Source of the DNA: Nitrospirota bacterium
GTDB taxonomy: Bacteria; Nitrospirota; Thermodesulfovibrionia; Thermodesulfovibrionales; SM23-35
DNA: 64,000 bases
Direction: 5' to 3'
Assembly (NCBI GenBank): GCA_049323875.1
Contig: JBMOLW010000030.1
Coordinates: 224,393 to 288,392 of the forward strand
Shown: positions 1 through 64,000 of the stretch, piece by piece
Layout: each line of letters opens with the position of its first letter
Numbering within the stretch: the first letter of the stretch is position 1
Position numbers and translations under genes: made by a program
The notes under the pieces: generated by a model
The model's database searches: none
What the model was told of the DNA's origin: nothing
Seen by the model: the letters and a program-made list of their open reading frames with translations, nothing else

Positions 1-2
1 AG

Positions 3-374
3 GGCACCCTGCTTGTCATTGAAGTATTCAGCACGTACTGCACCTCCTGCCCGAGGGATATCCCGGTTCTCAACGAAGTGTATTCCTCTGTAAGAAAAGA
101 GCGTGGACTCAGGGAAAGTGTCCGGGTCTTCAGCATTGCTATCGGCAATACCAGGACAGAAGTCGAAGGGTACATAAAAGAATTCAGGGCACTGTATCCT
201 GTCCTGACCGATTATAATTTTATTGCCCATAAGGCACTCGGGGACCCCCGCGTGCCTTTTACTCTGATCGTCAGGAATACTGCGCAGGGGCGATGTGTCA
301 TCGAATATACTCACCAGGGTGTCCTTACTTCCGCCGAGGAAATTCTGCGTGTATTAAAAAGCTGTATACCGTAG
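3..374 (+). CDS. Thioredoxin-fold thiol:disulfide oxidoreductase (TlpA/AhpC-TSA-like), 5'-truncated by window edge
   Basis: The frame is open from nt 3 (GTLLVIEVFSTYCTSCPRDIPVLNEV...) and runs into listed ORF 78..374. A CxxC redox motif (CTSC) follows a hydrophobic strand, as in redoxin-fold proteins. The N-terminus lies outside the window. Confidence 0.6.
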   Translation, partial: GTLLVIEVFSTYCTSCPRDIPVLNEVYSSVRKERGLRESVRVFSIAIGNTRTEVEGYIKEFRALYPVLTDYNFIAHKALGDPRVPFTLIVRNTAQGRCVIEYTHQGVLTSAEEILRVLKSCIP

Positions 375-441
375 CGTATTTCCTGCTGGCATAATTTTTT
401 TCTGTTTGAGTATAGTAATAAAGTATGCGGAATCTTATGGC

Positions 442-1035
442 ATGGAACCGGGAATAATAGAAAACCTTATCGGAGAACTCACCAGGCTTCCCGGTATCGG
501 GAGGAAGACTGCGCAGAGGCTTGCGTTTTTTATCCTTGCATTGCCTGAAGCGGAAGCAAAGGGAATAGCCCGCGCAATAGAGGAAGTGAAGGACAAGGCC
601 CGGTTCTGCACGGAGTGTTTCAACATCACCGAGAATGACTTGTGTACGATCTGCGCAAACCACACTCGGGATAAAAGCGTCATCTGTGTCGTTGAGGAGC
701 CGAGCAACATATTCGTCGTTGAACGCTCCGGGAGCTTCCACGGTGTCTACCACGTGCTTCTCGGTGCACTTTCCCCAATCGATGGCATGACGCCGGACCG
801 GCTCAGGATCAGCGAACTGATCGAAAGAGTCAGGAAGAATGCCGTACAGGAAGTCATCCTTGCAACCAATCCGAACACCAAAGGAGAGATTACCGCTCGA
901 TATATCCGTGAACTCTTGCTTCCGTTCACGGTTAAAGTCACCCGTATCGCTTACGGGCTGCCGATCGGCGGAGATATCGAATTCGCTGATGAAGCAACCC
1001 TCAGTAAAGCCCTGGAAGGAAGAAGAACATTCTGA
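442..1035 (+). CDS. recR: Recombination protein RecR
   Basis: Helix-hairpin-helix N-terminus MEPGIIENLIGELTRLPGIGRKTAQRLAFF, C4 zinc finger CTECFN..CTIC, and a Toprim segment ICVVEEPSN...ILATNPNTKGE. The ATG at 442 gives the canonical RecR N-terminus; the ORF track starts at 406. Confidence 0.93.
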   Translation: MEPGIIENLIGELTRLPGIGRKTAQRLAFFILALPEAEAKGIARAIEEVKDKARFCTECFNITENDLCTICANHTRDKSVICVVEEPSNIFVVERSGSFHGVYHVLLGALSPIDGMTPDRLRISELIERVRKNAVQEVILATNPNTKGEITARYIRELLLPFTVKVTRIAYGLPIGGDIEFADEATLSKALEGRRTF

Positions 1036-1046
1036 ACATCATACCG

Positions 1047-1616
1047 TCATTTGTCTTCGTCAAGCCATTTCTTGAGAGTCCCCATTTCCTGCTCGGATAG
1101 CTGTACTGTCGCAGTCTCTCTTTCTCCGGAAAGCTGTGCCATAACCTTCCACATCTGCGTTCTGAGTATGCCATACTGGTCTGCGAAGCCCTGTATATTT
1201 TCTTCCATGAGGGGTATGACCTCTTTGAAATCAGCGGAGGACTCATCGACCCTTCCCAACATTCCGTTCGCAGTAGCACGTGCAAATTTTGCAAAATGAA
1301 GATCGGGTTTCAGTGCAAGGGCACGGCTGAAATCAGAAACAGCTTCTTCATACTCATCCGCATCCATATGGAGCATTCCACGGTAATAGTACGGGCGGGG
1401 ATTATTGCTGCTTGCTTCTATCGCCCTGTTAAAATCTTCCCGTGCCTTTTCCGGTTTTCTCAATTTCATGTGTGCAACTCCACGGCTTAGATAGACAATA
1501 AACGGATCGGCTCCTGCATCCATGGCCTGGGTAAAAACCTTGATACTTTCTTCCTCGTTTCCCTCAACAAATAGTATCTGCGCTTTCCCTAAAAGCTCTT
1601 TCGGGTCCATCGACAT
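1047..1616 (-). CDS. Tetratricopeptide (TPR) repeat protein
   Basis: 189-aa ORF with repeated 34-aa TPR-type signatures (..A...F..AI...P....YY.RG......). It converges on recR with an 11-nt gap. Confidence 0.7.
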   Translation of the reverse strand: MSMDPKELLGKAQILFVEGNEEESIKVFTQAMDAGADPFIVYLSRGVAHMKLRKPEKAREDFNRAIEASSNNPRPYYYRGMLHMDADEYEEAVSDFSRALALKPDLHFAKFARATANGMLGRVDESSADFKEVIPLMEENIQGFADQYGILRTQMWKVMAQLSGERETATVQLSEQEMGTLKKWLDEDK

Positions 1617-1711
1617 TTCCTCCTTAAAAAGATTCCGAGCGTATCAGCATTACCGCCAAATAATAAAGCAATACTTTATATTTATTATCATAACATATTG
1701 TAATTATGTAT

Positions 1712-3139
1712 TTAATCAATAACTTTCGGCGCCCGTGGACAGGGGATCACATCTCGGATATTTCCCATACCTGTTATGTATTGTACCATTCTTTCAAAGC
1801 CCATGCCGAACCCGGCATGGGGGGCTGATCCAAACCTCCGGAGATCGAGGTACCACTGAAGGTTTTCCGAAGATATCTGCATTTCGCTCATCCTGTCTTC
1901 AAGCACAGACAGTCTTTCCTCACGCTGGCTCCCTCCTATTATCTCTCCTATTCCCGGTATAAGCACGTCCATTGCCGCAACCGTTTTTCCGTCATCGTTC
2001 ATGCGCATATAGAATGCTTTCAGTGCCTTGGGATAATCCGTCACGATCAAAGGTCCCTTTACCACTTCATCCGTAAGATACCTTTCATGCTCTGACTGCA
2101 GGTCAGACCCCCATGATACCGGGAATTCAAAGGTCACCGGGGCGCGTTCCAATTCCCTGATAGCTTCACTGTAGGAAATACGGACAAAGTCCGTTCCCGC
2201 CAGCCTGAGGATTTCTTTCCGTGAAATCCTCTTGTGGTGCGATTCGAGAAACGCAAGTTCACTGTCAGCCTTTTCGATTACTTTCCCGCAGAGAAAACGG
2301 GTAAACTCTTCTGCGAGCTTCATATCGTCATGAAGGTCAGCGAAAGCTATTTCCGGCTCTATCATCCAAAATTCTGAAAGATGTCTCGTTGTATTTGAGT
2401 TCTCAGCCCTGAAGGTGGGGCCGAATGTGTAGACTTTTCCGAGTGACAGAGCAAGGAATTCGGCCTCAAGCTGCCCGCTCACGGTCAGGTATGCCTTCTT
2501 TCCGAAAAAGTCCCGGGAAAAATCCACCGGGGAGTCTCCCGCCAGGGGAAGATTGCTGAAATCAAGTGAGGTAACAGTGAAAAGCTTGCCCGCCCCTTCA
2601 CAGTCTCCCGAGGTAATCAGCGGGGTATGCACCCAGACGAACCCTTTTTCCTGGAAAAAATGATGGACAGAGTCAGCGAGAACATTCCTGATCCTGAAGA
2701 CTGCTCCGAAGGTATTCGTCCTTGCCCTGAGGTGTTTTATTTCCCGGAGAAATTCCAGGGTATGCCCCTTTTTCTGAAGGGGATACCTGTCCGGATCACT
2801 TTCCCCGAGCACCTCAATCTCGGAAACTTCCATTTCAAACAGCTGTCCCTTTGCCGGAGATTTTTTGAAGATCCCGGCTGCCCTGATCGATGCGCCGGTA
2901 GTACACCTCTGGAGTTTATCCTGCGTCAGGATTTTCCCCGCAACAACAAGCTGCAGCGTGCTTTGGGAAGATCCGTCACTGAGCACGATAAACACAAAAT
3001 CTTTGGAGTCCCTCCGGGACCGTATCCATCCGCATACGGTTATTTTCTGTCCTATATGTTTTTCGTTCAATGCCTCGCGTATCGTTATCCTTTCCACGCA
3101 ATCCTCCCGGTCCCTGTTTCCTTCAGTATCTCTTTTCAT
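1712..3139 (-). CDS. asnS: Asparagine--tRNA ligase (class II)
   Basis: N-terminal OB anticodon-binding fold (ITVCGWIRSRRDSKDFVFIVLSDGS). Class II core motifs FRAENSNTTRHLSEFWMIEPE and GSAPHAGFGMGFERM are typical of AsnRS. Confidence 0.92.
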   Translation of the reverse strand: MKRDTEGNRDREDCVERITIREALNEKHIGQKITVCGWIRSRRDSKDFVFIVLSDGSSQSTLQLVVAGKILTQDKLQRCTTGASIRAAGIFKKSPAKGQLFEMEVSEIEVLGESDPDRYPLQKKGHTLEFLREIKHLRARTNTFGAVFRIRNVLADSVHHFFQEKGFVWVHTPLITSGDCEGAGKLFTVTSLDFSNLPLAGDSPVDFSRDFFGKKAYLTVSGQLEAEFLALSLGKVYTFGPTFRAENSNTTRHLSEFWMIEPEIAFADLHDDMKLAEEFTRFLCGKVIEKADSELAFLESHHKRISRKEILRLAGTDFVRISYSEAIRELERAPVTFEFPVSWGSDLQSEHERYLTDEVVKGPLIVTDYPKALKAFYMRMNDDGKTVAAMDVLIPGIGEIIGGSQREERLSVLEDRMSEMQISSENLQWYLDLRRFGSAPHAGFGMGFERMVQYITGMGNIRDVIPCPRAPKVID

Positions 3140-3316
3140 TCTTATTATAGGTATTGAGAACGTTTTTATGCCATAGCCTGGAGTTAAGAACCCTGCGCCG
3201 GAAGCGTGGAGCGTTCTTGCGTATTCCTAAAATTTTTCTGTCATAACGGACCTCGTTCCAGAGGTGCGCCGGTTTCCCTGTTGCACTCACCGGAAAGAAT
3301 CATTACAATATCCGAC

Positions 3317-3643
3317 ATGGAAAAAAGGCGTTTCAAAAGACACCGGGTAAGCCTGAAGGCAGAACGCATATCAGGCAACAAGAATTACGGGGTGTTCATC
3401 GAGAACATTTCGGAAACCGGCATCCAGATACTCACAACCCATTCCCAAGCCAACAAGGTCTATTTACCGGGAAGAGAGATCGACCTCAATTTCCTGCTCT
3501 CTTCGGGCAAGGCGCTCAACCTTCACTGCAGGGTACGGTGGGCTCTGCCGAAAACTCCTCCCGATGATATGGCAGACAGCATCGGACTCGAAGTAATCGA
3601 CCCGCCGGCTCAGTATATCGAATTTGTCCATTCTCTTCCCTGA
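3317..3643 (+). CDS. Stand-alone PilZ domain protein (putative c-di-GMP receptor)
   Basis: MEKRRFKRHRV... carries an RxxxR element (RRFKR), followed by NISETG (D/NxSxxG). This is the bipartite c-di-GMP-binding signature of PilZ domains. The ATG at 3317 is preferred to the longer TTG/GTG-type extension from 3206. Confidence 0.75.
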   Translation: MEKRRFKRHRVSLKAERISGNKNYGVFIENISETGIQILTTHSQANKVYLPGREIDLNFLLSSGKALNLHCRVRWALPKTPPDDMADSIGLEVIDPPAQYIEFVHSLP

Positions 3644-3659
3644 TATTCCGGGGGAATTC

Positions 3660-3881
3660 TTAAAACAAGGGATTCCGGGTCTGATCTAAGAGATCTCTCT
3701 TGTATGCAACCGCTGTCTCGGAAATATTGAAAATCAGGTAGACCGTAACCGCACCAATAACTATGAAGAGAAAAAGCACAAGCAAGACTTTCGGTTTCCG
3801 GTAGAATATCAGGAGTGAAAGAACGCCGAGTGCGATAACCAGAGCGGTGTTCTCATAAATAAACCGGATCATGTCTGCCAT
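3660..3881 (-). CDS. Small membrane protein (2 predicted TM helices), unknown function
   Basis: 73-aa ORF with two long hydrophobic stretches (ALVIALGVLSLLIF and VLLVLFLFIVIGAVTVYLIF). No recognisable family. Confidence 0.45.
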   Translation of the reverse strand: MADMIRFIYENTALVIALGVLSLLIFYRKPKVLLVLFLFIVIGAVTVYLIFNISETAVAYKRDLLDQTRNPLF

Positions 3882-4086
3882 TCCTGGTATACCCCACTAT
3901 TATTATTCCTGATTTACCCTATAAGATCGACCCATTGTTGTCTGTGATCTGAATCACGCACCCTCCTGATCTTTCATTCAGACTCTGTTGAACAGGCCGG
4001 AATGAAAAATCCGGGAGTTTTTCATATTTCATTCATGAGTTCTTCATACGGATTGAATATTCTTGAATCAAAAAAAGGAGGCAGAA

Positions 4087-4566
4087 ATGAAAAGAGAAAA
4101 ACTTAAGGGCATTGCAGTTGCGGGTCTGGTCTTTCTTCTCTGTTCCGGCTTTGTATTCCGTGCAAGCGCAGAAGCTTCAAACGTCGATTTCCATATCGGC
4201 ATCGGCATCGGGGTGCCTCCCCCACCCCCTCCGCATATCAGGGTAGTCTCTCCGCCCCGGGTTCATCTTATCCCTCAAACCCCAGTCTATTACGCACCCT
4301 ATCTCGAGGCGCCCATCCTCTTTTATTCGGGGTATTGGTATCTCCCTTCAGACGGCTACTGGTTCAGGGCATCCTCATATTCAGGACCGTGGAGATATAT
4401 CTCACCATGGAAGGTGCCGGTAGTCGTTCGCGACATTCCCCGACACGCTTATTTCCGTGACCACAAGCACAGGGTGCATCATGAAAAAAGGTTTGTCCCT
4501 TATGGTCAGCAGAAGAAACACTGGGAAAAATGGGAAAGAGAGAAAAACAGAAGACATTACTACTGA
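4087..4566 (+). CDS. Secreted Pro/Tyr/Trp-rich protein, unknown function
   Basis: AGGAGG lies 5 nt upstream of the ATG at 4087 (ORF track start 4063 is TTG). Signal peptide MKREKLKGIAVAGLVFLLCSGFVFRASA, a poly-Pro run (PPPPPPP), aromatic YWY/GYWF repeats and a basic C-terminus. Confidence 0.6.
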   Translation: MKREKLKGIAVAGLVFLLCSGFVFRASAEASNVDFHIGIGIGVPPPPPPHIRVVSPPRVHLIPQTPVYYAPYLEAPILFYSGYWYLPSDGYWFRASSYSGPWRYISPWKVPVVVRDIPRHAYFRDHKHRVHHEKRFVPYGQQKKHWEKWEREKNRRHYY

Positions 4567-4663
4567 TCCAGATTATTCGCTACTGTTTGACCATAGAGAG
4601 GGCGGAGATTATTCCCGCCCTCCGGTACCTCAGGGCACCCTCAGCAAACAGAGAAGAAAAACC

Positions 4664-5134
4664 CTATTCCAGAGACCTGGTTATATAGGGGGTATAATCC
4701 TTCAGTACCGGTTCATATACCTCTTCAAGGAGCGGAGAAGATATCATAAAGTCTGCCGTCGAACGGTTGCATGCAGTCGGGATGTTATAGAGAACCGCTA
4801 TCCTGAGGAGCGCTTTTACATCCACATCATGGGGATGCGGCTGCATGGGGTCCCATAAAAAAATCAGGACATCAATTCCTCCCTCAGCGATCATGGCTCC
4901 CAGTTGCTGGTCTCCCCCCAGCGGACCGGACTTCAGTTTTGTGACGGCAAAAGTCTCCGTCTCGCCCTTCTCTTCCATTTTTTTCTGTATTGCTTCTTCA
5001 ACCAGTCTGCCCGTGGTCCCGGTGCATATCATGGGGTGGTTGATGAGTATGCGGTAATTCCATTCAACCCATTCGATCAGGTCCTTTTTCCGGTTATCAT
5101 GTGCTACAAGGGCAATTCTTTTCATTACTTCCAT
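4664..5134 (-). CDS. mgsA: Methylglyoxal synthase
   Basis: IALVAHDNRKKDLIEWV...CTGTTG...GPLGGDQQLGAMIAEGGIDVLIFLWDPMQPHPHDVDVKALLRIAVLYNIPTACNRSTADF matches the MgsA family throughout. AGGAGG lies 6 nt upstream of the ATG at 5134. Confidence 0.92.
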   Translation of the reverse strand: MEVMKRIALVAHDNRKKDLIEWVEWNYRILINHPMICTGTTGRLVEEAIQKKMEEKGETETFAVTKLKSGPLGGDQQLGAMIAEGGIDVLIFLWDPMQPHPHDVDVKALLRIAVLYNIPTACNRSTADFMISSPLLEEVYEPVLKDYTPYITRSLE

Positions 5135-5186
5135 GTGTTTCCTCCTTCTCTGGTGAACCTCCGACTCTCTTTGTGTCCTCAGAGCT

Positions 5187-5690
5187 TCATAGTCGCTCGA
5201 ACACCATCTCACTATCCCCGCCAAAAAGGTCTTTGTCTTTGAGATTTTCCCCGATGAATTCCGAGAGAGCCTCCGGAGTTTCCAGGTCCCTGTTATTCAT
5301 AAGCGTATCCTCCAGAATCCTTATGGTCAACCGGTTTCCGGCAATCGAATATCCTACGAAAAGCCAATGCCCCGCATCTCCTGACGGGCCGATTTCCTGA
5401 ACGTTCAGGAAATGCTCTCCCTGGATACAGGTAGCAAAAGCACGGTATGCAACAATTTTCCTGTTACCCTCAGGGCTCATGATAATGATTTCGTGATCGT
5501 TGAAGGGATATATTGAAAGTGTTGCAGCTTCAGTTTCTCCCGGAGCGCCGTATTTCCAGTTACCGATCAACTCCCGGTCAATCTGGGCTGTATCAGGAGA
5601 TGAAAGAGGAAACTCAGACTCATAGGGACAACCACAGAGCATGATACTGAAGACCACCAGTAAACCTGCTTTCAATACTTTCCTGTTCAT
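5187..5690 (-). CDS. Lipoprotein, unknown function
   Basis: Signal peptide with lipobox MNRKVLKAGLLVVFSIMLCGC. 167-aa ORF with no recognisable catalytic motif. Confidence 0.6.
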   Translation of the reverse strand: MNRKVLKAGLLVVFSIMLCGCPYESEFPLSSPDTAQIDRELIGNWKYGAPGETEAATLSIYPFNDHEIIIMSPEGNRKIVAYRAFATCIQGEHFLNVQEIGPSGDAGHWLFVGYSIAGNRLTIRILEDTLMNNRDLETPEALSEFIGENLKDKDLFGGDSEMVFERL

Positions 5691-5851
5691 ATGTTCAATC
5701 TTATCATTTCCGGTTCTCTATTGTGAGAATTATTTGTCTTGTCCTTTCAGGGAAGACGCCATGGACGGATGCTATGGAAATGAGATAGAATTGGTAGTGA
5801 TGAAGAACAGAGGGCTGTTTCTTGCAAGAAAACCAAGAGGTATGAGCTGCT

Positions 5852-6832
5852 GTGCTCATGGAACAGGAAAGGTTTGCCATGGAACCATCGAAGCTTGAAC
5901 AGTGTCAGTTCAAAAATACATCTGCTGAGCAGTTTCGTGAGGCGATCCCCGGGGTCGTCAACGATCTTGTTCAGTCGTGCAATACCGGGGCCTGCTTTGA
6001 CCATGTCGACACAGAACCAATCCCTTCCCGTGACGCTGTTGTCGAAATCATCCATATGGCTCTCAGGATACTTTATCCCGGCTATTTTACGAGAACCCGT
6101 GTCGACAGGATAAATCTCCACTACTATCTCGGACAGGAGGTTACGACCTTATTTGAAGCCCTTTCAGAACAGGCTACGCTCTCAATGCGTCATGAATGCC
6201 TCAGGCATGATTTACCCTGCATGCATTGTGCGGAAAAGGGACAGGAGATTGCAGCAGAATTCATCCGGAATCTCACAGACCTCCGGAAAACTCTTGCTAC
6301 CGACGTCCGGGCTGCTTTCGAAGGAGATCCTGCGGCAAAGGGATATGACGAGATTATCTTCAGCTATCCCGGCCTCTTCGCAATCAATATTTACCGTATC
6401 GCCCATTGCCTGTTCGGAATGAAGGTATCCCTCATCCCCCGCATGATGACAGAATATGCCCACAGTCTTACCGGTATTGATATCCATCCGGGCGCCCGAA
6501 TAGGCGAAAGCTTTTTCATCGATCATGGAACCGGGGTAGTAATCGGTGAGACGACAGAGATAGGGAAACACGTAAGGATCTATCAGGGCGTTACGCTCGG
6601 AGCCCTTTCCCTGCCCAAGGAAAAGGTGAATGAACTCCGGTATCAGAAACGTCATCCTACAATCGAAGACGAGGTAATTCTCTATTCAGGTGTTACCATA
6701 CTCGGTGGCGAAACCGTTATAGGCGCCCGTTCGGTAATCGGCGGGAACGTATGGATCACCGAGTCCATCCCTCCCGACACCAGGGTGGTCACCAAGAAGG
6801 CTGAACTGATCTTCCGGGGTAAAGAGGAATGA
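5852..6832 (+). CDS. cysE: Serine O-acetyltransferase (long EpsC/CysE-type)
   Basis: Left-handed beta-helix hexapeptide region [44 protein letters not shown], preceded by a SATase N-terminal helical domain. There is a 4-nt overlap with downstream cysK. The start could instead be the ATG at 5858 or 5879. Confidence 0.88.
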
Positions 6833-7761
6833 ACCGTTCCCGTATCTTTCCGGATATCACCCATACAATCGGCGCCACTCCTCTTATCAGGCTGAATGCC
6901 CTTTCACAGGGACTTGATGTCATCCTGCTCGCAAAACTGGAATTCATGAACCCTCTCGGCAGCGTAAAGGACAGGACGGGAAGCGCAATGCTCGCTGACG
7001 CAGAGGCAAGGGGGCTCATCCGTCAGGACACCCTGATAGTCGAACCAACGAGCGGCAATACCGGCATCGCCCTGGCTTTTCTCTGCGCAGTCAGAGGATA
7101 TCGTCTGGCGCTTACCATGCCTGAAACCATGAGCATGGAGAGGAGAAAACTCCTGAAACACCTGGGCGCTGAACTTGTCCTGACCCCTGCCTCAGAGGGT
7201 ATGAAGGGCGCAATTGCAAAAGCACGGGAAATAGTATCACAGACACCCTATGCCTTCATGCCTGATCAGTTCAGTAATCCGGCAAACCCTGAAATCCATC
7301 GCAAAACTACTGCTGAAGAGATATGGAATGACACAGGCGGCAATGCCGATATACTCGTAGCCGGGGTCGGAACAGGAGGCACGATCACCGGTATCTCCGA
7401 AGTAATAAAATCGCGGAAACCATCTTTTCGATCAGTTGCAGTCGAACCCTCCTCTTCTCCTGTCCTCTCAGGAGGCAACCCCGGATCACATAAAATTCAG
7501 GGCATTGGCGCAGGGTTTATCCCAAAAGTCCTGAATACCGGCATTATCGACGAAGTAATGGCCGTCACCAATGAAAAGGCATTTGAAACGGCACGCTCCG
7601 CAGCAAAAAAAGAAGGGATTCTCTGTGGGATATCTTCCGGCGCTGCACTCTGGGCAGCTCTTGAAATAGCCAGGCGACCTGAAAACAGGGGAAAACAGGT
7701 TATCGTGGTCCTTCCGAGCACAGGTGAGCGATATATCAGCACGGAACTGTTCGAAGAATAG
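6829..7761 (+). CDS. cysK: Cysteine synthase A (O-acetylserine sulfhydrylase)
   Basis: PLP-lysine motif [21 protein letters not shown], and a GTGGT phosphate loop ([12 protein letters not shown]). Translationally coupled to cysE. Confidence 0.94.
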
Positions 7762-7774
7762 AGTCACCGCCAGG

Positions 7775-9223
7775 CTATTTCTTCCAGAAATTGGGTACGA
7801 AGAGTATGAGGACTGTGTAGACCTCCAACCTTCCGGTGAGCATGCAGAATACGAGAATCCATTTTCCCACGACCGGAAAATGGGCATAATTCTCTGCAGG
7901 ACCGGCAGAACCCAGTGCAGGGCCGACATTGCACATCGCGGATATTGCCGTTGTTGCTGCAGTGACAATATCCATACCGGTTGCTGAAATACCGATGGTT
8001 GCAAGCGAGCAGATGCCGAGGAAGAGGAATACCATACCCCAGATACTGCCCAGGATCTCCTTGTCGAGGAATTTATTATCCAGTTTTACGGTTGTCACTG
8101 CCCTCGGGTGAATAAGCTGATAGATCTCCCGGTATCCCTGTTTAATCATGAGCAGTATCCTGACCTGTTTGAGCCCTCCGCCGGTCGAACCGATCATGCC
8201 GCCGAAAAACATCACCAGTACAAGCAACACCTGTGCGAGGGGCGCCCATAATTCGAAATCTGCCGTAGCATACCCCGTTGTGGTCATGATGGAAATCACC
8301 TGAAAAAGCGATAACCTGAGGGAATCCAAAAGTGAATCATACGAGGAACCCCAGATCGCCGCCGTTACTGCTGCGGTTACGACGACGATCGCCGCAGCAT
8401 AGAACCTGAACTCGCCGTTTTGCCACAATTTCGAGCATCGTCCCCTGAAAAAGAAGAAATATAATGAATAATTGATCCCTGCGAAGAGCATGAATGCGCT
8501 GGTGATGAATTCCACGGCGTGGTTCTGATATGCGCCGATGCTTGCGTTTTTCGTAGAAAAACCTCCTGTCGCCATGGTGGTAAATGCATGACACAAGGCA
8601 TCATAAACGTTCATCCCGGCGAGATAGAGGAGCGCGGCATTGGTTGCTGTGAAGGAAAGATAAATTATCCAGAGCGCTTTTGCCGTATCGATGATGCGCG
8701 GCCTCAGCTTATCCACAGTAATCTCAGGAACTTCTGCCTTGAAAAGCTGCATCCCTCCAGTCCCGAGGAACGGGAGGATAGCAAGCGCGAAGACGATGAT
8801 ACCCATGCCCCCGATCCATTGTGTCATGCTCCTCCAGAAGAGAACTCCCGGCGGGACAGCCTCTATGTCCTCCAGCACCGATGCGCCCGTAGTGGTGAAT
8901 CCCGACATCGATTCAAAGTATGCGTTCGTGAAAGAATGAAAGGTTCCGGAGAAAAGAAAGGGCAGCGTTCCAAACAGAGACATAACAACCCAGGTGAGGG
9001 TAACGATTATAAAGGCCTCTTTGTGTCTGATGTCCTCTTTCTTGTTCCTTCTCGTAAAGAGAAAAAGGGAAAGCCCGACGCTGAATGTTATCGCCCAGGA
9101 CCGGATAAGGGGGGCCAGATCCCCTGAATGATGAAAATATGAGACGGCGACCGGGGCGATCATGAAACAGGAAAGAAACAGGAGGACGATGCCGTTGAAA
9201 TTCAGTATTACCCTGATGTTCAT
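7775..9223 (-). CDS. trkH: Trk-type K+ uptake membrane subunit TrkH
   Basis: 482-aa polytopic membrane protein with repeated selectivity-filter-like segments (FTTTGAS, TMATGGFST, TTTGYAT, NVGPALG), characteristic of TrkH/KtrB. Sits directly downstream of trkA. Confidence 0.9.
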   Translation of the reverse strand: MNIRVILNFNGIVLLFLSCFMIAPVAVSYFHHSGDLAPLIRSWAITFSVGLSLFLFTRRNKKEDIRHKEAFIIVTLTWVVMSLFGTLPFLFSGTFHSFTNAYFESMSGFTTTGASVLEDIEAVPPGVLFWRSMTQWIGGMGIIVFALAILPFLGTGGMQLFKAEVPEITVDKLRPRIIDTAKALWIIYLSFTATNAALLYLAGMNVYDALCHAFTTMATGGFSTKNASIGAYQNHAVEFITSAFMLFAGINYSLYFFFFRGRCSKLWQNGEFRFYAAAIVVVTAAVTAAIWGSSYDSLLDSLRLSLFQVISIMTTTGYATADFELWAPLAQVLLVLVMFFGGMIGSTGGGLKQVRILLMIKQGYREIYQLIHPRAVTTVKLDNKFLDKEILGSIWGMVFLFLGICSLATIGISATGMDIVTAATTAISAMCNVGPALGSAGPAENYAHFPVVGKWILVFCMLTGRLEVYTVLILFVPNFWKK

Positions 9224-9239
9224 ATCAAGAGAAAAATGT

Positions 9240-10571
9240 TCACGCGAGTATCTTTTCGACCTCCCTGATCGATTCCTTCAGGGTGAATATGATCAGCTTG
9301 TCATCTTCCATAATGGTATCCGAACCTGAAGGGATCGTTACCCTGTCGCCCCGGATAATAGCTCCTATGATGGAGGCCCTGGGCTGTGCATTCTCGAGTG
9401 TCTTGCCCACGAGCGGTGAGGTCCCGAGTATCCTCCCTTCAAGAATCTCCGCCCGTGCATCAGCGATAGCGGTGAGCGAAAGGATGTCTCCTCTCCGGAC
9501 ATAGCGGAGAATGGTCCCTGCTGTAATGAGTCTGGGGCTCAGGACGGACTGAAGCCCGAGGCCATGCGCGAGATAGATGTAGTCTGTTTTGTTGACTAAC
9601 GCGACAGTCTTCTTTGCACCAAGCTTTTTGGCGAGGAGAGAGACCATGATGTTCAGTTCGTCGTTGTTTGATACCGCAACAAAGGCGTCCATATCACCGA
9701 TATTTTCTTCTGTCAGCACTTTTTGCTCTGTCCCGTCGGCATGCAGGATAAGGGATCTCCTGAGGTTCTTGCTGAGGAATTTGCACCGTTCCCCGTTCTT
9801 TTCAATAATTTTCACATCCGCTTTGCCCTCTATCTGTGAAGCGATATAATGACCCGTCCTCCCTCCGCCGAGTATCATGATATTTTTTACCGGCTTCACC
9901 GTGATGCCGAGCAGAGTAATCGTTTCCTGCAATTCATCCGGCTTCACCGGGACATAGATGATATCTCCTTTTTTTACGATATCGTCACCTGCAGGGATGA
10001 TTGTTTTTCCGTCTCTCACGATGAGCCCGATAAGAAACTTCTTCCCTGCGGAGGCAACGAAGTTTTTCAATAGCTTTCCGATCAAAGGGGAAGTTTCAGG
10101 AATCTTGAACCCGATCACTTTCACCAGCCCGCCTTCGAAATCCTGGATATCCGTTGCGAAAGGAGCCTCGATGATCCTTGAGATCGCCTGCGCTATTTCG
10201 AGTTCCGGATTGATGGCAGGATCGATGTCGAGGTTCGCGAGGAGGCGTTCATTATGAAAGTATTCCGGATTGCGTATACGGGCAATCTTTCTCGGGATGC
10301 CGAACATGGCTTTGGCAAGGAGGCAGGCAATCATATTGGTCTCGTCCTGGTCGGTGACTGCAAGGAGGATGTCAGCTTTGTCAGCTTCAGCTTCGCGGAG
10401 CGATGAGGGAGAGCCCCCTTCTCCCTCAACTATTGCCACATCTATTTCTTCTGAAATCCTCTTCAGTTTATTTCTGTCCCTGTCGATTACTACCACGTCG
10501 AGCGTTTCATAAGACAGAAATTTTGCGATCTGGTATCCTACCTCACCGGCGCCTACGATAATTACCCGCAT
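9240..10571 (-). CDS. trkA: Trk system NAD-binding regulatory subunit TrkA
   Basis: Two Rossmann RCK-N modules (MRVIIVGAGEVGYQIAKFL and IMILGGGRTGHYIA), each followed by an RCK-C/TrkA-C domain. 443 aa, the typical TrkA length. Confidence 0.92.
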   Translation of the reverse strand: MRVIIVGAGEVGYQIAKFLSYETLDVVVIDRDRNKLKRISEEIDVAIVEGEGGSPSSLREAEADKADILLAVTDQDETNMIACLLAKAMFGIPRKIARIRNPEYFHNERLLANLDIDPAINPELEIAQAISRIIEAPFATDIQDFEGGLVKVIGFKIPETSPLIGKLLKNFVASAGKKFLIGLIVRDGKTIIPAGDDIVKKGDIIYVPVKPDELQETITLLGITVKPVKNIMILGGGRTGHYIASQIEGKADVKIIEKNGERCKFLSKNLRRSLILHADGTEQKVLTEENIGDMDAFVAVSNNDELNIMVSLLAKKLGAKKTVALVNKTDYIYLAHGLGLQSVLSPRLITAGTILRYVRRGDILSLTAIADARAEILEGRILGTSPLVGKTLENAQPRASIIGAIIRGDRVTIPSGSDTIMEDDKLIIFTLKESIREVEKILA

Positions 10572-10625
10572 AGCACTGTATATTACAGCATGAAATCGCC
10601 AATTTGTACAGTGCCCGACAGAATA

Positions 10626-12050
10626 TCAGGCAACGACTTTCTGAAAGTCTTCATCCTGGAGGAGGTTCCTGAAGTCTTCGTCCCCTTTGGCAGTCTCCCT
10701 GCAGGCAGGATTGATCATAATGGCTTTTGAAAGATCAGCCAGGGCGCTCTTTTTGTCCCCCTGCAGCGCATACAGGCAGGCTTTGGTATACCATGCATCA
10801 GCAAAATCAGGTCTGAGATCAAGGGTCTTCTCATATGCCCTGAGCGCTTCCTCATACCTGCCGAGCCTGCCGAGGGCAATGCCCTTGTTGTACCATGCAT
10901 CGGCAGAGCCGGGCATCATCCTGATTGCATTCTCATACGCCTTCAGTGCCTTTTCATGGAGACCGAGCTGTATCAGGGTAACCCCTTTATTATACCAGGC
11001 ATCAGCCAGATCAGGTTCCAGTTCGAGCGCGTTCTCATATGATTTGAGAGCCTCTTCGTGCCTGCCGAGGCGTGCAAGCACAACACCGGTGCTGTGCCAG
11101 GCACGTGCGGAATGCTGATTCAACTCGAGTGTATTCCCAAAAGCTGTGAGTGCTTCTTCATGCTGATCGATCCTGCCGAGGGCTATCCCCCTGGCATACC
11201 ATGCCCTCGCATTCCGGGGATCAGCGTCCAGAGCCCTTTCCAAAAATCCCAGCGCTTCGTGATAGTTCCCCTGCTGGATGAATACCACAGCCAGGTTGTA
11301 TAGGAGGAGTCCATCTGACGGATTTTTCCTGAGCGCTTTTTCGTAATAGTCTTTTGCCCTGAGATATTCACCCTCTTCATACTGCATATTCCCCAGGATG
11401 AGATAAACTGTCTCTTCTGCTACTGCCGTATGAAAGTGCTTTTCTATATCGTTTATCCTGTGGGAAAGGAGCGTGAGAACGCCCTTCTCAAAAGACCCGG
11501 GCACTCTTGCCTCCCGGGTGTTTACCGGAAAATCAACCGGCCAGGGGACAAGATCCGTTCTTTTTACAATATCGCTAATAATTTTCCTGACCTCATCCTG
11601 TGGAAGACTCAATTGCCTGAACTGCTCCAGTTGGTCAAGGAGAGTAAATTGGGGGAAGAGCATACGAATATTGTCAAGTAACCGTTCGTCCCTTTTCCTG
11701 TCCCGGTCTGAGGATTGCGGGAGCGGTGCTGCGGTCTGCTCGGCAAATGCTTTCTCAAGAATCCTTATCTGTGCGTTTATCCCGGCTGTTATCTGTGAAG
11801 TCTTATCCTGCAATGCCTTTTCCAGCTTTTCCGTTTTCTGCAGGAGAGCCTCCATCTCTTTTTTCAATTCCTCATGCTTGAGCGGTTCTTCCCTCTCCAC
11901 TTTTTCCGGCATTATCCCTGCCGAGGGTTCTTTCGCAGCTAACTTCCTTTTCGAGCGGTATATGCCGATAAAAACGAGAAGCGCCAGTATCCCCGCAAGA
12001 GCCGCAAATCCTGCCCACCAGTATTCATGAATATATGCCGTATCAATCAT
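10626..12050 (-). CDS. Membrane-anchored coiled-coil / TPR repeat protein
   Basis: N-terminal TM helix (WWAGFAALAGILALLVFIGIY), then a Glu/Lys-rich coiled coil. About seven consecutive TPR units follow (AWY.KG.AL..LG..EEAL.AYE.AL.L.P..A.AWYNKG). Confidence 0.75.
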   Translation of the reverse strand: MIDTAYIHEYWWAGFAALAGILALLVFIGIYRSKRKLAAKEPSAGIMPEKVEREEPLKHEELKKEMEALLQKTEKLEKALQDKTSQITAGINAQIRILEKAFAEQTAAPLPQSSDRDRKRDERLLDNIRMLFPQFTLLDQLEQFRQLSLPQDEVRKIISDIVKRTDLVPWPVDFPVNTREARVPGSFEKGVLTLLSHRINDIEKHFHTAVAEETVYLILGNMQYEEGEYLRAKDYYEKALRKNPSDGLLLYNLAVVFIQQGNYHEALGFLERALDADPRNARAWYARGIALGRIDQHEEALTAFGNTLELNQHSARAWHSTGVVLARLGRHEEALKSYENALELEPDLADAWYNKGVTLIQLGLHEKALKAYENAIRMMPGSADAWYNKGIALGRLGRYEEALRAYEKTLDLRPDFADAWYTKACLYALQGDKKSALADLSKAIMINPACRETAKGDEDFRNLLQDEDFQKVVA

Positions 12051-12146
12051 CCGTCTGTAATCTACACACTTTTATCCGGCCTGTCAAACCCGGCATGGTC
12101 TATGGCAACCGCGCTTGAACTCTCGTCTTGTCCGGGAGTAGAACCG

Positions 12147-13061
12147 TTATATCGGTATTCCGACGTTTCCCAGCACCTTCATCGGCCCATAATCTTTCAG
12201 CAGGTTCATCTGTTCTCCATTCCTCACAAGAAGCGCCCCTGCAAAACCAAGCGAATTGATCGACAGGGAATCGAAGTATTCCCTTGACCGCGGCACGAGG
12301 AGCATCCATTTTCTGGTGAGAATAAAACAGTACGGGCTTGACTGGGTTGTCAGGGAAAAGGGATCCGGAGACCTCATTCCAAGGGACAGAAGCGACGCCC
12401 CATAGAGTTCGAACATGCGCTGTGCCGCTTCGGACGGAGAGTTGTCCGGAACGTCTTCGAGACGGATAAATACGTGACGGAAAGGGAACGCCGGCACTTG
12501 CCCTATTATCCCGTTGAACGTTGCTTCATCCAACAGAGGTTCTACGGGAATCCCGGGGCCTTTAGGAGCGAGAGGCAGGGGCACCACCTGAAGGTGTTTA
12601 TGCCGCTGGCTCGCCCCTGCTGCTTCTCCCCCATTATAAAACCCGAGGCTATCGTATTCTGCCATGCATGCACAGAGGGCTTCGAGGTCAGGAATTGTGA
12701 GCAGAGCTTCCTGGTCCTCAAAATGCCTTGTGACTATGAGAAGGTGGTTTTCTACCACATTATATTTATTGAGAAGGGCAATATGCGAGCCGGATATATC
12801 GGCGATATAAAGGGCTTGATCATAGGGGAGAAAGGGATTTACGGACAAACCGGCTGCTCCGGAGGCCAACTGTCTCTGTTTCTCTTCAGACTTTCTTTCC
12901 AGACTGGAAATGATCCTCACAAAGAACCGCACCCCGGCATCTTCAATAAACTCATATTCTGTAGGGATAGGAAACTGTGCACCCCTGTGCAGTGCTTTTT
13001 CCGATGTCTCGAGTATGGTTTTCCACAGAGTATTCTTTTTCAGCAGTATCCGTGAATTCAT
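12147..13061 (-). CDS. ATP adenylyltransferase / Ap4A phosphorylase family protein (Apa2-like, GalT-branch HIT)
   Basis: NPFLPYD..LYI..I...HIALLNKYNVVENHLLIVTRHFEDQ plus the HxHxQ nucleotidyl motif (RHKHLQVVPLP). The ATG at 13061 is preferred. The ORF-track start at 13139 is TTG and would leave only 21 nt to the divergent gene at 13161. Confidence 0.7.
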   Translation of the reverse strand: MNSRILLKKNTLWKTILETSEKALHRGAQFPIPTEYEFIEDAGVRFFVRIISSLERKSEEKQRQLASGAAGLSVNPFLPYDQALYIADISGSHIALLNKYNVVENHLLIVTRHFEDQEALLTIPDLEALCACMAEYDSLGFYNGGEAAGASQRHKHLQVVPLPLAPKGPGIPVEPLLDEATFNGIIGQVPAFPFRHVFIRLEDVPDNSPSEAAQRMFELYGASLLSLGMRSPDPFSLTTQSSPYCFILTRKWMLLVPRSREYFDSLSINSLGFAGALLVRNGEQMNLLKDYGPMKVLGNVGIPI

Positions 13062-13160
13062 TTTCCGTGAAATCAGCTCCTTGATTGTTTTATCATACCA
13101 GAAAGTACATGGCGCCAAAGGAGAAAATACCAGGGACAATACAAGAGGGAGGGAAATATA

Positions 13161-13823
13161 ATGGATGCAATCGAATGCATCAAATCCAGAATGAGCATAA
13201 GAAAATTCAAGCCTGATCCTGTTCTCGACGACATTCTGGTCGAAATCATCGAATCAGCCAAATGGAGTCCTTCATACAAAAACAGCCAGCCATGGGAAGT
13301 GGCCGTAGTCTCGGGCGAAAAAAAGGAATCACTCTCCAGGATGCTCGCAGAACTGATCGAAAAGAATGAACCGCCCTGCCCGGACATTCCTGAACCTGAG
13401 TCATGGCCGCCTGCTGAAAAAGCACGCATCGATTCTCTCATGAAAATGAGGAGTGAACAGACAGGAAAGGATCTGAATGACCCCCAGGTAAGGAAAAAAG
13501 CAAAATTACTGAACTTTAATTTTTACGGGGCTCCCCATGGCGTCTTTCTCTTCCAGGATGCATCGCTTCCCCTCTGGTCCCTGTTTGATATCGGGCTGTT
13601 TGCCCAGAGCCTCATGCTTGCGGCGCACGCGCACGGGGTCGGAACAGTGCCGCAGGCATTTCTTACTGACTATGCCTGTCATATAAAGAAATTTCTCGAT
13701 ATCCCGGAAACAAAACGTCTCGTCCTCGGAATTTCGGTCGGATATCCGGACTGGGATTCACCGGCAAACAGATTCAGAACCGACAGGGTGCACAGGGAAG
13801 AATTTTTCAGGATCCTCCAGTAA
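13161..13823 (+). CDS. Nitroreductase-family FMN oxidoreductase
   Basis: MDAIECIKSRMSIRKFKPDPV..IL.EIIESAKWSPSYKNSQPW is the typical nitroreductase N-terminus. 220 aa. Confidence 0.8.
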   Translation: MDAIECIKSRMSIRKFKPDPVLDDILVEIIESAKWSPSYKNSQPWEVAVVSGEKKESLSRMLAELIEKNEPPCPDIPEPESWPPAEKARIDSLMKMRSEQTGKDLNDPQVRKKAKLLNFNFYGAPHGVFLFQDASLPLWSLFDIGLFAQSLMLAAHAHGVGTVPQAFLTDYACHIKKFLDIPETKRLVLGISVGYPDWDSPANRFRTDRVHREEFFRILQ

Positions 13824-13843
13824 CAATCAGCGAAGAGCAGCCC

Positions 13844-14782
13844 ATGTTCAGTCCTTCCTATATCGCCGCCCATCGTTCGGGAAAGCTGCAGGAGCGCATC
13901 CAGGCTGCATATGGCATACTGGAGGACTGCCGTCTCTGTCCCCGTGAGTGTCATATCAACAGGCTGGCAGGCGAGCAGGGATTCTGCGGCGCCGGAAAAC
14001 CGGCGAGGGTATCAAGCTTCAACCCCCATTTCGGCGAGGAGGACCCCCTGGTCGGAAGCAGCGGTTCAGGCACAATATTCATGACTCACTGCAACCTCCT
14101 CTGTGTATTCTGCCAGAACTGGGAGATAAGCCATCAGGGTGAAGGCATTGAGGTATCGCCGAAAAAACTCTCCGATATGATGCTGTATCTCCAGAACAAC
14201 GGCTGCCACAATATCAATTTCGTGACACCGACCCATGTCATTCCCCAGATACTGGAGGCCCTCCCTCTTGCAATCGAAGGAGGCCTGAATGTGCCCCTTG
14301 TATATAATACTGGTGGGTACGACAGTGTAGAGAGCCTGAAACTTCTCGACGGCATTTTTGATATTTACATGCCTGATTTCAAGTTCTGGGACCCAGAGTA
14401 TGCGAAAAAATATCTCAAAGCCCCTGATTACCCGGAGATGGCAAGGAAAGCATTAAAGGAGATGCACCGGCAGGTAGGTGATCTTGTGATAAACGGGCGT
14501 GGCATCGCCGTCAGTGGAATCATCCTGCGCCATCTTGTTATGCCCGGAGGAACCGCGGGCACAAGAGAGATTATGCGTTTTATCGCACAGGAGATCTCGC
14601 CCGATACCTATGTAAATATTATGGACCAGTACCGTCCGTGCGGGAATGCCTATCGATACCCTCCGCTCAACCGGAGAATTACCCCTGAAGAGTATGAGGA
14701 AGCGCTCAAGGCAGCACAAGAGGAGGGGATTACCCGGCTTGATAATCGTGAGAGACGCACGATCTTCCGCCGGTTGTGGTAA
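13844..14782 (+). CDS. Radical SAM protein (PflX/activase-like)
   Basis: CxxxCxxC cluster motif CNLLCVFCQNWEIS, preceded by a Cys-rich N-terminus (CRLCPRECHINR..GFCG). 312 aa. Confidence 0.8.
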   Translation: MFSPSYIAAHRSGKLQERIQAAYGILEDCRLCPRECHINRLAGEQGFCGAGKPARVSSFNPHFGEEDPLVGSSGSGTIFMTHCNLLCVFCQNWEISHQGEGIEVSPKKLSDMMLYLQNNGCHNINFVTPTHVIPQILEALPLAIEGGLNVPLVYNTGGYDSVESLKLLDGIFDIYMPDFKFWDPEYAKKYLKAPDYPEMARKALKEMHRQVGDLVINGRGIAVSGIILRHLVMPGGTAGTREIMRFIAQEISPDTYVNIMDQYRPCGNAYRYPPLNRRITPEEYEEALKAAQEEGITRLDNRERRTIFRRLW

Positions 14783-14872
14783 GCCTCTGGCAGATAGCTT
14801 TACGTTACGAACCCAGTTCCAGGAGAGCAGGGATATTCTTAATATTCTTTAAATAATAAGTTGTTATAATAT

Positions 14873-15220
14873 TTAATTAAAGTTATTTCTTATATTGTCA
14901 ACGACAAAATACAGCAACTCTGTTTCTTCAATGATTTCATCAAACGCATGGGAATCTCCGGGTTCCGCATAGATCAGATCCCCTTGCCTGAGAGTTATCT
15001 TCTCTCCATTCACCGTCATGACCGCTTTACCCCGAATGCAGTAGAAGACTTCGTATTCTTTATGATGGGTATGTTCTGAAACAGCATTTCCCGGTTTGAG
15101 AATGATATGGCTTATATGCCTGACGCAGGGAAGAGAATCCCGGGTAAGTACCCTCTTTTTTAATTGAGGGTCATGACTTACCGGCTCAAAGGGAGTTTCA
15201 TCAAGGGGAAACAGTTTCAT
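14873..15220 (-). CDS. Cupin domain protein
   Basis: Cupin motifs G.AVSEHTHHKEYEVFYCIRG and GDLIYAEPGDSHAF. 115 aa. Confidence 0.75.
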   Translation of the reverse strand: MKLFPLDETPFEPVSHDPQLKKRVLTRDSLPCVRHISHIILKPGNAVSEHTHHKEYEVFYCIRGKAVMTVNGEKITLRQGDLIYAEPGDSHAFDEIIEETELLYFVVDNIRNNFN

Positions 15221-15368
15221 AGAACCAGGTGAATTATTCCGACCGGCATATTTTTTTCTGCATCCTTTTTTCTATCTTACCTTATTTAGTGTCTTTGCGC
15301 ATGAGGAAAGCAGACGCAAATGATCCGGGACAGACGCACCCTGTTTATCCGAAATATCTATATATAGT

Positions 15369-16145
15369 ATGATGAAGACAATGGTCACTTACCGTTTTTT
15401 GCTCAAGACTACTCTCCTGGTGCTCATAACACTGGCTCTCGCACCGTGGTATTTTCTGCTGCTCCTGCTTTTCTTCAGATGGCGATATCGCGTTGGACCG
15501 AAACTTGTTCAGTTCTATTCCAAGGCATGTCTTCGTGTTCTCCGCGTAAGTATCGATCAGATAAAAAATTCCGGAACTATGGAGAAATTGCGAAAAGGCG
15601 CCCTCCTCCTTGCAAACCACGTCAGTTTTCTGGACATTTTTGTCCTTTCCGCAGAGTTTGGAACCGTATTCCTGAGCAAATCGGAAATAAAATACTACCC
15701 GATTATCGGGCAGATAGCCTGGCTCATGGGCGTAATCTTTCTGAACCGTGATGCTTCCCATGAAAGACTCAGGGTACTCAGCACGATTGCAGGAAGATGC
15801 ACAGAGCAGATTATCGCGGTTTTTCCCCAAGGGACTACAGGCAGCATTGCCGACCGGTTGCCGTTCAGCAGGGGGATTTTCAAAGTGACGGAACTGAATC
15901 CGGAGATCGCGTTGCTGCCGGTCACTCTTTTTTACAAGGAAGATACTGCAATCGCATGGAAAAAGCCGGAGTCGATGAGGGATAATCTCCTCAAGGTCTG
16001 CAGTCAGGATGCAATTCACGTAAGGATATTCATCCATAAACCGGTAACTATTGCGGATTACCGGGGCAGAACCGCTTCTCAGGTATGCAGGTCAGTGGAA
16101 AAGACCGTATTGGAACCTTTACAGAAAGAATATGACATAGACTGA
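15369..16145 (+). CDS. plsC: 1-acyl-sn-glycerol-3-phosphate (lysophospholipid) acyltransferase
   Basis: N-terminal TM segment, HX4D catalytic motif (ANHVSFLD) and FPQGTT block (the FPEGTR equivalent). Confidence 0.82.
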   Translation: MMKTMVTYRFLLKTTLLVLITLALAPWYFLLLLLFFRWRYRVGPKLVQFYSKACLRVLRVSIDQIKNSGTMEKLRKGALLLANHVSFLDIFVLSAEFGTVFLSKSEIKYYPIIGQIAWLMGVIFLNRDASHERLRVLSTIAGRCTEQIIAVFPQGTTGSIADRLPFSRGIFKVTELNPEIALLPVTLFYKEDTAIAWKKPESMRDNLLKVCSQDAIHVRIFIHKPVTIADYRGRTASQVCRSVEKTVLEPLQKEYDID

Positions 16146-16195
16146 TCAGGAGCATACGTTATCAGCATAGCCTTTGCAGAAGCAATTTCCCTATC

Positions 16196-16231
16196 AGGAA
16201 AAACCGGACCAGGGCTTCGGAATGCCCGGTC
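16196..16231 (-). terminator. Putative intrinsic terminator downstream of the secreted cupin gene
   Basis: Read on the minus strand: GACCGGGC-attccgaa-GCCCTGGTC hairpin with one bulge, followed by CGGTTTTTCC. It lies between convergent genes ending at 16145 and 16238. Confidence 0.4.
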
Positions 16232-16237
16232 TCCGGC

Positions 16238-16675
16238 TTATTGATCGTGAGGAACCATAACAGTGTTGGGCGTACCGATTTCTCCTGTGTAAAAGGCAAC
16301 AAGCACCACCGGTTTTGTACCGGCGTTCTTCCCGTTATGAGGGATATTGACAAGTTCAATGAGAGCGTCACCAGCAGTGAAATGATATTCCTTCCCTCCT
16401 TTTACCTCCACAGTCAGGTTTCCTTCCAGAATATAGGCATACAGGGGAACAGGATGACTGTGCCACCCTGTTTCAGCTCCGGGCTTGATCTCTACCCTCA
16501 TGACGGTTATTTCCGGCTTATCAGTGGTGAGATAATGAACAGGATAATGACCGGTCGTGGTGGTTGTCTTCAGAATGACCGATGCCTCAACTCCTGAAGC
16601 ATAGTCACCTGAAGCAGCCAGGCAGGGAATTGCGAGAGCAACAAAGAACATGAATACCATCATATATTTTTTCAT
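16238..16675 (-). CDS. Secreted cupin domain protein
   Basis: GAGGAGG RBS upstream of the ATG at 16675. Signal peptide MKKYMMVFMFFVALAIPCLAAS. Cupin motifs GAETGWHSHPVPLYAYILEG and GDALIELVNIPHNG. Confidence 0.75.
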   Translation of the reverse strand: MKKYMMVFMFFVALAIPCLAASGDYASGVEASVILKTTTTTGHYPVHYLTTDKPEITVMRVEIKPGAETGWHSHPVPLYAYILEGNLTVEVKGGKEYHFTAGDALIELVNIPHNGKNAGTKPVVLVAFYTGEIGTPNTVMVPHDQ

Positions 16676-16925
16676 TGTTATCCTCCTCAATAGCTCTTGT
16701 ACAGAAAATCGCCCATTCATTCTACCATATTCCATACAGACTGCCCGCAGACATTGCCACCTTCGGCATTGTTCACCTTGCAGGAAGGAGGCATGACTCA
16801 TTGACAACCCACTGTATTCCTGATACTTTTTAGGTAAACGAAAAATACTCCGTGCTCAGGTATCCGGTGCCGGTTTCGTATCTTCCGGCAGGGTGCTGAC
16901 AGGAGTGTTTTTTCAATGAACTGTG

Positions 16926-19900
16926 ATGAAAGACCCAACACACAGAGTCTTTGAGATACCCGGGACAAAGACTGCAAGACAGATTCTCGTCCTGTTCATG
17001 CTTCTGCTGACTATTACGGCCATCCTCCTCTCTGGAAGCAGCGCTCAGAATGCTCCGGCAGAAAGAAAGACCGTTGTTTATGGCGGTGACCGTAATTACC
17101 CGCCATACGAATATCTTGACGAAAAAAACCAGCCCAGAGGCTTCCACATCGATCTGATCCGTGCTATTGGAGAGATTAGCGGGTTCGGGGTCGAAGTTCG
17201 TCTGCAGACCTGGGACGAAGCATTATCATCCTTTAAAGAGGGGCGGGTTGACGTACTTGCCATGTTCCATTCAGGAGAACGCGAACAGTATGTAGATTTT
17301 GCGGAGCCGCACACTATTGTATATCACGAGATTTTCGTACGGAAGCATTCCCCCGGTTTCAGCTCGGTTGAAGAACTGCGGAACCGTGAGGTGATCGTAC
17401 AACGCGGCGCATTCGCGCATGAATACCTCATGAGGGAGCTTTCCGGATCAAAGCTCATATTGGTTGAGACAGAACCTGATGCAATCAAACTGCTTTCTTC
17501 CGGCAAGTATGACTGCGCCCTCGTTACGCAGACAGGCGGACGCCATGCGATCAAAGAATATCATGTGTCTAATCTGACCACAGCGGGATCACCGCTCTTG
17601 CCACAGGCATACAGCTTTGCCGTTCTCTCCGGGAATACTCCATTGCTGAATCAGCTCAATGAGGGACTTTCTATATTGAAGCATACCGGTCAATACGATG
17701 AGATTTGCGAGAAGTGGTTCGGTTATCAACCACAGCCTTTCGATCTTGTCTCCGCACTTCAGTATGCTTTGTGGGTGCTTGCGCCTCTTGCCCTGATTAC
17801 CTTGCTTGCCCTGGCCTGGTCCTGGTTTTTGAGAAGAAAGGTTGTCCAGAAAACTCATGATCTGAATATCCAGCTGAGCGAGCGTATACGGGCAGAGGAA
17901 TCTTTGCGGAGAAGCGAAAGTCTTCTGCGCATTGCCGGAAAACTCTCCCGTCTTGGCGGGTGGAGAGTGAATGTTGAGGAAAACCGTGTGATATGGTCGG
18001 ACGAAGTTGCTGCCATTCATGAGATGCCGCCGGGTTATTCACCTTCTGTTGAGGAAGGAATCAGCTTTTACGCCCCTGAGTTCAGGAACAGGATCACGGA
18101 AGTATTTACAGCATGCGCACAGGACGGAATCCCCTATGACGAAGAGTTGCAGATAATCACCCGCAGCGGGAGACGGGTGTGGGTTCGCACTCTTGGGGAA
18201 GCGGAGCGCGACGAAACCGGAAAGATTACGGTCGTGCAAGGTGCTTTTCAGGACATCACTGACCGTAAACTTGCCGAGGATACACTAAGGACAGAAAAAG
18301 AATGGTCGGAAGCAATTATTAGTTTGGCACCGGACATTGTTGTGGGGCTGGGTGAAGACTCCAGAATTATAATTTTCAATAAGTTTGCCGAGAAACTGAC
18401 AGGATATAGTGCAAAGGATGTGATTGGCAAGAAATGGATCGAAATCTTTATCCCACGGGAAATGCATCAGGTGGTATACGGCGTCTGGAATGAGATTGTC
18501 AATAATAAATTGGTTGATCACAGTTATGAGAATCCTGTCATTACCAAAGACGGCGAACAGCGCCTGATAAGCTGGCACAATACTTTACTGACAAAAGACG
18601 GAAAGTTTGCGATGGTCCTTTCGATTGGCAAAGACATTACAGAGCGCAAGCGAACTGAGGAAGCCTTGCGCGAAAAGACAGCGGAGTTGGAAAGGTTTTT
18701 CAATTCTGCGCTCGATCTGTTGTGCATTGCCGACACCGATGGTCATTTCCGGCGTTTGAATCGGGAGTGGGAGGCTGTTTTAGGTTATCGACTGGAGGAA
18801 TTGGAAGGCCGACGCTTTCTTGATCTTGTTTGCCCGGAAGACCTGCCCGCCACACTGGATGCTATTTCAAAGCTCGACTCGCAACAGCCCATTCTTAATT
18901 TCATGAACCGCTACATTTGCAAAGACGGTTCTTACCGGTGGCTTGAGTGGCGTTCCTTTCCGTATGGAAAACTTATTTATGCCTCTGCCCGAGACATCAC
19001 CGAGCGAAAAAAGACGGAAGAGGCACTTTGGGAGAGCCAGAAGATGCTTTCATTATTTATGCGTTATTCCCCAATTTACACCTTTATCAAAGAAGTGACG
19101 CCAAATGAAAGCCTGGTGCTGATGGCCAGTGAAAATTACCAAGATATGGTAGGCATACCCGGCTCTAAAATGGTCGGCAAAACAATGAACCAACTTTTCC
19201 CGCAAGATTTTGCCGCAAAGATTGCTGCCGATGATTGGGTGGTTGTTTCCCAAAAAAAGATGCTGAAGCTGGATGAAGACTACAATGGCCGCAATTACAC
19301 CACATTCAAGTTCCCGATTGTTTCTGGTGAAAAGACTCTCTTAGCAGGCTATACCATCGACATCACCGAGCAGAAGCAGGCGGAAGAGGAAATCCGGAGA
19401 CTGAATGCCGAACTTGAGCAGCGGGTAATCGAACGCACTGCCCAGCTTGAACAGTCAAACAGAGAACTCGAAGCCTTTTCCTATTCCGTCTCCCATGACC
19501 TCCGTGCTCCGCTCAGGGCGATTGACGGGTTTACGGAAATCCTTCTGGGGGAATATGGGACAAAACTGGATGAGGAAGGAAAGAGGATCTGCTCTGTAAT
19601 CTCCGCAAACGCCCATAAGATGGGGCAACTCATTGACGAACTGCTTGCGTTGTCACGTCTTGGCCGTGCCGAGATGCATGTCTCCCGGATCGATATGAAA
19701 CGCATGGCAAATGAGGTATACCATGAACTCACAACTCCGGATATGAGGAAACGGATTGATTTCCAGGCTGCTGATCTGCAGAAAGCAAAAGGTGATCCTG
19801 TATTGATCAAACAGGTCTGGATAAACCTGATAGGGAATGCGGTCAAATTCTCCTGTAAAAGGGAAAAAGCCGTAATTACCCTATCCAGCAGGGATGAAGA

Positions 19901-20141
19901 GGGTCAAACTGTCTATTGTGTCAGGGACAACGGCGCCGGGTTCACCATGAAATATAAGGACAAACTCTTCGGGGTTTTCCAGCGCCTGCACAGCGAGCGT
20001 GAGTTTGAAGGGACCGGTGTGGGGCTTGCGATCGTCCAGCGGATCATCCACCGTCACGGAGGGAAAGTCCGGGCAGAGGGAGAGCCGGATAAAGGCGCGG
20101 AGTTCTGCTTCTCACTGCCGAAAGAACGGGGAATGTCATGA
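16926..20141 (+). CDS. Sensor histidine kinase: periplasmic solute-binding (SBP family 3) domain, TM, multiple PAS, HisKA, HATPase
   Basis: The N-terminal signal/TM is followed by an amino-acid-binding-protein-like domain (YPPYEYLDEKNQPRGFHIDLIRAI...VDVLAMF) and a second TM (WVLAPLALITLLALAWSWFL). At least four PAS-like units end in DITERK/DITDRK. The phosphoacceptor box is FSYSVSHDLRAPLRAI and the ATPase motifs are DNGAGF and GTGVGLAIV. Confidence 0.9.
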   Translation: MKDPTHRVFEIPGTKTARQILVLFMLLLTITAILLSGSSAQNAPAERKTVVYGGDRNYPPYEYLDEKNQPRGFHIDLIRAIGEISGFGVEVRLQTWDEALSSFKEGRVDVLAMFHSGEREQYVDFAEPHTIVYHEIFVRKHSPGFSSVEELRNREVIVQRGAFAHEYLMRELSGSKLILVETEPDAIKLLSSGKYDCALVTQTGGRHAIKEYHVSNLTTAGSPLLPQAYSFAVLSGNTPLLNQLNEGLSILKHTGQYDEICEKWFGYQPQPFDLVSALQYALWVLAPLALITLLALAWSWFLRRKVVQKTHDLNIQLSERIRAEESLRRSESLLRIAGKLSRLGGWRVNVEENRVIWSDEVAAIHEMPPGYSPSVEEGISFYAPEFRNRITEVFTACAQDGIPYDEELQIITRSGRRVWVRTLGEAERDETGKITVVQGAFQDITDRKLAEDTLRTEKEWSEAIISLAPDIVVGLGEDSRIIIFNKFAEKLTGYSAKDVIGKKWIEIFIPREMHQVVYGVWNEIVNNKLVDHSYENPVITKDGEQRLISWHNTLLTKDGKFAMVLSIGKDITERKRTEEALREKTAELERFFNSALDLLCIADTDGHFRRLNREWEAVLGYRLEELEGRRFLDLVCPEDLPATLDAISKLDSQQPILNFMNRYICKDGSYRWLEWRSFPYGKLIYASARDITERKKTEEALWESQKMLSLFMRYSPIYTFIKEVTPNESLVLMASENYQDMVGIPGSKMVGKTMNQLFPQDFAAKIAADDWVVVSQKKMLKLDEDYNGRNYTTFKFPIVSGEKTLLAGYTIDITEQKQAEEEIRRLNAELEQRVIERTAQLEQSNRELEAFSYSVSHDLRAPLRAIDGFTEILLGEYGTKLDEEGKRICSVISANAHKMGQLIDELLALSRLGRAEMHVSRIDMKRMANEVYHELTTPDMRKRIDFQAADLQKAKGDPVLIKQVWINLIGNAVKFSCKREKAVITLSSRDEEGQTVYCVRDNGAGFTMKYKDKLFGVFQRLHSEREFEGTGVGLAIVQRIIHRHGGKVRAEGEPDKGAEFCFSLPKERGMS

Positions 20142-23100
20142 GTGGCAGGGATAATATCCCATATCGCGTGTTGATCGTTGAAGACAGCCCTGCTGACGCG
20201 GAATTAAACGAACGCGAAATCCGGCAGGTATTATCTTCCTGCTCGTTTCTCCGCGTAGATACTGAGGAAGCTTTTCTGAAGGCCCTTGATGAATTCAATC
20301 CGGACATTATTGTGTCAGATTACCTGATGCCCTCTTTTGACGGCATGACGGCGCTGAGAATAACCCGCAAAAAAATCCCTCTAACGCCGTTCATCATCGT
20401 AACCGGTTCCATGAACGAAGACACTGCGGTTGAATGCATGAAAGAAGGGGCGACCAACTATGTAATAAAGCAGTCCCTCAAGAGGCTGGGACCAGCCGTT
20501 CTCCATGCGCTCGGAGAAAAAAAGGTCCGGATGGAGAAGTTAAGAATACAGGAAGAACTGAGGAAAAGTGAACTCCGGTACAGCACCATCGTCAACTCTT
20601 CCCCGAATATTATCTTTCTTCACAGGGAAGGGAGAATCCTTTTCGTCAACGACGTCTCATCACAATGGCTGGGATATTCAAGAGAAGAACTCATCGGGAA
20701 ATCTCTCTTTGATTTTGTCGCAGGCGATTCAAAAGAAGTGGTATTGAGAAACATGCAGAGGAGAATAGCCGGTGAAGATGTCGAGTCGTATGAAGTAAAG
20801 ATATTGAGCAAATTCAACGAGACGAAATACTTCCTGGTAAACGCTTCAGTTATGCCATATGAAGAGGGAAAGGCTTTCCTGGTCATTTTATCCGATATCA
20901 CTGATCGCAAGAAGGCAGAAGAGGCATTAGTCGACGAGGCCAACCGCCGCCGGATACTGATGGAGCAGTCGAGAGACGGCATTGTCATCCTCGATCAGGA
21001 CGGAGGTGTATATGAGGCAAACCTTCGGTTTGCAGCCATGCTCGGCTATTCCCTCGAAGAAGTCCGTTCTCTCCATGTCTGGGACTGGGACTACCAGTGG
21101 TCATCCGATCAACTCATCGAAATGATCCGCAGTGTTGATGAGGCGGGCGATCACTTCGAGACGCGCCACCGGCGCAGGGACGGCAGCATCTACGATGTGG
21201 AAATAAGCACGAACGGCGCTTTTGTGGGCGGGCAGAAACTGGTATTCTGTGTCTGCCGGGACATTTCTGAGCGCAAGGCAGCTGAAAAGGCATTGCGGGA
21301 AAGCGAGGCTGAACTCAGGGAAGCACAACGCGTCGCAAAACTCGGCAACTGGGAACTCGACCTAAAAACAGGAATTGTGATATGGTCTGAGGAGATATAT
21401 ACCATCTTCGGGAGGGATGCGACGCTCCCTGCTCCGAATTTTGATGAACATGCGAAAATCCTTACTCCAGCGAGCATGTTCCATCTGGACTCCGCTGTTA
21501 AGAGGACTCAGGAAACAGGAGATCCTTTTCAAGTTGACCTTGAAATAATCCGTCCTGATGGCACAAGAGGATGGATTTCAGCACGGGGAGAAATTAAACA
21601 AAAAGACTTTTCATTTACCCTCTTGCGCGGAACTGCCCTCGACATCACAGACCGTAAGAAGATTGAAAATGAGTTGCGGGCATCGGAGAGAGAGCTCCAT
21701 GATGCCTATTTTTCCGAAGCTGCCATCAATATGATACTGGGCGAATCACTGATCGATCAACCGTTGGAAGTGTTTTTGCAGAAATCGCTCAGCATGATCC
21801 TCTCGATCCCCTGGATTCCCCTGCTCCCGACCGGGAGCATATTTCTTGTGGAAGATGACATGGATACCCTGGTGATGAAAGCACAGAGCAATATTCCCGG
21901 ACAACAGAAAGACTTGTGCAGCCGAATTCCCTTTGGAAAATGTCTGTGCGGAAAGGCGGCACAAAGCCGGCAAATTCAGTTCGCCAGCCATAGCGACGGA
22001 GGGCACGAAACCTGCTGTGATGCAACCTTTCCCCACGGTCATTATGCAGTACCCATACTTTTTGGAGGGAAGACTCTGGGCGTGCTTACCCTCTACCTGA
22101 TCGAAGGGCATACGAGGAGAAAAAACGAAGAAGATTTCCTGAGAGCTCTTGCTGACACATTGGCCGGTATCATCGCACGGAAGAAGGCAGAGGACAAGAT
22201 AGAATACCTTGCGTATTATGATGCCCTGACCGGGCTGCCGAACAGAAACCTGTTCCTTGACAGATTGAGCCAGGGGATTGCCAGGGCTGAATACAGCAGG
22301 AAAACGGTTGCAGTCATGGCAGTCGACATCGACCGGTTCAAATCCATTAATGATGCCTACGGCCTTGATGCCGGGGATTCCGTATTGCAGGAAGTCGCGA
22401 AAAGGCTCCTCTCTTCAGTCCGCGAGGGGGATACCATAGCCCGCCTTGGGAACGATGATTTCGGGGTGCTCCTTATTGATATTGCCGATTCTGCGGATAT
22501 TATCCTCGTAATCGACAAGATAATGAAGAATGTTTCCTGCCCGTTGCAATTTATCGGGAGCGAGATTATGCTGACCCTCAGCGCAGGCATCTCAGTATAT
22601 CCTGATGACGGAAACGATGCCTCTTCACTCATGAAAAATTCGGATCTCGCCCTTGCAAAGGCAAAACAGCAGGGCAGGAAAAACTACCAGTTTTACACCC
22701 AGGACATGGATGTAAAGGCAGCCGAGTTTGTCCGGATGGAGAAAAACCTCTTCAATGCCATGCAGAACAACGAGTTTCTCCTGCATTACCAGCCTTACTG
22801 GGATATTAATACCAGGGAGATAACAGGCATGGAAGCCCTGATACGGTGGAATAATCCGGAACAAGGCCTCCTTTCTCCGGGAAAGTTCATCCCGGTCCTT
22901 GAAGAAACCCGCATGATCATCGAAGTCGGGCAATGGATCATCAGGACAGCCGTAAGACAGGTCAAAGAGTGGCAGAATAAGGGATATCCCGTTGTCCCTG
23001 TCTCAGTGAATCTCTCATTGATCCAGTTCAGGCAGAAGGATTTATCAGAGACGATCAAGGAGATCATCAGGGAATCGGGATTTTATCCGTCGCTCCTTAC

Positions 23101-23515
23101 CCTTGAAATAACAGAAAGTGCCTTTATCCATGATATAGAGTTAACCCATACGGTTCTTGCAGACCTCAAGAAGATCGGTGTCCAGATATCGATTGATGAT
23201 TTCGGGACAGGGTACTCATCCCTGGCGCACCTGAAAAGGTTCCCGGTGGATAACCTGAAGATCGATATGTCCTTCGTCAAAGAGATAGCAACAGACCCGG
23301 ATACTGCTTCGATTGTAACAGCCATCATTGCCATGGCGCATACCCTTAACCTGCGGACAATCGCTGAGGGCATCGAGACAGAAGAGCAGTGGAAGATCCT
23401 GCGGCTCCTGAGGTGTCATATGGGTCAGGGGTATTATTTCAGCAAGCCTCTTCCTGCAGAGGAACTGGAACGAAGTTTTTTTCGTGGCATAAGGAGCGAG
23501 AACTCCAGCGGCTGA
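20138..23515 (+). CDS. Response-regulator receiver / PAS x3 / GAF / degenerate GGDEF / EAL protein (probable c-di-GMP phosphodiesterase)
   Basis: REC domain (VLIVEDSPADAE...DIIVSDYLMPSFDG). PAS units end in DITDRKKAEEAL, DISERKAAEKAL and DITDRKKIENEL. The GAF domain carries a Cys/His cluster. The GGDEF domain has GNDDF at the active-site position. The EAL domain is intact (EALIRW...DDFGTGYSSL...KIDMSF). There is an ATGA overlap with the upstream kinase. Confidence 0.9.
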   Translation: MSGRDNIPYRVLIVEDSPADAELNEREIRQVLSSCSFLRVDTEEAFLKALDEFNPDIIVSDYLMPSFDGMTALRITRKKIPLTPFIIVTGSMNEDTAVECMKEGATNYVIKQSLKRLGPAVLHALGEKKVRMEKLRIQEELRKSELRYSTIVNSSPNIIFLHREGRILFVNDVSSQWLGYSREELIGKSLFDFVAGDSKEVVLRNMQRRIAGEDVESYEVKILSKFNETKYFLVNASVMPYEEGKAFLVILSDITDRKKAEEALVDEANRRRILMEQSRDGIVILDQDGGVYEANLRFAAMLGYSLEEVRSLHVWDWDYQWSSDQLIEMIRSVDEAGDHFETRHRRRDGSIYDVEISTNGAFVGGQKLVFCVCRDISERKAAEKALRESEAELREAQRVAKLGNWELDLKTGIVIWSEEIYTIFGRDATLPAPNFDEHAKILTPASMFHLDSAVKRTQETGDPFQVDLEIIRPDGTRGWISARGEIKQKDFSFTLLRGTALDITDRKKIENELRASERELHDAYFSEAAINMILGESLIDQPLEVFLQKSLSMILSIPWIPLLPTGSIFLVEDDMDTLVMKAQSNIPGQQKDLCSRIPFGKCLCGKAAQSRQIQFASHSDGGHETCCDATFPHGHYAVPILFGGKTLGVLTLYLIEGHTRRKNEEDFLRALADTLAGIIARKKAEDKIEYLAYYDALTGLPNRNLFLDRLSQGIARAEYSRKTVAVMAVDIDRFKSINDAYGLDAGDSVLQEVAKRLLSSVREGDTIARLGNDDFGVLLIDIADSADIILVIDKIMKNVSCPLQFIGSEIMLTLSAGISVYPDDGNDASSLMKNSDLALAKAKQQGRKNYQFYTQDMDVKAAEFVRMEKNLFNAMQNNEFLLHYQPYWDINTREITGMEALIRWNNPEQGLLSPGKFIPVLEETRMIIEVGQWIIRTAVRQVKEWQNKGYPVVPVSVNLSLIQFRQKDLSETIKEIIRESGFYPSLLTLEITESAFIHDIELTHTVLADLKKIGVQISIDDFGTGYSSLAHLKRFPVDNLKIDMSFVKEIATDPDTASIVTAIIAMAHTLNLRTIAEGIETEEQWKILRLLRCHMGQGYYFSKPLPAEELERSFFRGIRSENSSG

Positions 23516-23516
23516 C

Positions 23517-23834
23517 TCAGCGCATCCAACCTCCCCGGCTGTGTTCATCCTCGTGACAGTAAACACAGAGGTTCTCCCAGTTTGAGCCGTCAGGAGGGTT
23601 GTTCCTGTGGTTTCCGTCCTTGTGGTGCACAGTCAGGAGATGCCGGTTTTTCTGATCGAACTCCCTCCCGCACTTTGCGCAGATCAGTCCATGGATTTTC
23701 AGGGATTGCTCGCGGTAATCCTGGAGAGAAGTGTTCATCGCTTTCAGATCTCTCACTATCTCTTCCACGGTTTTATCCACTGCAGGTTTTTTGGGAAGGG
23801 GTTTCTTAAATTTTATCCGCTTTTTAATCCCCAC
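23517..23834 (-). CDS. yajD: YajD-family HNH nuclease-fold protein
   Basis: CAKCGREF....LLTVHHKDGNHRNNPPDGSNWENLCVYCHEDEH is the HNH/zinc-finger core typical of YajD. 105 aa. Confidence 0.75.
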   Translation of the reverse strand: MGIKKRIKFKKPLPKKPAVDKTVEEIVRDLKAMNTSLQDYREQSLKIHGLICAKCGREFDQKNRHLLTVHHKDGNHRNNPPDGSNWENLCVYCHEDEHSRGGWMR

Positions 23835-23906
23835 GTATAACTCCGTTTACCAAAGGAGGGGCCAACATCGCATCCCGGTCTTGAGTGATAAGTTCCGGAC
23901 CCACAC

Positions 23907-24209
23907 CTATTGCCGCAACTTTGCCCCGCATTTTTTGCATACGCGCCGCCCGATATCCGCACCCAGATATTTTTTACAGCACGGACATCTCCAGTTGATT
24001 GCGCTGAATCCGATAAATCCTCCAATAATCAGGAGCTGTCCAACAAAAATCGTATGCCGGGAGACTTCTCCGAAGAGGTCATAACGTTTATAGATCAAGG
24101 TGAGGAACAAGAGCAGCACCAGGGTAACCGCAATGGCAAGAAGTTGTCGGCTCTGGCAGACGCGGTATTTTCTGAATATCTCTTTGTTGTATTTTTCCTG
24201 TTCCCTCAT
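23907..24209 (-). CDS. Membrane protein with C-terminal zinc-ribbon, unknown function
   Basis: Two TM helices (LLAIAVTLVLLLFLTLIY and VGQLLIIGGFIGFSAI), then CPCC...CKKCG. 100 aa with no family recognised. Confidence 0.5.
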   Translation of the reverse strand: MREQEKYNKEIFRKYRVCQSRQLLAIAVTLVLLLFLTLIYKRYDLFGEVSRHTIFVGQLLIIGGFIGFSAINWRCPCCKKYLGADIGRRVCKKCGAKLRQ

Positions 24210-24673
24210 AGTCGTGTCTGATAAGAAAAGAAACCTCCTGAAACTGCAGGCTATTACTTTCCGGTTTTTCCGAAAAGAGAACCGGGGACACCCCGGATTC
24301 TCTGACGCCCTCTCTGGCTGCCGATCGCATGAGCCGCATTTTTTTGCCGCAGCCCTGAAAAGGGTCTGTGTCTCTGTCCGTCGTTCAGTCGTCCTTTATC
24401 ATACTATTCTCCCTGAACAAGACAGTATGGTATAGGATATAAACCACGTGCCTGAATGTCAATTCCCTCAGGTAAGGCAGCAGAGAGCCGGAGAAGAACT
24501 GCAGGATCTGATGAAAATGCTGTTTTTATAATTTCCGGATATTCCCGCCGCTGAAAACGCTATAATAGAAATACCATCATGCATCTCAAAACAGTCACGA
24601 TCGATCCTGATAAATATCCGGTCAGAGATTGCTATCCCTTTAATTTGGATACTGATGCGGAAAGGAAGGAACC

Positions 24674-24928
24674 ATGCAAAGATATGTCAGGCTTTATACT
24701 CTCAGCACCTGTATTCACTGCAAGGCAACAAAAGCTCTCCTTGACTCCCACACGGTACAATATGATTTCATTGATGTTGATCTGATCCCCCTGTCGGAAC
24801 GGGATGCCGTGCTCGCCGAAGTGAGAAAGTACAACCCCGCGTGCTCATTTCCGACAATTCTGATCGGCGACCAGATCATTGTTGGATTTGACAAGCAGGC
24901 ATTAATTGCGGCATTGGACCTGCGGTAA
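24674..24928 (+). CDS. Glutaredoxin-family small redox protein
   Basis: YVRLYTLSTCIHCKATKALL carries a CxxC motif (CIHC) at the start of helix 1. FPTILIG..IIVGFD contains the cis-Pro and GF motifs of the glutaredoxin/NrdH fold. GGAAGGA RBS upstream. Confidence 0.8.
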   Translation: MQRYVRLYTLSTCIHCKATKALLDSHTVQYDFIDVDLIPLSERDAVLAEVRKYNPACSFPTILIGDQIIVGFDKQALIAALDLR

Positions 24929-25101
24929 CAGAGAGAGTTCCCGCAAGCCTTTGCGCTTTCAGAAAATGCAAGGGCATTTCATCAGGCAGCAAACCGTCAT
25001 CAGTCGTTTGGAATTGCATGCAGAGCTTCCGGTATGCTCTCTTGAGACTGCTGAAAATCGTCCGTTTACAATTTTGCATCATCCGTTTAATTATTTTCTT
25101 C

Positions 25102-25130
25102 TTTACAAATGATTTATTTTTTATTTTAAT
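25102..25130 (+). promoter_or_regulatory. Sigma70-like promoter candidate for the Lys/Ala-rich small gene
   Basis: TTTACA - 17 nt - TTTAAT in a strongly AT-rich tract, about 80 nt upstream of the ATG at 25210. A TATATA follows at 25132. Confidence 0.3.
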
Positions 25131-25209
25131 GTATATAGGTAGTGTGAATCAGAATAATGATTGCATTCCCTGATTTCAGGAATGCAGAAAGAAGGGAGGT
25201 GAAGAGCGA

Positions 25210-25350
25210 ATGGCGGTTAAGAAAGCAGCAGCAAAGAAGACAGCAGCAAAAAAGACCGTAAAGAAGGCAGCAGCGAAGAAGACAGCAAAGAAGACCACAA
25301 AGAAAACCGCAGCAAAAAAACCCGCGAAGAAGACAGCAAAGAAGAAATAG
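25210..25350 (+). CDS. 46-aa Lys/Ala-rich histone H1-like / nucleoid-associated small basic protein (not in ORF track)
   Basis: GGGAGG RBS 8-9 nt upstream of the ATG. Translation is MAVKKAAAKKTAAKKTVKKAAAKKTAKKTTKKTAAKKPAKKTAKKK (21 Lys, 14 Ala, 7 Thr of 46). The TAG stop is followed by a strong intrinsic terminator. The listed antisense ORF 25217..25480 is its shadow. Confidence 0.7.
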   Translation: MAVKKAAAKKTAAKKTVKKAAAKKTAKKTTKKTAAKKPAKKTAKKK

Positions 25351-25381
25351 TTTCCCTCACCATGTTGACACAGATATTTAC

Positions 25382-25416
25382 GGCTGGAGGAAACAACCTC
25401 CAGCCTCTTTTTTTTT
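25382..25416 (+). terminator. Rho-independent terminator
   Basis: Perfect 9-bp stem GGCTGGAGG / CCTCCAGCC with loop AAACAA, followed by TCTTTTTTTTT. Confidence 0.85.
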
Positions 25417-25527
25417 GGATAGATTCCCCGATTGCTTCAGGAAAGTAAATGAGGGTCATGCTCCGACTTGATCGGAGCATCCCGTGCCTGTAATCCTGAA
25501 CGATTTCGGGAACGGAAGAGGCTCTCC

Positions 25528-26298
25528 TTAGGATTCAGGGAGAGAACAGAGCGTGTTCAGACGTTCGATGCTTTTTAATACCCCTTCCTTCGAGCGGACT
25601 TCAAGAGTATACACAGGCCTGGCGGGATGCACTGCAGCGAATAACGAGGTGAAATCGAAATTTCCTTCCCCCATCGGGAGGTGGTCGTCCGCTTTGCCGG
25701 TGTTATCATGGAGATGCAGTTCAACAAGATAAGGTCTGATATCCCGGATCCATTCTCCAAGTGATATTTTTGAAAAAAGATTAAAATGTCCCGTATCAAA
25801 ACAGACGCCGAAATACTCAGAAGGGATCGCCTCCATAAGGAGCCTGATATTTTCCGGGTCATCTTCGAAAACATTCTCGATCGCGATTTTTATTCCCATG
25901 TCCGCAGCTCTTTTCACAAGACCTTCCCAGGTCCGAACGCTCTTCTCTAGCCAGAGGTCTACCTTGAGAGCATACTTCCATTTCTCATATCCTGAATGGA
26001 AGACAATGACTTGTGGACTGACGGTTGCAGCGACATCAAAGACGCGGGAAAACCTTTTCAGGGTAATTCGTCTGACCTCTTCATCTGCTGCACCAGGGGA
26101 GAGGTCCATGAAAGGAGCATGGATAGTCAGGGAAGGATTGTAATCAAGCTCACGTATCAGTTCTGTGATCTCACGGTCTCCCAATGCATCAAGCGTATCA
26201 GCGGAAAAGTATATCTCAGGGTTAATCCGGTGCTTTTTTGTAAAAGAAAGATATTCCCGCAGCCGCTGGTATGGGACATGCACCTGGGGAGAAATCAT
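25528..26298 (-). CDS. Xylose-isomerase-like TIM-barrel protein (sugar phosphate isomerase/epimerase / AP-endonuclease-2 superfamily)
   Basis: Metal-ligand pattern typical of the fold: HAPF, FHSG, IAIENV, CFDTGHFN, ELHLHDN. A TGATG stop/start overlap with the upstream zinc-ribbon gene sits at 26296-26300. Confidence 0.7.
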   Translation of the reverse strand: MISPQVHVPYQRLREYLSFTKKHRINPEIYFSADTLDALGDREITELIRELDYNPSLTIHAPFMDLSPGAADEEVRRITLKRFSRVFDVAATVSPQVIVFHSGYEKWKYALKVDLWLEKSVRTWEGLVKRAADMGIKIAIENVFEDDPENIRLLMEAIPSEYFGVCFDTGHFNLFSKISLGEWIRDIRPYLVELHLHDNTGKADDHLPMGEGNFDFTSLFAAVHPARPVYTLEVRSKEGVLKSIERLNTLCSLPES

Positions 26299-26588
26299 CA
26301 GGACTTGGCGGCAGTTTCAGGCTTCGTCTCTGTCTTTGAAGGAGAGGCTGGCTTTCCCCCGGCATCTGCGGACACAGGCTTTTCGCCGGTACTATTTTCT
26401 TTCCGGTTGGGAGAAGCGTAGTCGGTGACGTACCAGCCCGTTCCTTTCAGGACAAATGAGGTATGGGATATCAGCTTGTGGAGCGGCCCGCCGCATGCAG
26501 TACAGTGTTTGAGGGGCTCATCACTGAATTTCTGCATCACCTCATAACGGTTTCCGCAGTGCGTACATTCATACTCATAGATCGGCAT
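26298..26588 (-). CDS. FmdB-family zinc-ribbon protein
   Basis: [36 protein letters not shown] is the canonical CxxC...CxxC FmdB/CxxC_CxxC_SSSS N-terminus. Low-complexity C-terminal tail. Confidence 0.85.
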
Positions 26589-26639
26589 ATTCCGTATCCT
26601 CCGGATAAAAAGTGCATTTCTATTATACCACAGGATTTC

Positions 26640-27578
26640 TTATGGGGAGGAGAGGCCTTTCCGGACACATTTCGGCAGGGCAAAAAGCCTCCGGTGTGTT
26701 TCAGCATCGTAGTATGCAAGACCGCCGAGCTTCCTTTCCCGTATCCTTTTCTCCAGGGTGCGCTGACTCATTCCGGCGGGATCATGCCTGACTGAACACA
26801 GGACATAGGACCACAGGGCTCCGAAGCTCGGGACATATTCATAGGAGAAGGTGACGATTGGGAATATTTTTTTCAGGGTAATAAAAATCTTTTTCGACAG
26901 AGACTGTTTTCCGGTGCAGGATACCTCTGTGGCATGGGTGACAAAGATTCCGTTCTTCCTCAACAGGTTCCTGAGAAGGGCATAAAACTCTTTTCTATAA
27001 AGCCTCCATCCCGGTCCTTTCTCAACAGGGTCACTGATATCGCCGATGATGACATCGAATTTTTGCTTCGACTCCTTTACATAATGGACAGCATCGTCAA
27101 AAACGAGCCTGACAGTCGGGTTATCAAATGATCCCCGGTGCCACGGGCCGAGATAGTGACGGCAAACACTGACAAACTCCCTGTCGATGTCCACCATGAC
27201 CACGCTGAGAACAGAAGGATGCCTGAGAACTTCCCTGAGCGACGCTCCTTCACCGCCTCCCAGAATCAGTATGTTTTCAGGTCGCGGATGGGTTATCATC
27301 ACGGGGTGGACGAGCGCCTCATGGTATATGAATTCGTCTGATTCCGCCGACTGGATTTTATCATCGAGAATCACTACCCGGCCAAGGTGGTCGGTATCAA
27401 CCAGTTCCACGTTCTGGAATCTGGTTCTCGCGGTAAGAACACGCCTTTTTACTCTGTGGAGGATCTGCCTGTTTTCGCTCTCTGCGTCAATAAACCAATC
27501 ATGGTCAATCTCTTTTTTCTGCCGCATGCCGTCTCCATAATCCTTTACAGGGGAAGCCCGGGCGATTCTGTTTACCAT
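26640..27578 (-). CDS. Polyamine aminopropyltransferase paralog (spermidine-synthase family)
   Basis: FQNVELVDT...GRVVILDDKIQSAESDEFIYHEALVHP and ILILGGGEGASLREVLRH, with VVMVDIDREFV and IIGDISDP. ATGgTAA overlap with the upstream speE stop. Confidence 0.8.
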   Translation of the reverse strand: MVNRIARASPVKDYGDGMRQKKEIDHDWFIDAESENRQILHRVKRRVLTARTRFQNVELVDTDHLGRVVILDDKIQSAESDEFIYHEALVHPVMITHPRPENILILGGGEGASLREVLRHPSVLSVVMVDIDREFVSVCRHYLGPWHRGSFDNPTVRLVFDDAVHYVKESKQKFDVIIGDISDPVEKGPGWRLYRKEFYALLRNLLRKNGIFVTHATEVSCTGKQSLSKKIFITLKKIFPIVTFSYEYVPSFGALWSYVLCSVRHDPAGMSQRTLEKRIRERKLGGLAYYDAETHRRLFALPKCVRKGLSSP

Positions 27579-28411
27579 GCAAGCTTTCTCTGCATTAATT
27601 TCCCATAAAGTTTGCCTGTAAGAAAGGCCTGCCGGTGGACTTCATCGTCATAATACTTCGTATCGATCAGGAAGGCATTCCTCATTTCCCGGGGTGATAT
27701 CCCTTTCGTTGCAACGGCAAAAGCCCACCAGTTTCCCGGATAGGTCGCAAGGGGGACAGTATAGAGGTCGACTGTCGGGAATATCTCCCCGAGTGTTTCC
27801 TGTATTTCGATAACCATATCCTTATGGAAATGGAGGGATTCGGTATGGGTAACGAACATGCCCTTCTCAGTAAGACAGTTCTTCACATTTTTGAAAAATT
27901 CGTCAGTGAAAAGGCTCCTTGCGAATCCGATTATATCGGTAGAATCGATAATGACTGCGTCTATGCTGGACGCTTTCTGCTTCGCCAAAAAATCAGCGCC
28001 ATCCATGATCCTGATCTCCACCCGCGGGTCATCAACACCTGAAGAAACAGAGGGGAAGAACTTCCGTGATACGGCAATCACCTCTTCGTCGATTTCGATA
28101 AAATACACTTTTTCAACACTCCTGTGCTTCAAGACCTCCCGCACCACACCTCCGTCTCCCCCCCCGATTACCGCAACCTTCGCCGGAGCCGGGATTGCAT
28201 GGAGCACTACATGGGTGAGCATCTCATGATAGAAGAACTCGTCCCGTTCGGTCATCTGCACTACCTCATCAAGGAGCAGCATCCTCCCGTAATGAGGGTT
28301 ATTCACGACCATTATTTCCTGAAACCTGCTCTTTCCCTTATACAGGATCTCATCGACTTCATAACAGTATTCAACCGGTGCATAGGGGGCCTTCTCAAAA
28401 AATCTGATCAT
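27572..28411 (-). CDS. speE: Spermidine synthase (polyamine aminopropyltransferase)
   Basis: SRFQEIMVVNNPHYGRMLLLDEVVQMTERDEFFYHEMLTHV, VAVIGGGDGGVVREVLKH, YFIEIDEEVI and VIIDSTD. Full-length match to the SpeE family pattern. Confidence 0.9.
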   Translation of the reverse strand: MIRFFEKAPYAPVEYCYEVDEILYKGKSRFQEIMVVNNPHYGRMLLLDEVVQMTERDEFFYHEMLTHVVLHAIPAPAKVAVIGGGDGGVVREVLKHRSVEKVYFIEIDEEVIAVSRKFFPSVSSGVDDPRVEIRIMDGADFLAKQKASSIDAVIIDSTDIIGFARSLFTDEFFKNVKNCLTEKGMFVTHTESLHFHKDMVIEIQETLGEIFPTVDLYTVPLATYPGNWWAFAVATKGISPREMRNAFLIDTKYYDDEVHRQAFLTGKLYGKLMQRKLAW

Positions 28412-28438
28412 CGTTCGTCCTTTCAGATAAATTTTCTG

Positions 28439-29602
28439 TTAAATTAAAATCGTTCCCGGTATGGAGAACCCGTTGAACTCCGAAGCATACGATACGGTAT
28501 ATGCGCCGCTTGAGAGGATGAGCACAATGTTTCCGATGTCCGGTTCTGCAAGGGAAACATTCTTGTCAATCACATCAAAGCTGTCGCAGCTCGGTCCTGC
28601 AATCGTCCATTGTTTCTTGTTTGCTGCGTGGGTCAGGTTCTCGGCAAGGTAACTGTATTTGATCCCGCCCACACTTTCCATGAGCCCGTTGAATACGCCC
28701 ACATCCAGATAGAGCCAGTCCTCATCGCTTCGCTTTGCCTTCCCGATAACCGACGTTACCAGAATGCCCGCGTCACCGATTACCGCCCTTCCCGGCTCTA
28801 TATAAATGTCAGTGTCTTCCGGAAACTTTTCGTACACAAGGGCGCTGATATTCTTTTCGATCGCCTCGATGCTCACTACACTCTTCCGGTATTTTATCGG
28901 ATATCCACCGCCGATATTCAGCATCTTCATGGCTATCCCTTCTGTATCCGCCCTCTCCCACAAATTCCTTGCCTTATCAAGCGCGATATTCCAGTTATAG
29001 ATGTTTGTGCATTGGGATCCGACATGGAAAGTAATGCCCACAGGTCTCAGGCCCTTCGCCTGTGCATAACAGAGCAGAGCAAGCGCTTCGTCAAGTTCGA
29101 CACCGAATTTCTTGCTGAGCGGCCATTCACTTCCTTCATTGGGAACCGAGAGTCTGATGTAGACCCGCGATTCCGGGATATACTGCACCAGTTTTTCAAC
29201 TTCATCAGCAGAGTCGAACGCAAACAGCCGCACTCCATAGGATGCCGCCATCTTCAGAAATTTCAGCGACTTCACCGGGTTGCTTGATATTATCCTTTCA
29301 GGGTCAACATTCAGCTCTGCCAGAATTTCGAGTTCGCCTTCAGATGCGATTTCAAACCCGGTTCCGAGCGAGTTTAACAGCTTCAGAATCTGAATATCCG
29401 GGTTTGCCTTGACCGCATAAAATACGGTGGAATTCCTGATTCCACGTCCTATTATGGATATTTTTTCCTTCACCTTATCCGTATCAATAAGGAGGAGGGG
29501 CGTCTCCGGATGCCTCCTGTCAAGGTATTGCAATACCTTGAAAAGGGTGGACTCCGGGATTATCCCGGCATGAGCCTTTTCTATTTTGAACGACCGGACC
29601 AT
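28439..29602 (-). CDS. Ornithine (Orn/Lys/Arg-type) decarboxylase, alanine-racemase-fold PLP enzyme
   Basis: PLP-lysine motif FYAVKANPD, FHVGSQ, GGGYP, EPGRA and GPSCDSFD. This is the eukaryote-type ODC pattern. 387 aa. Confidence 0.85.
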   Translation of the reverse strand: MVRSFKIEKAHAGIIPESTLFKVLQYLDRRHPETPLLLIDTDKVKEKISIIGRGIRNSTVFYAVKANPDIQILKLLNSLGTGFEIASEGELEILAELNVDPERIISSNPVKSLKFLKMAASYGVRLFAFDSADEVEKLVQYIPESRVYIRLSVPNEGSEWPLSKKFGVELDEALALLCYAQAKGLRPVGITFHVGSQCTNIYNWNIALDKARNLWERADTEGIAMKMLNIGGGYPIKYRKSVVSIEAIEKNISALVYEKFPEDTDIYIEPGRAVIGDAGILVTSVIGKAKRSDEDWLYLDVGVFNGLMESVGGIKYSYLAENLTHAANKKQWTIAGPSCDSFDVIDKNVSLAEPDIGNIVLILSSGAYTVSYASEFNGFSIPGTILI

Positions 29603-29698
29603 AAGAAATTTTATTTAACGGTATTTGAAGAGAATTTTCAACACTATTTTAAAGGAAAACCTGTATCTGCCGGATTCATCCGGAATTTCTTCTCCGGG

Positions 29699-30373
29699 TT
29701 AGTGGGATTTCCGCGCACGGGACAGTTTCTTGGCAGTATTTCTGACCCCTTCAGAGACATTTCTGTTTTTTTCCAGTATTGAGAGATCCCTTGTCTTCAG
29801 TTCGCTAACGAGCGGAAGGGCGACGCCGGGGGGCGTCTTAGGATTCGTAACAAGGGCGAGCATAATGCCGTAGTTTTTCATCCAGTCTCTCTTCTTGGTT
29901 ATCTTCCTGAGCGTTTCATCTGATATTGAGCGGGACCGTGCTATAATCTCAACTTCCTGCTCGGTAATTTTCGGGTTATCGAGGACAGTCAGGGAAACCT
30001 CCTTGTTCGGATCTCTCAGAAGAATAGACCGTATTTCCTTCCCGCCGCGGAGCGCAAGATGAATCCGCTCTGCGACGGAAAGCCTCTGGATCTTCTGGAG
30101 GATGCTCTGGAAGCGCTGCTCCGGAGTTCTCTGGGGCTTTGCTGGCACAATTTTCGGTTTTTCAGTAACCCGAAGAATTTCCAAAATCAATTGTCTCACG
30201 GTATCCGGAGTCTCCGGGTGGTCGTTCATCAGATTCAGCACCTCAGGACGGTTCCTGTTCGCGTAGAAGATATCTCGGAATACTGATTCGTCCGGAGCAT
30301 CTTCGAGAAGCAGTTCTATTGCCATAAGAGAGGCTGTCGACAGGTCAAGACTTAAAAGAATCTTCTCTTCCAT
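29699..30373 (-). CDS. Hypothetical alpha-helical repeat protein
   Basis: 224-aa ORF on the same strand as tlyA, overlapping its end by 29 nt. Helical-repeat-like sequence (..LLRDPNKEVSLTVLDNPKITEQEV..., ...LALVTNPKTPPGVALPLV...). No catalytic motif recognised. Confidence 0.55.
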   Translation of the reverse strand: MEEKILLSLDLSTASLMAIELLLEDAPDESVFRDIFYANRNRPEVLNLMNDHPETPDTVRQLILEILRVTEKPKIVPAKPQRTPEQRFQSILQKIQRLSVAERIHLALRGGKEIRSILLRDPNKEVSLTVLDNPKITEQEVEIIARSRSISDETLRKITKKRDWMKNYGIMLALVTNPKTPPGVALPLVSELKTRDLSILEKNRNVSEGVRNTAKKLSRARKSH

Positions 30374-31172
30374 ATCTCTCTTTCCTCATCGAGATGAAGT
30401 ACTCAATATTTCCCTTTTGCCCGGGGACAGGAGACTCGAATATTCCGGCTGTTTCCAGTCCCAATAATTCAAGCGATTCTCTGATACGACTCACCACGGA
30501 AAGCCGTTTCTCCTGTTCTCTGATTATACCACCCTTTCCGACCTCGCCCTTCCCTACCTCGAACTGCGGTTTTATCAGGGCGATCACCTCACCCCGGTCC
30601 CTGAGAAAAACGAGTACCGGGGGAATAACCTTGCCGAGGGATATGAACGACACATCAATCGTTGCGACATCAACAGAATGGTTTTTCAGTTCGTCAAATT
30701 CGCTTCCCGGAAACCGCACCCGGCGTCCGGTCCCCGCTTCCGCTTCCCCAGAAAATTCCTGATCGAGATACCGGATATTGGTTCTTTCCATCACCACAAC
30801 CCTGGGATCATTCCTGAGGGACCAGGCGAGCTGTCCATAGCCCACATCGATACAGAATACCTTTTTCGCACCCCTCTTCAGAAGGCAGTCTGTAAATCCC
30901 CCGGTCGAGGAACCGACGTCCATGATGACTTTTCCTTCTATTTCCGTCCGAAAATATTCAAGCGCAGCTTCGAGTTTCAGCCCTCCCCTGCCCACAAAGG
31001 GGTTGCTGCCCCCGATCAGGGTGATTTCTGAGGTATTTCTGACAAGCATACCGGCTTTCGTAACGCGCTGGCCGTTTACGAGAACCTTACCTTCCATGAT
31101 GAGGGACTTCCCCATCTCCCTGCTTTTGACAAGACCTCTCGCGACGAGAAGAGTATCCAGTCTCTCTTTCAA
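30345..31172 (-). CDS. tlyA: TlyA-family rRNA 2'-O-methyltransferase (hemolysin A homolog)
   Basis: S4 domain (RLDTLLVARGLVKSREMGKSLIMEGKVLVNGQ), FVGRGGLKLEAAL, and SAM motif VIMDVGSSTGGFTDCLLKRGAKKVFCIDVGYGQL. The TTG at 31172 gives the canonical MKERLD.. N-terminus and a TTGA overlap with the dxs stop. The ATG at 31217 is the maximal ORF. Confidence 0.88.
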   Translation of the reverse strand: MKERLDTLLVARGLVKSREMGKSLIMEGKVLVNGQRVTKAGMLVRNTSEITLIGGSNPFVGRGGLKLEAALEYFRTEIEGKVIMDVGSSTGGFTDCLLKRGAKKVFCIDVGYGQLAWSLRNDPRVVVMERTNIRYLDQEFSGEAEAGTGRRVRFPGSEFDELKNHSVDVATIDVSFISLGKVIPPVLVFLRDRGEVIALIKPQFEVGKGEVGKGGIIREQEKRLSVVSRIRESLELLGLETAGIFESPVPGQKGNIEYFISMRKERYGREDSFKS

Positions 31173-33070
31173 AGGCTGTACAGAGGCTCTTTGTGCAGTG
31201 CCAGCAAAGCCTGACATATTCCGTCTTCGTCGAGGCCATACTTCTTTCTCAGATCTTTCTGATGCCCGTGTTCCACAAACACGTCCGGGATGCCAACCCG
31301 CCTGACCCTAACCTGATTCAGTTCTATTTCATTCAAAAACTCGATCACGGCGCTTCCGAACCCGCCCTGCAATACGTTCTCTTCTATCGTAAGTATTTTC
31401 GGGACGAGAGTGGCAACGCTCGATATCAGCCTCCGGTCAATGGGCTTGATAAACCGGGCGTTCAGAACCATAACATCGATATCTTCCTTTTCGAGTCTTG
31501 CTGCTGCCAAAAGCGCAGGGAGTACGCTGCTTCCGAGTGCAAGAATCGCAACATCTTTCCCTCCCCTCAGGATTTCTGCTTCTCCCATCCTGAACGGAAC
31601 CGGCACTGCGGTATGGATACCGGAACCCAGGCGCGGAGCAACAGGTATTCTGCCTCTCGGATACCGTATCGCGACCGGGCCCTTGTGGAGAATGGCAAGT
31701 TCAAGCATCATCTTCAGTTCAAGATCGTTTTTCGGCTCCATAACGATGATATTCGGGATGGGCCTCAAAAATGATATGTCGAATACACCCTGATGGGTCG
31801 GACCGTCCTCTCCCGCAATCCCCCCCCTGTCTATGGCAAAAACAACAGGGAGATTCTGCAGACAGACATCATGGATTATCTGGTCGTAGGCCCGCTGCAG
31901 GAATGTCGAATAAATTGCAACAACGGGCTTAATCCCCTGTGATGCAAGTCCGGCAGCAAAAGTAACCGCATGCTGCTCCGCAATCCCCACATCGTAGAAA
32001 CGATCAGGATACTTTTGCGCAAAGGAATCAAGTCCGGTGCCCTCTTTCATTGCCGCGGTTATTGCGACGATCTTCTCATCATTCCCGGCGAGTTCCGTAA
32101 GCGTCTGGCCAAACACATCGCAGAAATTGAGGTGAGTTCTGCAGATCGGTGAACCCGTTTCGAGCCTGAACGGTCCTATTCCGTGATAGAGGGAAGGATC
32201 TCTCTCTGAGAACTCGTATCCCTTGCCCTTTTTCGTAATCACGTGGAGAAGCACAGGTCCCGGTTCTTGTTTCACCCTGTTGAGGGTATTGATAAGGAGT
32301 TCGATATTGTGGCCGTCTGCCGGACCGACATACGAGAACCCCAGTTCTTCAAAGAGGACACCGGGGAGGAGGAGCTTCTTCAGCATCTCTTCGGTTTTCT
32401 GTGCTATCTTTGTGGCAGGGGCTCCGACCTTGGGAATACTTTCGAGGAAAGACCTCGAATCTCTCTTGAATTTCTGGTAAAAGTCGCCGGTGAGGATACG
32501 GTTGAAATATGCAGCCAAAGCTCCCACATTCCGGGAAATAGACATCTCGTTGTCATTCAGGATAACAAGGAGGTCTTTTTTCAGGTGTCCGGCATTGTTC
32601 AGTCCCTCGAATGCGAGTCCGCCGGTCATGGCTCCGTCACCGATGACTGCCACGACTTTAAATTCTTCCCTGTTCCTGTCTCTCGCCTCAATAATACCCA
32701 GCGCCGCTGAAATGGAGGTTGAACTGTGTCCTGTGCCGAATGCATCATGTTCACTTTCATCGCGTCTCGGGAACCCCGAAAGCCCCCGGTATTGCCGGAT
32801 GCCCGCGAACCTGTCATATCTCCCCGTGAGCAGCTTGTGAGGATAAGACTGGTGTCCGACATCCCATATAATTTTATCCACCGGCGAGTCGAATACTGAA
32901 TGGAGCGCAATGGTCAGTTCAATTACCCCGAGATTCGACGCGAGGTGTCCCCCGTTTTGTGAAACCCGGTCTATAATTGTTTCCCGCATTTCTTCGGCAA
33001 GATTCCTCAGTTCTTCGATCTGAAGTTTTTTGAGATCCGAGGGTGATTGAATTTTTTCGAGCAGCATCAT
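31169..33070 (-). CDS. dxs: 1-deoxy-D-xylulose-5-phosphate synthase
   Basis: LLEKIQSPSDLKKL, GGHLASNLGVIELTIALH, GTGHSSTSISAALG, and the TPP motif GDGAMTGGLAFEGLNNAG. 633 aa. Confidence 0.95.
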   Translation of the reverse strand: MMLLEKIQSPSDLKKLQIEELRNLAEEMRETIIDRVSQNGGHLASNLGVIELTIALHSVFDSPVDKIIWDVGHQSYPHKLLTGRYDRFAGIRQYRGLSGFPRRDESEHDAFGTGHSSTSISAALGIIEARDRNREEFKVVAVIGDGAMTGGLAFEGLNNAGHLKKDLLVILNDNEMSISRNVGALAAYFNRILTGDFYQKFKRDSRSFLESIPKVGAPATKIAQKTEEMLKKLLLPGVLFEELGFSYVGPADGHNIELLINTLNRVKQEPGPVLLHVITKKGKGYEFSERDPSLYHGIGPFRLETGSPICRTHLNFCDVFGQTLTELAGNDEKIVAITAAMKEGTGLDSFAQKYPDRFYDVGIAEQHAVTFAAGLASQGIKPVVAIYSTFLQRAYDQIIHDVCLQNLPVVFAIDRGGIAGEDGPTHQGVFDISFLRPIPNIIVMEPKNDLELKMMLELAILHKGPVAIRYPRGRIPVAPRLGSGIHTAVPVPFRMGEAEILRGGKDVAILALGSSVLPALLAAARLEKEDIDVMVLNARFIKPIDRRLISSVATLVPKILTIEENVLQGGFGSAVIEFLNEIELNQVRVRRVGIPDVFVEHGHQKDLRKKYGLDEDGICQALLALHKEPLYSL

Positions 33071-34068
33071 GCTTTCCTCCGGACGATATATCTGGCGATA
33101 TGCCGCAGGGGATCTGCCTCACGGGAAAACAGGTTGAGTGAATCCAGCGCGCTGCTTACAAGTTCCCTTGCTTTTTGTCTCGACCCTTTGGGTCCGTAGA
33201 GCGCAGGATAAGTCATTTTCTTCTTTTTTCTGTCGGAACCGGGCGTCTTGCCAAGTTCATCCGCAGTTCCCTCGATATCGAGCAGATCATCGACAATCTG
33301 AAAAGCAAGCCCTATCTGTTCACCATACCGGGTCAATGCGTCTGTCCTGCCCTTCGTACTGCCGGCAAGAAGGGCCCCGACCCTGACCGATACCTGTATC
33401 AGGGCAGCGGTCTTGCGGAGATGAATGAATTGTAACACATCAGGGTCAGGTTCTGCATTCTCTGCAAGAATATCCTGGGCCTGACCGCCGACCATACCGT
33501 GTAAGCCTGCGGCTTTTGCCACGTCCCGGACAACCTCATTGATTGCCGATTGCCGGAACCTGACCCCGGCTTTCTTTCCTCCCGTATTCCCGGGTCCTGT
33601 TTGCACGTACCGGTTATTCTGGCCGGAGATCATTGAGAAGGCTTCCGTAAGTAACGCGTCTCCGGCAAGTATGGCGATCGCTTCGCCGAATATCCTATGG
33701 TTGGTTGGTTTGCCCCTTCTCAAGTCATCATTATCCATGGAAGGGAGGTCATCGTGAATCAGCGAATAGGTATGGATGAGTTCAAGCGCCGACGCCTGCG
33801 GTATGATAGAGAGGGGGTCGCCTCCGCACACTTCATGTGATGCGAGCGCGAGTATCGGCCTGAGACGCTTGCCACCCGCAAAAAGGGAATAGACCATCGC
33901 TTCATGGAGAATAGGGGGATGGATCTGATTCCTGAAATAGGCCCTGAGGTATGTGTCTATGAGGGTACGTTTTTCTTGAAGGTACCTTTTCAGGGGAAAA
34001 ACGTCTCGCCAACCTGGTTTTATATTACTCCCACTCGATAGTGCTCGGCGGTTTCGAGCTGATATCAT
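33067..34068 (-). CDS. ispA: Polyprenyl (farnesyl/geranylgeranyl) diphosphate synthase
   Basis: First and second Asp-rich motifs [17 protein letters not shown] and FQIVDDLLD. 4-nt overlap with dxs. The only in-frame ATG (34068) overlaps the guaA 3' end by 44 nt. Confidence 0.88.
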
Positions 34069-35563
34069 AGACTACCCTGTTCACCCCTTTGACTTCATTG
34101 ATAATACGGCTCGCCACAGCGCCGAGCACAGGATAGGGAATTCTAGCCCAGTCTGCTGTCATGCCGTCAAGACTGTTGACCGCTCTCACAGCAATCACAT
34201 TTTCATACGTCCTCTCATCCCCCATAACACCCACGCTCTTCACGGGGAGAAGGACTGCGAAAGCCTGCCAGAGCTTCGTGTAGAGACCGGCCTTTTTGAT
34301 TTCATCGAGTACGATCGCATCAGCCTGCCTCAGGATGTCGCAGCGTCCTTTCGTCACCTCACCGATAACCCTGATCGCCAGCCCCGGGCCCGGGAAAGGC
34401 TGACGGTTGATGATCTCCTCAGGGATGTCGAGGGTTTTCCCGAGCAGCCGTACCTCGTCCTTAAATAGCTCGCGCAAGGGCTCCACGAGTTTCAGTCTCA
34501 TCCTTTCGAGAAGCCCCCCGACATTGTGATGGCTCTTGATTGTAGCCGAAGGTCCTTTAAATGATACGCTCTCTATGACATCGGGATACAATGTTCCCTG
34601 GGCAAGAAACCTGACGCCCTTGATCTTCTTCGCCTCCCGCTCAAAAACCCTGATGAATTCATTGCCGATGATCTTCCTTTTTTTCTCCGGATCAATTATG
34701 CCCTTCAGTTTTTTCAGGAATCTGTCCGAGGCGTCAATACAGTCGATATTCATATGGAAATGCTTCCTGAGCGTCATTTCGACTTTGGCTGCCTCGCCTG
34801 TCCTCAATACCCCGTTGTCTACAAAAACGCAGGTCAACTGCTTTCCGACAGCCCTGTGGACGAGTACCGCGGCAACTGTCGAATCAACGCCGCCGCTGAT
34901 ACCGCAGACGACCTTTTTCTCCCCTACTCTTTCCCTGATCTCCTTTGTCGTGTTCTCAATAAACGATTTCATCGTCCAGAGCGGTCTGCAGCCGCAGATT
35001 TCGTAAAGAAAATTCCTGAGTATCTTCGTGCCGAGCGGGGTGTGCGCGACCTCCGGATGAAACTGCAACGCATAAAATGTCCCGGTCCTGTCTGCCATGA
35101 CAGCCACCGGAGAATTGTCCGTATGCGCCGTGGAGGAAAAGCCCTTCGGGTACTTTTCAATCCTGTCGCCGTGGCTCATCCAGACGATAGTCCTTTTCGG
35201 GATCCCGCGGAACAGCGGAGTCTTTCTGTCCACCAGGAGCTCGGCTCTTCCATACTCCCTCTTCCGGGCCCTTCCAACCTTACCCCCGAGCATATGCGCC
35301 ATAAGCTGCATGCCGTAGCAAATTCCGAGCACAGGGACACCCAGACCAAAAATACCGGGATCTGGCAGGGGAGCATGCCTGTCAAAGACGCTTGATGGTC
35401 CGCCGGATAGGATTATCCCCTTAGGGTTAAACTCCATGATTCTTGCTATCGGGACATTGTAGGGAAATATCTCCGAGTAGACTTTGCTTTCCCGAACGCG
35501 GCGGGCAATCAGCTGCGTATATTGTGAACCGAAATCAAGGACTAAAACCTTCTCCGTATGCAT
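34025..35563 (-). CDS. guaA: GMP synthase (glutamine-hydrolysing)
   Basis: GATase domain ([14 protein letters not shown]), ATP-PPase P-loop [12 protein letters not shown], and the canonical C-terminus PPSTIEWE. Confidence 0.96.
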
Positions 35564-35651
35564 GCCTTCTCTTCGTACAGGGGATGATTTTTCAGGGTGT
35601 TTCGTCTGCTGCCTGCTTTCAGCTGCTTACTGATGAGAGTCTTCTCTGTGC

Positions 35652-37112
35652 TTACCACTCAGGCCTGTAGTTCGGCGCTTCCTTGGTAATGATGACGTCA
35701 TGCACATGGCTCTCTCTGAGACCGGCGCTCGTGATCCTGACGAACCGCGCCTTCTTTCTCAGCTCCTCAAGGTTGCCGCATCCGCAGTAGCCCATGCCGG
35801 AACGCAGTCCGCCGATAAGCTGATGGATACTCTGGGAAAGAGGTCCTTTGTACGGCACTCTTCCCTCGACCCCCTCAGGAACAAGTTTTATCGCCTTGAC
35901 GCCCGACTGGAAATATCTGTCTTTTGACCCCTGCTCCATCGCTCCGATAGACCCCATCCCGCGGTATACTTTGTAACTGCGCCCCTGGAAAAGCACAATT
36001 TCACCGGGTGATTCGTCAGTGCCTGCGAACAGGCTGCCGATCATTATGGAATGCGCGCCGACTGCGAGCGCTTTTGTGATATCGCCTGAATATTTGACTC
36101 CTCCATCGGCAATGACCGGGACTTTGTATCTCTTTGCAACATCATAACAGTTCCTGATCGCAGTGATCTGGGGGACTCCCGCTCCGGCCACTATCCGCGT
36201 TGTACAGATAGAACCCGGACCGATCCCCACCTTGATTCCATCGGCTCCGGCCTTGATGAGGTCTCTCGCAGCATCTGCAGTTGCGATATTTCCGGCAATG
36301 ACATCAAGGTCAAATTTCTTCTTCAACATCTTCAGGGTATTGAGCACCGGCGTCGTATGACCGTGGGCAGTATCAATCACAATCACATCAGCTCCGGCCC
36401 TGATAAGCATTTCAGCACGGTAGAGGGTATCGTCGCTGGTCCCGATCGCAGCGCCTACCCGGAGTCTTCCCATAGAGTCTTTGCAGGCGTTCGGATATTT
36501 TTTTCTCTTCTCAATATCTTTGATGGTGATCAATCCCTTCAGGACATTGTTTTTATCGACGATCGGGAGTTTCTCGATCTTGTATTTATGGAGTATCTTT
36601 TGAGCCTTTTCGAGGGTTGTGCCGACCGTGGACGTAATCAGGTTTTTGCCCGTCATCACCTTTGCGACCTTTTTGTTGAACTGCGTCTCGAAGCGCAGGT
36701 CCCTGTTGGTGATGATCCCGATGAGCTTTCCTTTTTCGGTGACAGGTACTCCGGATATGCGGTATTTCTTCATCAGCGCCAGGGCTTCTGCAATAGGCGC
36801 GTCGGGCATAATGGTAATCGGGTCAATAATCATCCCGCTTTCAGACTTTTTCACCTTGTCGATTTCTGATTTCTGGCGTTCAGGACTCATAGCCCTGTGG
36901 ACAATGCCTATGCCTCCTTCGCGTGCCATTGCGATTGCCAGTTCTGCCTCGGTAACCGTATCCATGGCTGCACTGATAATAGGGATATTGATCCTGATGT
37001 TCCGGGTAAGCATCGTGTTTATGTCCGCGTTTTTCGGGAGGACTTCCGATTTTGCAGGAAGGAGGAGCACATCATCAAAGGTCAATCCTGTCTGGACGTG
37101 GTCGTCGATCAT
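35652..37112 (-). CDS. guaB: IMP dehydrogenase
   Basis: [10 protein letters not shown], tandem CBS pair, catalytic loop [11 protein letters not shown], and [11 protein letters not shown]. Confidence 0.96.
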
Positions 37113-37242
37113 TTTTTTATATGTCCGTGTGTGATAAGTTTACCACGAGGCTGTTCTGTAAAGCAACGGGGAGGTCATCCGGGAGAGAAACAATCTTGCA
37201 GGATATGATAGAATAAAAATTCACGATTCACCCCTGGGAAGA

Positions 37243-39030
37243 ATGGCAAAGAAAATACGGAACTTTTCGATCGTAGCGCACATAGATCACGGGAAATCCA
37301 CCCTTGCGGACAGGCTCCTCGAATATACCGGTGCGCTGAGTGAACGGGAAATGATGGAACAGGTGCTCGATACCATGGATCTGGAGCGCGAGCGCGGCAT
37401 AACGATCAAAGCCCATGCGGTAAGGCTGAACTATCGTGCAGACGACAACAGCGAATATATCCTGAACCTCATCGATACTCCCGGGCACGTGGATTTCTCC
37501 TATGAAGTCTCCCGAAGCCTCGCTTCCTGTGAAGGAGCTCTCCTTGTCGTTGACGCCTCGCAGGGGGTAGAAGCCCAGTCAGTCGCCAATGCATATCTGG
37601 CCCTTGAGCATAATCTCGAAATCATCCCCGTCATCAATAAAATAGACCTGCCCGCAGCCGACCCGGAGAAGACAAAGGAGCATATAGAAGACGCAATCGG
37701 CCTCGACTGCTCAAGGGCTGTCCTCGCAAGTGCAAAAGAGGGAAGAGGCACCCACGAGATCCTCGAAGCGATTGTGAGCAGGATACCGCCGCCGGATGGG
37801 GATGACGAGAAACCGCTGAAAGCGCTTATCTTCGATTCGTGGTTCGACAATTACCAGGGGGTTATCGTACTCGTCAGAATCTTCGACGGCAGGGTCGGGC
37901 AGGGAAGCAGAATACGGCTCATGGCAGCAGACAGCACCTTTGAGGTATCACAGGTAGGTATTTTTACGCCGAAAATGACCCCGCTGCATGAACTCGTTTC
38001 CGGGGAGGTCGGGTATATCATAGCAGGCATAAAACGCATTGCTGATACGAAGATCGGCGATACGGTCACTGACGCAGAGAATCCCGCTCCGGAACCATGC
38101 CCCGGGTACAAAGACATCAAACCCATGGTCTTCTGCGGTCTTTATCCGACCGCATCGCACCAATATGAGAATCTGAGGGACGCGCTCAACAAGCTGAGGC
38201 TGAACGATTCTTCATTCACGTTCGAACCCGAGACCTCGCTCGCACTCGGTTTTGGGTTCAGGTGCGGGTTTCTCGGCCTCCTCCATATGGAGATCATCCG
38301 CGAACGGCTCGAACGTGAATTCAACCTCTCCCTTCTCAGTACCGCTCCAACAGTCATCTACCGGGTCACCGGTCAGGACATGAAGGTTATCTCGGTAGAC
38401 AACCCCGCCCTGTTGCCGGAACACTTTCACCTGATCGAGGAGCCTTTTGTTCTCGCCACGATATTCCTTCCCCAGGAATTCATCGGCCCTGTCCTCGACC
38501 TCTGTCAGGAAAAAAGGGGGGTACAGAAATCTTTTTCCTATATCGGAAAAGACAAGATAAAGATTGAATATGAACTCCCCCTCAATGAAATTCTCTGGGA
38601 CTTTTTTGACAAGCTGAAATCTCTTTCGAGAGGCTATGCATCGTTAGACTACGAATTCATAGGGTTCCGTGAATCCGATCTGATAAAGCTTTCCCTCCTT
38701 CTGAACGGGGAAGTAGTCGATGCGCTTTCGCTCATTGTGCACAGAGATAAGGCATATTACAAGGGGCGGGAGCTCACTGAAAGACTGAGGGGGATTATCC
38801 CGAGGCAGATGTTCGAAGTCGTTATTCAGGCTGCAATCGGCAACAAGATCATTGCACGGGAAAATGTGAAAGCGCTCAGAAAAGACGTTCTCGCCAAGTG
38901 TTATGGCGGGGACATCACCCGGAAAAGAAAACTCCTAGAGAAACAGAAGGAGGGCAAGAAGCGCATGAAACAGTTCGGCAGAGTTGAATTGCCACAGGAG
39001 GCATTCCTGGCTGTGCTGAAGGTAAAATAG
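37243..39030 (+). CDS. lepA: Elongation factor 4 (LepA)
   Basis: [30 protein letters not shown] and NKID GTPase motifs. LepA-specific C-terminal domain ending ...[22 protein letters not shown]. Confidence 0.96.
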
Positions 39031-39047
39031 AAGCGTTCAGGGCAGGG

Positions 39048-40184
39048 ATGCCTGACTCCGTGACTGAATTCCTATACATCCATATCCCCTTTTGTCTCAG
39101 GAAATGCCTGTATTGCGATTTCCTCTCTGTACCCTATGACCCGTCGCTGGCCGGAGACTATCTGAACGCACTCTGCAGGGAATTGGAGATAGAGAAGGAT
39201 AATGCAGGCGTACTCCGGGCCGTTTATATCGGAGGCGGTACGCCGTCAACTCTTTCTGAGAACCAGTTCATGAAGCTGCTCGGTTGTGTACAGAGCAACT
39301 ACGTTCTTTCGCCGGATGCAGAGATAACCGTCGAGGCAAATCCGGGTTCTCTGGACAAGAGAAAAATTGCTGCCCTGGCTTCATCGGGGGTAAACAGGCT
39401 CAGCCTCGGCGTCCAGTCTTTCCATGACTCTGAACTGAAGACCCTCGGAAGAATCCATTCCGCAGATGAAGCGCGGAGGTCTCTTGCACGGTTTCATGAA
39501 GCGGGAATCCCGAACTATTCAATCGATCTAATCTACGGAATACCCGGCCAGCATATCGATACGTGGGCCGGTTCACTTGAAGAAGCAGTCAGGTTTTCAC
39601 CCCTGCACATTTCTGCCTATGAACTGACTCCCGAGCAGAATACTCCGTTCGTCCGCCTGCTGGAATCAGGCCGTCTTGCGATGCCTGATGATGACCTGAT
39701 ACTCAGCATGTATGACCGGGCAATTGAGTATCTCGGAAGTTTTGGTTATACGCACTACGAGATATCCAATTATTCCATCGCCGGTTCTGAATGCAGGCAC
39801 AACCTCAATTACTGGGACAGAGGGGAATACCTTGGCGCCGGTGCCGGTGCCCACTCCTTCCTGAACGGGACGCGCTCGAGGAATACCGGCGATATACAGC
39901 AATATATCGATAATCTCTCACGCGGAAACATTCCCGGGAGGGAATCATACCGGATTGCACCCGCTGATTCTTTGAGGGAATATCTCTTCCTTGGCTTAAG
40001 GAAAAAGCAGGGTATTTCTCTCAGCAAAGCAGGTATTTTTTCAGAAGATATACCGGCGCTGTGCAGGGACCTGATCGACGAAGGGTTTTTAGCAGTCAGT
40101 GGCGATACCTTGAGGCTCACCAGCAAGGGGTTTCCTGTCTCCAATGCGGTCATCGTAAAACTCTTCGGGATATTCGGGCTGTAA
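39048..40184 (+). CDS. hemW: Radical SAM haem chaperone HemW (HemN-like, oxygen-independent coproporphyrinogen oxidase family)
   Basis: LYIHIPFCLRKCLYCDF (CxxxCxxC), GGGTPS, and an HemN C-terminal domain. Sits downstream of lepA, the common lepA-hemW arrangement. Confidence 0.9.
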   Translation: MPDSVTEFLYIHIPFCLRKCLYCDFLSVPYDPSLAGDYLNALCRELEIEKDNAGVLRAVYIGGGTPSTLSENQFMKLLGCVQSNYVLSPDAEITVEANPGSLDKRKIAALASSGVNRLSLGVQSFHDSELKTLGRIHSADEARRSLARFHEAGIPNYSIDLIYGIPGQHIDTWAGSLEEAVRFSPLHISAYELTPEQNTPFVRLLESGRLAMPDDDLILSMYDRAIEYLGSFGYTHYEISNYSIAGSECRHNLNYWDRGEYLGAGAGAHSFLNGTRSRNTGDIQQYIDNLSRGNIPGRESYRIAPADSLREYLFLGLRKKQGISLSKAGIFSEDIPALCRDLIDEGFLAVSGDTLRLTSKGFPVSNAVIVKLFGIFGL

Positions 40185-40257
40185 CCCCCTGAACAAACCC
40201 CAATTATTATTTGACAGAAGGGAAATGAGGATTGTAGATTAGGAATAGAGACACGGC

Positions 40258-40863
40258 ATGGCTAGACACCGCGCAAGAACCGCTTTCATTGTTCTGTGCA
40301 TCCTTTGCCTCTCGGGCGTAGGATGCGCTTCCCTGTCGGACCGTGCACAGATGAAAACCGGCATGGCGGGGGGCTGTGTTTCAGGAGCAGCGCTGGGCGC
40401 CGCAATCGGCAGTATCCCGGGAGCCATGCTCGGCGGCATGCTCGGCACTGCTGCGGGGACAGTTCTTGACGAATACTTTGAAAGAAGGGCATTGAACGGA
40501 GATGAAGAGTTTTCCCGGCGCAAACAGAAGGAAGGCGAACAGAAGCTGGTTATCAGAGATTCGTCGGTCGATCCGCAGCAGGTTGCTACCGGCGGTGAAG
40601 CAACTACTCACGTGCAGTATTCTCTTCTCGGATCGTCGGACAGTAATACCGTAGAGGTCAGGGAAAAGCGCGAACTCTATACGAGGAATGAAGGCACTAC
40701 CCCTCTGTCTGAAAAAACAGTATCAAGATCGCAGGGGACCCACCGCTCATCACTCACCATAAAAATTCCCGACACCATTTCACGGGGCGATGCCGTTCTG
40801 ATTACTACCATTTCATACGGCACCAATCAGGCAACAGCACAAACACCGATAGAAATCCTTTAA
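40258..40863 (+). CDS. Putative lipoprotein with glycine-zipper segment, unknown function
   Basis: Signal/lipobox-like MARHRARTAFIVLCILCLSGVGC. Gly-zipper GGCVSGAALGAAIGSIPGAMLGGMLGTAAG. The C-terminal half appears beta-rich. Confidence 0.6.
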   Translation: MARHRARTAFIVLCILCLSGVGCASLSDRAQMKTGMAGGCVSGAALGAAIGSIPGAMLGGMLGTAAGTVLDEYFERRALNGDEEFSRRKQKEGEQKLVIRDSSVDPQQVATGGEATTHVQYSLLGSSDSNTVEVREKRELYTRNEGTTPLSEKTVSRSQGTHRSSLTIKIPDTISRGDAVLITTISYGTNQATAQTPIEIL

Positions 40864-40871
40864 CCTGCATT

Positions 40872-41004
40872 ATTCATAGCGAACTCTGTTCCAATGTTTG
40901 TCATTGTCCGGATCTGGTCGCCTCCGGCGCCGCCGAAAGCGGGCACACTTGACCGGATAATCCAGTCCCATTCTCTGGATTGTCCGGTCAAGCCGGACAA
41001 TGAC
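40872..41004 (+). repeat. Structured intergenic (REP/MITE-like) repeat, copy A
   Basis: Three modules are shared with copy B at 45921-46033. Module 1 is 40872-40911 (36/40 identical), module 2 is 40951-40966 (16/16), and module 3 is the hairpin at 40975-41004. It lies between convergent genes. Confidence 0.8.
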
Positions 41005-41124
41005 GAATTTTACGTATTTACTTGCTGGAGTAATAATAGCATAAACATTGCACTCATACGGTTGCGGAGTTTTTCCGGAAGCCAGGCTGGCGCGACTTTA
41101 TTAAGTGTCCCCCTGTATGACCTG

Positions 41125-42909
41125 TTATCCCAGACCAGTAACCCGGAGCACCTCCTCAACCGTTGTCACTCCCTGAATAAGCTTGGTGATGGCATTCTCC
41201 CTGAGAGTCCGCATTCCCTGTCCGAGCGCCACTTTTTGCACGTTCATCAGGGATGTTTTGTCGTGGACTTGCTCCCTGAGTTTCTCGGTCATATCCATGA
41301 TCTCAAAAATCCCGGTTCTTCCCCGGTAGCCTGTGCTCCTGCACTGTTCGCAGCCCCTCCCGAGGGATACTGTGTATGTTTTTACTTTTTCGTAATCGAG
41401 CCTCAGGATATAACACTCGTCTTTCGTCAGGTGATATTCCTCCTTACATGCCGGGCAGACCTTCCTGACCAGTCTCTGGGCAATGACGCCCAGCAGAGTG
41501 GCATTCAGGAGAAAATCTTTCGCCCCGAGATCAAGGAGCCTAGTGATGGAACTCGGGGCATCGTTCGTATGGAGTGTCGAAAAGACCAGATGACCGGTAA
41601 GCGCCGCCTGAATTGCGTTCTCTGCGGTTTCGAGATCCCGAATTTCTCCTACCATGATGATATCAGGGTCCTGTCGCAGAATTGTCCTCAGGGAATTCGC
41701 AAAAGTCACGTCAATCTGAGGATGCACCGCGGTCTGATTAAATCCCTCATAGATCATTTCTATCGGGTCTTCGATCGTCGTGACATTCACCTCGGAAGTC
41801 GAGAGCAGTTTCAGGAGCGAGTAGAGAGTTGTGGTTTTGCCGCTTCCCGTCGGGCCTGTCGCAAGGATGATACCATGGGTATTTGCAATGAATGATTTCA
41901 CCAGCTTGAGCTCTCTGGAGAAAAAGCCCAGTTCTTCTATATCCTTCATGAGCAATTCGGGATCAAATATCCTGATGACCACTTTTTCGCCGAAAGCAAC
42001 CGGGAGTGTGGAGATACGAAGTTCGACCTCCTTCCCTTCATGGGCCGTCTTGATTCTTCCGTCCTGCGGCCTCCTCTTCTCTGCAATATCCATCCGTGCA
42101 AGCATCTTGATCCTGGAGACGATCGGAGGATGAACAGCCTTGGGAATCTTATGGATATTATGGAGGATTCCGTCTATCCTGAATCGGATAAGGCTGAACT
42201 CCCGTTTCGGTTCGATATGGATATCCGAAGCCCTGCTGGAATAGGCATAATGGAGCAGATATTCAACTGCATTGACAATATGCTGATCAGTCGCTTCGAG
42301 TTCTGTGATGGATTTGAGTTTGATATACTGCTCAAGATTCCCGAGGTCCGTCTTTGTATCGATTTCCTTATCGGCTGAGGTAATAGCGGATTTGAACCCG
42401 AAAAACTCCGTAATGATCTGTGTGATATCTTCCCTGGTCGCAACCGCCGTCTCAACCCGGTAACCGGAAACGCGCTCAATCCAGTCCACAGCTTCCCGAT
42501 CAAACGGATCGGCAGTGGCAACAGTCAGGACATTGTTGGCAAGCGCAATGGGTACAATCTGGTGGCGGATCGCATAGGGACGTGAAATGATCCTGGTGAC
42601 GATTTCGTAATCCAGCTTCAGTGGGTCAATCCTGACAAAGGGAAGGTTCAGGTGTCTGGCAACTGCCATCATGATACCCTCGGCGGTCAGTATCCTCCCC
42701 TCTTGCGGAGAAGATATCTTGAGCGATTCGATAATGTCGATCAGGGAAACAATCGACTGGTCGGCGAGCACATGTCGTGCTCCCGGTCTTTTTGACTTGA
42801 GCAACTTTGCCCTCTGGAGAGTCGCTTTTGACCTGACTGACTGGACCTGTTCTTCGGTCAGGAGTCCCTCAGAGGAGAGGATATCAAGCAGCGGTTCATT
42901 TTCTTTCAC
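41125..42909 (-). CDS. GspE/PilB-family type II secretion / type IV pilus assembly ATPase (orphan)
   Basis: T2SSE N-terminal domain, Walker A GPTGSGKTT, Asp and His boxes (IMVGEIRD, GHLVFSTLHTN), and the tetracysteine motif CPACKEEY...CEQCRSTGYRGR. Confidence 0.9.
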   Translation of the reverse strand: MKENEPLLDILSSEGLLTEEQVQSVRSKATLQRAKLLKSKRPGARHVLADQSIVSLIDIIESLKISSPQEGRILTAEGIMMAVARHLNLPFVRIDPLKLDYEIVTRIISRPYAIRHQIVPIALANNVLTVATADPFDREAVDWIERVSGYRVETAVATREDITQIITEFFGFKSAITSADKEIDTKTDLGNLEQYIKLKSITELEATDQHIVNAVEYLLHYAYSSRASDIHIEPKREFSLIRFRIDGILHNIHKIPKAVHPPIVSRIKMLARMDIAEKRRPQDGRIKTAHEGKEVELRISTLPVAFGEKVVIRIFDPELLMKDIEELGFFSRELKLVKSFIANTHGIILATGPTGSGKTTTLYSLLKLLSTSEVNVTTIEDPIEMIYEGFNQTAVHPQIDVTFANSLRTILRQDPDIIMVGEIRDLETAENAIQAALTGHLVFSTLHTNDAPSSITRLLDLGAKDFLLNATLLGVIAQRLVRKVCPACKEEYHLTKDECYILRLDYEKVKTYTVSLGRGCEQCRSTGYRGRTGIFEIMDMTEKLREQVHDKTSLMNVQKVALGQGMRTLRENAITKLIQGVTTVEEVLRVTGLG

Positions 42910-43108
42910 AAAATTATGATACCATGTTTTGCATGAGAAAAAACCTTCATCTCCTGTGCTAAAATACGTAAAGAGGCATACCGAGGTGAGATTGCTTCTG
43001 CCTGCTCGCCATGACGCGAGGGGATATGCAATTGCCGTGGTCAGATTTATGAAGCAATGCCGGACAACCGGCTCTTGAGCGGAATAAATAAGGAGTTACA
43101 CCAAGACA

Positions 43109-43204
43109 ATGAAAGAATGGGATTGGCTCACAGGAGGAATCATTATCGGAATATGGCTGGTTCTGGTATTATTCGTTTTTCCGAAGCTGGGAATTCCCAC
43201 CTGA
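43109..43204 (+). CDS. Candidate 31-aa single-TM small protein (not in ORF track)
   Basis: AAGGAG lies 12 nt upstream of the ATG. Translation is MKEWDWLTGGIIIGIWLVLVLFVFPKLGIPT. It sits 121 nt upstream of the ABC-transporter genes. Support is ORF, RBS and hydrophobicity only. Confidence 0.3.
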   Translation: MKEWDWLTGGIIIGIWLVLVLFVFPKLGIPT

Positions 43205-43325
43205 AGGACTAACCACCGGGATCCGGGTAATCCCAAAAAAAAGTGCTGAAGCCTTTCCCTGAATGCCTCTGACCGTCGCAGGTTTCTCCGGGCGGTTTTG
43301 CATCGTTTCATGGTAAACTGCATAG

Positions 43326-44303
43326 GTGTCTATCATTCAGGTCCATAATTTGGCAAAGAAGTTCGGCCATATTGCTGCCGTCAACGACGTCTCATTCGAG
43401 GTTGAAGAAGGAACCGTATTCGGATTTCTTGGTCCGAACGGTGCAGGCAAGACCACAACCATCAATATCCTCTGCACCCTCCTTGCACCGACATCCGGTT
43501 CAGCGTTCATTGCAGGCTATGACTGCATGAGAGAGCCCTCGGAAGTCAGAAAAGCAATCGGGATCGTGTTCCAGGATACCACACTCGACAAGGACCTTAC
43601 TGCTTACGAAAATCTTATGTTCCACGCATATCTCTACAATGTCCGGAAAGAATCGAGAAAGAACCGCGTGGATGAAGTGTTGCGGTTTGTAGATCTCTAT
43701 GAAAGAAAAGATGATCTCGTCAGAAAATTCTCCGGGGGCATGAAGCGGAGGCTTGAAGTAGCGCGCGGTCTGATTCACAGGCCGAAAATCCTTTTCCTTG
43801 ATGAACCGACACTCGGTCTCGATCCGCAGAGCAGGGCAAATCTCTGGGAATTTATCTCTGAACTTCCCGGAAAGCATAACGTAACCATCTTCATGACTAC
43901 CCATTATATGGAAGAGGCGGAGGTATGCAGCAGAATCGCTATTATAGACAACGGGAAAATCATCGCCCTTGATTCGCCGTCTGAACTGAAACAGGCAATA
44001 GGCGGCGATGTCGTCTCTATAAAAACCACCGATAACCCGAGCACAAAAAGGGAACTTGAAAGGATTTTCAAGCTTGGGGTCACTGAGAAAGAAGGTGAAC
44101 TCTCCATGACATGTCCGATAGGCGACACCTGTATTCCGGAGATGCTCCGGACGATTGGGGATAAGGTACTCTCTGTCAGGATTCAGAGACCAACCCTGAA
44201 CGACGTATTCCTCAATCTCACAGGGAAGGCAATACGTGACGGGGAAGCAACCGGAGGAGATACGGTGAAAGACTCGATCCGGGCATACCGGAGAAGACAC
44301 TGA
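43326..44303 (+). CDS. ABC transporter ATP-binding protein (ABC-2/DrrA-NatA type)
   Basis: GTG start. Walker A GPNGAGKTT, Q-loop, signature FSGGMKRRL, Walker B ILFLDEPTLGLD, H-loop TTHYMEEA, and a C-terminal accessory domain. Confidence 0.92.
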   Translation: MSIIQVHNLAKKFGHIAAVNDVSFEVEEGTVFGFLGPNGAGKTTTINILCTLLAPTSGSAFIAGYDCMREPSEVRKAIGIVFQDTTLDKDLTAYENLMFHAYLYNVRKESRKNRVDEVLRFVDLYERKDDLVRKFSGGMKRRLEVARGLIHRPKILFLDEPTLGLDPQSRANLWEFISELPGKHNVTIFMTTHYMEEAEVCSRIAIIDNGKIIALDSPSELKQAIGGDVVSIKTTDNPSTKRELERIFKLGVTEKEGELSMTCPIGDTCIPEMLRTIGDKVLSVRIQRPTLNDVFLNLTGKAIRDGEATGGDTVKDSIRAYRRRH

Positions 44304-44354
44304 GAAAAGCTCATGGCTGACAGCTCATAGCTTGAAAGAGTATCAAGACATTCT

Positions 44355-45119
44355 ATGGAATATAATGCAATTTATGTTATCGTCGCACGGGAACTGAAGA
44401 AATTCGTCAGGGAGAAGAGCCGCCTTTTTTCCGCCATAGCCCGTCCGCTCCTCTGGCTTTTTATCGTGGGCGCCGGGATATCCCGCCTTGTTCCGGGAGA
44501 TGCAGGTGTTCCCTATACTCAGTTTATCTTTCCGGGTATCCTCGGCATGACCATCCTGTTCAGTTCAGTCTTCTCGTCAATCTCGATCATCTGGGACAAG
44601 GAATTCGGTTTCATGAAAGAGATCCTCGTCGCTCCCGTATCCCGGTTCTCAATTGTGATCGGCAAGGCACTGAGCGGGACGATCGTTTCCCTCATTCAGG
44701 CGGTCATCATCCTTGCGTTTTTCCCGCTCGTTGGCTTCAGGCTTGATGGCATGCAGGTCCTGTCGGTCATCTTCATCTGCACATGCCTTTCATTCTGTAT
44801 TGCGTCCTTCGGGATTGTTCTCGCAACGTTCTATGACAGCTATGAAAGCTTCAGCGTGATCATGAATTTCATTATCATGCCCATGTTTTTCCTCTCCGGA
44901 GCGATGTATCCTATCCGTCTCCTGCCCGACATTCTCCGTATTGTCGCCCACCTCAATCCTCTGACCTACGGGATCGATGCCATGAAACACGTTTTGTTCC
45001 CGGATGCGGCAGGAAGCATGGGCCCTGACTTTTCGATCGGTACAAGCGCACTGGTAATCCTGCTGACCTCCCTTGCATTCGTAGTTCTTGCGGGGAAGTC
45101 TTTCGAGAGGAAAAAATGA
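44355..45119 (+). CDS. ABC-2 type transporter permease
   Basis: 254 aa with six hydrophobic helices. The N-terminal REL.KF.REKSRL... is typical of ABC-2 permeases. Sits directly downstream of the ATPase. Confidence 0.85.
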   Translation: MEYNAIYVIVARELKKFVREKSRLFSAIARPLLWLFIVGAGISRLVPGDAGVPYTQFIFPGILGMTILFSSVFSSISIIWDKEFGFMKEILVAPVSRFSIVIGKALSGTIVSLIQAVIILAFFPLVGFRLDGMQVLSVIFICTCLSFCIASFGIVLATFYDSYESFSVIMNFIIMPMFFLSGAMYPIRLLPDILRIVAHLNPLTYGIDAMKHVLFPDAAGSMGPDFSIGTSALVILLTSLAFVVLAGKSFERKK

Positions 45120-45125
45120 TAGACT

Positions 45126-45872
45126 ATGAGAAAAAGCCCGAAAGGAACCGTCATGATCCCCTTCTGTCTCATGGCAAAAACGATTTCTGACGCATGGTTT
45201 CAGCTTATCTATAACCTGTTTGATAAGGCCTACTCACAGAACATACAAAAAGGCTCCTTTGAGAACGAACAATACCGCCTCCAATATCCGGGGATCGCAG
45301 TTTATATTGAACATCCATATTACGACATCGTGCCGAGCATCCCGTCCGCCCTCGGTATCCCTGCTCCGACAACCATGGAATATATCGAAGATTACTTTGC
45401 GAATTACCTTATGAATCCCGAGCTTGCTGAAAACGAAACATACACATACGCAAGCAGGATACAATGCTCCATGCCGAACGGAGGCACCCAGCTTGACCGG
45501 GTTATCGTTATGCTGAAGGAAACTCCGCTGACAAACCAGGCAGTCGTCGAGATTGCAACTCCCCATGATCTCGATATCTGTTATGGAAAAGACGGCAAGC
45601 TCGATCCCCCCTGTCTCAGACTGATTGATTTCAAGGTCATCCCTTCGGGAGATTCGCTTTTGCTCACGGTAAGCGTCTACTTCAGGTCATGGGATTTATG
45701 GGCGGGTTTCCCGACAAACCTCGGCGGGATAGAACTCCTGAAGCAGTTCGTTGCTTCGGAAACGGAACTGAAGAACGGTCCCCTGTATGCCTACAGCGCA
45801 GGCGCCCACATTTACGGCTATCAGGAAGAGATCGCCCGTCTCAGAACGCTGAAATCGAATAAATCTGCATAA
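45126..45872 (+). CDS. Thymidylate-synthase-fold protein (short, archaeal-style ThyA-like)
   Basis: DPPCLRLIDFKV matches the catalytic P-C-(H) strand. YFRSWDLWAGFPTNLGG matches ThyA YQRS.D..LG.PFN. AGAHIYGYQ matches GD.HIY.NH. It starts 6 nt after the permease stop; alternative ATGs are at 45153 and 45171. Confidence 0.65.
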   Translation: MRKSPKGTVMIPFCLMAKTISDAWFQLIYNLFDKAYSQNIQKGSFENEQYRLQYPGIAVYIEHPYYDIVPSIPSALGIPAPTTMEYIEDYFANYLMNPELAENETYTYASRIQCSMPNGGTQLDRVIVMLKETPLTNQAVVEIATPHDLDICYGKDGKLDPPCLRLIDFKVIPSGDSLLLTVSVYFRSWDLWAGFPTNLGGIELLKQFVASETELKNGPLYAYSAGAHIYGYQEEIARLRTLKSNKSA

Positions 45873-45920
45873 AAGGAAAAATAGTTTGCAATGATCTTTA
45901 TACCGCATTCCATTCATGGC

Positions 45921-46033
45921 GAACTCTGTTCCAATGGTTGTCGTTATCCGGCCTGACCGGATAATCCAGTTCTTTATTTGCAAAGCTTCTGATACTGGAT
46001 TCCCCGATCAAGTCGGGGAATGACAGAGAAATA
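45921..46033 (+). repeat. Structured intergenic (REP/MITE-like) repeat, copy B
   Basis: Same three modules and same orientation as copy A. The hairpins are TTATCCGG-cctga-CCGGATAA and TTCCCCGA-tcaag-TCGGGGAA. It also lies between convergent genes. Confidence 0.8.
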
Positions 46034-46121
46034 TCTTAAACAAGTTTTTAGATCTTTGAGGATTTACAGCATGGAACTCCTGGTTGATGCGGTCTGTAAA
46101 CGTTTATCCCGATTCTTATAT

Positions 46122-47279
46122 CTACGACCCTTTGAGCGGCAGCCTGATAAGAAACGTTGTGCCTTTGCCCGGTTCGCTTTCGACAGAGATGTCCCCGTTA
46201 TGATACTGGACTATCTTCAACGCAAAGGTAAGTCCCAATCCCGGACTGTACATCTTTGAAGAGACCATGGGATCGAAGATATTCTTTATCTTGTCCTTTT
46301 CGATTCCTTTTCCGGTATCGGCGATCTGCACTCTCAGATTTTCTGTGCCGGTCCTCGTGCTGATCGTAAGATTTTTTTCTGTGGTCTCCATAGCCTCAAT
46401 CGCATTCCTGATCATGTTGCAGAGAGCCCTTTTCATAAGCTTTTTGTCGATCGGAAGGACAGGGAGCTCATTCTGGAGGTCTGTCTTTACCGTAATATTC
46501 TTTTCCGCAAACTCCTTTTCGAACACCTTGAGGGCATCAAGAACAATCTCATTGATGTCGACAGGCTCCTTCTGGGATATCTCCATGGATTTGAGTTCTA
46601 TGAGCTGCCTGATCATCTCTTCAAGCACTGCAACATCTTCTATGATCATCTGGAGATATTTTCTGTTCGGGTCATCTTTAGGAAGTTTCTGAAAGACCTT
46701 CCGCGCAAACCCGCCGATCGATGTCAGGGGGTTCCGTATCTCGTGCGCAACCTCGTCGATCATCTGTTCAAGGGCTCCGGTTTTCTCGGTCTCAACCTTC
46801 TTTTCATGGGTTGCCTTGATGGAGAGGAGGGAGCGTACCCTTGCGGAGAGTTCTTTATAGTCAAAGGGCTTCGCCATGTAATCATCGGCCCCCGTATCAA
46901 GCCCTTTTACCTTGTAGTCGATTTCCCCTTTTGCGGTGAGCATAAGGATGGGTATATATTTTGTCTTTTCGTCAGACTTCAGCCGTCTGCAGGTCTCGTA
47001 TCCATCCATCACCGGCATCATGACGTCAAGAACGATCAGGTCGGGGTTATATTCCGGGACTTTCCTGAGCCCTTCTTCGCCATTGGAGGCCTGGTCAGTG
47101 TCATATCCTTCGGCGCGGAATCTCTTCCTGAGCAGTTCGACGGTGTCAGGGGCGTCATCGACAATCAGTATCTTATTCTTCTTCTCTCCCAAGAACGCTT
47201 TCCCATTTTCCCCGAAGATAATTCCTGACCTGCTCAGGAAATTCCCGCACATTGATCGGTTTCGATATGTATCCTTCAA
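46122..47279 (-). CDS. Receiver-histidine kinase fusion (REC-HisKA-HATPase)
   Basis: REC domain (KILIVDDAPDTVELL...DLIVLDVMMPVMDG...LTAKG), H-box VAHEIRNPLTSIGGF, ATPase motifs NAIEAM, DTGKGI and GLGLTF. The true start is probably downstream of 47279 (ATG 47252 or TTG 47192), because the maximal ORF overlaps the upstream gene by 107 nt. Confidence 0.88.
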   Translation of the reverse strand: MKDTYRNRSMCGNFLSRSGIIFGENGKAFLGEKKNKILIVDDAPDTVELLRKRFRAEGYDTDQASNGEEGLRKVPEYNPDLIVLDVMMPVMDGYETCRRLKSDEKTKYIPILMLTAKGEIDYKVKGLDTGADDYMAKPFDYKELSARVRSLLSIKATHEKKVETEKTGALEQMIDEVAHEIRNPLTSIGGFARKVFQKLPKDDPNRKYLQMIIEDVAVLEEMIRQLIELKSMEISQKEPVDINEIVLDALKVFEKEFAEKNITVKTDLQNELPVLPIDKKLMKRALCNMIRNAIEAMETTEKNLTISTRTGTENLRVQIADTGKGIEKDKIKNIFDPMVSSKMYSPGLGLTFALKIVQYHNGDISVESEPGKGTTFLIRLPLKGS

Positions 47280-47595
47280 ACCCGCCGCTGATGAACTTTT
47301 CCCTGTCGCCTTTCATCGCGTGGGCAGTCAGTGCAACAATAGGAATCTCCCTGAATTCTTCCATGGTTTTGAGCCGCTTAACGACTTCAAAGCCGTCTAT
47401 TTTCGGAATCGATATATCCATGAGGATGAGGTTCGGTTTTTCAGTGAGCGCTTTCTGAATAGCCTCTTCACCGTCCTGAGCCTCAATCATCTGATAGCCT
47501 TTATTTTTCAGGACTTTCACCACAAGCTCACGGCTGTCCTGATTATCCTCTACAACGAGGATAGTCCGCGGGATTATCTTCTTGTTCTCGTCCAT
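47173..47595 (-). CDS. Single-domain CheY-like response regulator
   Basis: ILVVEDNQDSRELVVKVL, phospho-acceptor context LILMDISIPKIDG, and VALTAHAMKGD. 140 aa with no output domain. Confidence 0.9.
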   Translation of the reverse strand: MDENKKIIPRTILVVEDNQDSRELVVKVLKNKGYQMIEAQDGEEAIQKALTEKPNLILMDISIPKIDGFEVVKRLKTMEEFREIPIVALTAHAMKGDREKFISGGFEGYISKPINVREFPEQVRNYLRGKWESVLGREEE

Positions 47596-47641
47596 GCCGT
47601 CCTATCCGATCTGCATCCTATTATATCCGGCCTCCGAATTT

Positions 47642-50347
47642 TTATGCTGTTGTATTCAGTTTACTGATCGTATTTTTCATTTCAGTGAGAAAATCTTCCC
47701 GGGTAAGGACCCCCCTATTGAGTATCCCCTGAATCCTCCCGTTCAGTTCATCGATCTCTTGTTCGGTAAGGTCTTTATGGGTCACAATAATGACCGGGAT
47801 ATCTTTCAGGCTGTCTTCTGTTTTCAGATATTCAACGACGTCAAAGCCCACATCCGGAGCGGTAGGATTGAGCACAATAAGATCAGGCTTGAAATCCTTT
47901 ATAGAATGCTTTGCGTCGTCGCTGTTATACGCAGTGGTTACCTGGTATTCAACTTCCCGGAGGACTCCGCCTATCATCCTTACTGTTTCCGGTTCATTAT
48001 CAACCACAAGCACCCTCTTGATCTTCTTCATTTTCTCGAGATTGGTAAGCTTGTGGAGGAGTGTCTCCTTCTCTACGGGCTTTATCAGATATTCGGCAGC
48101 GCCGAGGCTGAACCCCAATTTCGTATCGTCCACGATAGAGAGTATGATCACGGGGATATCCTGGGTCTCCGGGGTATTTTTCAGCTCCTGGAGCACCTGC
48201 CACCCGTTTTTCCGCGGCATCATGATATCAAGGGTTATCGCGAGAGGCAGGATTTCCTTGGCTTTTTCGACAGCACCCTCTCCACTGAGGAGGCCTACAA
48301 CCCGGTAATCATCTCCCAGGTATTTCTCGATTATCTCTATCGCTTCCGGGTTGTCGTCTATGGCGAGAATCACTTTTTTTCCGTCACCGCCCTGCGTCGT
48401 CTGCGGGGAAACGAGTTTCTCTTTTTCCTCATCACAGAGGATAAGTCCCTTGATGAGCTCGCATCCCTTGCAAAAGTCAACCTTTTCAGGATAGGCTGCG
48501 AGCTTCATCCCTGCGCAATGGGTTCCGAGGATCATCCAGCACCGGCTTTCCTTGCTTCCGTACGCAGGGCAACTCGGCTGACCACAGCGGACATATTCCC
48601 AGCACCGGATCGGCTTCCCTGCATATTCCGGCTCTCTGAGGAGGGCTTCGGTCGGGACTCCAAAATACTCGGCAAGCCCCTGCGCCATTCGCTTTTCAAC
48701 GACAGGCTGCTCGGGCTTATCGAGAACCTCCTTTTTAAACGGGATGGTGAAACAGAACCTGCTTCCTTCTCCGTATTTGCTCGTTACCCATATGAATCCC
48801 TTATGCAGCGATATCAGCCCCCGCGCAATACTCAGGCCAAGCCCGGTACCTTCATACTGCCTCACCGTAGTGAGGTCCACCTGGACAAACTTGTCGAAAA
48901 TCTTCCCGATATCCTCTTCCTTGATCCCTATGCCGGTATCTTCAACGCAGATTTCTGCGAATATCGGATCTTCTCCGGGTGCGATGCCACGTTCTGAAAT
49001 CTTTGCCCTGATCGTAATCCCTCCCTTGTGGGTAAATTTTATCGCATTCGATACCAGATTGATAAGTACCTGTTTAATTTTATCTTCATCGGCATAGAGC
49101 AAAGGAAGTCCTTCCCCGATATCATAGGAAAGATTCAGGTTCTTTTGTTTGATTTGAGGTTCAAAGGTCGGCATGACCGATTCGACAAGCCATCTGAAAT
49201 CTATCTCTTTCGGCGACAGTTTCATTTTCCCCGATTCAATCTTCGAGATATCGAGGACATCATTGATCAACTGGAGAAGATGCCGGGCATTCGCAGCAAC
49301 CTTCCTCAGGCTCTTTTCCTGTTCCTCATTCACCGGGCCGTCGACCTCATCCATCAGGAGATCGGTATATCCGATAATCGCGTTCATGGGCGTCCGGAGT
49401 TCATGGGACATGTTTGCGAGAAAAGTCGATTTCAGTTTATCAAGCTCTCTCAGTTCCCTGTTTGCCACTTCAAGCAGGGAAAGGAGCCTCGTCCTCTCGT
49501 TTAAGAGCGAGGTCTTCCTCTTCACCTCCTCCTCCAACGCCTTGCTCGTTGAAGATATCCTTCCAACCATCTCATTAAAGGTGTTCCCGAGGATACCGAT
49601 TTCATCCTCTGTTCTCACCTCGACGGTAACCGACATATCGCCTTCAGCGAATCTTTCTGCCTTCTCCGCCAGGCTTTCTACCGGTTGTCTCACGAGGCGG
49701 TTTACCATGAAGTAGACAAGAACAATGGAGAAGGGAATCAGGAACATCACGATCATGATGGTCCGGTTGCGCTGAGCAACGACTTGTGCGTATGTGCGCT
49801 CTGCATCGATTCTGACCACGATGCCGCCGAGGACTTTCCGCGAAGACCCGTGGCAGTGATAACAGTTCTCTTCATTCAGGATCGGACGCATAACGACAAG
49901 ATGTCTCTTCCCTCCCATAAGGTCTTCGAAAGGTTTGCGGGTATCAACCGGTGGGGTAATCCCGGTATTGAGGGTTTCAGCAAGGGTATCAAGAACCTCG
50001 TTATTCCGGATATGTTCTTTCAGTCCGGAACTGACCGATCTCTCATGGGTCGAGTAGACAATCTCCTGCTCAAAATCGCAGATGAAAACTTCCACGTCCT
50101 GCATCTTTTCCCGGATATCTGCCAGCTCTCTTACAATCGCCTCTTTGTCCCCGACTTCCATGGGGTATTTTATGCCTGCATAGACCGCGTCAGCCAGTTC
50201 AGTGCTCATCGCCGAGGCAATCTCAAGCCTGTCCTGCGTGCCGAAGTATATCCTCATATATATTTCTGCGATCAGCACCAACAGAATTATAACGAGCATT
50301 GCCACCATGATCTTATAGCCCAGTCTTTTCTTTATGAAACTTAGCAT
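47642..50347 (-). CDS. Hybrid sensor histidine kinase: periplasmic CxxCH-containing sensor, HAMP, HisKA, HATPase, Cys-rich insert, two receiver domains
   Basis: TM1 is IMVAMLVIILLVLIAEIY. The roughly 170-aa periplasmic domain ends in NCYHCHG. TM2 and a HAMP domain follow. The H-box is ANMSHELRTPMNAIIGY and the ATPase motifs are DTGIGI and GTGLGLSI. A Cys-rich segment follows (CWEYVRCGQPSCPAY...CWMILGTHCAG...CKGC...C). Two REC domains close the protein (VILAIDDNPE... and VLVVDNEPE...). Confidence 0.9.
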   Translation of the reverse strand: MLSFIKKRLGYKIMVAMLVIILLVLIAEIYMRIYFGTQDRLEIASAMSTELADAVYAGIKYPMEVGDKEAIVRELADIREKMQDVEVFICDFEQEIVYSTHERSVSSGLKEHIRNNEVLDTLAETLNTGITPPVDTRKPFEDLMGGKRHLVVMRPILNEENCYHCHGSSRKVLGGIVVRIDAERTYAQVVAQRNRTIMIVMFLIPFSIVLVYFMVNRLVRQPVESLAEKAERFAEGDMSVTVEVRTEDEIGILGNTFNEMVGRISSTSKALEEEVKRKTSLLNERTRLLSLLEVANRELRELDKLKSTFLANMSHELRTPMNAIIGYTDLLMDEVDGPVNEEQEKSLRKVAANARHLLQLINDVLDISKIESGKMKLSPKEIDFRWLVESVMPTFEPQIKQKNLNLSYDIGEGLPLLYADEDKIKQVLINLVSNAIKFTHKGGITIRAKISERGIAPGEDPIFAEICVEDTGIGIKEEDIGKIFDKFVQVDLTTVRQYEGTGLGLSIARGLISLHKGFIWVTSKYGEGSRFCFTIPFKKEVLDKPEQPVVEKRMAQGLAEYFGVPTEALLREPEYAGKPIRCWEYVRCGQPSCPAYGSKESRCWMILGTHCAGMKLAAYPEKVDFCKGCELIKGLILCDEEKEKLVSPQTTQGGDGKKVILAIDDNPEAIEIIEKYLGDDYRVVGLLSGEGAVEKAKEILPLAITLDIMMPRKNGWQVLQELKNTPETQDIPVIILSIVDDTKLGFSLGAAEYLIKPVEKETLLHKLTNLEKMKKIKRVLVVDNEPETVRMIGGVLREVEYQVTTAYNSDDAKHSIKDFKPDLIVLNPTAPDVGFDVVEYLKTEDSLKDIPVIIVTHKDLTEQEIDELNGRIQGILNRGVLTREDFLTEMKNTISKLNTTA

Positions 50348-50395
50348 AGTCTGCAGTCTTTCGTTATGCCGGCAGTTCTCTCCTCGCTGCGGGTA

Positions 50396-50911
50396 TCAGT
50401 GAGCACCCCCGTGAATCAGCGGCTTGTATCTAAACGCCTTCACCCGTTCCTCAGTATGACACACCTCACAGTCCGCGATGCTTAAACGCCTCTTGATATA
50501 CTGCGGACTCCTTGTCTTCACATGGAGCTCTCCGGGACCATGGCAGACCTCGCACCCGGCATTCTTCAGATGGGGTGTTTTTTCAACGCTCACAAACCCC
50601 CCGGGCTTTCCGTACCCGGTAGTATGACATGCGTAACACCCCCGTATTTCCTCCTCAGTCAATCCTTTCTTCACCCGATCAATACTGTTGTAAGATTTAC
50701 TCTTCTTGGCATATTTCATAAAACTGTCGTATTCCTTTTCATGACATTTTTGACAGACATCAGACCCAACATATACCGGGGGACCTTTCTTTGCCTGCGC
50801 ATAACTATGTCCGGGCTCTGCAACGGAAAATACCAGGAGAAGCAGGTGGAACCACGCAAGGAAAAATATGGAGGATGGTCTCATAATACTCATATTTTCT
50901 TGTATTGCCAA
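50396..50911 (-). CDS. Tetrahaem c-type cytochrome (c554-like small multihaem family), secreted
   Basis: Four CxxCH motifs: CQKCH, CYACH, CEVCH and CEVCH. Hydrophobic signal sequence IFFLAWFHLLLLVFSVAEPGHSYA. The start may be an internal ATG at 50893 or 50884. Confidence 0.85.
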   Translation of the reverse strand: MAIQENMSIMRPSSIFFLAWFHLLLLVFSVAEPGHSYAQAKKGPPVYVGSDVCQKCHEKEYDSFMKYAKKSKSYNSIDRVKKGLTEEEIRGCYACHTTGYGKPGGFVSVEKTPHLKNAGCEVCHGPGELHVKTRSPQYIKRRLSIADCEVCHTEERVKAFRYKPLIHGGAH

Positions 50912-50956
50912 AAAAATTGCAACAAACGGAACAGGATATTTCGGCTATACTATCAC

Positions 50957-51727
50957 ATGGCATATACCATCGCTGTTGCCGGGAAAGGCGGTACAGGGAA
51001 AACGACCCTCGCAGGCCTTACTGTCCGCTACCTGATCGAACAGAGAAAAAAACCTGTCCTTGCAGTCGACGCAGATCCGAACAATTGTCTGAACGAAGCC
51101 CTTGGAGTTCCAGTCCATGCGACGGTTGGAAAGCTGAGAGAAGATTCACTCCGGATCATCAGGAACGGTTCAGAAAGGCCCGGGAGCATGTCAATGGAGC
51201 AGCTTTTTGACTACAGGATACAACAGTCAATCATTGAATCAAAAGGTTTTGACCTGCTCGTCATGGGAAGACCCGAGGGGCCCGGCTGTTATTGCGCTGC
51301 AAACAATATTATCAGAAAATACACCGACAAGCTCTCAGAAACGTATCCCTATGTAGTTATTGATAACGAGGCGGGCATGGAGCACCTGAGCAGAAGGACT
51401 ACTCACCGGGTAAACCTGCTGATGATCGCAAGTGATCCTGGCATGCGAGGATTAGAGACCGCGAAAAGGATAAACGCCCTCGTCTCCGAACTTGAGCTGG
51501 ACATTGAGAACCGTGTGCTCCTCATCAACAGAATTTCCCTCCCCGAAGAATTCTCGCTGCAGAAGACGGCAGCGTGCCTGGGTCTCCGGGTTGGCGGAAT
51601 CGTGCCTCACGACGATGCCCTGTTCCAAATCGGCCTCAAGGGAGAGTCGGTTTTTCATCTCCCTGACGATGCAAAAGCACTCAGGTCTCTGTTCTCAATC
51701 CTTGATGCCCTGAATATTCCGTCCTGA
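50957..51727 (+). CDS. cooC: CooC/AcsF-type MinD-family ATPase (Ni-insertion accessory protein family)
   Basis: MAYTIAVAGKGGTGKTT is a deviant Walker A. LAVDADPN, the CxC metal motif GPGCYCAANN, and VVIDNEAGMEHL are present. The listed ORF from 50522 is an antisense read-through extension over the cytochrome gene. Confidence 0.8.
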   Translation: MAYTIAVAGKGGTGKTTLAGLTVRYLIEQRKKPVLAVDADPNNCLNEALGVPVHATVGKLREDSLRIIRNGSERPGSMSMEQLFDYRIQQSIIESKGFDLLVMGRPEGPGCYCAANNIIRKYTDKLSETYPYVVIDNEAGMEHLSRRTTHRVNLLMIASDPGMRGLETAKRINALVSELELDIENRVLLINRISLPEEFSLQKTAACLGLRVGGIVPHDDALFQIGLKGESVFHLPDDAKALRSLFSILDALNIPS

Positions 51728-51950
51728 CGACAAATACTTTATCTCTCGTCGACTTCTCCCTGCCTGGGAAATCCGGCGATCTCTTCGGGAACTGACTGAT
51801 ATATATGCATTCCGGACCCGATTTCAAACCCCGACGTATGGGTAATCCGCAGCACGATACTCAGGTACCAGAGAAACCTTCACAGCATAGCCCCCCATGG
51901 CATTCACCCGCTATAATTGCAAAATACCACGAACAGTTTTAGAATATTCC

Positions 51951-52265
51951 ATGAACCTATGCATTATCACGGGAAAAATATTGCCGTTTTTTCTTGTGCC
52001 GGTTCTGCTCTTTGCCTGCAGCGAGGACCAAACGAACCCGGTCGCAGGGTATGGAGATTCTCTTACCGGTGCCTATAAGCGCGGACAGCAGGCAGGTGAA
52101 GCTGCCAATCTCGACGCGGTGAAAAAAACTGTGGAAATGTACCGGGCTGCTCATGGAAGTTACCCGCAGAGCCTTGACGAAATAGAGGAGATCATGTCTT
52201 CACCGGTTGACCTTGCTCGCTATGAATACGATCCGGACACCGGTTCCGTCTCACTGAAAAAATAA
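51951..52265 (+). CDS. Small lipoprotein, unknown function
   Basis: MNLCIITGKILPFFLVPVLLFAC has a lipobox (LLFAC). 104 aa. No clear RBS, and the start is uncertain (alternative ATG 51897). Confidence 0.45.
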   Translation: MNLCIITGKILPFFLVPVLLFACSEDQTNPVAGYGDSLTGAYKRGQQAGEAANLDAVKKTVEMYRAAHGSYPQSLDEIEEIMSSPVDLARYEYDPDTGSVSLKK

Positions 52266-52294
52266 AGGCGCCCATAAGAAAGAGGTCATCAATC

Positions 52295-52324
52295 TTGACA
52301 GTTTTTCCGATTTCTCTTTATACT
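52295..52324 (+). promoter_or_regulatory. Sigma70-like promoter candidate for the yceD-rpmF-plsX-fabH operon
   Basis: Consensus -35 TTGACA (52295-52300), an 18-nt spacer, and -10 TATACT (52319-52324). It lies 37 nt upstream of the yceD ATG. Confidence 0.45.
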
Positions 52325-52360
52325 TATATACTTTGGGCTTAAAAAGTCTTTTTTCCCGGG

Positions 52361-52858
52361 ATGAAAATACTGATATCAGAAATACCCGATGAAGGGCTTG
52401 ATATCGATGAAAGCGAGAACATTGAATCCGATATCATCCGTTTACCGGTTCAGATACGATTGAGAGTTGAGAAAGTCGGTACCGAGGTAATGATCAGAGG
52501 GAATCTCATTGCAGAAGCTTACCTGCAATGCAGCCGCTGTGTCGGTGATTTCTGTTCTGTCCTTACCGTCCCGGTCGATGTAGTATATCATCCTCTTGCG
52601 GAACTCAAGGGTGACGAGAGCCACGAGGTTGCATCCGACGAACTCAATACGGATTTTTATAGCGGCGATGAGCTCGATATCCTCAGCCTGATCAATGAAC
52701 AGATTGAACTCGCTCTTCCGATGAAGCCTCTCTGCAGTGACCTCTGCAAGGGGATATGCCCGCAATGCGGTGCAGATCTGAACACCGGAACCTGTACCTG
52801 CATCCGTCAGGCGACAGACACACGGCTTGCTGCATTGAAAAAATATTTCCCTGAATGA
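52361..52858 (+). CDS. yceD: YceD/DUF177 family protein (23S rRNA accumulation protein)
   Basis: Conserved position immediately upstream of rpmF. C-terminal Cys cluster CSDLCKGICPQCGADLNTGTCTC is typical of DUF177. Confidence 0.85.
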   Translation: MKILISEIPDEGLDIDESENIESDIIRLPVQIRLRVEKVGTEVMIRGNLIAEAYLQCSRCVGDFCSVLTVPVDVVYHPLAELKGDESHEVASDELNTDFYSGDELDILSLINEQIELALPMKPLCSDLCKGICPQCGADLNTGTCTCIRQATDTRLAALKKYFPE

Positions 52859-52871
52859 AAGGAGCAAAAAA

Positions 52872-53060
52872 TTGGCGAATCCGACTCATAGACATTCGAA
52901 AGCACGGAGAGACAAGAGAAGGGCTAACTGGAAAGGCCAGATGCCGAACCTGAGTCTCTGCCCGGACTGTAACGAATTACGGATTTCCTTCAACGTATGT
53001 CCTCATTGCGGTTCGTACGACGGCCGCAAGGTTCTCGATATCATTGAAAAAGAGGCATGA
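52872..53060 (+). CDS. rpmF: 50S ribosomal protein L32
   Basis: TTG start preceded by AAAGGAG. ANPTHRHSKARRDKRRANWK plus zinc ribbon CPDC...CPHCG. Confidence 0.93.
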   Translation: MANPTHRHSKARRDKRRANWKGQMPNLSLCPDCNELRISFNVCPHCGSYDGRKVLDIIEKEA

Positions 53061-54085
53061 GGATTGCCCTTGACGCAATGGGGGGAGATTACGCCCCTGC
53101 TGTCAATATCGAGGGCGCTGTTGACACAACACGTGATTTCCCGGGAATTCATGTCATCCTCGTCGGTGACGAATCAATTCTTCGGAAAGGACTCGAAGGG
53201 AAACGGTATTCTTCGGACCGTTTATCTATTTTCCACGCCTCCCAGACCGTCGGCATGGAAGAATCTCCTTCAGCTGCAATTAGAAGAAAGAAGGACTCGT
53301 CGATACGGAAGGGGATTGATCTGGTCAAAGGCGGCGAAGCTGATGCGTTTGTAAGTGCAGGCCATTCCGGCGTTGTCATGGGCACCGCGCTTTTATGTCT
53401 TGGGGCTTCTGAGATGGTTGACCGTCCTGCAATAGCGACCATCATGCCGACACTGAAAGCGCCGTTTGTGCTCATTGATGCAGGCGCCAATATTCATTGC
53501 AAACCCCGTAACCTCCTGCAGTTTGCACTCATGGGGAATATTTACTGCAGGGTTATCCTCGGGAGGAATAATCCAAGGGTCGCACTCATCAGCACCGGAG
53601 AGGAAGACAGCAAGGGGAACGAACTCACCAAAGAGACCTATAAACTCCTGAAGGAGTCAGACGTGAATTTTATCGGAAATATAGACGGAAAGGATATCTT
53701 TACCGGGGATATTGATGTAATTGTCTGCGACGGGTTCACCGGCAATGTCATACTCAAGACAAGCGAAGGACTTGCTGATACCCTGATCAAGATGCTGAGA
53801 AGAGAGGTCGCGAACCTCACCTCAGGAAGGATCGGATATCTCTTCATCAAACCGGCACTGAAAAATTTCAAAAAGAAGACAGATTATGACGAATACGGCG
53901 GAGCCCCGCTCCTCGGAATCAACGGCACCTGTATCATAAGCCACGGGAGGTCGACTGCAAAGGCGATCCGCAACGCCATCAAGGTCGCCTCTGACCTTGC
54001 CGAAAAGAGAGTCTGGGAAACCATCTCATTTGCGATTGAGAAAGATCTCGCCCGTCACGAAAGACTGAAAAGTGCAAAGAAGTAG
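53057..54085 (+). CDS. plsX: Phosphate acyltransferase PlsX
   Basis: MRIALDAMGGDYAP N-terminus, VSAGHSG, and VCDGFTGNVILKT. ATGA overlap with rpmF. Confidence 0.95.
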   Translation: MRIALDAMGGDYAPAVNIEGAVDTTRDFPGIHVILVGDESILRKGLEGKRYSSDRLSIFHASQTVGMEESPSAAIRRKKDSSIRKGIDLVKGGEADAFVSAGHSGVVMGTALLCLGASEMVDRPAIATIMPTLKAPFVLIDAGANIHCKPRNLLQFALMGNIYCRVILGRNNPRVALISTGEEDSKGNELTKETYKLLKESDVNFIGNIDGKDIFTGDIDVIVCDGFTGNVILKTSEGLADTLIKMLRREVANLTSGRIGYLFIKPALKNFKKKTDYDEYGGAPLLGINGTCIISHGRSTAKAIRNAIKVASDLAEKRVWETISFAIEKDLARHERLKSAKK

Positions 54086-55052
54086 GATTATTTCCACTGG
54101 TTCGTTTCTTCCGGAAAAAGTCCTCACCAATCATGACCTTGAAAAAATGGTGGACACATCCGATAAATGGATCACCGAGAGAACAGGAATCAAGGAAAGG
54201 CGGATATCCGGTCCCGGTCAGGCAGCATCTGATCTCGCCTATGAGGCGTCACGGATTGCCCTTGAGAGAGCCGGAATCGGCGCCGGAGAAGTGAATGCAA
54301 TTATCGTCGGCACAATATCCGGTGACATGCCCTTCCCTTCAACTGCCTGCTTTCTGCAGGATAAGCTCGGGGCATCAAATGCCGTCGCCTTTGATGTCAA
54401 TGCCGCCTGTTCCGGTTTTCTCTATGCCCTCTATATTGCGGACAGTTTCATCAAATCCGGTCTCCAGGAAAAGATACTCGTGGTCGGCACCGAAATACTT
54501 TCACAGATAACCGACTGGGAAGACAGGACAACCTGTGTTCTCTTCGGTGACGGCGCGGGAGCCGTTCTCGTCGGTCCTTCTCAGGACGACCGGGGCTTGC
54601 TCTCGGTTCATATTCACTCTGACGGATCAATGTGGGACCTTATTTCAGTTCCCGGCGGAGGGTCACGCAATCCGGTTTCCCCTGATTCGATCAAACAGAG
54701 GCTTCACTATATCAAGATGAAAGGCAATGAAACGTTCAAGGTCGCGGTAAGGACTCTTGAGGAAATTGCCCTCACAACCCTTTCCCGGAACGGATTGGAC
54801 TCTTCGGATCTTTCACTGCTCATACCGCATCAGGCGAACCAGAGGATCATTCAGGCTACGGCAGACAGACTGAAGCTGCCGAAAGACAAAGTTGTGATGA
54901 ACCTTGAAAAGTACGGAAATACCTCTGCGGCTTCCATCCCGATAGCACTCGACGAAGCAGTCCGGACAGGAAGAATACAGGAGGGAGACTATATTCTGCT
55001 CGAAGCGTTCGGGGGCGGACTTACCTGGGCTTCCGCTCTAATAAAGTGGTGA
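54072..55052 (+). CDS. fabH: 3-oxoacyl-ACP synthase III
   Basis: GTG start. Active-site Cys in NAACSGFLYAL, His in IPHQANQRI, Asn in YGNTSAASIP. 326 aa. Confidence 0.95.
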   Translation: MQRSRIISTGSFLPEKVLTNHDLEKMVDTSDKWITERTGIKERRISGPGQAASDLAYEASRIALERAGIGAGEVNAIIVGTISGDMPFPSTACFLQDKLGASNAVAFDVNAACSGFLYALYIADSFIKSGLQEKILVVGTEILSQITDWEDRTTCVLFGDGAGAVLVGPSQDDRGLLSVHIHSDGSMWDLISVPGGGSRNPVSPDSIKQRLHYIKMKGNETFKVAVRTLEEIALTTLSRNGLDSSDLSLLIPHQANQRIIQATADRLKLPKDKVVMNLEKYGNTSAASIPIALDEAVRTGRIQEGDYILLEAFGGGLTWASALIKW

Positions 55053-57188
55053 TTTTCTTACCCCTGTGTCAAGGAGTCGCCTAACCGCAGACAGCAACTC
55101 TTTACCCTGGAACGGTTTTCTGATAAAGGCATCGACCAGATTCTCCTTGCTGAGCGAAGCATTGGTGTACCCTGAGATACCGATAATTCTGATCCCCGGT
55201 TTTATCTTTTTCAGGTTTTTTATCAGTTCGTCCCCTTCCATGAGCGGCATCATGATATCCGTAATCACAAGCTGAACAGTCCCGCTATTTTCCCTGAACA
55301 TATCGATTGCGTTGAGAGAGTTGTTGACCGGCATAACCTGGTACCCATGGTTTACCAGGATCTCTTTTACAAAATTGAGCACGTCCACATCGTCGTCAAC
55401 AACCATGATGTTCTCATTACCCTGCATGGAGGTACTCGCAGGCTTCGCGATACCCGCAAGAATTTTTTCAGACGCGGGGAAATAGATCACAAAAGTCGAT
55501 CCCTTGCCTGGTTCACTCTCGACGGAGATATATCCCTTGTGGTCCTTGACGATTCCGTACACCGTCGCAAGGCCCAGCCCCGTCCCCTTGCCCTTTTCCT
55601 TGGTAGTAAAAAAAGGGTCAAAAATCTTGTTCATAATCTGTGCAGGAATTCCGCTCCCGGTATCCGATACCGTCATCACAATATATTTGCCAGGTACTAT
55701 GTAAGTCGGAGTATCGTACCGTTCCCTTCCGATATCAGCCATCTCGGTTCGGATGGTAATAAGGCCGCCATCGGGCATTGCATCCCGTGCGTTCACCATA
55801 AGGTTCATGAGCACCTGTTCGACCTGGTTGGGATCACCCTCAAAGTTCTGAGAGGTGCTGCTCAATTCAAGTTTGATCCCTATCCTTTTGTCCAGCACCC
55901 CTTCGAAAAGCCGAACTGAGTCATTAATAATGTCATGAAGGTTCAGCGGGAGAACCTCATGGGTTTCCCTTCTCGCGAAACTGAGGAGTTTCGATACCAT
56001 CACCCCCGCCTTCCTTGCCGAGCTCTCGATATTCCTTACCCTCAGCTTTGAAGTTTCGTCCAGTTCGCTGAATTCCAGGAGCAGTTCCGAATACCCGAGG
56101 ATGGTGGTCAGGATGTTGTTGAAGTTATGGGCAATGCCGCCCGCGAGCGCTCCGACGGAATCCATTTTCTGTGAATGCATAAGCTGCTCCCGGATCCGCT
56201 TCTTTTCCGTAATATCGCGGTAGAAAGACTGGATGAAAAGTTCTCCTCCTATCTCTATCGCCTTTGCACTGACTTCAAGGTCTACCTTTTCCCCTTCCCT
56301 CCTGTAATGTTCTGTCTCATAGATTATTGATTCACCGTGCAGAATCCGCTCCCTCCGGTCGTCAATCTGTTTCTTATCGCCTCGTGCCTCGAGTAATTCA
56401 ATATTCACTCCTACGAGAGCATCTTTCTCAAACCCATGGATCTCGCAGGCCTTTTTGTTCACATTTACGATCGTTCCGTTCCTGTCCTGCACGATAATAC
56501 CGTCGGTAGCGTTATCGAAGACGGACTTGTGCCATTTCTCAGAGATGGCGAGTTCTTTGGTACGTTCCTGAACGAGGTCTTCGAGCTGGGTAGAATATTT
56601 TTCAAGCTGTGCTTTCTGTTGATCGAGGTCATATTGAAGTCCGACCTCGCTTACTAATCTTTGGTGATGCAGGTATCTTAAGAGGATAAGGGAAAACATT
56701 ACGGATAAGATAAAAATATTCGCATTAATAAAATAAGAGGGATTCGTGATTGTATCATAAAAAAGTATTGGCAGAAGAAATATTGCGTACATTATGGCAG
56801 AAGCTACGATACTCATAATTACGCTCACCGGGATAAGTCCTATAACGTAGACAACAGATAACATAATGCCTGCAAAATAAGGGGATTGATGTCCTCCTAT
56901 CTTGGCTATCATCAAGGCTACCATAGTACACACAGATATCGCAGCCAAGATAGTCACAACATTCTGTCTGTTCCTGTCAACTTTTTGTTTATTGTACAAA
57001 TAGATCAAAAAGATGGAGCCTGCGGCAAAGATGCGATATATTAAAAAAATTTCAAAGTTAGACGGGGTTACAAAATAATCGAGGATGATAAGAGAAAGAA
57101 TAACAAGGGAACCTATTTTTGTTGCAATATTGGACCAATGATAGAGAAGGATGTCCAGATTTGATCGAATGTATTCTTCTTTTGTCAT
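55038..57188 (-). CDS. Hybrid sensor histidine kinase: polytopic membrane sensor, PAS, HisKA, HATPase, C-terminal receiver
   Basis: About 6 TM helices in the first 190 aa, then a coiled coil. PAS domain (FDNATDGIIVQDRNGTIVNVN...), H-box GGIAHNFNNILTTILGY, ATPase motifs NARDAM, DTGSGI and GTGLGLATV, and a REC domain (IMVVDDDVDVL...VITDIMMPLMEG). Confidence 0.9.
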   Translation of the reverse strand: MTKEEYIRSNLDILLYHWSNIATKIGSLVILSLIILDYFVTPSNFEIFLIYRIFAAGSIFLIYLYNKQKVDRNRQNVVTILAAISVCTMVALMIAKIGGHQSPYFAGIMLSVVYVIGLIPVSVIMSIVASAIMYAIFLLPILFYDTITNPSYFINANIFILSVMFSLILLRYLHHQRLVSEVGLQYDLDQQKAQLEKYSTQLEDLVQERTKELAISEKWHKSVFDNATDGIIVQDRNGTIVNVNKKACEIHGFEKDALVGVNIELLEARGDKKQIDDRRERILHGESIIYETEHYRREGEKVDLEVSAKAIEIGGELFIQSFYRDITEKKRIREQLMHSQKMDSVGALAGGIAHNFNNILTTILGYSELLLEFSELDETSKLRVRNIESSARKAGVMVSKLLSFARRETHEVLPLNLHDIINDSVRLFEGVLDKRIGIKLELSSTSQNFEGDPNQVEQVLMNLMVNARDAMPDGGLITIRTEMADIGRERYDTPTYIVPGKYIVMTVSDTGSGIPAQIMNKIFDPFFTTKEKGKGTGLGLATVYGIVKDHKGYISVESEPGKGSTFVIYFPASEKILAGIAKPASTSMQGNENIMVVDDDVDVLNFVKEILVNHGYQVMPVNNSLNAIDMFRENSGTVQLVITDIMMPLMEGDELIKNLKKIKPGIRIIGISGYTNASLSKENLVDAFIRKPFQGKELLSAVRRLLDTGVRKSPLY

Positions 57189-57270
57189 TGAGGTTTTGTC
57201 CGTTTTGACTTTATAATCAATAATATAACATTTGCCTGAACGCTACAATAGTATTCTTTTTGGCTGAATA

Positions 57271-58683
57271 TCATTTCATTTTTTCTTTTCTCAATATCCT
57301 TTTGGCTGTATCATGTCCCGAATAACATGTTCCCGGCATGCCGAATGCGATGCTTGTCCAGTGACCGGTGAGATACAAACCACGAATACCAGTCGTTTTG
57401 CTGAAAAGTGCATCATAAGTCTGCGATGTCGTCTTTGCCCAACCAAAAGCCGCACCTTGAGAATTAAGAGTATATCGATATAACGTGTGAGGGGTAGCTG
57501 CATCAAAATAAACAATATTCTCCCTGATATTCGGAAACAAAGTTTCAATTCTGTTCAAAAAATTATCAGCCACTTTCTTTTTATTTTCTTTCCAGAACAA
57601 TTTATTCATAAAAGGAGCACCGACAAATGCTAATAAGGTTTTCTGGTCGGGAGATACCCTGAACATATACATACCGGCCTTGCCGAAATTGCACTGCTGT
57701 ATTTGGCTATAGATTTCATCCAGATCGTAATGCGGAAGATACCATGTGTTTGTGCCAGGAGGCGGAAGTCCCGCAAATGGTTTATTGATGCCAATATAGA
57801 GAATGAACGTTGATATCGAAGGAACCATATTTTTCAGACTTTCAATTCTCTGTTTGTCAGGGATTGTCTCCCTTAATAAACGAGTATACGTTTGATTCAT
57901 ATCACATGCTGATATGACATATTTGGAACTGAGTGTTACATTGTTTTCCAATTTTACTCCTACTACTGAATCGTGGGTAACAAGAATTTCGTTTACAAGA
58001 GTCCGGTAGAGAATCTTCCCGTGGTTCTCTTTGATAATATAATCGAATGCATTAGGCATATTTTGTATGCCGCCTTCCGGATAGTACCCACCATCAATAA
58101 TAAATTCACTAAATATTTTTGAACCGCTGAATGCATGCATGAGAGATGGCGGTAACCCTCCATTACCAAATACCGGGATAGCAAATGAACTTATCAGTTT
58201 TTCGTCCCGAAAAAAAGACCTCAGCAAGGATTCGAATGTCTTGCTCTTCAATGTACTAAACTGCGCTTGATTTGAGGACATGAGGAAATCAAAGAACTTT
58301 TTGAGATTATCTTTCTCCTGAGGGAACAGCGTTGCCAGTCCAGCCAATGTAGTATCCTTGTCATTCCAAAAGGTCATTGTAAAATCTGGGGCGATTATAA
58401 TGTCAGAGGGATCAAAGCGTTCAATTTTGATTATTTTATCAACTCCCAATTCTGTGAATATTTTATAGACATGTCCACCCTCTCGATAGTTACCGAAAGA
58501 ATGTGCTGCAGAATCGAACAGGAATCCCTTCCTCTTGAAGGAGGTAAAATAGCCTCCTGGTTTATCATGCTGCTCTACGATCAGTACTTTCATGCCCGCT
58601 TTTGCCAGATAGCACCCGCACACAAGGCCGCTTATTCCAGCGCCTATGATAATGGCGTCGTACGTAGTTTGAGATTTTGTCAT
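57271..58683 (-). CDS. CrtI/phytoene-desaturase-like FAD-dependent oxidoreductase
   Basis: N-terminal dinucleotide fold YDAIIIGAGISGLVCGCYLAKAGMKVLIVEQHDKPGG. 470 aa, and the C-terminal LYLTGHWT matches the family. Its ATG abuts the ACP stop with a 0-nt gap. Confidence 0.8.
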   Translation of the reverse strand: MTKSQTTYDAIIIGAGISGLVCGCYLAKAGMKVLIVEQHDKPGGYFTSFKRKGFLFDSAAHSFGNYREGGHVYKIFTELGVDKIIKIERFDPSDIIIAPDFTMTFWNDKDTTLAGLATLFPQEKDNLKKFFDFLMSSNQAQFSTLKSKTFESLLRSFFRDEKLISSFAIPVFGNGGLPPSLMHAFSGSKIFSEFIIDGGYYPEGGIQNMPNAFDYIIKENHGKILYRTLVNEILVTHDSVVGVKLENNVTLSSKYVISACDMNQTYTRLLRETIPDKQRIESLKNMVPSISTFILYIGINKPFAGLPPPGTNTWYLPHYDLDEIYSQIQQCNFGKAGMYMFRVSPDQKTLLAFVGAPFMNKLFWKENKKKVADNFLNRIETLFPNIRENIVYFDAATPHTLYRYTLNSQGAAFGWAKTTSQTYDALFSKTTGIRGLYLTGHWTSIAFGMPGTCYSGHDTAKRILRKEKMK

Positions 58684-58935
58684 TTAAGAGGCTTTCTCTT
58701 TTAATAACGAGGTTACGAGTTCAACTGCCTGGGTAAGGGTGGTAATATTCGGCACATCTTCATCCCTGATGGATATTTTGAATTTTTTTTCTATTGCCAC
58801 CGTAATCTCAATCGCTTTAATGGAATCTATTTCCAGATCAGTAGCTAAATTTTTGTCAGGGGTTATCTCTTCCGGTTCAAATCCTGAGACATCCGAGATG
58901 ATCGATATAATTTCTTGTTCCACATTTTCTGACAT
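58684..58935 (-). CDS. Dedicated acyl carrier protein (divergent from housekeeping AcpP)
   Basis: 83 aa. Phosphopantetheine attachment context LATDLEIDSIKAIEITVAIEKKF (D-S-I in place of the canonical D-S-L) in a four-helix-length protein. Confidence 0.8.
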   Translation of the reverse strand: MSENVEQEIISIISDVSGFEPEEITPDKNLATDLEIDSIKAIEITVAIEKKFKISIRDEDVPNITTLTQAVELVTSLLKEKAS

Positions 58936-58961
58936 GAGCGCTATCCCTTTCCTTTGTGATT

Positions 58962-60167
58962 TTATGCATATTTTCTCACTACCAGTGCTGCATTATTGCC
59001 TCCGAATGCATAAGAATTATTCAGGGCGATATTTACAACATGTTCCCTCGCCTTGTTCGGCACACAGTCTATATCACACTCCGGGTCAGGTGTCTCGTAG
59101 TTGATCGTCGGAGGGATGATATCATTTTTCACAACCAGCGCACAGGTTACCCCTTCTATTGCGGAAGCCGCTCCCATGGTATGGCCTATCATAGATTTTA
59201 CGGAACTAACCGGTATAGAGGAATGCCGGTCTTTGAAAACCTGTTTGATCGCTGCACATTCAGTCCTGTCGTTCGCCCTGGTCCCGGTGCCGTGAGCGCA
59301 GATATAGTCCACGTCTTTTTCACTGATGTCTGCTCCCTTCAGCGCATTCATCATGCACCGTGCAACCCCGTCAACAGATGGCTGCGTCATATGCTGCGCA
59401 TCGCAGCTGAGGCCGTACCCTGATATTTCCGCATAAATTTCAGCGTTCCTTTGCAACGCACTTTCAAGGGATTCGAGGATGAGCATACCCGCCCCTTCCG
59501 CTACCATCATGCCTTTTCTGTTCTTATCAAAAGGCTGACATTTCTCAGGAGCAACCGCACGTAACTGGTTGAACCCGGTAAACTCAATGCGGGAGAACGG
59601 ATCTGATGCGCCAGCGATAACTATATCCGCCCTGTGAAGCCTGATCAGGTCATAGCCGTAGGCAATCCCATAATTTCCGGCTGCGCATGCCGTCGTAAAA
59701 ATAAGGACAGGGCCATTGATTCCGTATTGTCTCGCTGTGTTGCACGGAGCAGCGTGCGTTGGTATTTTGGAAACACTACGGCGATCAACCGATTTCTTGT
59801 GAACCAGCATCGTATTGATATCCTCTATCGTCTGCGCATCACCCAGCGTTGTACCAAATGAAACACCCACGGTCTTTCTCTTAAGGTAGTCTGTTTCAAT
59901 ACCTGAATCAGCAAAGGCGAGTTTCGTTGCAGCCAACGCCATGTGAGAGGAACGGTTCAATAACTTCACGCGTTCTTTATCGATAAAATCTTCCGGCACA
60001 AAACTTTTTACTTCTCCGCCATTGTGGGTAAAATGATCCGCCGTATCAAATGACGAAACAGGACTGATGCCGGACGTCCCCTGAAGGAGGTTCTCCCAGA
60101 ATTCTTTCCATCCTATTCCAATGGATGAAACAACACCCAGTCCTGTAATGACTACCCGTTTATTCAT
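58962..60167 (-). CDS. Beta-ketoacyl-ACP synthase (KAS I/II, FabF-like) with intact Cys-His-His triad
   Basis: MNKRVVITGLGVVSS. Active-site Cys in FTTACAAGNYG, His in ICAHGTGTRANDRTE, His in SVKSMIGHTMGAAS. The ATG at 60167 overlaps the FabZ stop by 8 nt; the ORF track extends to 60242. Confidence 0.88.
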   Translation of the reverse strand: MNKRVVITGLGVVSSIGIGWKEFWENLLQGTSGISPVSSFDTADHFTHNGGEVKSFVPEDFIDKERVKLLNRSSHMALAATKLAFADSGIETDYLKRKTVGVSFGTTLGDAQTIEDINTMLVHKKSVDRRSVSKIPTHAAPCNTARQYGINGPVLIFTTACAAGNYGIAYGYDLIRLHRADIVIAGASDPFSRIEFTGFNQLRAVAPEKCQPFDKNRKGMMVAEGAGMLILESLESALQRNAEIYAEISGYGLSCDAQHMTQPSVDGVARCMMNALKGADISEKDVDYICAHGTGTRANDRTECAAIKQVFKDRHSSIPVSSVKSMIGHTMGAASAIEGVTCALVVKNDIIPPTINYETPDPECDIDCVPNKAREHVVNIALNNSYAFGGNNAALVVRKYA

Positions 60168-60600
60168 GCCTGGCACTGAAAACAAGTTCCGCTTCCGCAA
60201 CTTTTTTATCACCGACAAAAGCTTCTCCCGCAACAAACGCACCTGACGGCAGAGATTTTACGTTTCTTACTTTGATCATCAGCTGGTCTCCGGGAACGAC
60301 CGGATGGGAAAACCGTGCCTTGCAGGAACCGAAATAGTAAAGCGATTTTGCGTCAGTGCCGGCTGTCTCCTTACCGCTGGCAAAGAGAATAATCGCAGTC
60401 TGTGCCATCGCCTCGATGATAAGGGCACCGGGCATGACCGGGGTCTCAGGGAAATGTCCCGGGAAGAACGGTTCATTCATTGAAACATTCTTGAGCGCAA
60501 CAGCTTCTTTTCCGGGTTCCCCATCGAGTACCCTGTCAATCATGAGGAAAGGGTACCTTTGGGGAATCAGTTTCCTGATTGCCTTGATATCAAGTTCCAT
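60160..60600 (-). CDS. FabZ-type 3-hydroxyacyl-ACP dehydratase (hot-dog fold)
   Basis: IPQRYPFLMIDRV and NEPFFPGHFPETPVMPGALIIEAMAQ are canonical FabZ motifs, including the catalytic His. 146 aa. Confidence 0.88.
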   Translation of the reverse strand: MELDIKAIRKLIPQRYPFLMIDRVLDGEPGKEAVALKNVSMNEPFFPGHFPETPVMPGALIIEAMAQTAIILFASGKETAGTDAKSLYYFGSCKARFSHPVVPGDQLMIKVRNVKSLPSGAFVAGEAFVGDKKVAEAELVFSARHE

Positions 60601-60602
60601 TG

Positions 60603-61844
60603 TTATTCCTCGTATCTCTGCAGCACCATTGCCGCATTATTGCCATAAGGATCAGCAGCAAGCACGAGCGTATTTCTTATCATTTTTTTTCTCGCACTGT
60701 TCGGGACATAATCAAGATCACATTCCTGATCCTTCTCTTCATACCCTACTGTTGGTGAGACAATTCCGCGATGGAGACACTCTGTTGCTGCTGCGAGGGA
60801 GAGAGCTCCGGAAGCCGAAAAGGTTTCTCCTGTCATGGATTTAACGGAACTGACCGGGATATCATATGCATACCTGCCGAAAACATTCTTCAGAACGGCT
60901 GTTTCCATCCTGTCGAGCCCTCTGGTGGAATTTGCACATGAGGCAATACAGTCTATGTCTTCCGGAACGAGGGATGCTTCTTTCAAAGCATTCCTGACCG
61001 CATTTGCCAACCCTTCCCCTCCATGGGAAAAGTCCATTGCCGATTCATAATCAAAGGCATTGCTGTAACCAAGAACGGTTGCATAAATTTCAGCGCTTCT
61101 CTCAAGCGCGCGTGTTTTCTCCTCAAGAACAAGAACGGCAGCCCCTTCAGAGAGAATCGTTCCATTTCTCCTCGCATCAAAAGGACAACAGAGAGGCTCT
61201 GTCCCATCCATTCCTGACAGACATCCGAGCCTAGAGAAGCCAAGGAGTGTTTCTTCACACAGCTCCTCGACCCCGCCTGCAAGTACGACATCTGCCCGTC
61301 CAAGCCGGATAAAATCAGCTCCATATGACACCGCATCAAGACCCGCACAAAACCCTGTTGAGATCGTGGCATTAAATCCCCTGATCTTGAACCTTATCGA
61401 TGCCTGACTCGCAGGTGAATTGAGCACTGTATTCGGGAAATGCGAGGGATTGACATATTTCGGTCCATCGAGAAGACCCTGCCTGTCGAATTCAGCGATG
61501 CTATGGAGACTTCCGAACGTAGAGCCGATTGCGACTCCTATACGATGGGTGTTTTCCTCTGTAACCTCCAGCCCTGAATCATCCAGCGCGAGCTTTGCTG
61601 CGGCACTGAGCAACTGGGTGCTTCTGTCAAGCGTCCGGAGCCCTTTCTTGCCGAGCAGAGCAACCGGATCAAAGGCATTGATCTCTCCGGCATGATGCAC
61701 TTTCAATCCCGAGGTATCAAACAGGCTTATCGGTCTGAATCCTGTCCTGCCCTGAACGAGACTATCCCAGTATTCTTCCCTGCCGATACCCACGGGGGAC
61801 ACTATTCCCATCCCGGTAATCACGACGGTTTTCATAGTCTTCAA
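60603..61844 (-). CDS. Ketosynthase paralog lacking both catalytic histidines (Cys-Cys-Glu in place of Cys-His-His)
   Basis: Thiolase-fold KS throughout (VVITGMGIVSPVGIG...). Cys is retained in ISTGFCAGLDA. The first His position reads IASCANSTRGLD and the second reads SVKSMTGETFSASG. 413 aa. Confidence 0.85.
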   Translation of the reverse strand: MKTMKTVVITGMGIVSPVGIGREEYWDSLVQGRTGFRPISLFDTSGLKVHHAGEINAFDPVALLGKKGLRTLDRSTQLLSAAAKLALDDSGLEVTEENTHRIGVAIGSTFGSLHSIAEFDRQGLLDGPKYVNPSHFPNTVLNSPASQASIRFKIRGFNATISTGFCAGLDAVSYGADFIRLGRADVVLAGGVEELCEETLLGFSRLGCLSGMDGTEPLCCPFDARRNGTILSEGAAVLVLEEKTRALERSAEIYATVLGYSNAFDYESAMDFSHGGEGLANAVRNALKEASLVPEDIDCIASCANSTRGLDRMETAVLKNVFGRYAYDIPVSSVKSMTGETFSASGALSLAAATECLHRGIVSPTVGYEEKDQECDLDYVPNSARKKMIRNTLVLAADPYGNNAAMVLQRYEE

Positions 61845-61934
61845 TACCCTCTGTGCCCTGTGAGGTTTCCGATATGAAACAGCCCTGTTTCTTTCCTGAA
61901 ACCCTTACAGTATACCAGATGAAGCGGATCCTTA

Positions 61935-63239
61935 CTATGATGATGCCAGATAAAACACTATGACACCTGAATCCTCCCGGGTTTCGGTGATTGAACTCTT
62001 CGGAATATCAGCATCGGCAAATATCCGGAAAAAATCTTCCTCAGTCCGCTGCAGGAAACCATCCCAATCCACAATCCAGTGGTAATCCTGGTGCCGGTAG
62101 CGCCTGGCGTCCTTGAATGAGGTAATAAGCAGTCCTCCCGGGTTCAACAGCCTGTACAGGCTGTTGAACAGCCGTGCAAGAAATTCTGATTCAAGATAAT
62201 CAAAGAAACCGACGCTGTAGATTATATCCTGCTTTCCGAATTCACTCACGTTCAGTTCGTGGTCAAACATCCTGAGGGCATTGTATTTCCGCAGCACGAC
62301 CTGGTCTGATGTCAGCGGAGAAATATTCGTATAGGAAAGCCGGTTTGCTGAGAAAGAGAGGGCGTCGTTATCAATGTCTATACAGGTGAAGCGGGCACCT
62401 GATTCCTCAATGTCCCGCGCCAGCGTAAAGACTTCACGGCAAGATCCGCAGGCAATATTCAGAACATTCGGTTTCTCTCTCTTTCTCAATTCTTGTCTTA
62501 ATATTCCTTCGAGTTTCTCTATCCTGTTCCTTACTGCGGGGCCAAGGTCCGCATCCAACAGATAGCGATCCAGATAGTATCCAATGCCTTCCGACAGCGG
62601 GGTATTCTTATAGGCAATCTCAAGCGTTTTGTAATCACCCTGCTGACCTTGCGGCCATGTACGCGCCCGGTTGATGCAGTAACTTTTCGAAAGGACTGTG
62701 TTGGTTTTCTCCCTGAACCGTATCCTCGTCGCCCTGATGACATCCCTGTCTTTCACCTTCTGTTCGAATTCGGCGCAGGACCTCAGCACGTCATCTATCG
62801 CCTCCCTGGTCACCTGAAAAAGTTCTTCAGGTTTTTCTTCCGGGTTAAGGCATCTTTTTTCCAGGGTTTCAAGACGTGCATTGAATACCTCGGTGGCCTC
62901 ATCGAGCCGGTCAACATATTTCCCGTCCAGCTCAACACCGGCCCTGTACCCGGTCTCGACCTGAGAACACCAGCGCACGAATCCAACCTTTTCCTCAATC
63001 CCGCCGTTGAACCATATCACATTCCCCGGCGAAAGAGGATAATCGGTTTGTATACCGACACCAGTCTTGCTGATATCAACCGCCTGCGCCTTCAGATCTA
63101 TCAGTCTGCGCTGTTTCGCATCATTCGAAAAAACAGAATAATCGACTTCGATTGCACAGGGCATTCTCGAAACCTTCCGGTTTGTTGCATGGTAAACTGT
63201 TCCTGAATATTCCATAAGACCCCCTTTTTGATACTCCAT
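61935..63239 (-). CDS. PilZ domain fused to class I SAM-dependent methyltransferase
   Basis: The N-terminus has RKVSR (RxxxR) and DISKTG (DxSxxG). The C-terminus has SAM motif I VLNIACGSCRE, then FTCIDIDNDAL, IIYSVGFFDYL and LNPGGLLI. The alternative start is the ATG at 63215. Confidence 0.8.
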   Translation of the reverse strand: MEYQKGGLMEYSGTVYHATNRKVSRMPCAIEVDYSVFSNDAKQRRLIDLKAQAVDISKTGVGIQTDYPLSPGNVIWFNGGIEEKVGFVRWCSQVETGYRAGVELDGKYVDRLDEATEVFNARLETLEKRCLNPEEKPEELFQVTREAIDDVLRSCAEFEQKVKDRDVIRATRIRFREKTNTVLSKSYCINRARTWPQGQQGDYKTLEIAYKNTPLSEGIGYYLDRYLLDADLGPAVRNRIEKLEGILRQELRKREKPNVLNIACGSCREVFTLARDIEESGARFTCIDIDNDALSFSANRLSYTNISPLTSDQVVLRKYNALRMFDHELNVSEFGKQDIIYSVGFFDYLESEFLARLFNSLYRLLNPGGLLITSFKDARRYRHQDYHWIVDWDGFLQRTEEDFFRIFADADIPKSSITETREDSGVIVFYLASS

Positions 63240-63351
63240 TGTTTTATTGCTCCTGCACAGCGAGATCAGTCATGAACAATGCCTGCTTACGTCATCATCG
63301 TTACACGCCTCCTTTCCAGCCTAAAAATATCCCTTTCCATTCGTCAGAGAA

Positions 63352-64000
63352 TCACCGGTGCCATTTCCTGAGAAATTTTTCGAGTGTATCCCGATACGCC
63401 ATTGACAAGAGTACAATGACAATGGCAATCCCGACAAGCATTGAAAACTGGTAGTACTGCTGATTGCGGAAAAAAATTCCTCCCAGGGTAAGCATGACAG
63501 TGCCCATCAGCCTCCCCACGGTGCTGATGATGAGGAATTCTCCCGTGGCCATTGGGCCAAGGCCAAGGATGTAGCAGAGGTAATCCTTCGGGAATCCGGG
63601 GATGAGGAAGAGGATAAACACAAGCACCTCTGCCTTCCGGTGTTTCAGGAGGTAATCATACCGCTCTATCGTCCTTTTCTGCACAAACTTTTCGACAAAA
63701 GGTCTTCCGAAGGTCTTCGAGAAAAAAAAAGCAAGCCATGAACCGAGGGTCAAGCCGAGAGTTGAGAGTATTATGCCGAGGAACCCGCCATAGAGATACC
63801 CCCCGAGAAATCCCGTGACTTCCCCGGGGATGGGAGCGGCCACAACCTGAAGCAGCTGGAGTGCAATAAACCCGAACCATGAGAACGGTCCCAGAGTGTT
63901 CAGGAACGATTCAAGCCTGTTTCTGTCGAGAAAGAAATGGAACGCACCACTTGCATAGAGGACAAGAACGGTCACGAAGAAGGTGATCAGGATGAAGAGC
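63352..64000 (-). CDS. TVP38/TMEM64 (DedA/SNARE-associated) family membrane protein, N-terminus probably outside window
   Basis: LQLLQVVAAPIPGEVTGFLGGYLYG is the family signature, with a polytopic profile. The frame stays open from the GTG at 63975 to the window edge (..LFILITFF-VTVLVLY). Confidence 0.75.
   Translation of the reverse strand, partial: LFILITFFVTVLVLYASGAFHFFLDRNRLESFLNTLGPFSWFGFIALQLLQVVAAPIPGEVTGFLGGYLYGGFLGIILSTLGLTLGSWLAFFFSKTFGRPFVEKFVQKRTIERYDYLLKHRKAEVLVFILFLIPGFPKDYLCYILGLGPMATGEFLIISTVGRLMGTVMLTLGGIFFRNQQYYQFSMLVGIAIVIVLLSMAYRDTLEKFLRKWHR

Follow-up and report, generated by a model that had tools for sequence, protein, structure and literature searches.

Four genes on the minus strand of a contig from a Nitrospirota bacterium encode a secreted tetrahaem c-type cytochrome, a hybrid sensor histidine kinase, a stand-alone receiver and a receiver-linked second kinase. 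The window analyzed is the whole 64,000-nucleotide stretch of DNA in which they lie. The four open reading frames have the coordinates given in an earlier note on this DNA, and the gaps of 48 nt and 46 nt that it reported are correct. The features of the locus are as follows.

50396..50911, minus: secreted tetrahaem c-type cytochrome, c554-like (ORF and Pfam; longest ORF from TTG 50911)
50798..50884, minus: predicted Sec signal peptide, MRPSSIFFLAWFHLLLLVFSVAEPGHSYA/QA (sequence inspection)
50741..50755, minus: haem-binding motif 1, CQKCH (invariant in 75/75 sequences)
50624..50638, minus: haem-binding motif 2, CYACH (aligns with a c554 CxxCH motif)
50540..50554, minus: haem-binding motif 3, CEVCH inside the conserved GCEVCHGPG (alignment)
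50456..50470, minus: haem-binding motif 4, CEVCH (homologue alignment)
47642..50347, minus: hybrid sensor histidine kinase, 901 aa (ORF and Pfam)
50252-50314, minus: predicted transmembrane helix TM1, flanking the sensor
49763..50251, minus: predicted periplasmic haem-c sensor, sCache_heme / Mcp40H-20_sensor type (profiles, AF2/Foldseek)
50159..50161, minus: Met63 in the motif KYPMxVGD, candidate distal haem ligand (invariant, 59/59)
49850..49864, minus: CYHCH haem-attachment motif, aa 162-166 (C162, C165, H166)
49700-49762, minus: predicted transmembrane helix TM2, flanking the sensor
49553..49705, minus: HAMP (Pfam, 1.5e-12)
49229..49432, minus: HisKA (DHp), phospho-acceptor H315 in SHELRTP (Pfam, 3.5e-22; motif invariant, 59/59)
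48734..49090, minus: HATPase_c (Pfam, 4.3e-27)
48443..48616, minus: two-CW domain, between the kinase core and REC1 (NF045718)
48047..48370, minus: REC1, canonical receiver with DD664-665, D707, S737 and K756 (Pfam and alignment)
47663..48013, minus: REC2, pseudo-receiver with N827 in place of the phospho-Asp, N784 for the second acidic residue and R878 for the Lys
47173..47595, minus: CheY-like stand-alone receiver, 140 aa, with D60 and the conserved T and K present (ORF and Pfam)
46122..47192, minus: REC-HisKA-HATPase kinase, 356 aa from TTG 47192 (longest ORF starts at 47279)
46833-47171, minus: REC of the REC-kinase
46581-46772, minus: HisKA of the REC-kinase
46131-46448, minus: HATPase of the REC-kinase

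Spacing between the genes is tight and conserved (median distances 47, 16 and -20 nt in homologous loci among the best 80 of at least 547 sensor matches), which would fit a single transcription unit. The four CxxCH motifs noted earlier in the cytochrome are present, and exactly four were found in all 74 of its homologues; because of this and of a gene order kept across two phyla, the module is not a chance arrangement. We lean towards regarding the four genes as one conserved signalling operon in Thermodesulfovibrionales (Nitrospirota), as part of the redox-sensor explanation given below.

A Pfam scan of the four proteins bore out the earlier statement that no DNA-binding output is encoded within the module. 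No sigma54 activator or DNA-binding response regulator was found among the other large open reading frames of the window, and the conserved neighbors beyond the four genes include no output regulator. A sigma54 promoter ahead of the cytochrome gene was found neither in the window nor in 74 loci. A sigma70-like match at 50911-50883 was set aside as a chance match; the probable start codon falls within it, and counts of promoters and terminators did not exceed those in shuffled sequences. The only recurrent neighbors of the module are genes for a CbiA-like ATPase and a ThyA-like protein, in Nitrospirota only, and they give no functional clue. An exact sequence look-up with the 901-aa kinase returned no record.

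Domain content of the four proteins

The cytochrome probably starts at ATG 50884, since the resulting 162 aa is the modal length of the homologues and the protein then begins with a signal peptide (MRPSS...SYA/QA). Homologue N-termini are variable and hydrophobic, and the conserved mature part then begins at YVGS. The protein matched Pfam Cytochrome_C554 (PF13435) with 72.1 bits (cut-off 20.8; 7.8e-20) and, among PDB sequences, Nitrosomonas europaea cytochrome c554 (1bvb, E 6e-8); its score against the c554 CycA equivalog NF043010 was 29.1 bits vs. a cut-off of 400 and it is thus not a CycA orthologue. Among 74 homologues the candidate distal histidines H130 and H171 are invariant and H167 and H114 are mostly kept; H114 is substituted in approximately 20% of them, leaving approximately 80% with four candidate distal histidines for four haems. 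The cytochrome is better conserved than the sensor domain of the kinase, and all of its haem motifs are invariant. The tetrahaem module also forms the C-terminal portion of larger periplasmic proteins, an occurrence typical of an electron-transfer module; no Pfam domain was recognized in the remainder of these proteins.

The hybrid kinase has the domain order TM, haem-c Cache, TM, HAMP, HisKA, HATPase, two-CW, REC and pseudo-REC. Hydrophobic segments at aa 12-32 and 196-216, and long helices modeled by AF2 at 2-65 and 183-217 on either side of the domain, place the sensor between two transmembrane helices and predict an extracytoplasmic location. The sensor family profile matched 3b42 (E 1e-6) and 3b47 (E 9e-5) in the PDB. 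The AF2 model of the sensor (pLDDT 82) gave 3b42 as the top Foldseek match (E 4.7e-7), followed by the Cache domains of WalK, DctB and CitA, and its predicted fold is Cache/PAS-like. The isolated domain scored 30.4 bits against PF21563 (cut-off 27) and the whole protein 26.0, with only profile positions 67-107 matched; the score against PF11845 (Tll0287-like) was 22.1 vs. 24.1. By profiles and Foldseek, the periplasmic CxxCH sensor that the earlier note had described belongs to the known haem-c family of the GSU0582/GSU0935 type.

C162, C165 and H166, at which haem c would be attached covalently to the sensor domain, do not vary among the kinases (59/59) or the sensor fragments (18/18). The CYHCH motif lies in a modeled helix (160-166) with strands 147-157 and 172-181 on either side; in sCache_heme domains a strictly conserved CxxCH is carried by a short helix inserted ahead of the last beta-strands (PMC12889525). 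Met63 is a candidate for the distal haem ligand by analogy with Met60 of GSU0935 (PMC8396549).

The protein has the features of a hybrid histidine kinase, namely HisKA, HATPase_c and a fused receiver, with SHELRTP and D707 invariant. What had been described as a cysteine-rich insert is present and can be refined to a recognizable domain, probably two-CW, which matched NF045718 with 27.3 bits (E 3.5e-6), under the curated cut-off of 35. It contains two CW dipeptides and seven invariant cysteines (C582, 588, 593, 603, 611, 626 and 629; 59/59), and is probably a metal or Fe-S site, the nature of the cofactor being a guess. A phmmer search with the domain detected 600 representative proteins at E<=1e-3, mostly signalling proteins; carriers included kinases, PAS proteins, GGDEF proteins and MCPs, and the domain was N-terminal in 88 of 155. 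It has no Pfam family and no PDB sequence relative at E<=10, its AF2 model (pLDDT 59.5) was too poor for a fold search, and a literature search found no paper on it. The Cys spacing and the two CW dipeptides are shared with the uncharacterized NF045718 family, most members of which carry the domain N-terminally, whereas here it follows the catalytic domain and precedes the receivers.

Two receivers had been assigned to the kinase and two Response_reg matches were indeed obtained, but only REC1 is phosphorylatable. REC2 is a conserved pseudo-receiver: among 59 homologues its phospho-acceptor position is Asn in 48, Ser in 11 and Asp in none, in agreement with the alignment to E. coli CheY as the reference. 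The residues of a phosphorylation-competent receiver (Asp at the CheY-D57 position, an acidic pair, Thr/Ser and Lys) are present in REC1, in the CheY-like protein and in the REC-kinase's own REC.

The gene for the CheY-like protein has AGGA 5 nt ahead of its ATG and is conserved 3' of the kinase gene. The REC-kinase probably starts at TTG 47192, since this gives 356 aa, as in homologues, and GGGAAAG lies 6 nt upstream; with this start the two genes, previously said to overlap or abut, would overlap by 20 nt. The core of the REC-kinase is AtoS/ZraS/NtrB-like (AtoS 3.4e-59, ZraS 7e-46). No Hpt was found in any of the four proteins among family matches at E<=0.1, and BarA, TorS and ArcB equivalog models scored far below their cut-offs, the TorS models covering the kinase core only. 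Of the branched or multi-step phosphorelay predicted earlier, the branched form is retained; a classical His-Asp-His-Asp relay is not encoded, because an Hpt domain is lacking. A branched multi-kinase network is the better description: the sensor kinase would serve its own REC1, the CheY-like protein and the second, NtrB/AtoS-like kinase through its receiver.

Linkage of the cytochrome to haem-c receptors

Synteny was taken from genome and metagenome loci, since protein homologue searches with the sensor and the two-CW segment gave only short or fragmentary proteins. The genome loci are the best 80 of at least 547 sensor matches in GTDB, 74 of which could be assessed for the position of the cytochrome. 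The cytochrome gene lies immediately upstream on the same strand in 73 of these 74, in Nitrospirota and Desulfobacterota, and the full four-gene order with the two-CW domain is present in 51 of 60 loci among the same best 80 of at least 547. Flanking genes are conserved only within Nitrospirota. Two close loci (L001 and L002), from long-read assemblies in which frameshifts split the kinase, are uninformative on independent linkage.

The reverse scan of metagenomes, starting from cytochromes of at least 39% identity, found a receptor with one CxxCH in about 31 of 33 assessable loci, beginning 410-650 nt past the start of the cytochrome. Conserved co-occurrence of cytochrome and kinase had been set as a check beforehand, and the linkage was upheld in both directions. 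Of ten reverse-scan receptors scanned, nine were MCPs and one was a HAMP-only protein. The receptor is thus often a chemoreceptor and not a kinase, which argues that the cytochrome goes with the sensor domain, that is, with the input, and not with the kinase output or its regulon. Two close cytochrome loci, L090 and L104, have no receptor; L090 keeps the cytochrome and has no kinases.

Variants of the module retain the pair in other settings. In a deeper paralogous pair (L068/L070; 38-40% identity in the cytochrome and 22-31% in the sensor), the cytochrome, haem sensor and two-CW domain are retained in a different architecture, with the two-CW domain between HAMP and HisKA in L068. In a Desulfobulbales variant the cytochrome is accompanied by a sensor-NtrB-like kinase and by a REC-Sigma54_activat-HTH_8 regulator that is divergent. 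At least one subgroup of haem-c receptors departs from this pattern and pairs with Ser/Thr kinases instead. A literature search found no paper describing a cytochrome gene adjoining haem-c receptors; the receptor type is already known and the linkage appears undescribed. The anatomy and linkage proposed in the earlier note were borne out, whereas the multi-step relay and the second receiver need changing.

A possible periplasmic redox input and its alternatives

Periplasmic haem-c sensors have been known since 2006-2008, and their signal in vivo is debated as redox potential or nitric oxide. A dedicated cytochrome that is genetically near-inseparable from one large haem-c receptor clade, irrespective of receptor output, is a testable clue, and suggests that electrons passed on from the periplasmic redox network carry the physiological signal. 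With moderate confidence, we favor a two-protein periplasmic redox sensor, in which a tetrahaem relay and a haem-c receptor drive a multi-kinase network. The proposal builds on the domain content, motif invariance, pseudo-receiver, absence of Hpt and linkage reported above; the steps that follow are what we infer.

The soluble, c554-like cytochrome would equilibrate with the periplasmic electron-transfer pool and, as the genetic linkage hints, exchange electrons with the single c-haem of the Cache-type sensor. A redox change at this haem could switch the distal ligand, candidate Met63, on or off as in GSU0582/GSU0935, and the ligand switch would be transmitted via TM2 and HAMP to the kinase core. 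The kinase would autophosphorylate on H315 and pass phosphate to three canonical receivers, REC1 (D707), the CheY-like protein (D60) and the receiver of the REC-kinase, with the cytoplasmic two-CW domain probably adding an intracellular redox or metal input or gating phosphotransfer. REC2, which is not phosphorylatable, is probably a docking or dimerization module. The REC-kinase, with its NtrB/AtoS-like core, may act on a response regulator whose gene lies outside the module; an NtrC-type activator that depends on sigma54 is a plausible candidate.

More tentatively, the pair may be a portable electron-flux sensor, in which a c554-like tetrahaem wire and a haem-c Cache receptor form an obligate input cassette. 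In sulfate-reducing and syntrophic anaerobes, evolution might have joined such a cassette to hybrid kinases, NtrB-like kinases, HAMP-only receptors and chemoreceptors. In the kinase version one protein might then, through the seven-cysteine two-CW metallodomain, compare periplasmic with cytoplasmic redox state before phosphate enters the branched, Hpt-less multi-kinase network. If this is true, what many haem-c Cache receptors read would be redox or energy state, by way of a connection to the respiratory chain, and not a gas.

The main rival, though we doubt it, is that the sensor responds to a gas or small ligand, with NO (or CO, sulfide or similar) displacing the distal ligand of the sensor haem. 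The cytochrome would then be no relay and might scavenge the ligand, reduce it or act as the reductant that brings the sensor haem back to a ligand-competent ferrous form. The Pfam and 1bvb matches make the cytochrome c554-like; in N. europaea c554 one of the haems is five-coordinate, and NO-reductase activity has been reported. A five-coordinate, ligand-binding haem could occur here as well, as H114 is not universal; yet approximately 80% of the cytochromes have a candidate distal His for each haem, and the fusion of the tetrahaem module to unrelated larger proteins is usual for electron-transfer modules. On the sensor side, GSU0582 and GSU0935 bind NO and CO through displacement of Met60 (PMC8396549) and a 2026 preprint reports that a signalling-fused sCache_heme member behaves as an NO sensor (PMC12889525), but the invariant Met63 fits the redox-switch type and not the P. 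azotoformans type. The hosts, judged by their names, are strict anaerobes of sulfate-reducing lineages and not denitrifiers.

Feedback of the TorC/TorS kind is improbable. Here the apo- or holo-cytochrome would be a protein ligand of the sensor and report the maturation or abundance of haem or c-type cytochromes. E. coli apo-TorC binds the TorS sensor, and the tight genetic coupling of cytochrome and sensor irrespective of output would be expected of such a ligand. However, the invariant CxxCH of the sensor and its candidate Met ligand would be superfluous for binding a protein alone, and a cytochrome better conserved than the sensor, with invariant haem motifs, points to a working holo-cytochrome. 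Least probable is that the cytochrome is co-transcribed cargo, a target or a syntenic neighbor with no input role while the kinase senses something else: the link to the sensor is genetic and L090 keeps the cytochrome without kinases, but the linkage outlasts the loss of all flanking synteny in two phyla, extends to chemoreceptors, which have no transcriptional output, and conserves both the immediate upstream position and the short gap.

If the cytochrome and receptor do sense redox state, the flow of respiratory electrons would bear directly on gene regulation and taxis. Among the carriers are sulfate reducers, syntrophs and Seep-SRB2-type partners of methane-oxidizing archaea, organisms whose energy metabolism has periplasmic multihaem networks at its core. 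The module also gives a defined context for two uncharacterized elements, the seven-Cys two-CW domain and the conserved pseudo-receiver.

Comparison with known systems

The closest counterparts of the receptor are the Geobacter sulfurreducens chemoreceptors GSU0582 and GSU0935 (3b42/3b47). In GSU0935 the haem ligands are Met60 and His144, with a redox-linked on/off switch of the Met, and midpoint potentials of -156 and -251 mV were reported for the two Geobacter sensors (PMC8396549). The sCache_heme family now groups these sensors (Mcp40H-20_sensor) with DUF3365/Tll0287 (PMC12889525), and enrichment in Nitrospirota and Desulfobacterota is shared with the receptors studied here. Also shared are the Cache/PAS-like periplasmic fold, two transmembrane helices with HAMP next, the CxxCH in a short helix and a conserved Met approximately 100 residues upstream as a candidate ligand. 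Sequence identity with 3b42 is about 23-35%. The Geobacter proteins are MCPs, whereas the protein here is a hybrid kinase with a two-CW domain and a pseudo-receiver, preceded by a dedicated tetrahaem cytochrome gene that is not mentioned in the literature found.

Accessory haem proteins are encoded beside a histidine kinase, often a hybrid one, in the H-NOX/HnoK and NosP/NahK systems. The present locus resembles these systems in having a stand-alone haemoprotein gene directly upstream of the kinase as a proposed part of the input, and in its predicted branched multi-receiver phosphotransfer with stand-alone receivers. The H-NOX and NosP accessories are cytoplasmic haem-b gas sensors working with a haem-free kinase; here both partners are predicted to be periplasmic c-haem proteins and the accessory, a c-type tetrahaem cytochrome and thus neither an H-NOX nor a NosP protein, has four haems. 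NahK signals via the Hpt protein HptB, unlike the present kinase, with which no Hpt is encoded, and the near_NosP_CTERM model matched the kinase core only (150 bits vs. a cut-off of 400).

The E. coli TorS/TorT/TorC system is comparable in that a periplasmic partner protein acts on the periplasmic domain of a hybrid kinase, as does a multihaem c-type cytochrome, TorC. TorS, however, has no haem, contains an Hpt and has a cognate DNA-binding regulator, TorR, and TorC is a regulated product and not a dedicated small partner. N. europaea c554 (CycA, 1bvb) is also a tetrahaem protein and aligns with the cytochrome at motifs 2 and 3, including GCExCHGPG, but the mature protein is approximately 125 aa here and 211 aa there, and the partner is a signalling receptor here and hydroxylamine oxidoreductase there.

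In organization, the module can be likened to RedCDEF of Myxococcus xanthus, a 'four-component' system with multiple kinases and receivers. The domain orders differ and Red is without haem input, but in both systems one membrane kinase is encoded together with another kinase-like protein and with several receivers lacking an output domain, and there is no Hpt.

Module anatomy and neighbouring genes

Four minus-strand open reading frames had been claimed in an earlier note on this DNA, and all were found at exactly the positions given for them, with the two claimed spacers of 48 nt and 46 nt also correct:

50911-50396, minus strand: cytochrome, a 171-codon open reading frame with four CxxCH motifs
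50347-47642, minus strand: hybrid kinase, 901 aa, with HAMP, HisKA, HATPase_c and two Response_reg matches
47595-47173, minus strand: CheY-like protein, a receiver without other domains
Open reading frame ending at 46122, minus strand: REC-kinase, REC-HisKA-HATPase

The four motifs claimed for a secreted cytochrome were thus counted in its reading frame, which matched Pfam Cytochrome_C554 at 72 bits (cut-off 20.8). The best NCBIfam match of the cytochrome was to the C-terminus of a UshA-like (seleno)protein (NF041198). Judged from sequence, its most likely start is the ATG at 50884 because the resulting 162 aa is the commonest length among homologues and a plausible signal peptide is present. 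For the REC-kinase, the TTG at 47192 is most likely the start because a 356-aa product matches homologues and a purine-rich stretch lies 6 nt upstream. From this probable start the gene would overlap the CheY-like gene by 20 nt at the stop codon of the latter, in agreement with the overlap or abutment proposed earlier, and -20 nt was also the median across 60 related loci (from the best 80 of at least 547 relatives).

A CbiA/ParA-like P-loop ATPase (50957-51727, plus strand) is divergent from the cytochrome, the two start codons being only about 46-73 nt apart, and adjoined the module in 34 loci, all from Nitrospirota (best 80 of at least 547). Convergent with the REC-kinase, at the other end, is the gene for a divergent thymidylate-synthase-like (ThyA-like) protein (45126-45872, plus strand), which scored only 48 bits in Pfam and was kept beside the module in 29 Nitrospirota loci (best 80 of at least 547). 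The convergent spacer contains two hairpins, neither with a T-run after it on the minus strand. A second hybrid histidine kinase (55038-57188, minus strand; PAS-HisKA-HATPase-REC, 716 aa) is encoded some 4 kb away from the module; only close relatives showed synteny for it, and it is outside the conserved four-gene unit. Its 5' part and an amine-oxidase-like gene are covered by a dip in GC content at 56001-58000 (0.41 versus about 0.49 elsewhere).

Linkage of the cytochrome to haem-c receptors

The sensor profile was scanned against one genome per GTDB species; at least 547 relatives were detected and the best 80 loci were kept. Judged by record titles, Thermodesulfovibrionales and other Nitrospirota MAGs supplied most of these 80 loci (identity up to 80%), and Desulfobacterota the others: Desulfobacterales, Syntrophobacteraceae, Desulfobulbales, Seep-SRB2-type and further groups, with the isolate Desulfoferrobacter suflitae DRH4 among them. 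Conserved co-occurrence of cytochrome and kinase, the check named in the earlier note, was borne out: among the best 80 of at least 547, a cytochrome homologue 53-85% identical to that of the window was directly upstream on the same strand in 73 of the 74 loci with enough upstream sequence. In the sole exception (L081), the cytochrome precedes the first sensor kinase of the same cluster. Exactly four CxxCH motifs were present in 74 of 74 cytochrome homologues, H130 and the C-terminal H171 were invariant, and two further histidines were frequent (H167 in 70/75, H114 in 59/75).

The full order of cytochrome, hybrid kinase with a cysteine-rich two-CW domain, CheY-like protein and REC-kinase was found in 51 of the 60 loci assessable on both sides (best 80 of at least 547), with median spacings of 47 nt, 16 nt and -20 nt along the module. 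The flanking CbiA-like ATPase, ThyA-like gene and an ABC transporter recurred only within Nitrospirota among the best 80 of at least 547 loci; the four-gene unit has therefore outlasted the decay of the surrounding synteny. Because these 80 loci represent the nearest among many relatives, the upstream-cytochrome rule may be limited in reach and may not cover all haem-c receptors.

In the reverse direction, metagenome contigs were scanned with the cytochrome profile. Cytochromes at least about 39% identical to that of the window were detected at 36 loci, and about 31 of the 33 with enough downstream sequence encoded, on the same strand, a sensor-similar protein with one CxxCH whose start lay 410-650 nt past the cytochrome start. 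Most of these downstream receptors were not kinases; nine of the ten scanned were methyl-accepting chemotaxis proteins with a Mcp40H-20-type sensor, and the tenth was a 272-aa sensor-HAMP protein. Coupling to the haem-c sensor, irrespective of output, thus characterizes a defined clade of small c554-like cytochromes, which argues that the cytochrome belongs to the signal input rather than being a regulated product.

Two loci, L090 and L104, were without a downstream receptor. The L090 cytochrome (JABAOH010000356.1, 4971-5471) has the CbiA-like gene on one side and the ThyA-like gene on the other, and the hybrid kinase, CheY-like protein and REC-kinase are all missing; the locus resembles a natural deletion variant. 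In more distant matches (below about 40% identity), the tetrahaem unit formed the C-terminal portion of proteins of 380-900 aa, and no sensor lay adjacent. The c554-like unit is present at 30-45% identity in such proteins at L119-L162 (e.g., L120 669-2114, L136 2-2386 and L159 4143-6884), the remainder of which gave no Pfam match.

The arrangement of the receptors varied among loci. About 15 Nitrospirota loci, but not the window, encoded a further multi-TM kinase (about 540 aa) after the hybrid kinase and before the CheY-like gene. Its core is 55-74% identical to that of the hybrid kinase, and the multi-TM N-terminal half has no haem motif (e.g., L004 10715-12331). Certain Desulfobacterales kinases were without both receivers and were followed by an extra cytoplasmic two-CW kinase. 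In Desulfobulbales loci, the cytochrome was followed by a simple 549-aa sensor kinase, with a core resembling the REC-kinase core, and this kinase was adjoined by a divergent 453-aa REC-Sigma54_activat-HTH_8 regulator. Some members of the cytochrome family may be lipoproteins rather than soluble, because the alignment, on reading, places a lipobox-like VLGC in the signal peptide of Desulfobulbales homologues (L072 7406-7921). L068 and L070 contained a second, far more divergent pair (cytochrome 38-40% and sensor 22-31% identical) whose receptor is sensor-HAMP-two-CW-HisKA-HATPase; thus, cytochrome, haem sensor and two-CW recur together, differently arranged. At L114 (5314-8185) and L116 (5335-8109), one cytochrome is ahead of two haem receptors, a 272-aa haem-sensor-HAMP-only protein and then a haem-sensor-two-CW kinase. 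Apparent frameshifts in L001 and L002, both ENA long-read assemblies, split the kinase gene into several called genes, and the short 'HAMP domain-containing' proteins returned by protein searches are therefore fragments of full-length kinases.

Sensor, two-CW and receiver domains of the kinases

The CxxCH sensor claimed for the hybrid kinase was present as CYHCH at residues 162-166, flanked by two hydrophobic helices. The N-terminal 218 residues scanned alone matched Pfam Mcp40H-20_sensor (30.4; gathering score 27) and, weakly, Tll0287-like. A profile of 18 homologous sensor fragments detected the Geobacter sulfurreducens sensor structures 3b42 (E 1e-6) and 3b47 (E 9e-5). The AlphaFold2 model (pLDDT 82) has a long N-terminal helix and a five-stranded sheet, with CxxCH on a short helix placed between the final strands, and Foldseek against the PDB ranked 3b42 first and then the WalK, DctB and CitA single-Cache sensor domains. 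This architecture corresponds to sCache_heme, a family defined in a 2026 preprint with GSU0582/GSU0935 and DUF3365/Tll0287 among its members; the family is overrepresented in Nitrospirota and Desulfobacterota, and its fusion partners are kinases, MCPs and cyclases (PMC12889525). Invariant residues were C162, C165, H166 and Met63, the last within the motif KYPMxVGD. The axial ligands of GSU0935 are Met60 and His144; the methionine is bound to reduced haem and is let go on oxidation or displaced by NO/CO, and the midpoint potentials of the two Geobacter sensors are -156 and -251 mV (PMC8396549). By analogy, Met63 is likely the distal ligand of the sensor haem.

The cysteine-rich insert described earlier could be refined as a two-CW domain (KCWExxxCxxxxCPAYxSxxxRCWxxxGTHC...EKxExCxxC), whose seven cysteines were invariant in 59 of 59 kinases. 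Its match to NCBIfam NF045718 (27.3 bits, E 3.5e-6) did not reach the curated cut-off of 35. With the 66-residue segment as query, a library of 1.84 billion yielded 600 representative proteins at E<=1e-3; among 96 representatives scanned, 49 had HATPase_c, about 41 PAS, 8 GGDEF, 5 MCPsignal and 5 a haem-c sensor. The domain was N-terminal in 88 of 155 occurrences, and many proteins of 63-120 aa consist of two-CW alone. The segment matched no Pfam family and, at E<=10, no sequence in the PDB, a literature search on the domain found no paper, and its AlphaFold2 model was unreliable (pLDDT 59.5). The obvious guess is that the domain holds a cofactor-dependent metal or Fe-S site.

Both receivers claimed for the hybrid kinase gave Response_reg matches, but in the second (REC2) the phospho-acceptor and one acidic-pocket position are both Asn, and Arg replaces the conserved Lys. 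Its acceptor was never Asp in 59 aligned kinases (Asn in 48, Ser in 11), so REC2 is a conserved pseudo-receiver. The branched or multi-step phosphorelay predicted earlier survives in part. No Hpt domain was detectable in any of the four module proteins, and a classical His-Asp-His-Asp relay is therefore not encoded, whereas three canonical receivers (REC1, the CheY-like protein and the REC of the REC-kinase) are open to the sensor kinase and a branch can be proposed. The REC-kinase core was closest to AtoS/ZraS/NtrB-type kinases, whose classical partners are sigma54-dependent regulators. Because of this likeness, and because the Desulfobulbales version adjoins a sigma54-type regulator, we propose that the sensor kinase would phosphorylate the REC of the REC-kinase, which would in turn act on an NtrC-type regulator encoded elsewhere. 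REC1 and the CheY-like protein would form a competing branch or sink, and docking would be the role of REC2. No NtrC-type regulator was detected among the other large window ORFs scanned, and no sigma54 promoter was found ahead of the operon.

Signal input and relation to known systems

From genetic linkage, which is its whole basis, we infer electron exchange between the cytochrome and the sensor haem. The main rival is that the haem-c sensor detects a ligand, and it is kept in play by an NO-sensor result reported in the sCache_heme preprint (PMC12889525). The family of haem-c sensors was already known, having been described by Londer (2006) and Pokkuluri (2008), as cited elsewhere, and in the preprint (PMC12889525). 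The cytochrome-related content of the preprint consists only of fusions to cytochrome-c-like domains in Flavobacteria (PMC12889525), and a companion preprint places Ser/Thr kinases next to HAMP-only receptors.

Whereas haem-c sensor kinases are a known family, we could not find in the literature searched a description of an obligatory upstream tetrahaem partner of haem-c receptors, an association of two-CW with haem-c sensor kinases or an account of the conserved pseudo-receiver. The closest functional analogies to the module are the accessory haemoprotein-kinase pairs H-NOX/HnoK and NosP/NahK and the TorS-TorC interaction; the likeness is one of function, and these systems are not sequence relatives of the module.

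What the first reader, a model, noticed from the sequence alone, without database searches (positions are those of the whole stretch)
60603..61844. Ketosynthase paralog keeps the acyl-accepting Cys but has Cys and Glu where the two catalytic His should be
By eye I aligned this protein against the FabF pattern (TACxxG ... AHGTSTxxGD ... KSMxGHxxGAAG). It reads ISTGFCAGLDA (Cys at residue 166), IASCANSTRGLD (Cys at residue 303) and KSMTGETFSASG (Glu at residue 340). The neighbouring KS (58962-60167) has the full Cys/His/His set. In KAS I/II enzymes the two His residues drive malonyl-ACP decarboxylation. This paralog could therefore be loaded with an acyl group but should not decarboxylate. That differs from type II PKS chain-length factors, which lose the Cys. 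It suggests a partner, gatekeeper, priming or acyl-transfer role in a KS heterodimer.
Basis: seen in the sequence. Interest (0 to 1): 0.6.

Follow-up and report, generated by a model that had tools for sequence, protein, structure and literature searches.

The report
Inactive partner subunit of a ketosynthase pair

Summary
The gene is real: minus strand, 60603-61835/61844, 410-413 aa. Both catalytic His are replaced, by Cys303 and Glu340, and Lys335 is kept. The neighbouring KS has Cys/His/His.

The headline claim fails. Three alignment methods (phmmer, MAFFT, hhalign) place the catalytic Cys opposite Phe165. Cys166 is the +1 residue, which is Ala/Ser/Thr in canonical KS. So the true triad is Phe/Cys/Glu, and the nucleophile is lost as in chain-length factors.

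The closest solved structure is Brocadia fulgida amxFabFmut (9S5H chain C, E 8e-111). It forms a KS/chain-length-factor-like heterodimer with amxFabF2, and the neighbouring KS matches amxFabF2 at E 8e-146.

The operon MT-KSmut-FabZ-KS-ACP-phytoene-desaturase-like is syntenic in 80 Nitrospirota (Thermodesulfovibrionia) genomes; KSmut is followed by the KS in 54 of 56. The G-F-C motif is invariant in 121 sequences, position 303 varies, and conservation is densest in the helix-loop-helix that lines the partner's acyl tunnel (F136/T139/V140). Fused KS-KSmut proteins of about 800 aa also exist.

Verdict: a new member of a known kind, with low to moderate interest. The product of the operon in Nitrospirota is unknown.

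The parts
60603..61844 (-). KSmut: amxFabFmut-like, CLF-like inactive ketosynthase paralogue. It is 413 aa from the TTG at 61844. The ATG at 61835, giving 410 aa, is the likelier start.
   Evidence: ORF; Pfam PF00109 + PF02801. TIGR03150 fabF scores 338.9 bits, below its 493.75 cut-off. The best PDB sequence match is 9s5h_C, E 7.9e-111. An identical 410-aa NCBI protein comes from a Nitrospirota MAG. A GAGGG motif lies 11 nt before the ATG at 61835.
61347..61355 (-). Codons for Gly164-Phe165-Cys166. Phe165 occupies the catalytic-Cys position and Cys166 is the +1 residue.
   Evidence: G-F-C is invariant in 121/121 close homologues.
60936..60938 (-). Codon for Cys303, at the position of the first catalytic His (FabF His303).
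   Evidence: The position varies in the clade: C81/S32/G6/F1/N1.
60825..60842 (-). Codons for Lys335 to Glu340 (KSMTGE). Lys is retained and Glu replaces the second catalytic His.
   Evidence: Glu is also present in Brocadia amxFabFmut and in Kuste3606.
61425..61439 (-). Codons for Phe136 to Val140 (FPNTV) in the helix-loop-helix motif. They are equivalent to Brocadia amxFabFmut Phe135/Thr138/Val139, which line the partner's acyl tunnel.
   Evidence: Alignment; the paper. F/T/V is kept in most of the 82 family representatives. These positions are invariant in 121 close homologues.
60160..60600 (-). FabZ-type 3-hydroxyacyl-ACP dehydratase. Its start lies 2 nt after the KSmut stop.
   Evidence: TIGR01750 scores 161.9 bits, above its 155.15 cut-off. 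The best PDB matches are 7qv0_A and the 8ay* entries (E 2e-36). 7QV0 also holds an ACP chain; that these are the anammox amxFabZ structures is my inference, because no tool result names them. Junction sequence.
58962..60167 (-). Canonical KS (amxFabF2 orthologue) with Cys161/His292/Lys324/His329. Its ATG overlaps the FabZ stop.
   Evidence: 9s5h_B, E 8e-146; residues. The longer GTG ORF starting at 60242 extends beyond the region of homology.
58684..58935 (-). Dedicated acyl carrier protein.
   Evidence: PF00550. PDB matches include the ACP chains of 7qv0 (chain D), 7auf and 9s5i (chain E). 9S5I is the amxFabFhet-ACP complex entry.
57271..58683 (-). Phytoene-desaturase-like (CrtI family) FAD oxidoreductase.
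   Evidence: PF01593 and TIGR02734 crtI_fam, the latter at 141.8 bits, below its cut-off. It follows the ACP in 36/44 related loci.
61935..63239 (-). SAM-dependent methyltransferase with a weak N-terminal PilZ-like region, immediately upstream of KSmut.
   Evidence: It lies upstream of KSmut in 64/64 related loci.
55038..57188 (-). Membrane PAS hybrid histidine kinase/response regulator. It is a conserved downstream neighbour and a possible regulator.
   Evidence: It is present downstream in 39/42 related loci.

Best explanation
The gene encodes the non-catalytic, chain-length-factor-like subunit (here called KSmut) of a heterodimeric ketosynthase. Its partner is the canonical KS encoded two genes downstream. 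The pair is the Nitrospirota orthologue of anammox amxFabFmut/amxFabF2. KSmut keeps the FabF fold, but its own active site is dismantled: Phe165 replaces the nucleophilic Cys, Cys303 and Glu340 replace the two His, and Lys335 is kept.

By inference from the anammox structure, KSmut dimerises with the canonical KS. Its helix-loop-helix motif (residues about 110-140, including Phe136, Thr139 and Val140) closes and lines the acyl-binding tunnel of the active subunit. That would make the active subunit functional and help set the chain length it accepts. All thioester chemistry (acyl transfer to Cys161, malonyl-ACP decarboxylation, condensation) would occur on the canonical subunit, using the operon's own ACP. 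The operon's FabZ and phytoene-desaturase-like flavoenzyme, and the upstream methyltransferase, would then process the chain.

Shown here: homology, active-site residue identities, synteny, the conservation pattern and the existence of fusions. Inferred: physical heterodimerisation, tunnel formation, and catalytic inertness of this particular protein. The product of the pathway in Nitrospirota is unknown.
For: (1) Closest solved relative. 9s5h_C (amxFabFmut) scores 373.9 bits, against 269.6 for amxFabF2 and 257.9 for B. subtilis FabF. The adjacent KS matches 9s5h_B (amxFabF2) at 489 bits. The FabZ and ACP also match chains of entries 7qv0 and 9s5i.
(2) The preprint 10.64898/2026.05.19.726425 reports that amxFabF2 and amxFabFmut are each inactive alone. 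Together they co-purify, decarboxylate malonyl-ACP and make acetoacetyl-ACP, and they crystallise as a heterodimer. FabFmut Phe135/Thr138/Val139 line the active subunit's tunnel, and mutating Val139, or Phe135 together with Val139, changes probe chain-length preference.
(3) Phe165 sits at the nucleophile position by three alignment methods.
(4) Conservation pattern. 89 of 413 positions are invariant in 121 homologues, and they are densest in residues 107-150 (helix-loop-helix and tunnel). Position 303 of the former active site varies freely. Across 82 divergent family representatives the nucleophile position is hypervariable (F, Y, E, M, G, I, A, S, Q, C and others), while F136/T139/V140 are mostly kept.
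(5) Synteny. KSmut is followed by the canonical KS in 54/56 Nitrospirota loci with enough sequence, with tight or overlapping gene junctions in the window.
(6) Many roughly 800-aa proteins fuse a canonical C/H/K/H KS domain to a KSmut-like x/x/K/E domain. This is a Rosetta-stone argument for a physical pair.
(7) The AF2 monomer model is confident (pLDDT 88.5, pTM 0.91) except for residues 132-140. That region lies in the helix-loop-helix motif, part of which (residues 110-130) was disordered in the amxFabFmut homodimer crystallised without its partner. The top fold match is B. subtilis FabF (TM 0.96), as reported for amxFabFmut.
Against: No heterodimer was modelled or measured for this pair. 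The electrostatic asymmetry that the authors use to explain heterodimer specificity could not be checked without coordinates. A rough hand count of charges in the aligned helix-loop-helix segments did not obviously reproduce it. Asp311, Lys335 and Glu340 are (near-)invariant across the whole family, and Cys166 is invariant in this clade. That leaves room for some residual function of the 'dead' site. Two related loci (L062, L063) carry MT-FabG-KSmut with no adjacent canonical KS. The window lacks the B12 radical-SAM gene of the anammox cluster, so the pathway is not simply the anammox one.
Confidence: 0.8

Rival explanations
1. Cys166 is a working acyl-accepting nucleophile, so the subunit can be loaded with an acyl chain but cannot decarboxylate malonyl-ACP. 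It would act as a priming, holding or acyl-transfer subunit, like the non-elongating KS0 domains of trans-AT PKS.
For: Cys166 is invariant in 121/121 close homologues. In the anammox heterodimer a second tunnel leads from the FabFmut surface to the mutated triad and was occupied by PEG. From the KAS I/II mutagenesis literature as I recall it (not looked up here), transacylation needs the Cys but not the His pair.
Against: Cys166 is at +1, not at the nucleophile position, which is the bulky Phe165, invariant in the clade. Canonical KS have A/S/T at +1 (71/73), and the wider KSmut family has T/A/C/S/V there. Cys is therefore one of several small residues tolerated at a packed position. Cys166 is one of 89 invariant positions in the clade, so its invariance is not exceptional. 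Anammox FabFmut alone did not react with alpha-bromoacyl-ACP probes. In the heterodimer the adduct the authors monitored and quantified was on amxFabF2. However, those proteins carry Thr at +1 (Brocadia chain), so that experiment does not directly test a +1 Cys.
Confidence: 0.05
2. KSmut works on its own, as a homodimer, as an enzyme with a different chemistry. It would use the conserved Asp311/Lys335/Glu340 constellation, for example as a decarboxylase, a thioesterase-like enzyme, or a coupling enzyme of the kind Rattray et al. proposed for Kuste3606.
For: Lys335, Glu340 and Asp311 are invariant or nearly so over a very divergent family. Scalindua amxFabFmut crystallised as a homodimer. L062 and L063 have KSmut without an adjacent canonical KS.
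Against: Anammox FabFmut alone had no detectable activity, and its helix-loop-helix was disordered in the homodimer. Co-occurrence with the canonical KS is near-universal (54/56), and fusions exist. The nucleophile position is hypervariable across the family, which is not what a conserved catalytic centre looks like.
Confidence: 0.1
3. The gene is a decaying pseudo-enzyme, or an assembly or sequencing artefact, with no function.
For: All three catalytic triad positions are substituted.
Against: The ORF is intact. An identical protein is in NCBI from a 560-kb contig. The gene is conserved at 52-81% identity in 80 species-level genomes with conserved synteny. 89 positions are invariant. The predicted fold is confident.
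Confidence: 0.01

Closest known systems
amxFabFmut of anammox 'Cluster I' (Brocadia fulgida, PDB 9S5H/9S5I chain C; Kuenenia Kuste3606), partner of amxFabF2 (Granatino et al., bioRxiv 2026, 10.64898/2026.05.19.726425; Rattray et al. 2009, PMC2649909)
   Same: Best sequence match among solved structures (E 8e-111, aligned end to end). The FabF fold is kept. The catalytic Cys is lost, both His are replaced (Glu at the second His in both), and Lys is kept. The tunnel residues F/T/V of the helix-loop-helix are identical. The gene lies in one operon with an amxFabF2 orthologue, a FabZ, an ACP and a phytoene-desaturase-like gene.
   Different: The nucleophile position is Phe, against Val or Thr in anammox. 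The +1 residue is Cys, against Thr in Brocadia. The first His position is Cys here (variable C/S/G in the clade), against Asn in Brocadia and Kuenenia. The host is a Nitrospirota (Thermodesulfovibrionales) MAG, a group in which I found no report of ladderanes. The gene order differs: FabZ lies between the two KS genes. A methyltransferase is always upstream. There is no B12 radical-SAM gene in the window; it is present in only 2 of 80 related loci.
Chain-length factors (KS-beta) of type II polyketide synthases, e.g. actinorhodin ActB (1TQY chain B) and ishigamide Iga12 (6KXD)
   Same: An inactive KS paralogue encoded next to an active KS. It lacks the catalytic Cys and is expected to form a heterodimer in which it shapes the acyl tunnel of the active subunit.
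   Different: It is much more distant in sequence: 1tqy_B at E 2.8e-47, against 8e-111 for amxFabFmut. Aromatic-PKS CLFs carry Gln at the Cys position (from my own knowledge), whereas this protein has Phe. The context here is FAS-like (FabZ, with FabG in many relatives), not an aromatic PKS.
Canonical FabF / KAS II (e.g. B. subtilis FabF 4LS5/4LS8, E. coli FabF)
   Same: Same fold (Foldseek TM 0.96), same length, about 34% identity. Lys335 and the KSM motif are retained.
   Different: It scores below the NCBIfam fabF cut-off (338.9 against 493.75 bits). The Cys-His-His triad is replaced by Phe-Cys-Glu. It is expected to be a heterodimer partner rather than a homodimeric enzyme.
Non-elongating KS0 domains of trans-AT PKS (Cys kept, His lost; named from my own knowledge, not tested here)
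   Different: KS0 domains keep the Cys at the nucleophile position; this protein does not. Relatives that do keep it exist elsewhere: P0136 (labelled Poribacteria) and P0171 read G-C-V...S...K...E, and the second domain of P0129 (a cluster member of which is labelled Helarchaeota) reads G-C-V...G...K...E.

Membership tests
amxFabFmut-type CLF-like partner of a FAS-type ketosynthase | FabF/KAS II fold with both ketoacyl-synthase domains | tested here: met
   PF00109 at 2e-41 and PF02801 at 1e-21. AF2 model with pLDDT 88.5 and pTM 0.91. Foldseek TM 0.96 to B. subtilis FabF.
amxFabFmut-type CLF-like partner of a FAS-type ketosynthase | Closer to amxFabFmut than to amxFabF2 or to canonical FabF | tested here: met
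   373.9 bits to 9s5h_C, 269.6 to 9s5h_B and 257.9 to 4ls6.
amxFabFmut-type CLF-like partner of a FAS-type ketosynthase | Catalytic Cys replaced by a non-nucleophilic residue | tested here: met
   Phe165 sits at the nucleophile column and is invariant in 121 homologues.
amxFabFmut-type CLF-like partner of a FAS-type ketosynthase | Both catalytic His replaced (Asn/Glu/Cys in anammox), Lys kept | tested here: met
   Cys303, Glu340 and Lys335.
amxFabFmut-type CLF-like partner of a FAS-type ketosynthase | Encoded with a canonical-triad FabF2 orthologue, a FabZ, a dedicated ACP and a phytoene-desaturase-like gene | tested here: met
   Synteny: KS 54/56, ACP 47/50, FabZ 44/56, PDH 36/44.
amxFabFmut-type CLF-like partner of a FAS-type ketosynthase | Helix-loop-helix residues that line the partner's tunnel (Brocadia Phe135/Thr138/Val139) | tested here: met
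   Phe136/Thr139/Val140 by ungapped alignment, conserved in the family.
amxFabFmut-type CLF-like partner of a FAS-type ketosynthase | Physical heterodimer with the canonical KS; activity only as a pair | not testable with these tools
   Only indirect support: natural KS-KSmut fusions and co-occurrence.
Anammox ladderane 'Cluster I' as a whole | B12-dependent radical-SAM gene in the cluster | tested here: not met
   None lies next to the operon. The only radical-SAM gene found among the ORFs I scanned (26640-51727 and the operon) is HemN-like, at 39048-40184 beside lepA. There is no tblastn match in the window to the B12-rSAM that L055 and L038 carry next to PDH.
Type II PKS chain-length factor (KS-beta) | Inactive KS paralogue lacking the catalytic Cys, adjacent to an active KS | tested here: met
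Type II PKS chain-length factor (KS-beta) | Gln at the Cys position (aromatic PKS CLFs; from my own knowledge) and close sequence kinship to KS-beta | tested here: not met
   Phe165, not Gln. 1tqy_B scores only E 2.8e-47 and ranks below dozens of FabF entries.
Canonical FabF (KAS II) | Cys-His-His triad and a score above the family cut-off | tested here: not met
   The triad is Phe/Cys/Glu. TIGR03150 scores 338.9 bits against a 493.75 cut-off.
   Cys166 is at +1 and the nucleophile column holds Phe165.

The most novel reading that the evidence does not exclude
The 'dead' site may not be dead. In this Nitrospirota clade the invariant Cys166, next to the blocked nucleophile position, together with the family-wide Asp311/Lys335/Glu340, would form a non-canonical site in the second tunnel. 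That tunnel is open in the anammox heterodimer structure. The site would carry out some chemistry of its own, for example holding or passing on an acyl group, or helping the malonyl-ACP decarboxylation that primes the pathway. The heterodimer would then have two different working sites rather than one.
Probability: 0.06. Interest if true: 0.6.

Novelty: new member of a known kind. Interest (0 to 1): 0.27.

Why it matters
That framing rests on an alignment register that is off by one, so it falls away.

Two modest points remain. [quoted passage not shown] A clear orthologous operon is conserved across at least 80 species-level Thermodesulfovibrionia genomes, and divergent or fused relatives occur in other phyla. 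This fits earlier antiSMASH-based reports of 'ladderane-type' clusters in non-anammox bacteria. It argues that the KS/KSmut-FabZ-ACP-desaturase core makes something more general than ladderanes. Second, the conservation pattern gives independent comparative support for the chain-length-factor model: the old active site is variable while the partner-facing helix-loop-helix is invariant. The pattern also points to residues worth mutating.

Tried and rejected
(1) I tested whether Cys166 could be brought onto the catalytic column by a local indel. I rejected this because the spacing to conserved residues on both sides is identical to canonical KS, and three aligners give the same ungapped register.

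(2) I tried to reproduce from sequence the electrostatic asymmetry that the authors use to explain heterodimer specificity. A rough hand count of charges in the aligned helix-loop-helix segments was inconclusive, and I did not use it. Coordinates are needed.

(3) I looked for a B12 radical-SAM gene in the window. I did not find one among the ORFs scanned; the only radical-SAM gene seen is HemN-like, beside lepA. The B12-rSAM found in L055 and L038 has many homologues at 57-62% identity labelled Fibrobacterota, Chitinispirillia, Chitinivibrionia, Spirochaetes and others, and none among the 120 listed carries an anammox name. Its orthology to the anammox Cluster I enzyme is therefore not established.

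(4) A taxonomy look-up of divergent family representatives gave little: only Poribacteria and Helarchaeota labels.

(5) Rfam and tRNA scans of the window found nothing. The ORF-poor stretch 23.5-25.5 kb holds only small ORFs and a short imperfect repeat.

(6) I did not attempt a heterodimer structure prediction.

(7) A literature search for Thermodesulfovibrio plus ladderane returned nothing relevant.
Full report
**What is there.**
The finding's coordinates hold an ORF on the minus strand, 60603-61844 (413 aa from a TTG). An ATG at 61835, preceded by GAGGG, gives the 410-aa protein that NCBI annotates identically in a Nitrospirota MAG. The protein has both ketoacyl-synthase Pfam domains. It scores below the NCBIfam fabF cut-off, 338.9 against 493.75 bits.

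It lies in a tightly packed minus-strand operon:
- methyltransferase, 61935-63239
- this protein ('KSmut'), 60603-61844
- FabZ, 60160-60600, starting 2 nt after the KSmut stop
- a canonical KS, 58962-60167, whose ATG overlaps the FabZ stop
- ACP, 58684-58935
- a phytoene-desaturase-like flavoenzyme, 57271-58683
- a PAS hybrid histidine kinase, 55038-57188

On the other strand, just beyond, are yceD-rpmF-plsX-fabH.

**Checking the observation.**
The quoted peptides and residue numbers are correct: Cys166, Cys303, Glu340 and Lys335. The His registers are correct. HMMER alignments to B. subtilis FabF (…nahgtst… / …ksmtgh…) and to Brocadia amxFabF2 put the two catalytic His opposite Cys303 and Glu340. 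A profile-profile alignment agrees. The neighbouring KS has Cys161/His292/Lys324/His329.

The Cys register is off by one. The query reads S-T-G-F-C-A-G where canonical enzymes read S-T-A-C-A-[AT]-G. With the flanking Thr and Gly in register, and the same spacing to a Gly nine residues upstream and to the GG 25 residues downstream, the catalytic Cys falls on Phe165 and Cys166 is the next residue. Three methods give this result:
- phmmer pairwise alignments
- a MAFFT alignment of 204 KS domains, in which column 165 is Cys in 72 of 73 His-His domains and column 166 is Ala/Ser/Thr in 71 of 73
- hhalign between an 18-sequence KSmut profile and a 12-sequence canonical profile

In Brocadia amxFabFmut the residue opposite Phe165 is Val. 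The authors name Val as the replacement of the catalytic Cys, and Kuste3606 is listed as Val163. The AF2 model has a strand at 158-161 and a helix starting at 164. That is the usual strand-elbow-helix geometry with residue 165 at the helix N-terminus. It is consistent with the register but not decisive on its own.

The true 'triad' is therefore Phe165/Cys303/Glu340. The protein has lost the nucleophile, as chain-length factors have.

**Not an artefact.**
In 120 homologues at 52-100% identity, G164-F165-C166 is invariant (121/121 counting the query). Glu340 is present in 119/121 (Asp in 2) and Lys335 in 121/121. Position 303 is C81/S32/G6/F1/N1.

**What it is.**
The best match among all solved structures is 9S5H/9S5I chain C (E 7.9e-111), ahead of chain B (3.9e-79) and of canonical FabFs. 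These entries belong to a 2026 preprint (10.64898/2026.05.19.726425) on the two FabF homologues of the anammox 'Cluster I'. That cluster comprises amxACP, amxFabZ, amxFabF2, amxFabFmut, a phytoene-dehydrogenase homologue and a B12 radical-SAM enzyme.

The preprint reports the following:
- amxFabFmut has lost the Cys (to Val or Thr) and both His (to Asn, Glu or Cys).
- Neither protein is active alone. Co-expressed, they co-purify, decarboxylate malonyl-ACP and form acetoacetyl-ACP.
- The crystal structure is a KS/chain-length-factor-like heterodimer.
[quoted passage not shown] Mutating Val139, or Phe135 together with Val139, changes the chain-length preference of crosslinking probes.

The window's canonical KS matches amxFabF2 at E 8e-146. 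Its FabZ is closest to 7qv0_A and the 8ay* entries. Its ACP matches the ACP chains of 7qv0, 7auf and 9s5i. The three tunnel residues are conserved here as Phe136/Thr139/Val140.

**Comparative evidence for the partner role.**
A scan of one genome per GTDB species returned 80 loci. All but two are labelled Nitrospirota, Nitrospirae or Thermodesulfovibrionia; of the other two, one is labelled Syntrophales and one only 'Bacterium'. Among loci with enough flanking sequence:
- KSmut is followed by the canonical KS in 54/56.
- The methyltransferase precedes it in 64/64.
- The ACP follows in 47/50, FabZ in 44/56, the desaturase-like gene in 36/44 and the histidine kinase in 39/42.

In the 121 close sequences, 89 of 413 positions are invariant. 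They are densest in residues 107-150, the helix-loop-helix and tunnel region, whereas the former catalytic position 303 drifts.

I then searched a library of 1.84 billion representative proteins. The top 150 include 82 domains with the x/x/Lys/Glu signature. In these the nucleophile column is hypervariable: F 23, Y 7, E 7, M 6, G 6 and others, with only 3 Cys. The +1 column is T/A/C/S/V. F/T/V at 136/139/140 is mostly retained. Many of the hits are proteins of about 800 aa that fuse a canonical Cys/His/Lys/His KS domain to a KSmut-like domain. That is what one expects of two proteins that work as a physical pair.

The AF2 monomer model is confident except for residues 132-140. This lies in the helix-loop-helix motif, part of which (residues 110-130) was disordered when amxFabFmut was crystallised without its partner. 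The top fold match is B. subtilis FabF, as the authors found for amxFabFmut.

**How it most likely works.**
KSmut is the non-catalytic half of a heterodimeric KS. It stabilises the active subunit and supplies part of the wall of that subunit's acyl tunnel. All thioester chemistry takes place on Cys161/His292/His329 of the canonical subunit, with the operon's ACP. This rests on homology, residue identities, synteny, conservation and fusions, all shown here, and on transfer of the anammox biochemistry and structure, which is inference. I put it at about 0.8.

Cys166 is invariant in this clade, but so is a fifth of the protein. The +1 position tolerates any small residue across KS enzymes, and Phe165 fills the nucleophile position. 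An independent enzymatic role for the conserved Asp311/Lys335/Glu340 constellation cannot be excluded (about 0.1).

**Comparison with the known, and novelty.**
The protein passes every sequence-level criterion of the amxFabFmut kind. The heterodimer itself cannot be tested with these tools. It works like a type II PKS chain-length factor but is not a member of that family: the sequence is distant, and it has Phe where aromatic-PKS CLFs have Gln. It fails the tests for canonical FabF and for a Cys-retaining, non-elongating KS.

The window's operon is not the anammox Cluster I as such. There is no B12 radical-SAM gene beside it, the gene order differs, and a methyltransferase is always attached. 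'Ladderane-type' clusters in non-anammox bacteria have already been noted in antiSMASH-based surveys, with unknown function. I found no paper describing the Thermodesulfovibrionia operon specifically.

The finding is therefore a new member of a known kind. The feature that made it look unusual is an alignment slip. What the operon makes in Nitrospirota remains unknown.

Noticed in passing
L003:9245-9997 and 47 other related loci (for example L017, L006, L018): A FabG-like short-chain dehydrogenase (250 aa; adh_short_C2 at 2.5e-69) sits between the methyltransferase and KSmut in 41 of 64 related loci. It is absent from that position in the window, where the methyltransferase ends 90 bp before KSmut.
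   Followed up: partly
L055:9852-11123 and L038:18175-19557: Two of the 80 related Nitrospirota loci carry a B12-binding radical-SAM gene (CxxxCxxC; PF04055 + PF02310) immediately upstream of the phytoene-desaturase-like gene, as in the anammox Cluster I. Its listed homologues at 57-62% identity are labelled Fibrobacterota, Chitinispirillia, Chitinivibrionia, Spirochaetes and others, and none carries an anammox name. Orthology to the anammox enzyme is not established.
   Followed up: partly
L023:11765-12625; also L004, L026, L064, L076: A second methyltransferase of 286 aa, with a weak match to mycolic-acid cyclopropane synthase (CMAS, 3e-8), is inserted in the operon in five related loci. In four of them it lies between FabZ and the canonical KS; in L026 it lies downstream of the KS.
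   Followed up: partly
P0123, P0127, P0129-P0131 and many others: Proteins of about 800 aa fuse a canonical KS domain (Cys/His/Lys/His) to a KSmut-like domain (x/x/Lys/Glu), mostly in that order. A member of the P0129 cluster (P0271, NVM52546.1) is labelled Candidatus Helarchaeota archaeon.
   Followed up: partly
P0136 (labelled Candidatus Poribacteria), P0171, P0129 domain 2: A few divergent family members do keep Cys at the true nucleophile column (G-C-V) while having Ser or Gly and Glu at the His positions. These would be the proteins to examine for an acyl-loading, non-decarboxylating subunit.
   Followed up: no
window:61935-63239 (minus strand): The methyltransferase upstream of KSmut has an N-terminal extension of about 230 aa with a weak PilZ match (E 0.002, below the cut-off). 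It is the most tightly linked neighbour, upstream of KSmut in 64/64 loci. Its role is unknown.
   Followed up: partly
window:55038-57188 (minus strand): A membrane PAS hybrid histidine kinase with a receiver domain follows the operon in 39 of 42 related loci. This suggests that the operon is under dedicated sensory control.
   Followed up: no
L062:8204-12532 and L063: Two related loci have MT-FabG-KSmut followed by unrelated genes (a tRNA U5-methyltransferase-like gene, a poly(A)-polymerase-family gene, chromate transporter genes, guaB, guaA). No canonical KS, FabZ, ACP or desaturase-like gene is nearby. These are exceptions to the pairing rule, unless the partner is encoded elsewhere in the genome.
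   Followed up: partly
window:58962-60242 and 61835-61844: The mechanical ORF calls overextend both KS genes. Homology to amxFabF2 starts at the ATG at 60167, not at the GTG at 60242. The KSmut start is more likely the ATG at 61835 (410 aa, as annotated by NCBI) than the TTG at 61844.
   Followed up: yes
window:60160-60600 (minus strand): The FabZ, the ACP and both KS proteins also give sub-threshold matches to the NCBIfam models for cispentacin biosynthesis (AmcE cyclising decarboxylase at 92 bits against a 140 cut-off; AmcF; AmcB). That pathway is another KS/CLF-type system, one that builds a carbocycle. These matches probably reflect only shared FAS ancestry.
   Followed up: no

Follow-up and report, generated by a model that had tools for sequence, protein, structure and literature searches.

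A PilZ domain fused to a PhcB-like methyltransferase in Nitrospirota: a candidate synthase of a Phc-type signal under c-di-GMP control

The gene and its N-terminal PilZ domain

The locus studied here raises the question of what a PilZ domain would control when it is fused to a SAM methyltransferase and followed by genes of acyl-chain synthesis and by a sensor kinase. The window, i.e. the whole 64-kb stretch of DNA that we analysed, comes from the MAG of an uncultured, anaerobic member of the Nitrospirota (Thermodesulfovibrionia). The gene in question lies on its minus strand (61935..63239) and appears in the ORF list with 434 aa. A first-pass annotation of this DNA had described the ORF as a class I SAM methyltransferase to which a PilZ domain with c-di-GMP-binding motifs is joined. 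We found the ORF to be real and all the motifs then quoted to be present: RKVSR (residues 21-25) and DISKTG (55-60) within nt 63060-63179, as placed by that annotation, the methyltransferase motifs VLNIACGSCRE (259-269), CIDIDNDAL (286-294) and LNPGGLLI (365-372), and ARTWPQGQQGDYKTLEIAY at residues 192-210 of the ORF, inside the helical stretch that had been called a linker. Translation probably begins at the second ATG (M9, nt 63215), with a product of 426 aa, because an AAGGGGG Shine-Dalgarno sequence lies 5 nt upstream of it and the homologues, the majority of 426 aa, begin at the position aligned with M9. A 100%-identical protein of 426 aa is deposited at NCBI, its source being a Nitrospirota MAG. 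A scan of positions 54800-64000 for promoters and terminators gave counts not above those of shuffled sequence and was uninformative on transcription units.

The PilZ domain covers residues 21-129 (62853..63179, minus strand) and was delimited from Pfam, motif conservation, the AF2 model, Foldseek and hhalign. The RxxxR arm (21-25) leads into a barrel of six strands (26-104), in which D55-I-S-K-T-G60 lies, and a helix (108-129) closes the domain at its C-terminal end. The first-pass annotation had proposed HMM searches with Pfam models. The methyltransferase half passed the cut-offs (Methyltransf_12 35.1 bits, cut-off 30; Methyltransf_25 30.8 bits, cut-off 27), whereas the PilZ model (PF07238) on the query protein alone did not, with 18.7 bits (E 0.0022) for a gathering score of 22.5. 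This sub-threshold match is unlikely to be due to chance, because the motifs are conserved in relatives and the profile and fold comparisons agree with it. Among 111 homologues of 61-87% identity, no exchange occurs at R21, R25 or G60 and S57 is at least 90% conserved, and Pfam PilZ matches at E<=0.01 in 23 of 26 relatives (best 2.4e-6). The domain aligns in register with the profile of PilZ domains from distant PilZ-methyltransferases (hhalign 96.4%, E 1e-9). AF2 predicts the six strands and the C-terminal helix with a pLDDT of 82-86, and the best 22 PDB matches of this model in Foldseek are all PilZ domains; c-di-GMP-bound structures and the PilZ domains of BcsA, Alg44 and YcgR are among the fold matches. 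The hydrophobic residue of [D/N]hSxxG is also kept in the query, and position 55 is Asp or Asn throughout the 26-sequence alignment. The N-terminus is thus a genuine but divergent PilZ domain, so that both the c-di-GMP-type signature and the fusion to a class I SAM methyltransferase, as first described, hold.

That this domain would no longer bind c-di-GMP and would have only a structural role or one in protein interaction, like degenerate PilZ-related domains, appears unlikely to us. The conservation of R21, R25, S57, G60 and position 55 argues for binding, and the survey by Galperin and Chou indicates that PilZ domains of fusion proteins keep their binding motifs (bioRxiv 10.1101/814665), even if the Pfam score is sub-threshold, the query protein reaches only 16.7 bits against the PilZ profile of related methyltransferases, and many relatives function without a PilZ domain. 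Loss of binding would also be in line with the second of the two different PilZ types of the Nitrospirota family, in which most members have Gly in place of the motif Ser.

Since 27 of the 80 species-level relatives have no PilZ domain, the domain is an accessory of this methyltransferase family and not a requirement; it is carried by about 45 of the best 150 representative clusters. Stand-alone PilZ genes were found near the PilZ-less methyltransferase genes in 6 of 27 loci, directly adjacent in only one of them (L072, with two REC-PilZ genes directly upstream), which is suggestive of a recurrent PilZ link. Genes related to c-di-GMP in this organism are also present in the window, namely those for a GGDEF-EAL protein, a stand-alone PilZ protein and an MshEN ATPase.

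Relationship of the methyltransferase and the kinase to PhcB and PhcS

Helices span residues 108-253 of the AF2 model. The linker of about 140 aa described in the first-pass annotation is indeed helical, but it is not a mere spacer: a helical domain at residues 137-253 (62481..62831, minus strand), recognised from AF2 helices and the invariant columns R191-D202, is conserved as strongly as the catalytic domain and bears the invariant motif R-x-R-T-W-P-x-G-x-Q-G-D, and the second half of the stretch falls within a core homologous to PhcB. This core (residues 178-430; 61950..62708, minus strand; hhalign, BLASTP, Pfam) comprises the distal helical region and the Rossmann methyltransferase fold, which the AF2 model places at residues 258-433. 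Pfam PF12147 (Methyltransf_20) spans both parts in relatives. The SAM-binding residues G265, D288 and G369 do not vary among 111 relatives, and G368 hardly does.

As a reference for PhcB (KO K19620), we used the methyltransferase of a phcBSRQ-type operon on a Paraburkholderia plasmid (tblastn) and its Cupriavidus and Massilia homologues, as stand-ins for the Ralstonia protein. BLASTP against the Paraburkholderia sequence gave 25% identity over 252 aa (E 1e-13). Profile-profile comparison by hhalign aligned residues 178-430 of the query family with residues 203-459 of PhcB (probability 98.3%, E 2.5e-14), pairing RTWPQGyQGDY with TKPLGYAGDY. The PhcB profile also matched all 150 representative relatives that could be scored (two short fragments excepted), and many family members independently bear the PhcB KO name in the JGI annotation. 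Moreover, His387 is invariant and aligned with an invariant His of PhcB, and Asp391, also invariant, with a near-invariant Glu. What the first-pass annotation had put forward as an analogy is therefore homology: judged by these alignments, the methyltransferase core is a remote homologue of PhcB.

The homology does not extend to the N-terminal 180-200 residues, which gave no alignment with the PhcB N-terminus (hhalign probability <1%). We also considered the PhcB N-terminus as a hidden PilZ domain and rejected this idea, as hhalign and hmmsearch gave nothing (probability <1%). Because the N-termini differ, with a PilZ domain here instead, and phcR and phcQ genes are absent, the protein is not a PhcB orthologue.

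In Paraburkholderia, Cupriavidus and Massilia, the comparison operon encodes the methyltransferase, a MASE8 kinase, a REC-HisKA-HATPase protein and a REC protein, a gene order with which the published phcBSRQ operon agrees (PMC7694676; PMC6989110). The last gene of the present cassette encodes a hybrid sensor kinase (55038..57188, minus strand), in which Pfam and the sensor profile delimit a multi-TM sensor, PAS, HisKA, HATPase and REC domains. Its sensor region (residues ~27-205; nt 56574-57110, minus strand) was assigned from profile, hhalign and BLASTP comparisons with PhcS-type MASE8 kinases: the sensor profile matches these kinases with 63-70 bits (hhalign 98.8%, E 1.4e-16), and BLASTP of the region gives E 2e-6. 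On this evidence, the membrane sensor is homologous to the MASE8 sensor of PhcS. The first-pass annotation had likened the locus to PhcB followed by the PhcS/PhcR kinases; the PhcS-like part of this comparison stands, but the cassette holds no phcR (REC-kinase), phcQ (REC) or phcA-type partner, and the hybrid kinase that closes it has its own REC domain. A REC-HisKA-HATPase gene elsewhere in the window (46122-47279) has the architecture expected of a PhcR counterpart but only a generic 22% identity, and was not retained.

The acyl-chain cassette and its interpretation

Five genes, all on the minus strand, separate the methyltransferase from the kinase. The first (60603..61844; Pfam ketoacyl-synt) encodes an inactive, chain-length-factor-like ketosynthase partner: in pairwise alignment with the active ketosynthase of the cassette, Phe-Cys-Glu stands in place of the Cys-His-His triad. 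We rejected a conserved catalytic Cys, this residue being one position out of register in the alignment. The product scores 374 bits against Brocadia fulgida amxFabFmut (9s5h_C). It is followed by a FabZ-type 3-hydroxyacyl-ACP dehydratase (60160..60600; NCBIfam fabZ 161.9 bits), whose best solved relative is 7qv0_A (128 bits), which is probably anammox amxFabZ (cf. PMC10139942). The active ketosynthase (58962..60242; Pfam, NCBIfam) has an intact Cys-His-His triad and probably starts at M26 (nt 60167); it scores 492 bits against B. fulgida amxFabF2 (9s5h_B) vs. 328 bits for the next best match. Then come a dedicated acyl carrier protein (58684..58935; Pfam PP-binding 52 bits), with 7qv0_D, 7auf and 9s5i_E (the carrier protein of an amxFabF entry) among its PDB matches, and a FAD oxidoreductase of the CrtI/phytoene-desaturase family (57271..58683; Pfam Amino_oxidase 105 bits, NCBIfam crtI_fam), with the phytoene dehydrogenase 4dgk as its best PDB match. 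By sequence, the genes between the methyltransferase and the kinase are thus identified as homologues of the fatty-acid enzymes of anammox "Cluster I". No cobalamin-dependent radical-SAM gene was found between 55038 and 63975. In more distant relatives, the cassettes additionally contain a FabG reductase.

Nothing in the neighbourhood is better conserved than the adjacency of methyltransferase and kinase. The kinase lies downstream of the methyltransferase in 30 of the 35 Nitrospirota loci with enough sequence, and in L057, L074, L075, L076 and L077 it follows directly, without ketosynthase or carrier-protein genes. Four distant PilZ-methyltransferase genes (from Omnitrophota, Nitrospirota and other MAGs) each lie beside HisKA_7TM-GAF kinases and REC proteins; a carrier protein or a ketosynthase is encoded close to three of them, and a GAF-HD_5 protein close to one. 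The cassette is followed by convergent fabH and plsX genes, and a gene for a DedA/VTT membrane protein is located upstream of it.

From the PilZ-PhcB-like fusion, the cassette's own acyl-chain enzymes and the PhcS-like kinase in the same operon, we consider that the locus probably encodes a previously undescribed second-messenger-controlled cell-to-cell signal system. The gene itself would be the synthase of a Phc-type signal, placed under c-di-GMP control, a reading to which we attribute a probability of roughly 0.55. The active ketosynthase, its inactive partner, FabZ and the CrtI-like flavoenzyme would build a special acyl chain on the dedicated carrier protein, and the PhcB-like core (helical substrate domain and Rossmann fold) would move the SAM methyl group onto the acyl product. 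By analogy with PhcB, the target would most likely be the carboxyl group, with a volatile or diffusible acyl methyl ester as the product. The hybrid kinase would then detect the methylated product in the membrane through its PhcS/MASE8-like sensor. We infer this carboxylate O-methylation, the identity of the acyl chain and the sensing of the product by the kinase. The PilZ domain would bind c-di-GMP via the RxxxR arm and the DxSxxG strand and, once bound, would alter methyltransferase activity via the long helix to the helical domain, thereby tying signal output to the c-di-GMP state of the cell; this binding, like its activating or inhibiting effect, is putative.

A membrane-lipid role would also fit, given the neighbouring plsX and fabH genes and the similarity of the cassette's FAS-like genes to the anammox lipid cluster. 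The operon would then supply the membrane with a special fatty acid, either polyunsaturated or modified in another way; decorating this lipid would be the task of the methyltransferase, and the kinase would only regulate the operon according to membrane state. Among solved structures, those of the Cluster I proteins, which were proposed for ladderane/PUFA lipid synthesis, are closest to the two ketosynthases and, with less certainty, to FabZ and the carrier protein, and the DedA/VTT gene points in the same direction. We nevertheless regard this role as having a low probability: methyltransferase and kinase are still adjacent where every acyl-chain gene is missing, each is homologous to a member of a proven signal synthase/receptor pair, the distant PilZ-methyltransferase genes sit in kinase- and REC-rich loci, and the plsX-fabH synteny is found mainly in nearer relatives.

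As the closest solved structures are an uncharacterised Bordetella protein (3ocj, from Bordetella parapertussis, the best Foldseek match of the whole model, with E 1.5e-11 over 347 aligned columns) and, after it, the C-methyltransferases SgvM, the citrinin PKS CMeT domain, CurJ and DszA, the enzyme might methylate a carbon atom instead of the carboxyl group. Such a branch on a beta-ketoacyl or enoyl intermediate bound to the carrier protein, of the kind made by polyketide C-methyltransferase domains and without any methyl ester, would also be in line with the invariant His387 and Asp391 and with an Enterobacter ludwigii plasmid KS-ACP-methyltransferase type I PKS whose terminal domain is a homologue (27.6% identity over residues 125-433), but it is distinctly improbable, given that the Foldseek matches have ~12-16% identity with high rmsd, that a PDB sequence search returned only weak generic methyltransferase matches (E>0.03) vs. 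98.3% by hhalign for PhcB, and that PhcB itself is reported to be the synthase of methyl 3-hydroxyacyl esters (PMC7694676).

If the synthase of a Phc-type signal is indeed encoded here, Phc-type signal chemistry would be far more widespread and would extend into abundant uncultured lineages of groundwater and sediment. To our knowledge, fatty-acid methyl-ester signalling of the Phc type is known only from Ralstonia and close relatives, and our literature search found no paper tying PhcB to PilZ or to Nitrospirota. This would also be the first second messenger to act directly on an autoinducer synthase, coupling the sessile-or-motile decision and cell-to-cell communication in one polypeptide. 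A broader view, which we put forward only tentatively, is that PilZ-PhcB-like methyltransferases and multi-TM kinases might form an unrecognised, phylum-spanning class of quorum sensing among uncultured anaerobes of the Nitrospirota, Omnitrophota and other groups, in which c-di-GMP directly gates autoinducer synthesis and the signal is an acyl methyl ester of short or medium chain length, possibly polyunsaturated, made by ketosynthase/chain-length-factor machinery thought to be used for ladderanes by anammox bacteria. The FAS-like part of Cluster I would therefore not be specific to ladderane producers: the "ladderane-specific" ketosynthase/chain-length-factor set would have close non-anammox relatives, framed by signalling genes, which would bear on the reading of the anammox cluster.

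Comparison with known systems

The best whole-model structural match, 3ocj ("possible exported protein"), is a weak match in sequence (14% identity) and has no PilZ domain. As regards the PilZ domain itself, the RxxxR and [D/N]hSxxG motifs and the C-terminal helix that contacts a catalytic partner recall BcsA, Alg44 and the MapZ-CheR1 pair; in the PilZ survey, MapZ is described as binding the SAM methyltransferase CheR1 through its PilZ C-terminal helix (bioRxiv 10.1101/814665). Here, in contrast, the PilZ domain is joined in cis to a predicted small-molecule methyltransferase, and not to a protein methyltransferase or a glycosyltransferase. A keyword search found no mention of a PilZ-methyltransferase fusion in the same survey (bioRxiv 10.1101/814665).

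Anammox Cluster I (KustE3603-3608) comprises amxACP, amxFabZ, amxFabF2, amxFabFmut, a phytoene-dehydrogenase homologue ("PDH") and a B12 radical-SAM enzyme. It shares with the present cassette an amxFabF2-like active and an amxFabFmut-like inactive ketosynthase, with the same kind of triad loss, together with FabZ, a carrier protein and a CrtI-family flavoenzyme. However, the cassette described here has a different gene order and no radical-SAM gene, is framed by a PhcB-like methyltransferase and a PhcS-like kinase, and belongs to a host outside the anammox bacteria, the only group reported to have ladderanes.

The PhcB-PhcS system of Ralstonia, Cupriavidus and Paraburkholderia differs in several respects. 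Identity is only ~25%; PilZ replaces the PhcB N-terminal domain of ~200 aa (with invariant R22); the kinase is of the hybrid type and has PAS and REC domains in addition, phcR and phcQ being missing; the ketosynthase pair, FabZ, the carrier protein and the CrtI-like enzyme intervene between synthase and kinase; and the host belongs to the Nitrospirota and not to the Burkholderiales. Both systems nevertheless share the homologous core (residues 178-430), including P-x-G-x-x-G-D-Y before the Rossmann fold and H-W-x-x-D/E-W, and the same layout, with the synthase gene first and, downstream of it, the receptor, a kinase with a MASE8-homologous multi-TM sensor.

Domains of the methyltransferase

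The PilZ-methyltransferase gene is an ORF of 434 aa at 61935-63239 (minus strand), in which all the strings quoted by the first-pass annotation were found: RKVSR (residues 21-25), DISKTG (55-60), VLNIACGSCRE, CIDIDNDAL, LNPGGLLI and ARTWPQGQQGDYKTLEIAY. No ribosome-binding site precedes its first ATG (63239). The second ATG (M9, nt 63215) is preceded at proper spacing by a strong Shine-Dalgarno sequence (AAGGGGG), and the homologues, most of 426 aa, begin at the position aligned with M9. The protein is therefore most likely 426 aa long, and the ATG at 63239 (window 63215-63239, minus strand) is probably not the true start. Although M9 is favoured, residues are numbered here on the 434-aa ORF. 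A 100%-identical protein is known from a Nitrospirota MAG, and the closest relatives belong to the Thermodesulfovibrionales.

Motif conservation, profile comparison and predicted fold back the earlier proposal of a PilZ domain fused to a methyltransferase, this domain being genuine though divergent. Taken alone, the query stays under the Pfam PilZ gathering score (18.7 bits, E 0.0022, against 22.5), and hits at E<=0.01 were obtained for 23 of 26 relatives. Across 111 homologues (61-87% identity), R21, R25 and G60 never vary and S57 is conserved in at least 90%, and position 55 is Asp or Asn in a 26-sequence alignment. The AlphaFold2 model using this alignment is a confident one (pLDDT 86, pTM 0.79): RxxxR lies on a disordered arm, residues 26-104 form six strands and 108-129 a long helix. 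For a PilZ-only model (pLDDT 82), the best 22 PDB matches were all PilZ domains, many of them c-di-GMP complexes, among which BcsA, PA4608, PP4397, Alg44, YcgR, VCA0042 and MotI. With hhalign, the query PilZ aligned to canonical PilZ domains of distant enzymes of the same superfamily (probability 96.4%, E 1e-9), in register, with RxxxR over RxxxR and DxSxxG over DxSxxG.

What had been described as a linker of about 140 aa and a generic methyltransferase is instead a PhcB-like enzyme core. The helical region (137-253) equals the Rossmann fold in conservation, holds the invariant motif R-x-R-T-W-P-x-G-x-Q-G-D and aligns with PhcB from residue 178. The resemblance to PhcB, put forward in the first-pass annotation, proved to be remote homology, as seen by BLASTP against the PhcB-type family (25% identity over 252 residues, E 1e-13) and by profile-profile comparison of query 178-430 with PhcB 203-459 (probability 98.3%, E 2.5e-14). 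The latter pairs RTWPQGyQGDY of the query with TKPLGYAGDY of PhcB, and HWxxDW with HxxEW. The PhcB KO name is also assigned by JGI to many query homologues. As stand-ins for Ralstonia PhcB, we used a Paraburkholderia graminis plasmid operon, found by tblastn of plasmids, and homologues from Cupriavidus and Massilia; the Ralstonia, Cupriavidus and Paraburkholderia proteins are regarded as homologues (PMC6989110). The first two genes of the P. graminis operon encode a 468-aa methyltransferase and a MASE8 histidine kinase, and two REC proteins follow; the order in Cupriavidus and Massilia is methyltransferase, MASE8 kinase, REC-HisKA-HATPase, REC. The published phcBSRQ has the same organisation, and the PhcB product, methyl 3-hydroxymyristate or methyl 3-hydroxypalmitate, is sensed by PhcS (PMC7694676).

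While the cores align, no alignment could be obtained between the two families over their N-terminal 180-200 residues. The query is therefore a member of a PhcB-like superfamily and not a PhcB orthologue. The PhcB N-terminus is not recognisably PilZ. In its family alignment (A3), R22 of this domain does not vary among 32 Burkholderiales homologues, and R22C was reported as an adaptive mutation (PMC6989110), so the N-terminus of PhcB, though non-catalytic, is also important for function. On an Enterobacter ludwigii plasmid (NZ_CP134637.1; locus L086, 5781-8915), a type I polyketide synthase comprises KS, ACP and a C-terminal methyltransferase with 27.6% identity to query residues 125-433. The PhcB-like core thus also occurs as a terminal PKS domain.

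PilZ domains across the enzyme family

PilZ is a recurrent accessory of the PhcB-like methyltransferase family. Among 80 species-level loci, the query-type PilZ was found in 33 and a canonical Pfam PilZ with a four-Cys zinc ribbon in 14 (33-47 bits in 7 of 8 scanned); the N-terminal domain was absent in 27 (about 350 aa), five were partial and one had another architecture. The canonical type runs from M-x-R-x-x-x-R through a CxxC...CxxC zinc ribbon to the PhcB-like core, and most of its proteins have Gly in place of the PilZ motif Ser (NLGLNG). Its carriers include loci L040, L046, L059, L073, L074, L076 and L083 (methyltransferase genes near locus position 10000). In a library of 1.84 billion representatives, 3100 clusters matched at E<=1e-3, of which 139 reached E<=1e-30; residues ~105-433 are the part conserved across matches. 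About 45 of the best 150 representatives are 445-490 aa long with a PilZ motif at the N-terminus, and 10 out of 10 of those scanned matched Pfam PilZ at 30-52 bits.

On a complete Nitrospirota chromosome (L072), two tandem REC-PilZ genes (7965-9519, plus strand) lie directly upstream of a PilZ-less methyltransferase on the same strand (9926-10981), an arrangement that amounts to the fusion in split form. Stand-alone PilZ genes are found within 10 kb in L048, L050, L051, L063 and L081. Judging from further genes of the window, the organism uses c-di-GMP: these encode a REC-PAS-GAF-GGDEF-EAL protein (20138-23515, plus strand), a stand-alone PilZ of 145 aa (3206-3643, plus strand; 40.8 bits) and a T2SSE ATPase with an MshEN domain (41125-42909, minus strand).

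Linkage to a PhcS-like kinase

The suggestion of a PhcS-like kinase downstream was borne out by its sensor region. This 716-aa hybrid kinase (55038-57188, minus strand) has a multi-TM N-terminus, then PAS, HisKA, HATPase and REC domains. The profile of the N-terminus, from 36 Nitrospirota homologues, matches three PhcS-type kinases at 63-70 bits, and the similarity is visible by hhalign (98.8%, E 1.4e-16, 179 columns) and by plain BLASTP (E 2e-6). The motifs LDYxVxPxxFxxFxxxR and GxQSxYYAG are common to both, and Pfam MASE8 matches are repeated, in register and slightly sub-threshold (up to 25.2 bits vs. 26.2). A 385-aa REC-HisKA-HATPase protein encoded some 8 kb away from the cassette (46122-47279, minus strand) has the architecture and length of PhcR, with only generic 22% identity to a Cupriavidus PhcR-type protein; its gene adjoins that of a HAMP hybrid kinase (47642-50347, minus strand).

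Scanning one genome per species gave 79 distinct loci, nearly all from Nitrospirota or Thermodesulfovibrionia MAGs. For the 35 whose sequence continues at least 8.5 kb past the methyltransferase, a kinase homologue was found on the same strand in 30 and an inactive ketosynthase in 31. In the most divergent loci (L057, L074, L075, L076 and L077), the kinase directly follows the methyltransferase without acyl-chain genes, which makes the methyltransferase-kinase pair the conserved core. Four distant PilZ-methyltransferase genes (Omnitrophota, Nitrospirota and other MAGs) each lie beside HisKA_7TM-GAF kinases and REC proteins, with a carrier protein or ketosynthase nearby in three, a FabA-type dehydratase in one locus and a GAF-HD_5 protein near one gene. 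In Omnitrophota CP070807.1 (L089, 1217-2824), a single 535-aa protein combines a response-regulator receiver domain with a ketosynthase, and its gene adjoins a carrier protein, two HisKA_7TM kinases and a PilZ-methyltransferase.

Acyl-chain genes, mechanism and known systems

Judged by their best matches, the genes at 57271-61844 (minus strand) correspond by homology to the anammox "Cluster I" set, the two ketosynthases closely so. The active ketosynthase (58962-60242), which probably starts at M26 (nt 60167) and not at the GTG at 60242, scores 492 bits to Brocadia fulgida amxFabF2 (9s5h_B), the next match being at 328 bits. Its inactive partner (60603-61844; 374 bits to amxFabFmut, 9s5h_C) has Phe-Cys-Glu where the catalytic triad is Cys-His-His. 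The best solved relative of FabZ (60160-60600) is 7qv0_A, which we take to be anammox amxFabZ, at 128 bits, little above ordinary FabZ structures. A dedicated acyl carrier protein (58684-58935) and a CrtI-family flavoenzyme (57271-58683), counterpart of the Cluster I phytoene-dehydrogenase homologue, complete the set. Many more distant loci (L048, L050, L052, L056, L073, L083, L036 and others) carry a FabG-like short-chain reductase of ~250 aa between methyltransferase and inactive ketosynthase, which is absent from the cassette of the window and its close relatives. In L001, whose methyltransferase is 66% identical, a PhdYeFM-PIN toxin-antitoxin pair (14319-14941) lies between the active ketosynthase and carrier-protein genes.

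With the homology and linkage observed, the best-supported reading is a signal pathway of four steps, for which we infer ligand binding, regiochemistry, product identity and direction of regulation. The cassette would use its own carrier protein to assemble a special acyl chain; a main rival to the reading as a whole is a role in lipid tailoring, to which the anammox-like genes and plsX-fabH neighbours point. The PhcB-like core would then methylate the acyl product, most likely to a methyl ester. C-methylation is the main rival for this step, favoured by the predicted model, whose nearest solved folds after 3ocj are C-methyltransferases, and by the homologous domain terminating the Enterobacter PKS. 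The product of the signal synthase would be perceived by the MASE8-like kinase, and PilZ-bound c-di-GMP may tune the enzyme via the helix connecting barrel to helical domain, unless, as a further main rival has it, the PilZ domain has lost ligand binding.

Full-text literature searches returned nothing connecting PhcB with PilZ or with Nitrospirota, and the PilZ architecture survey (bioRxiv 10.1101/814665), searched by keyword, names methyltransferase only in the MapZ-CheR context. Relatives are named by NCBI merely "PilZ domain-containing protein" or "class I SAM-dependent methyltransferase". What appears new is a putative pair of Phc-type synthase and receptor from a distant phylum; the synthase has a predicted c-di-GMP input domain fused to it, and the pair is accompanied by its own set of acyl-chain enzymes. 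Anammox Cluster I has been proposed for ladderane synthesis and called unique to ladderane producers in a 2026 preprint (10.64898/2026.05.19.726425), and synteny with Desulfotalea was noted earlier by Rattray et al. (PMC2649909). Despite this claim of uniqueness, a Nitrospirota MAG carries Cluster I-type genes. The radical-SAM gene is absent from this set, and in its place the Nitrospirota version has the PhcB-like methyltransferase and the PhcS-like kinase.
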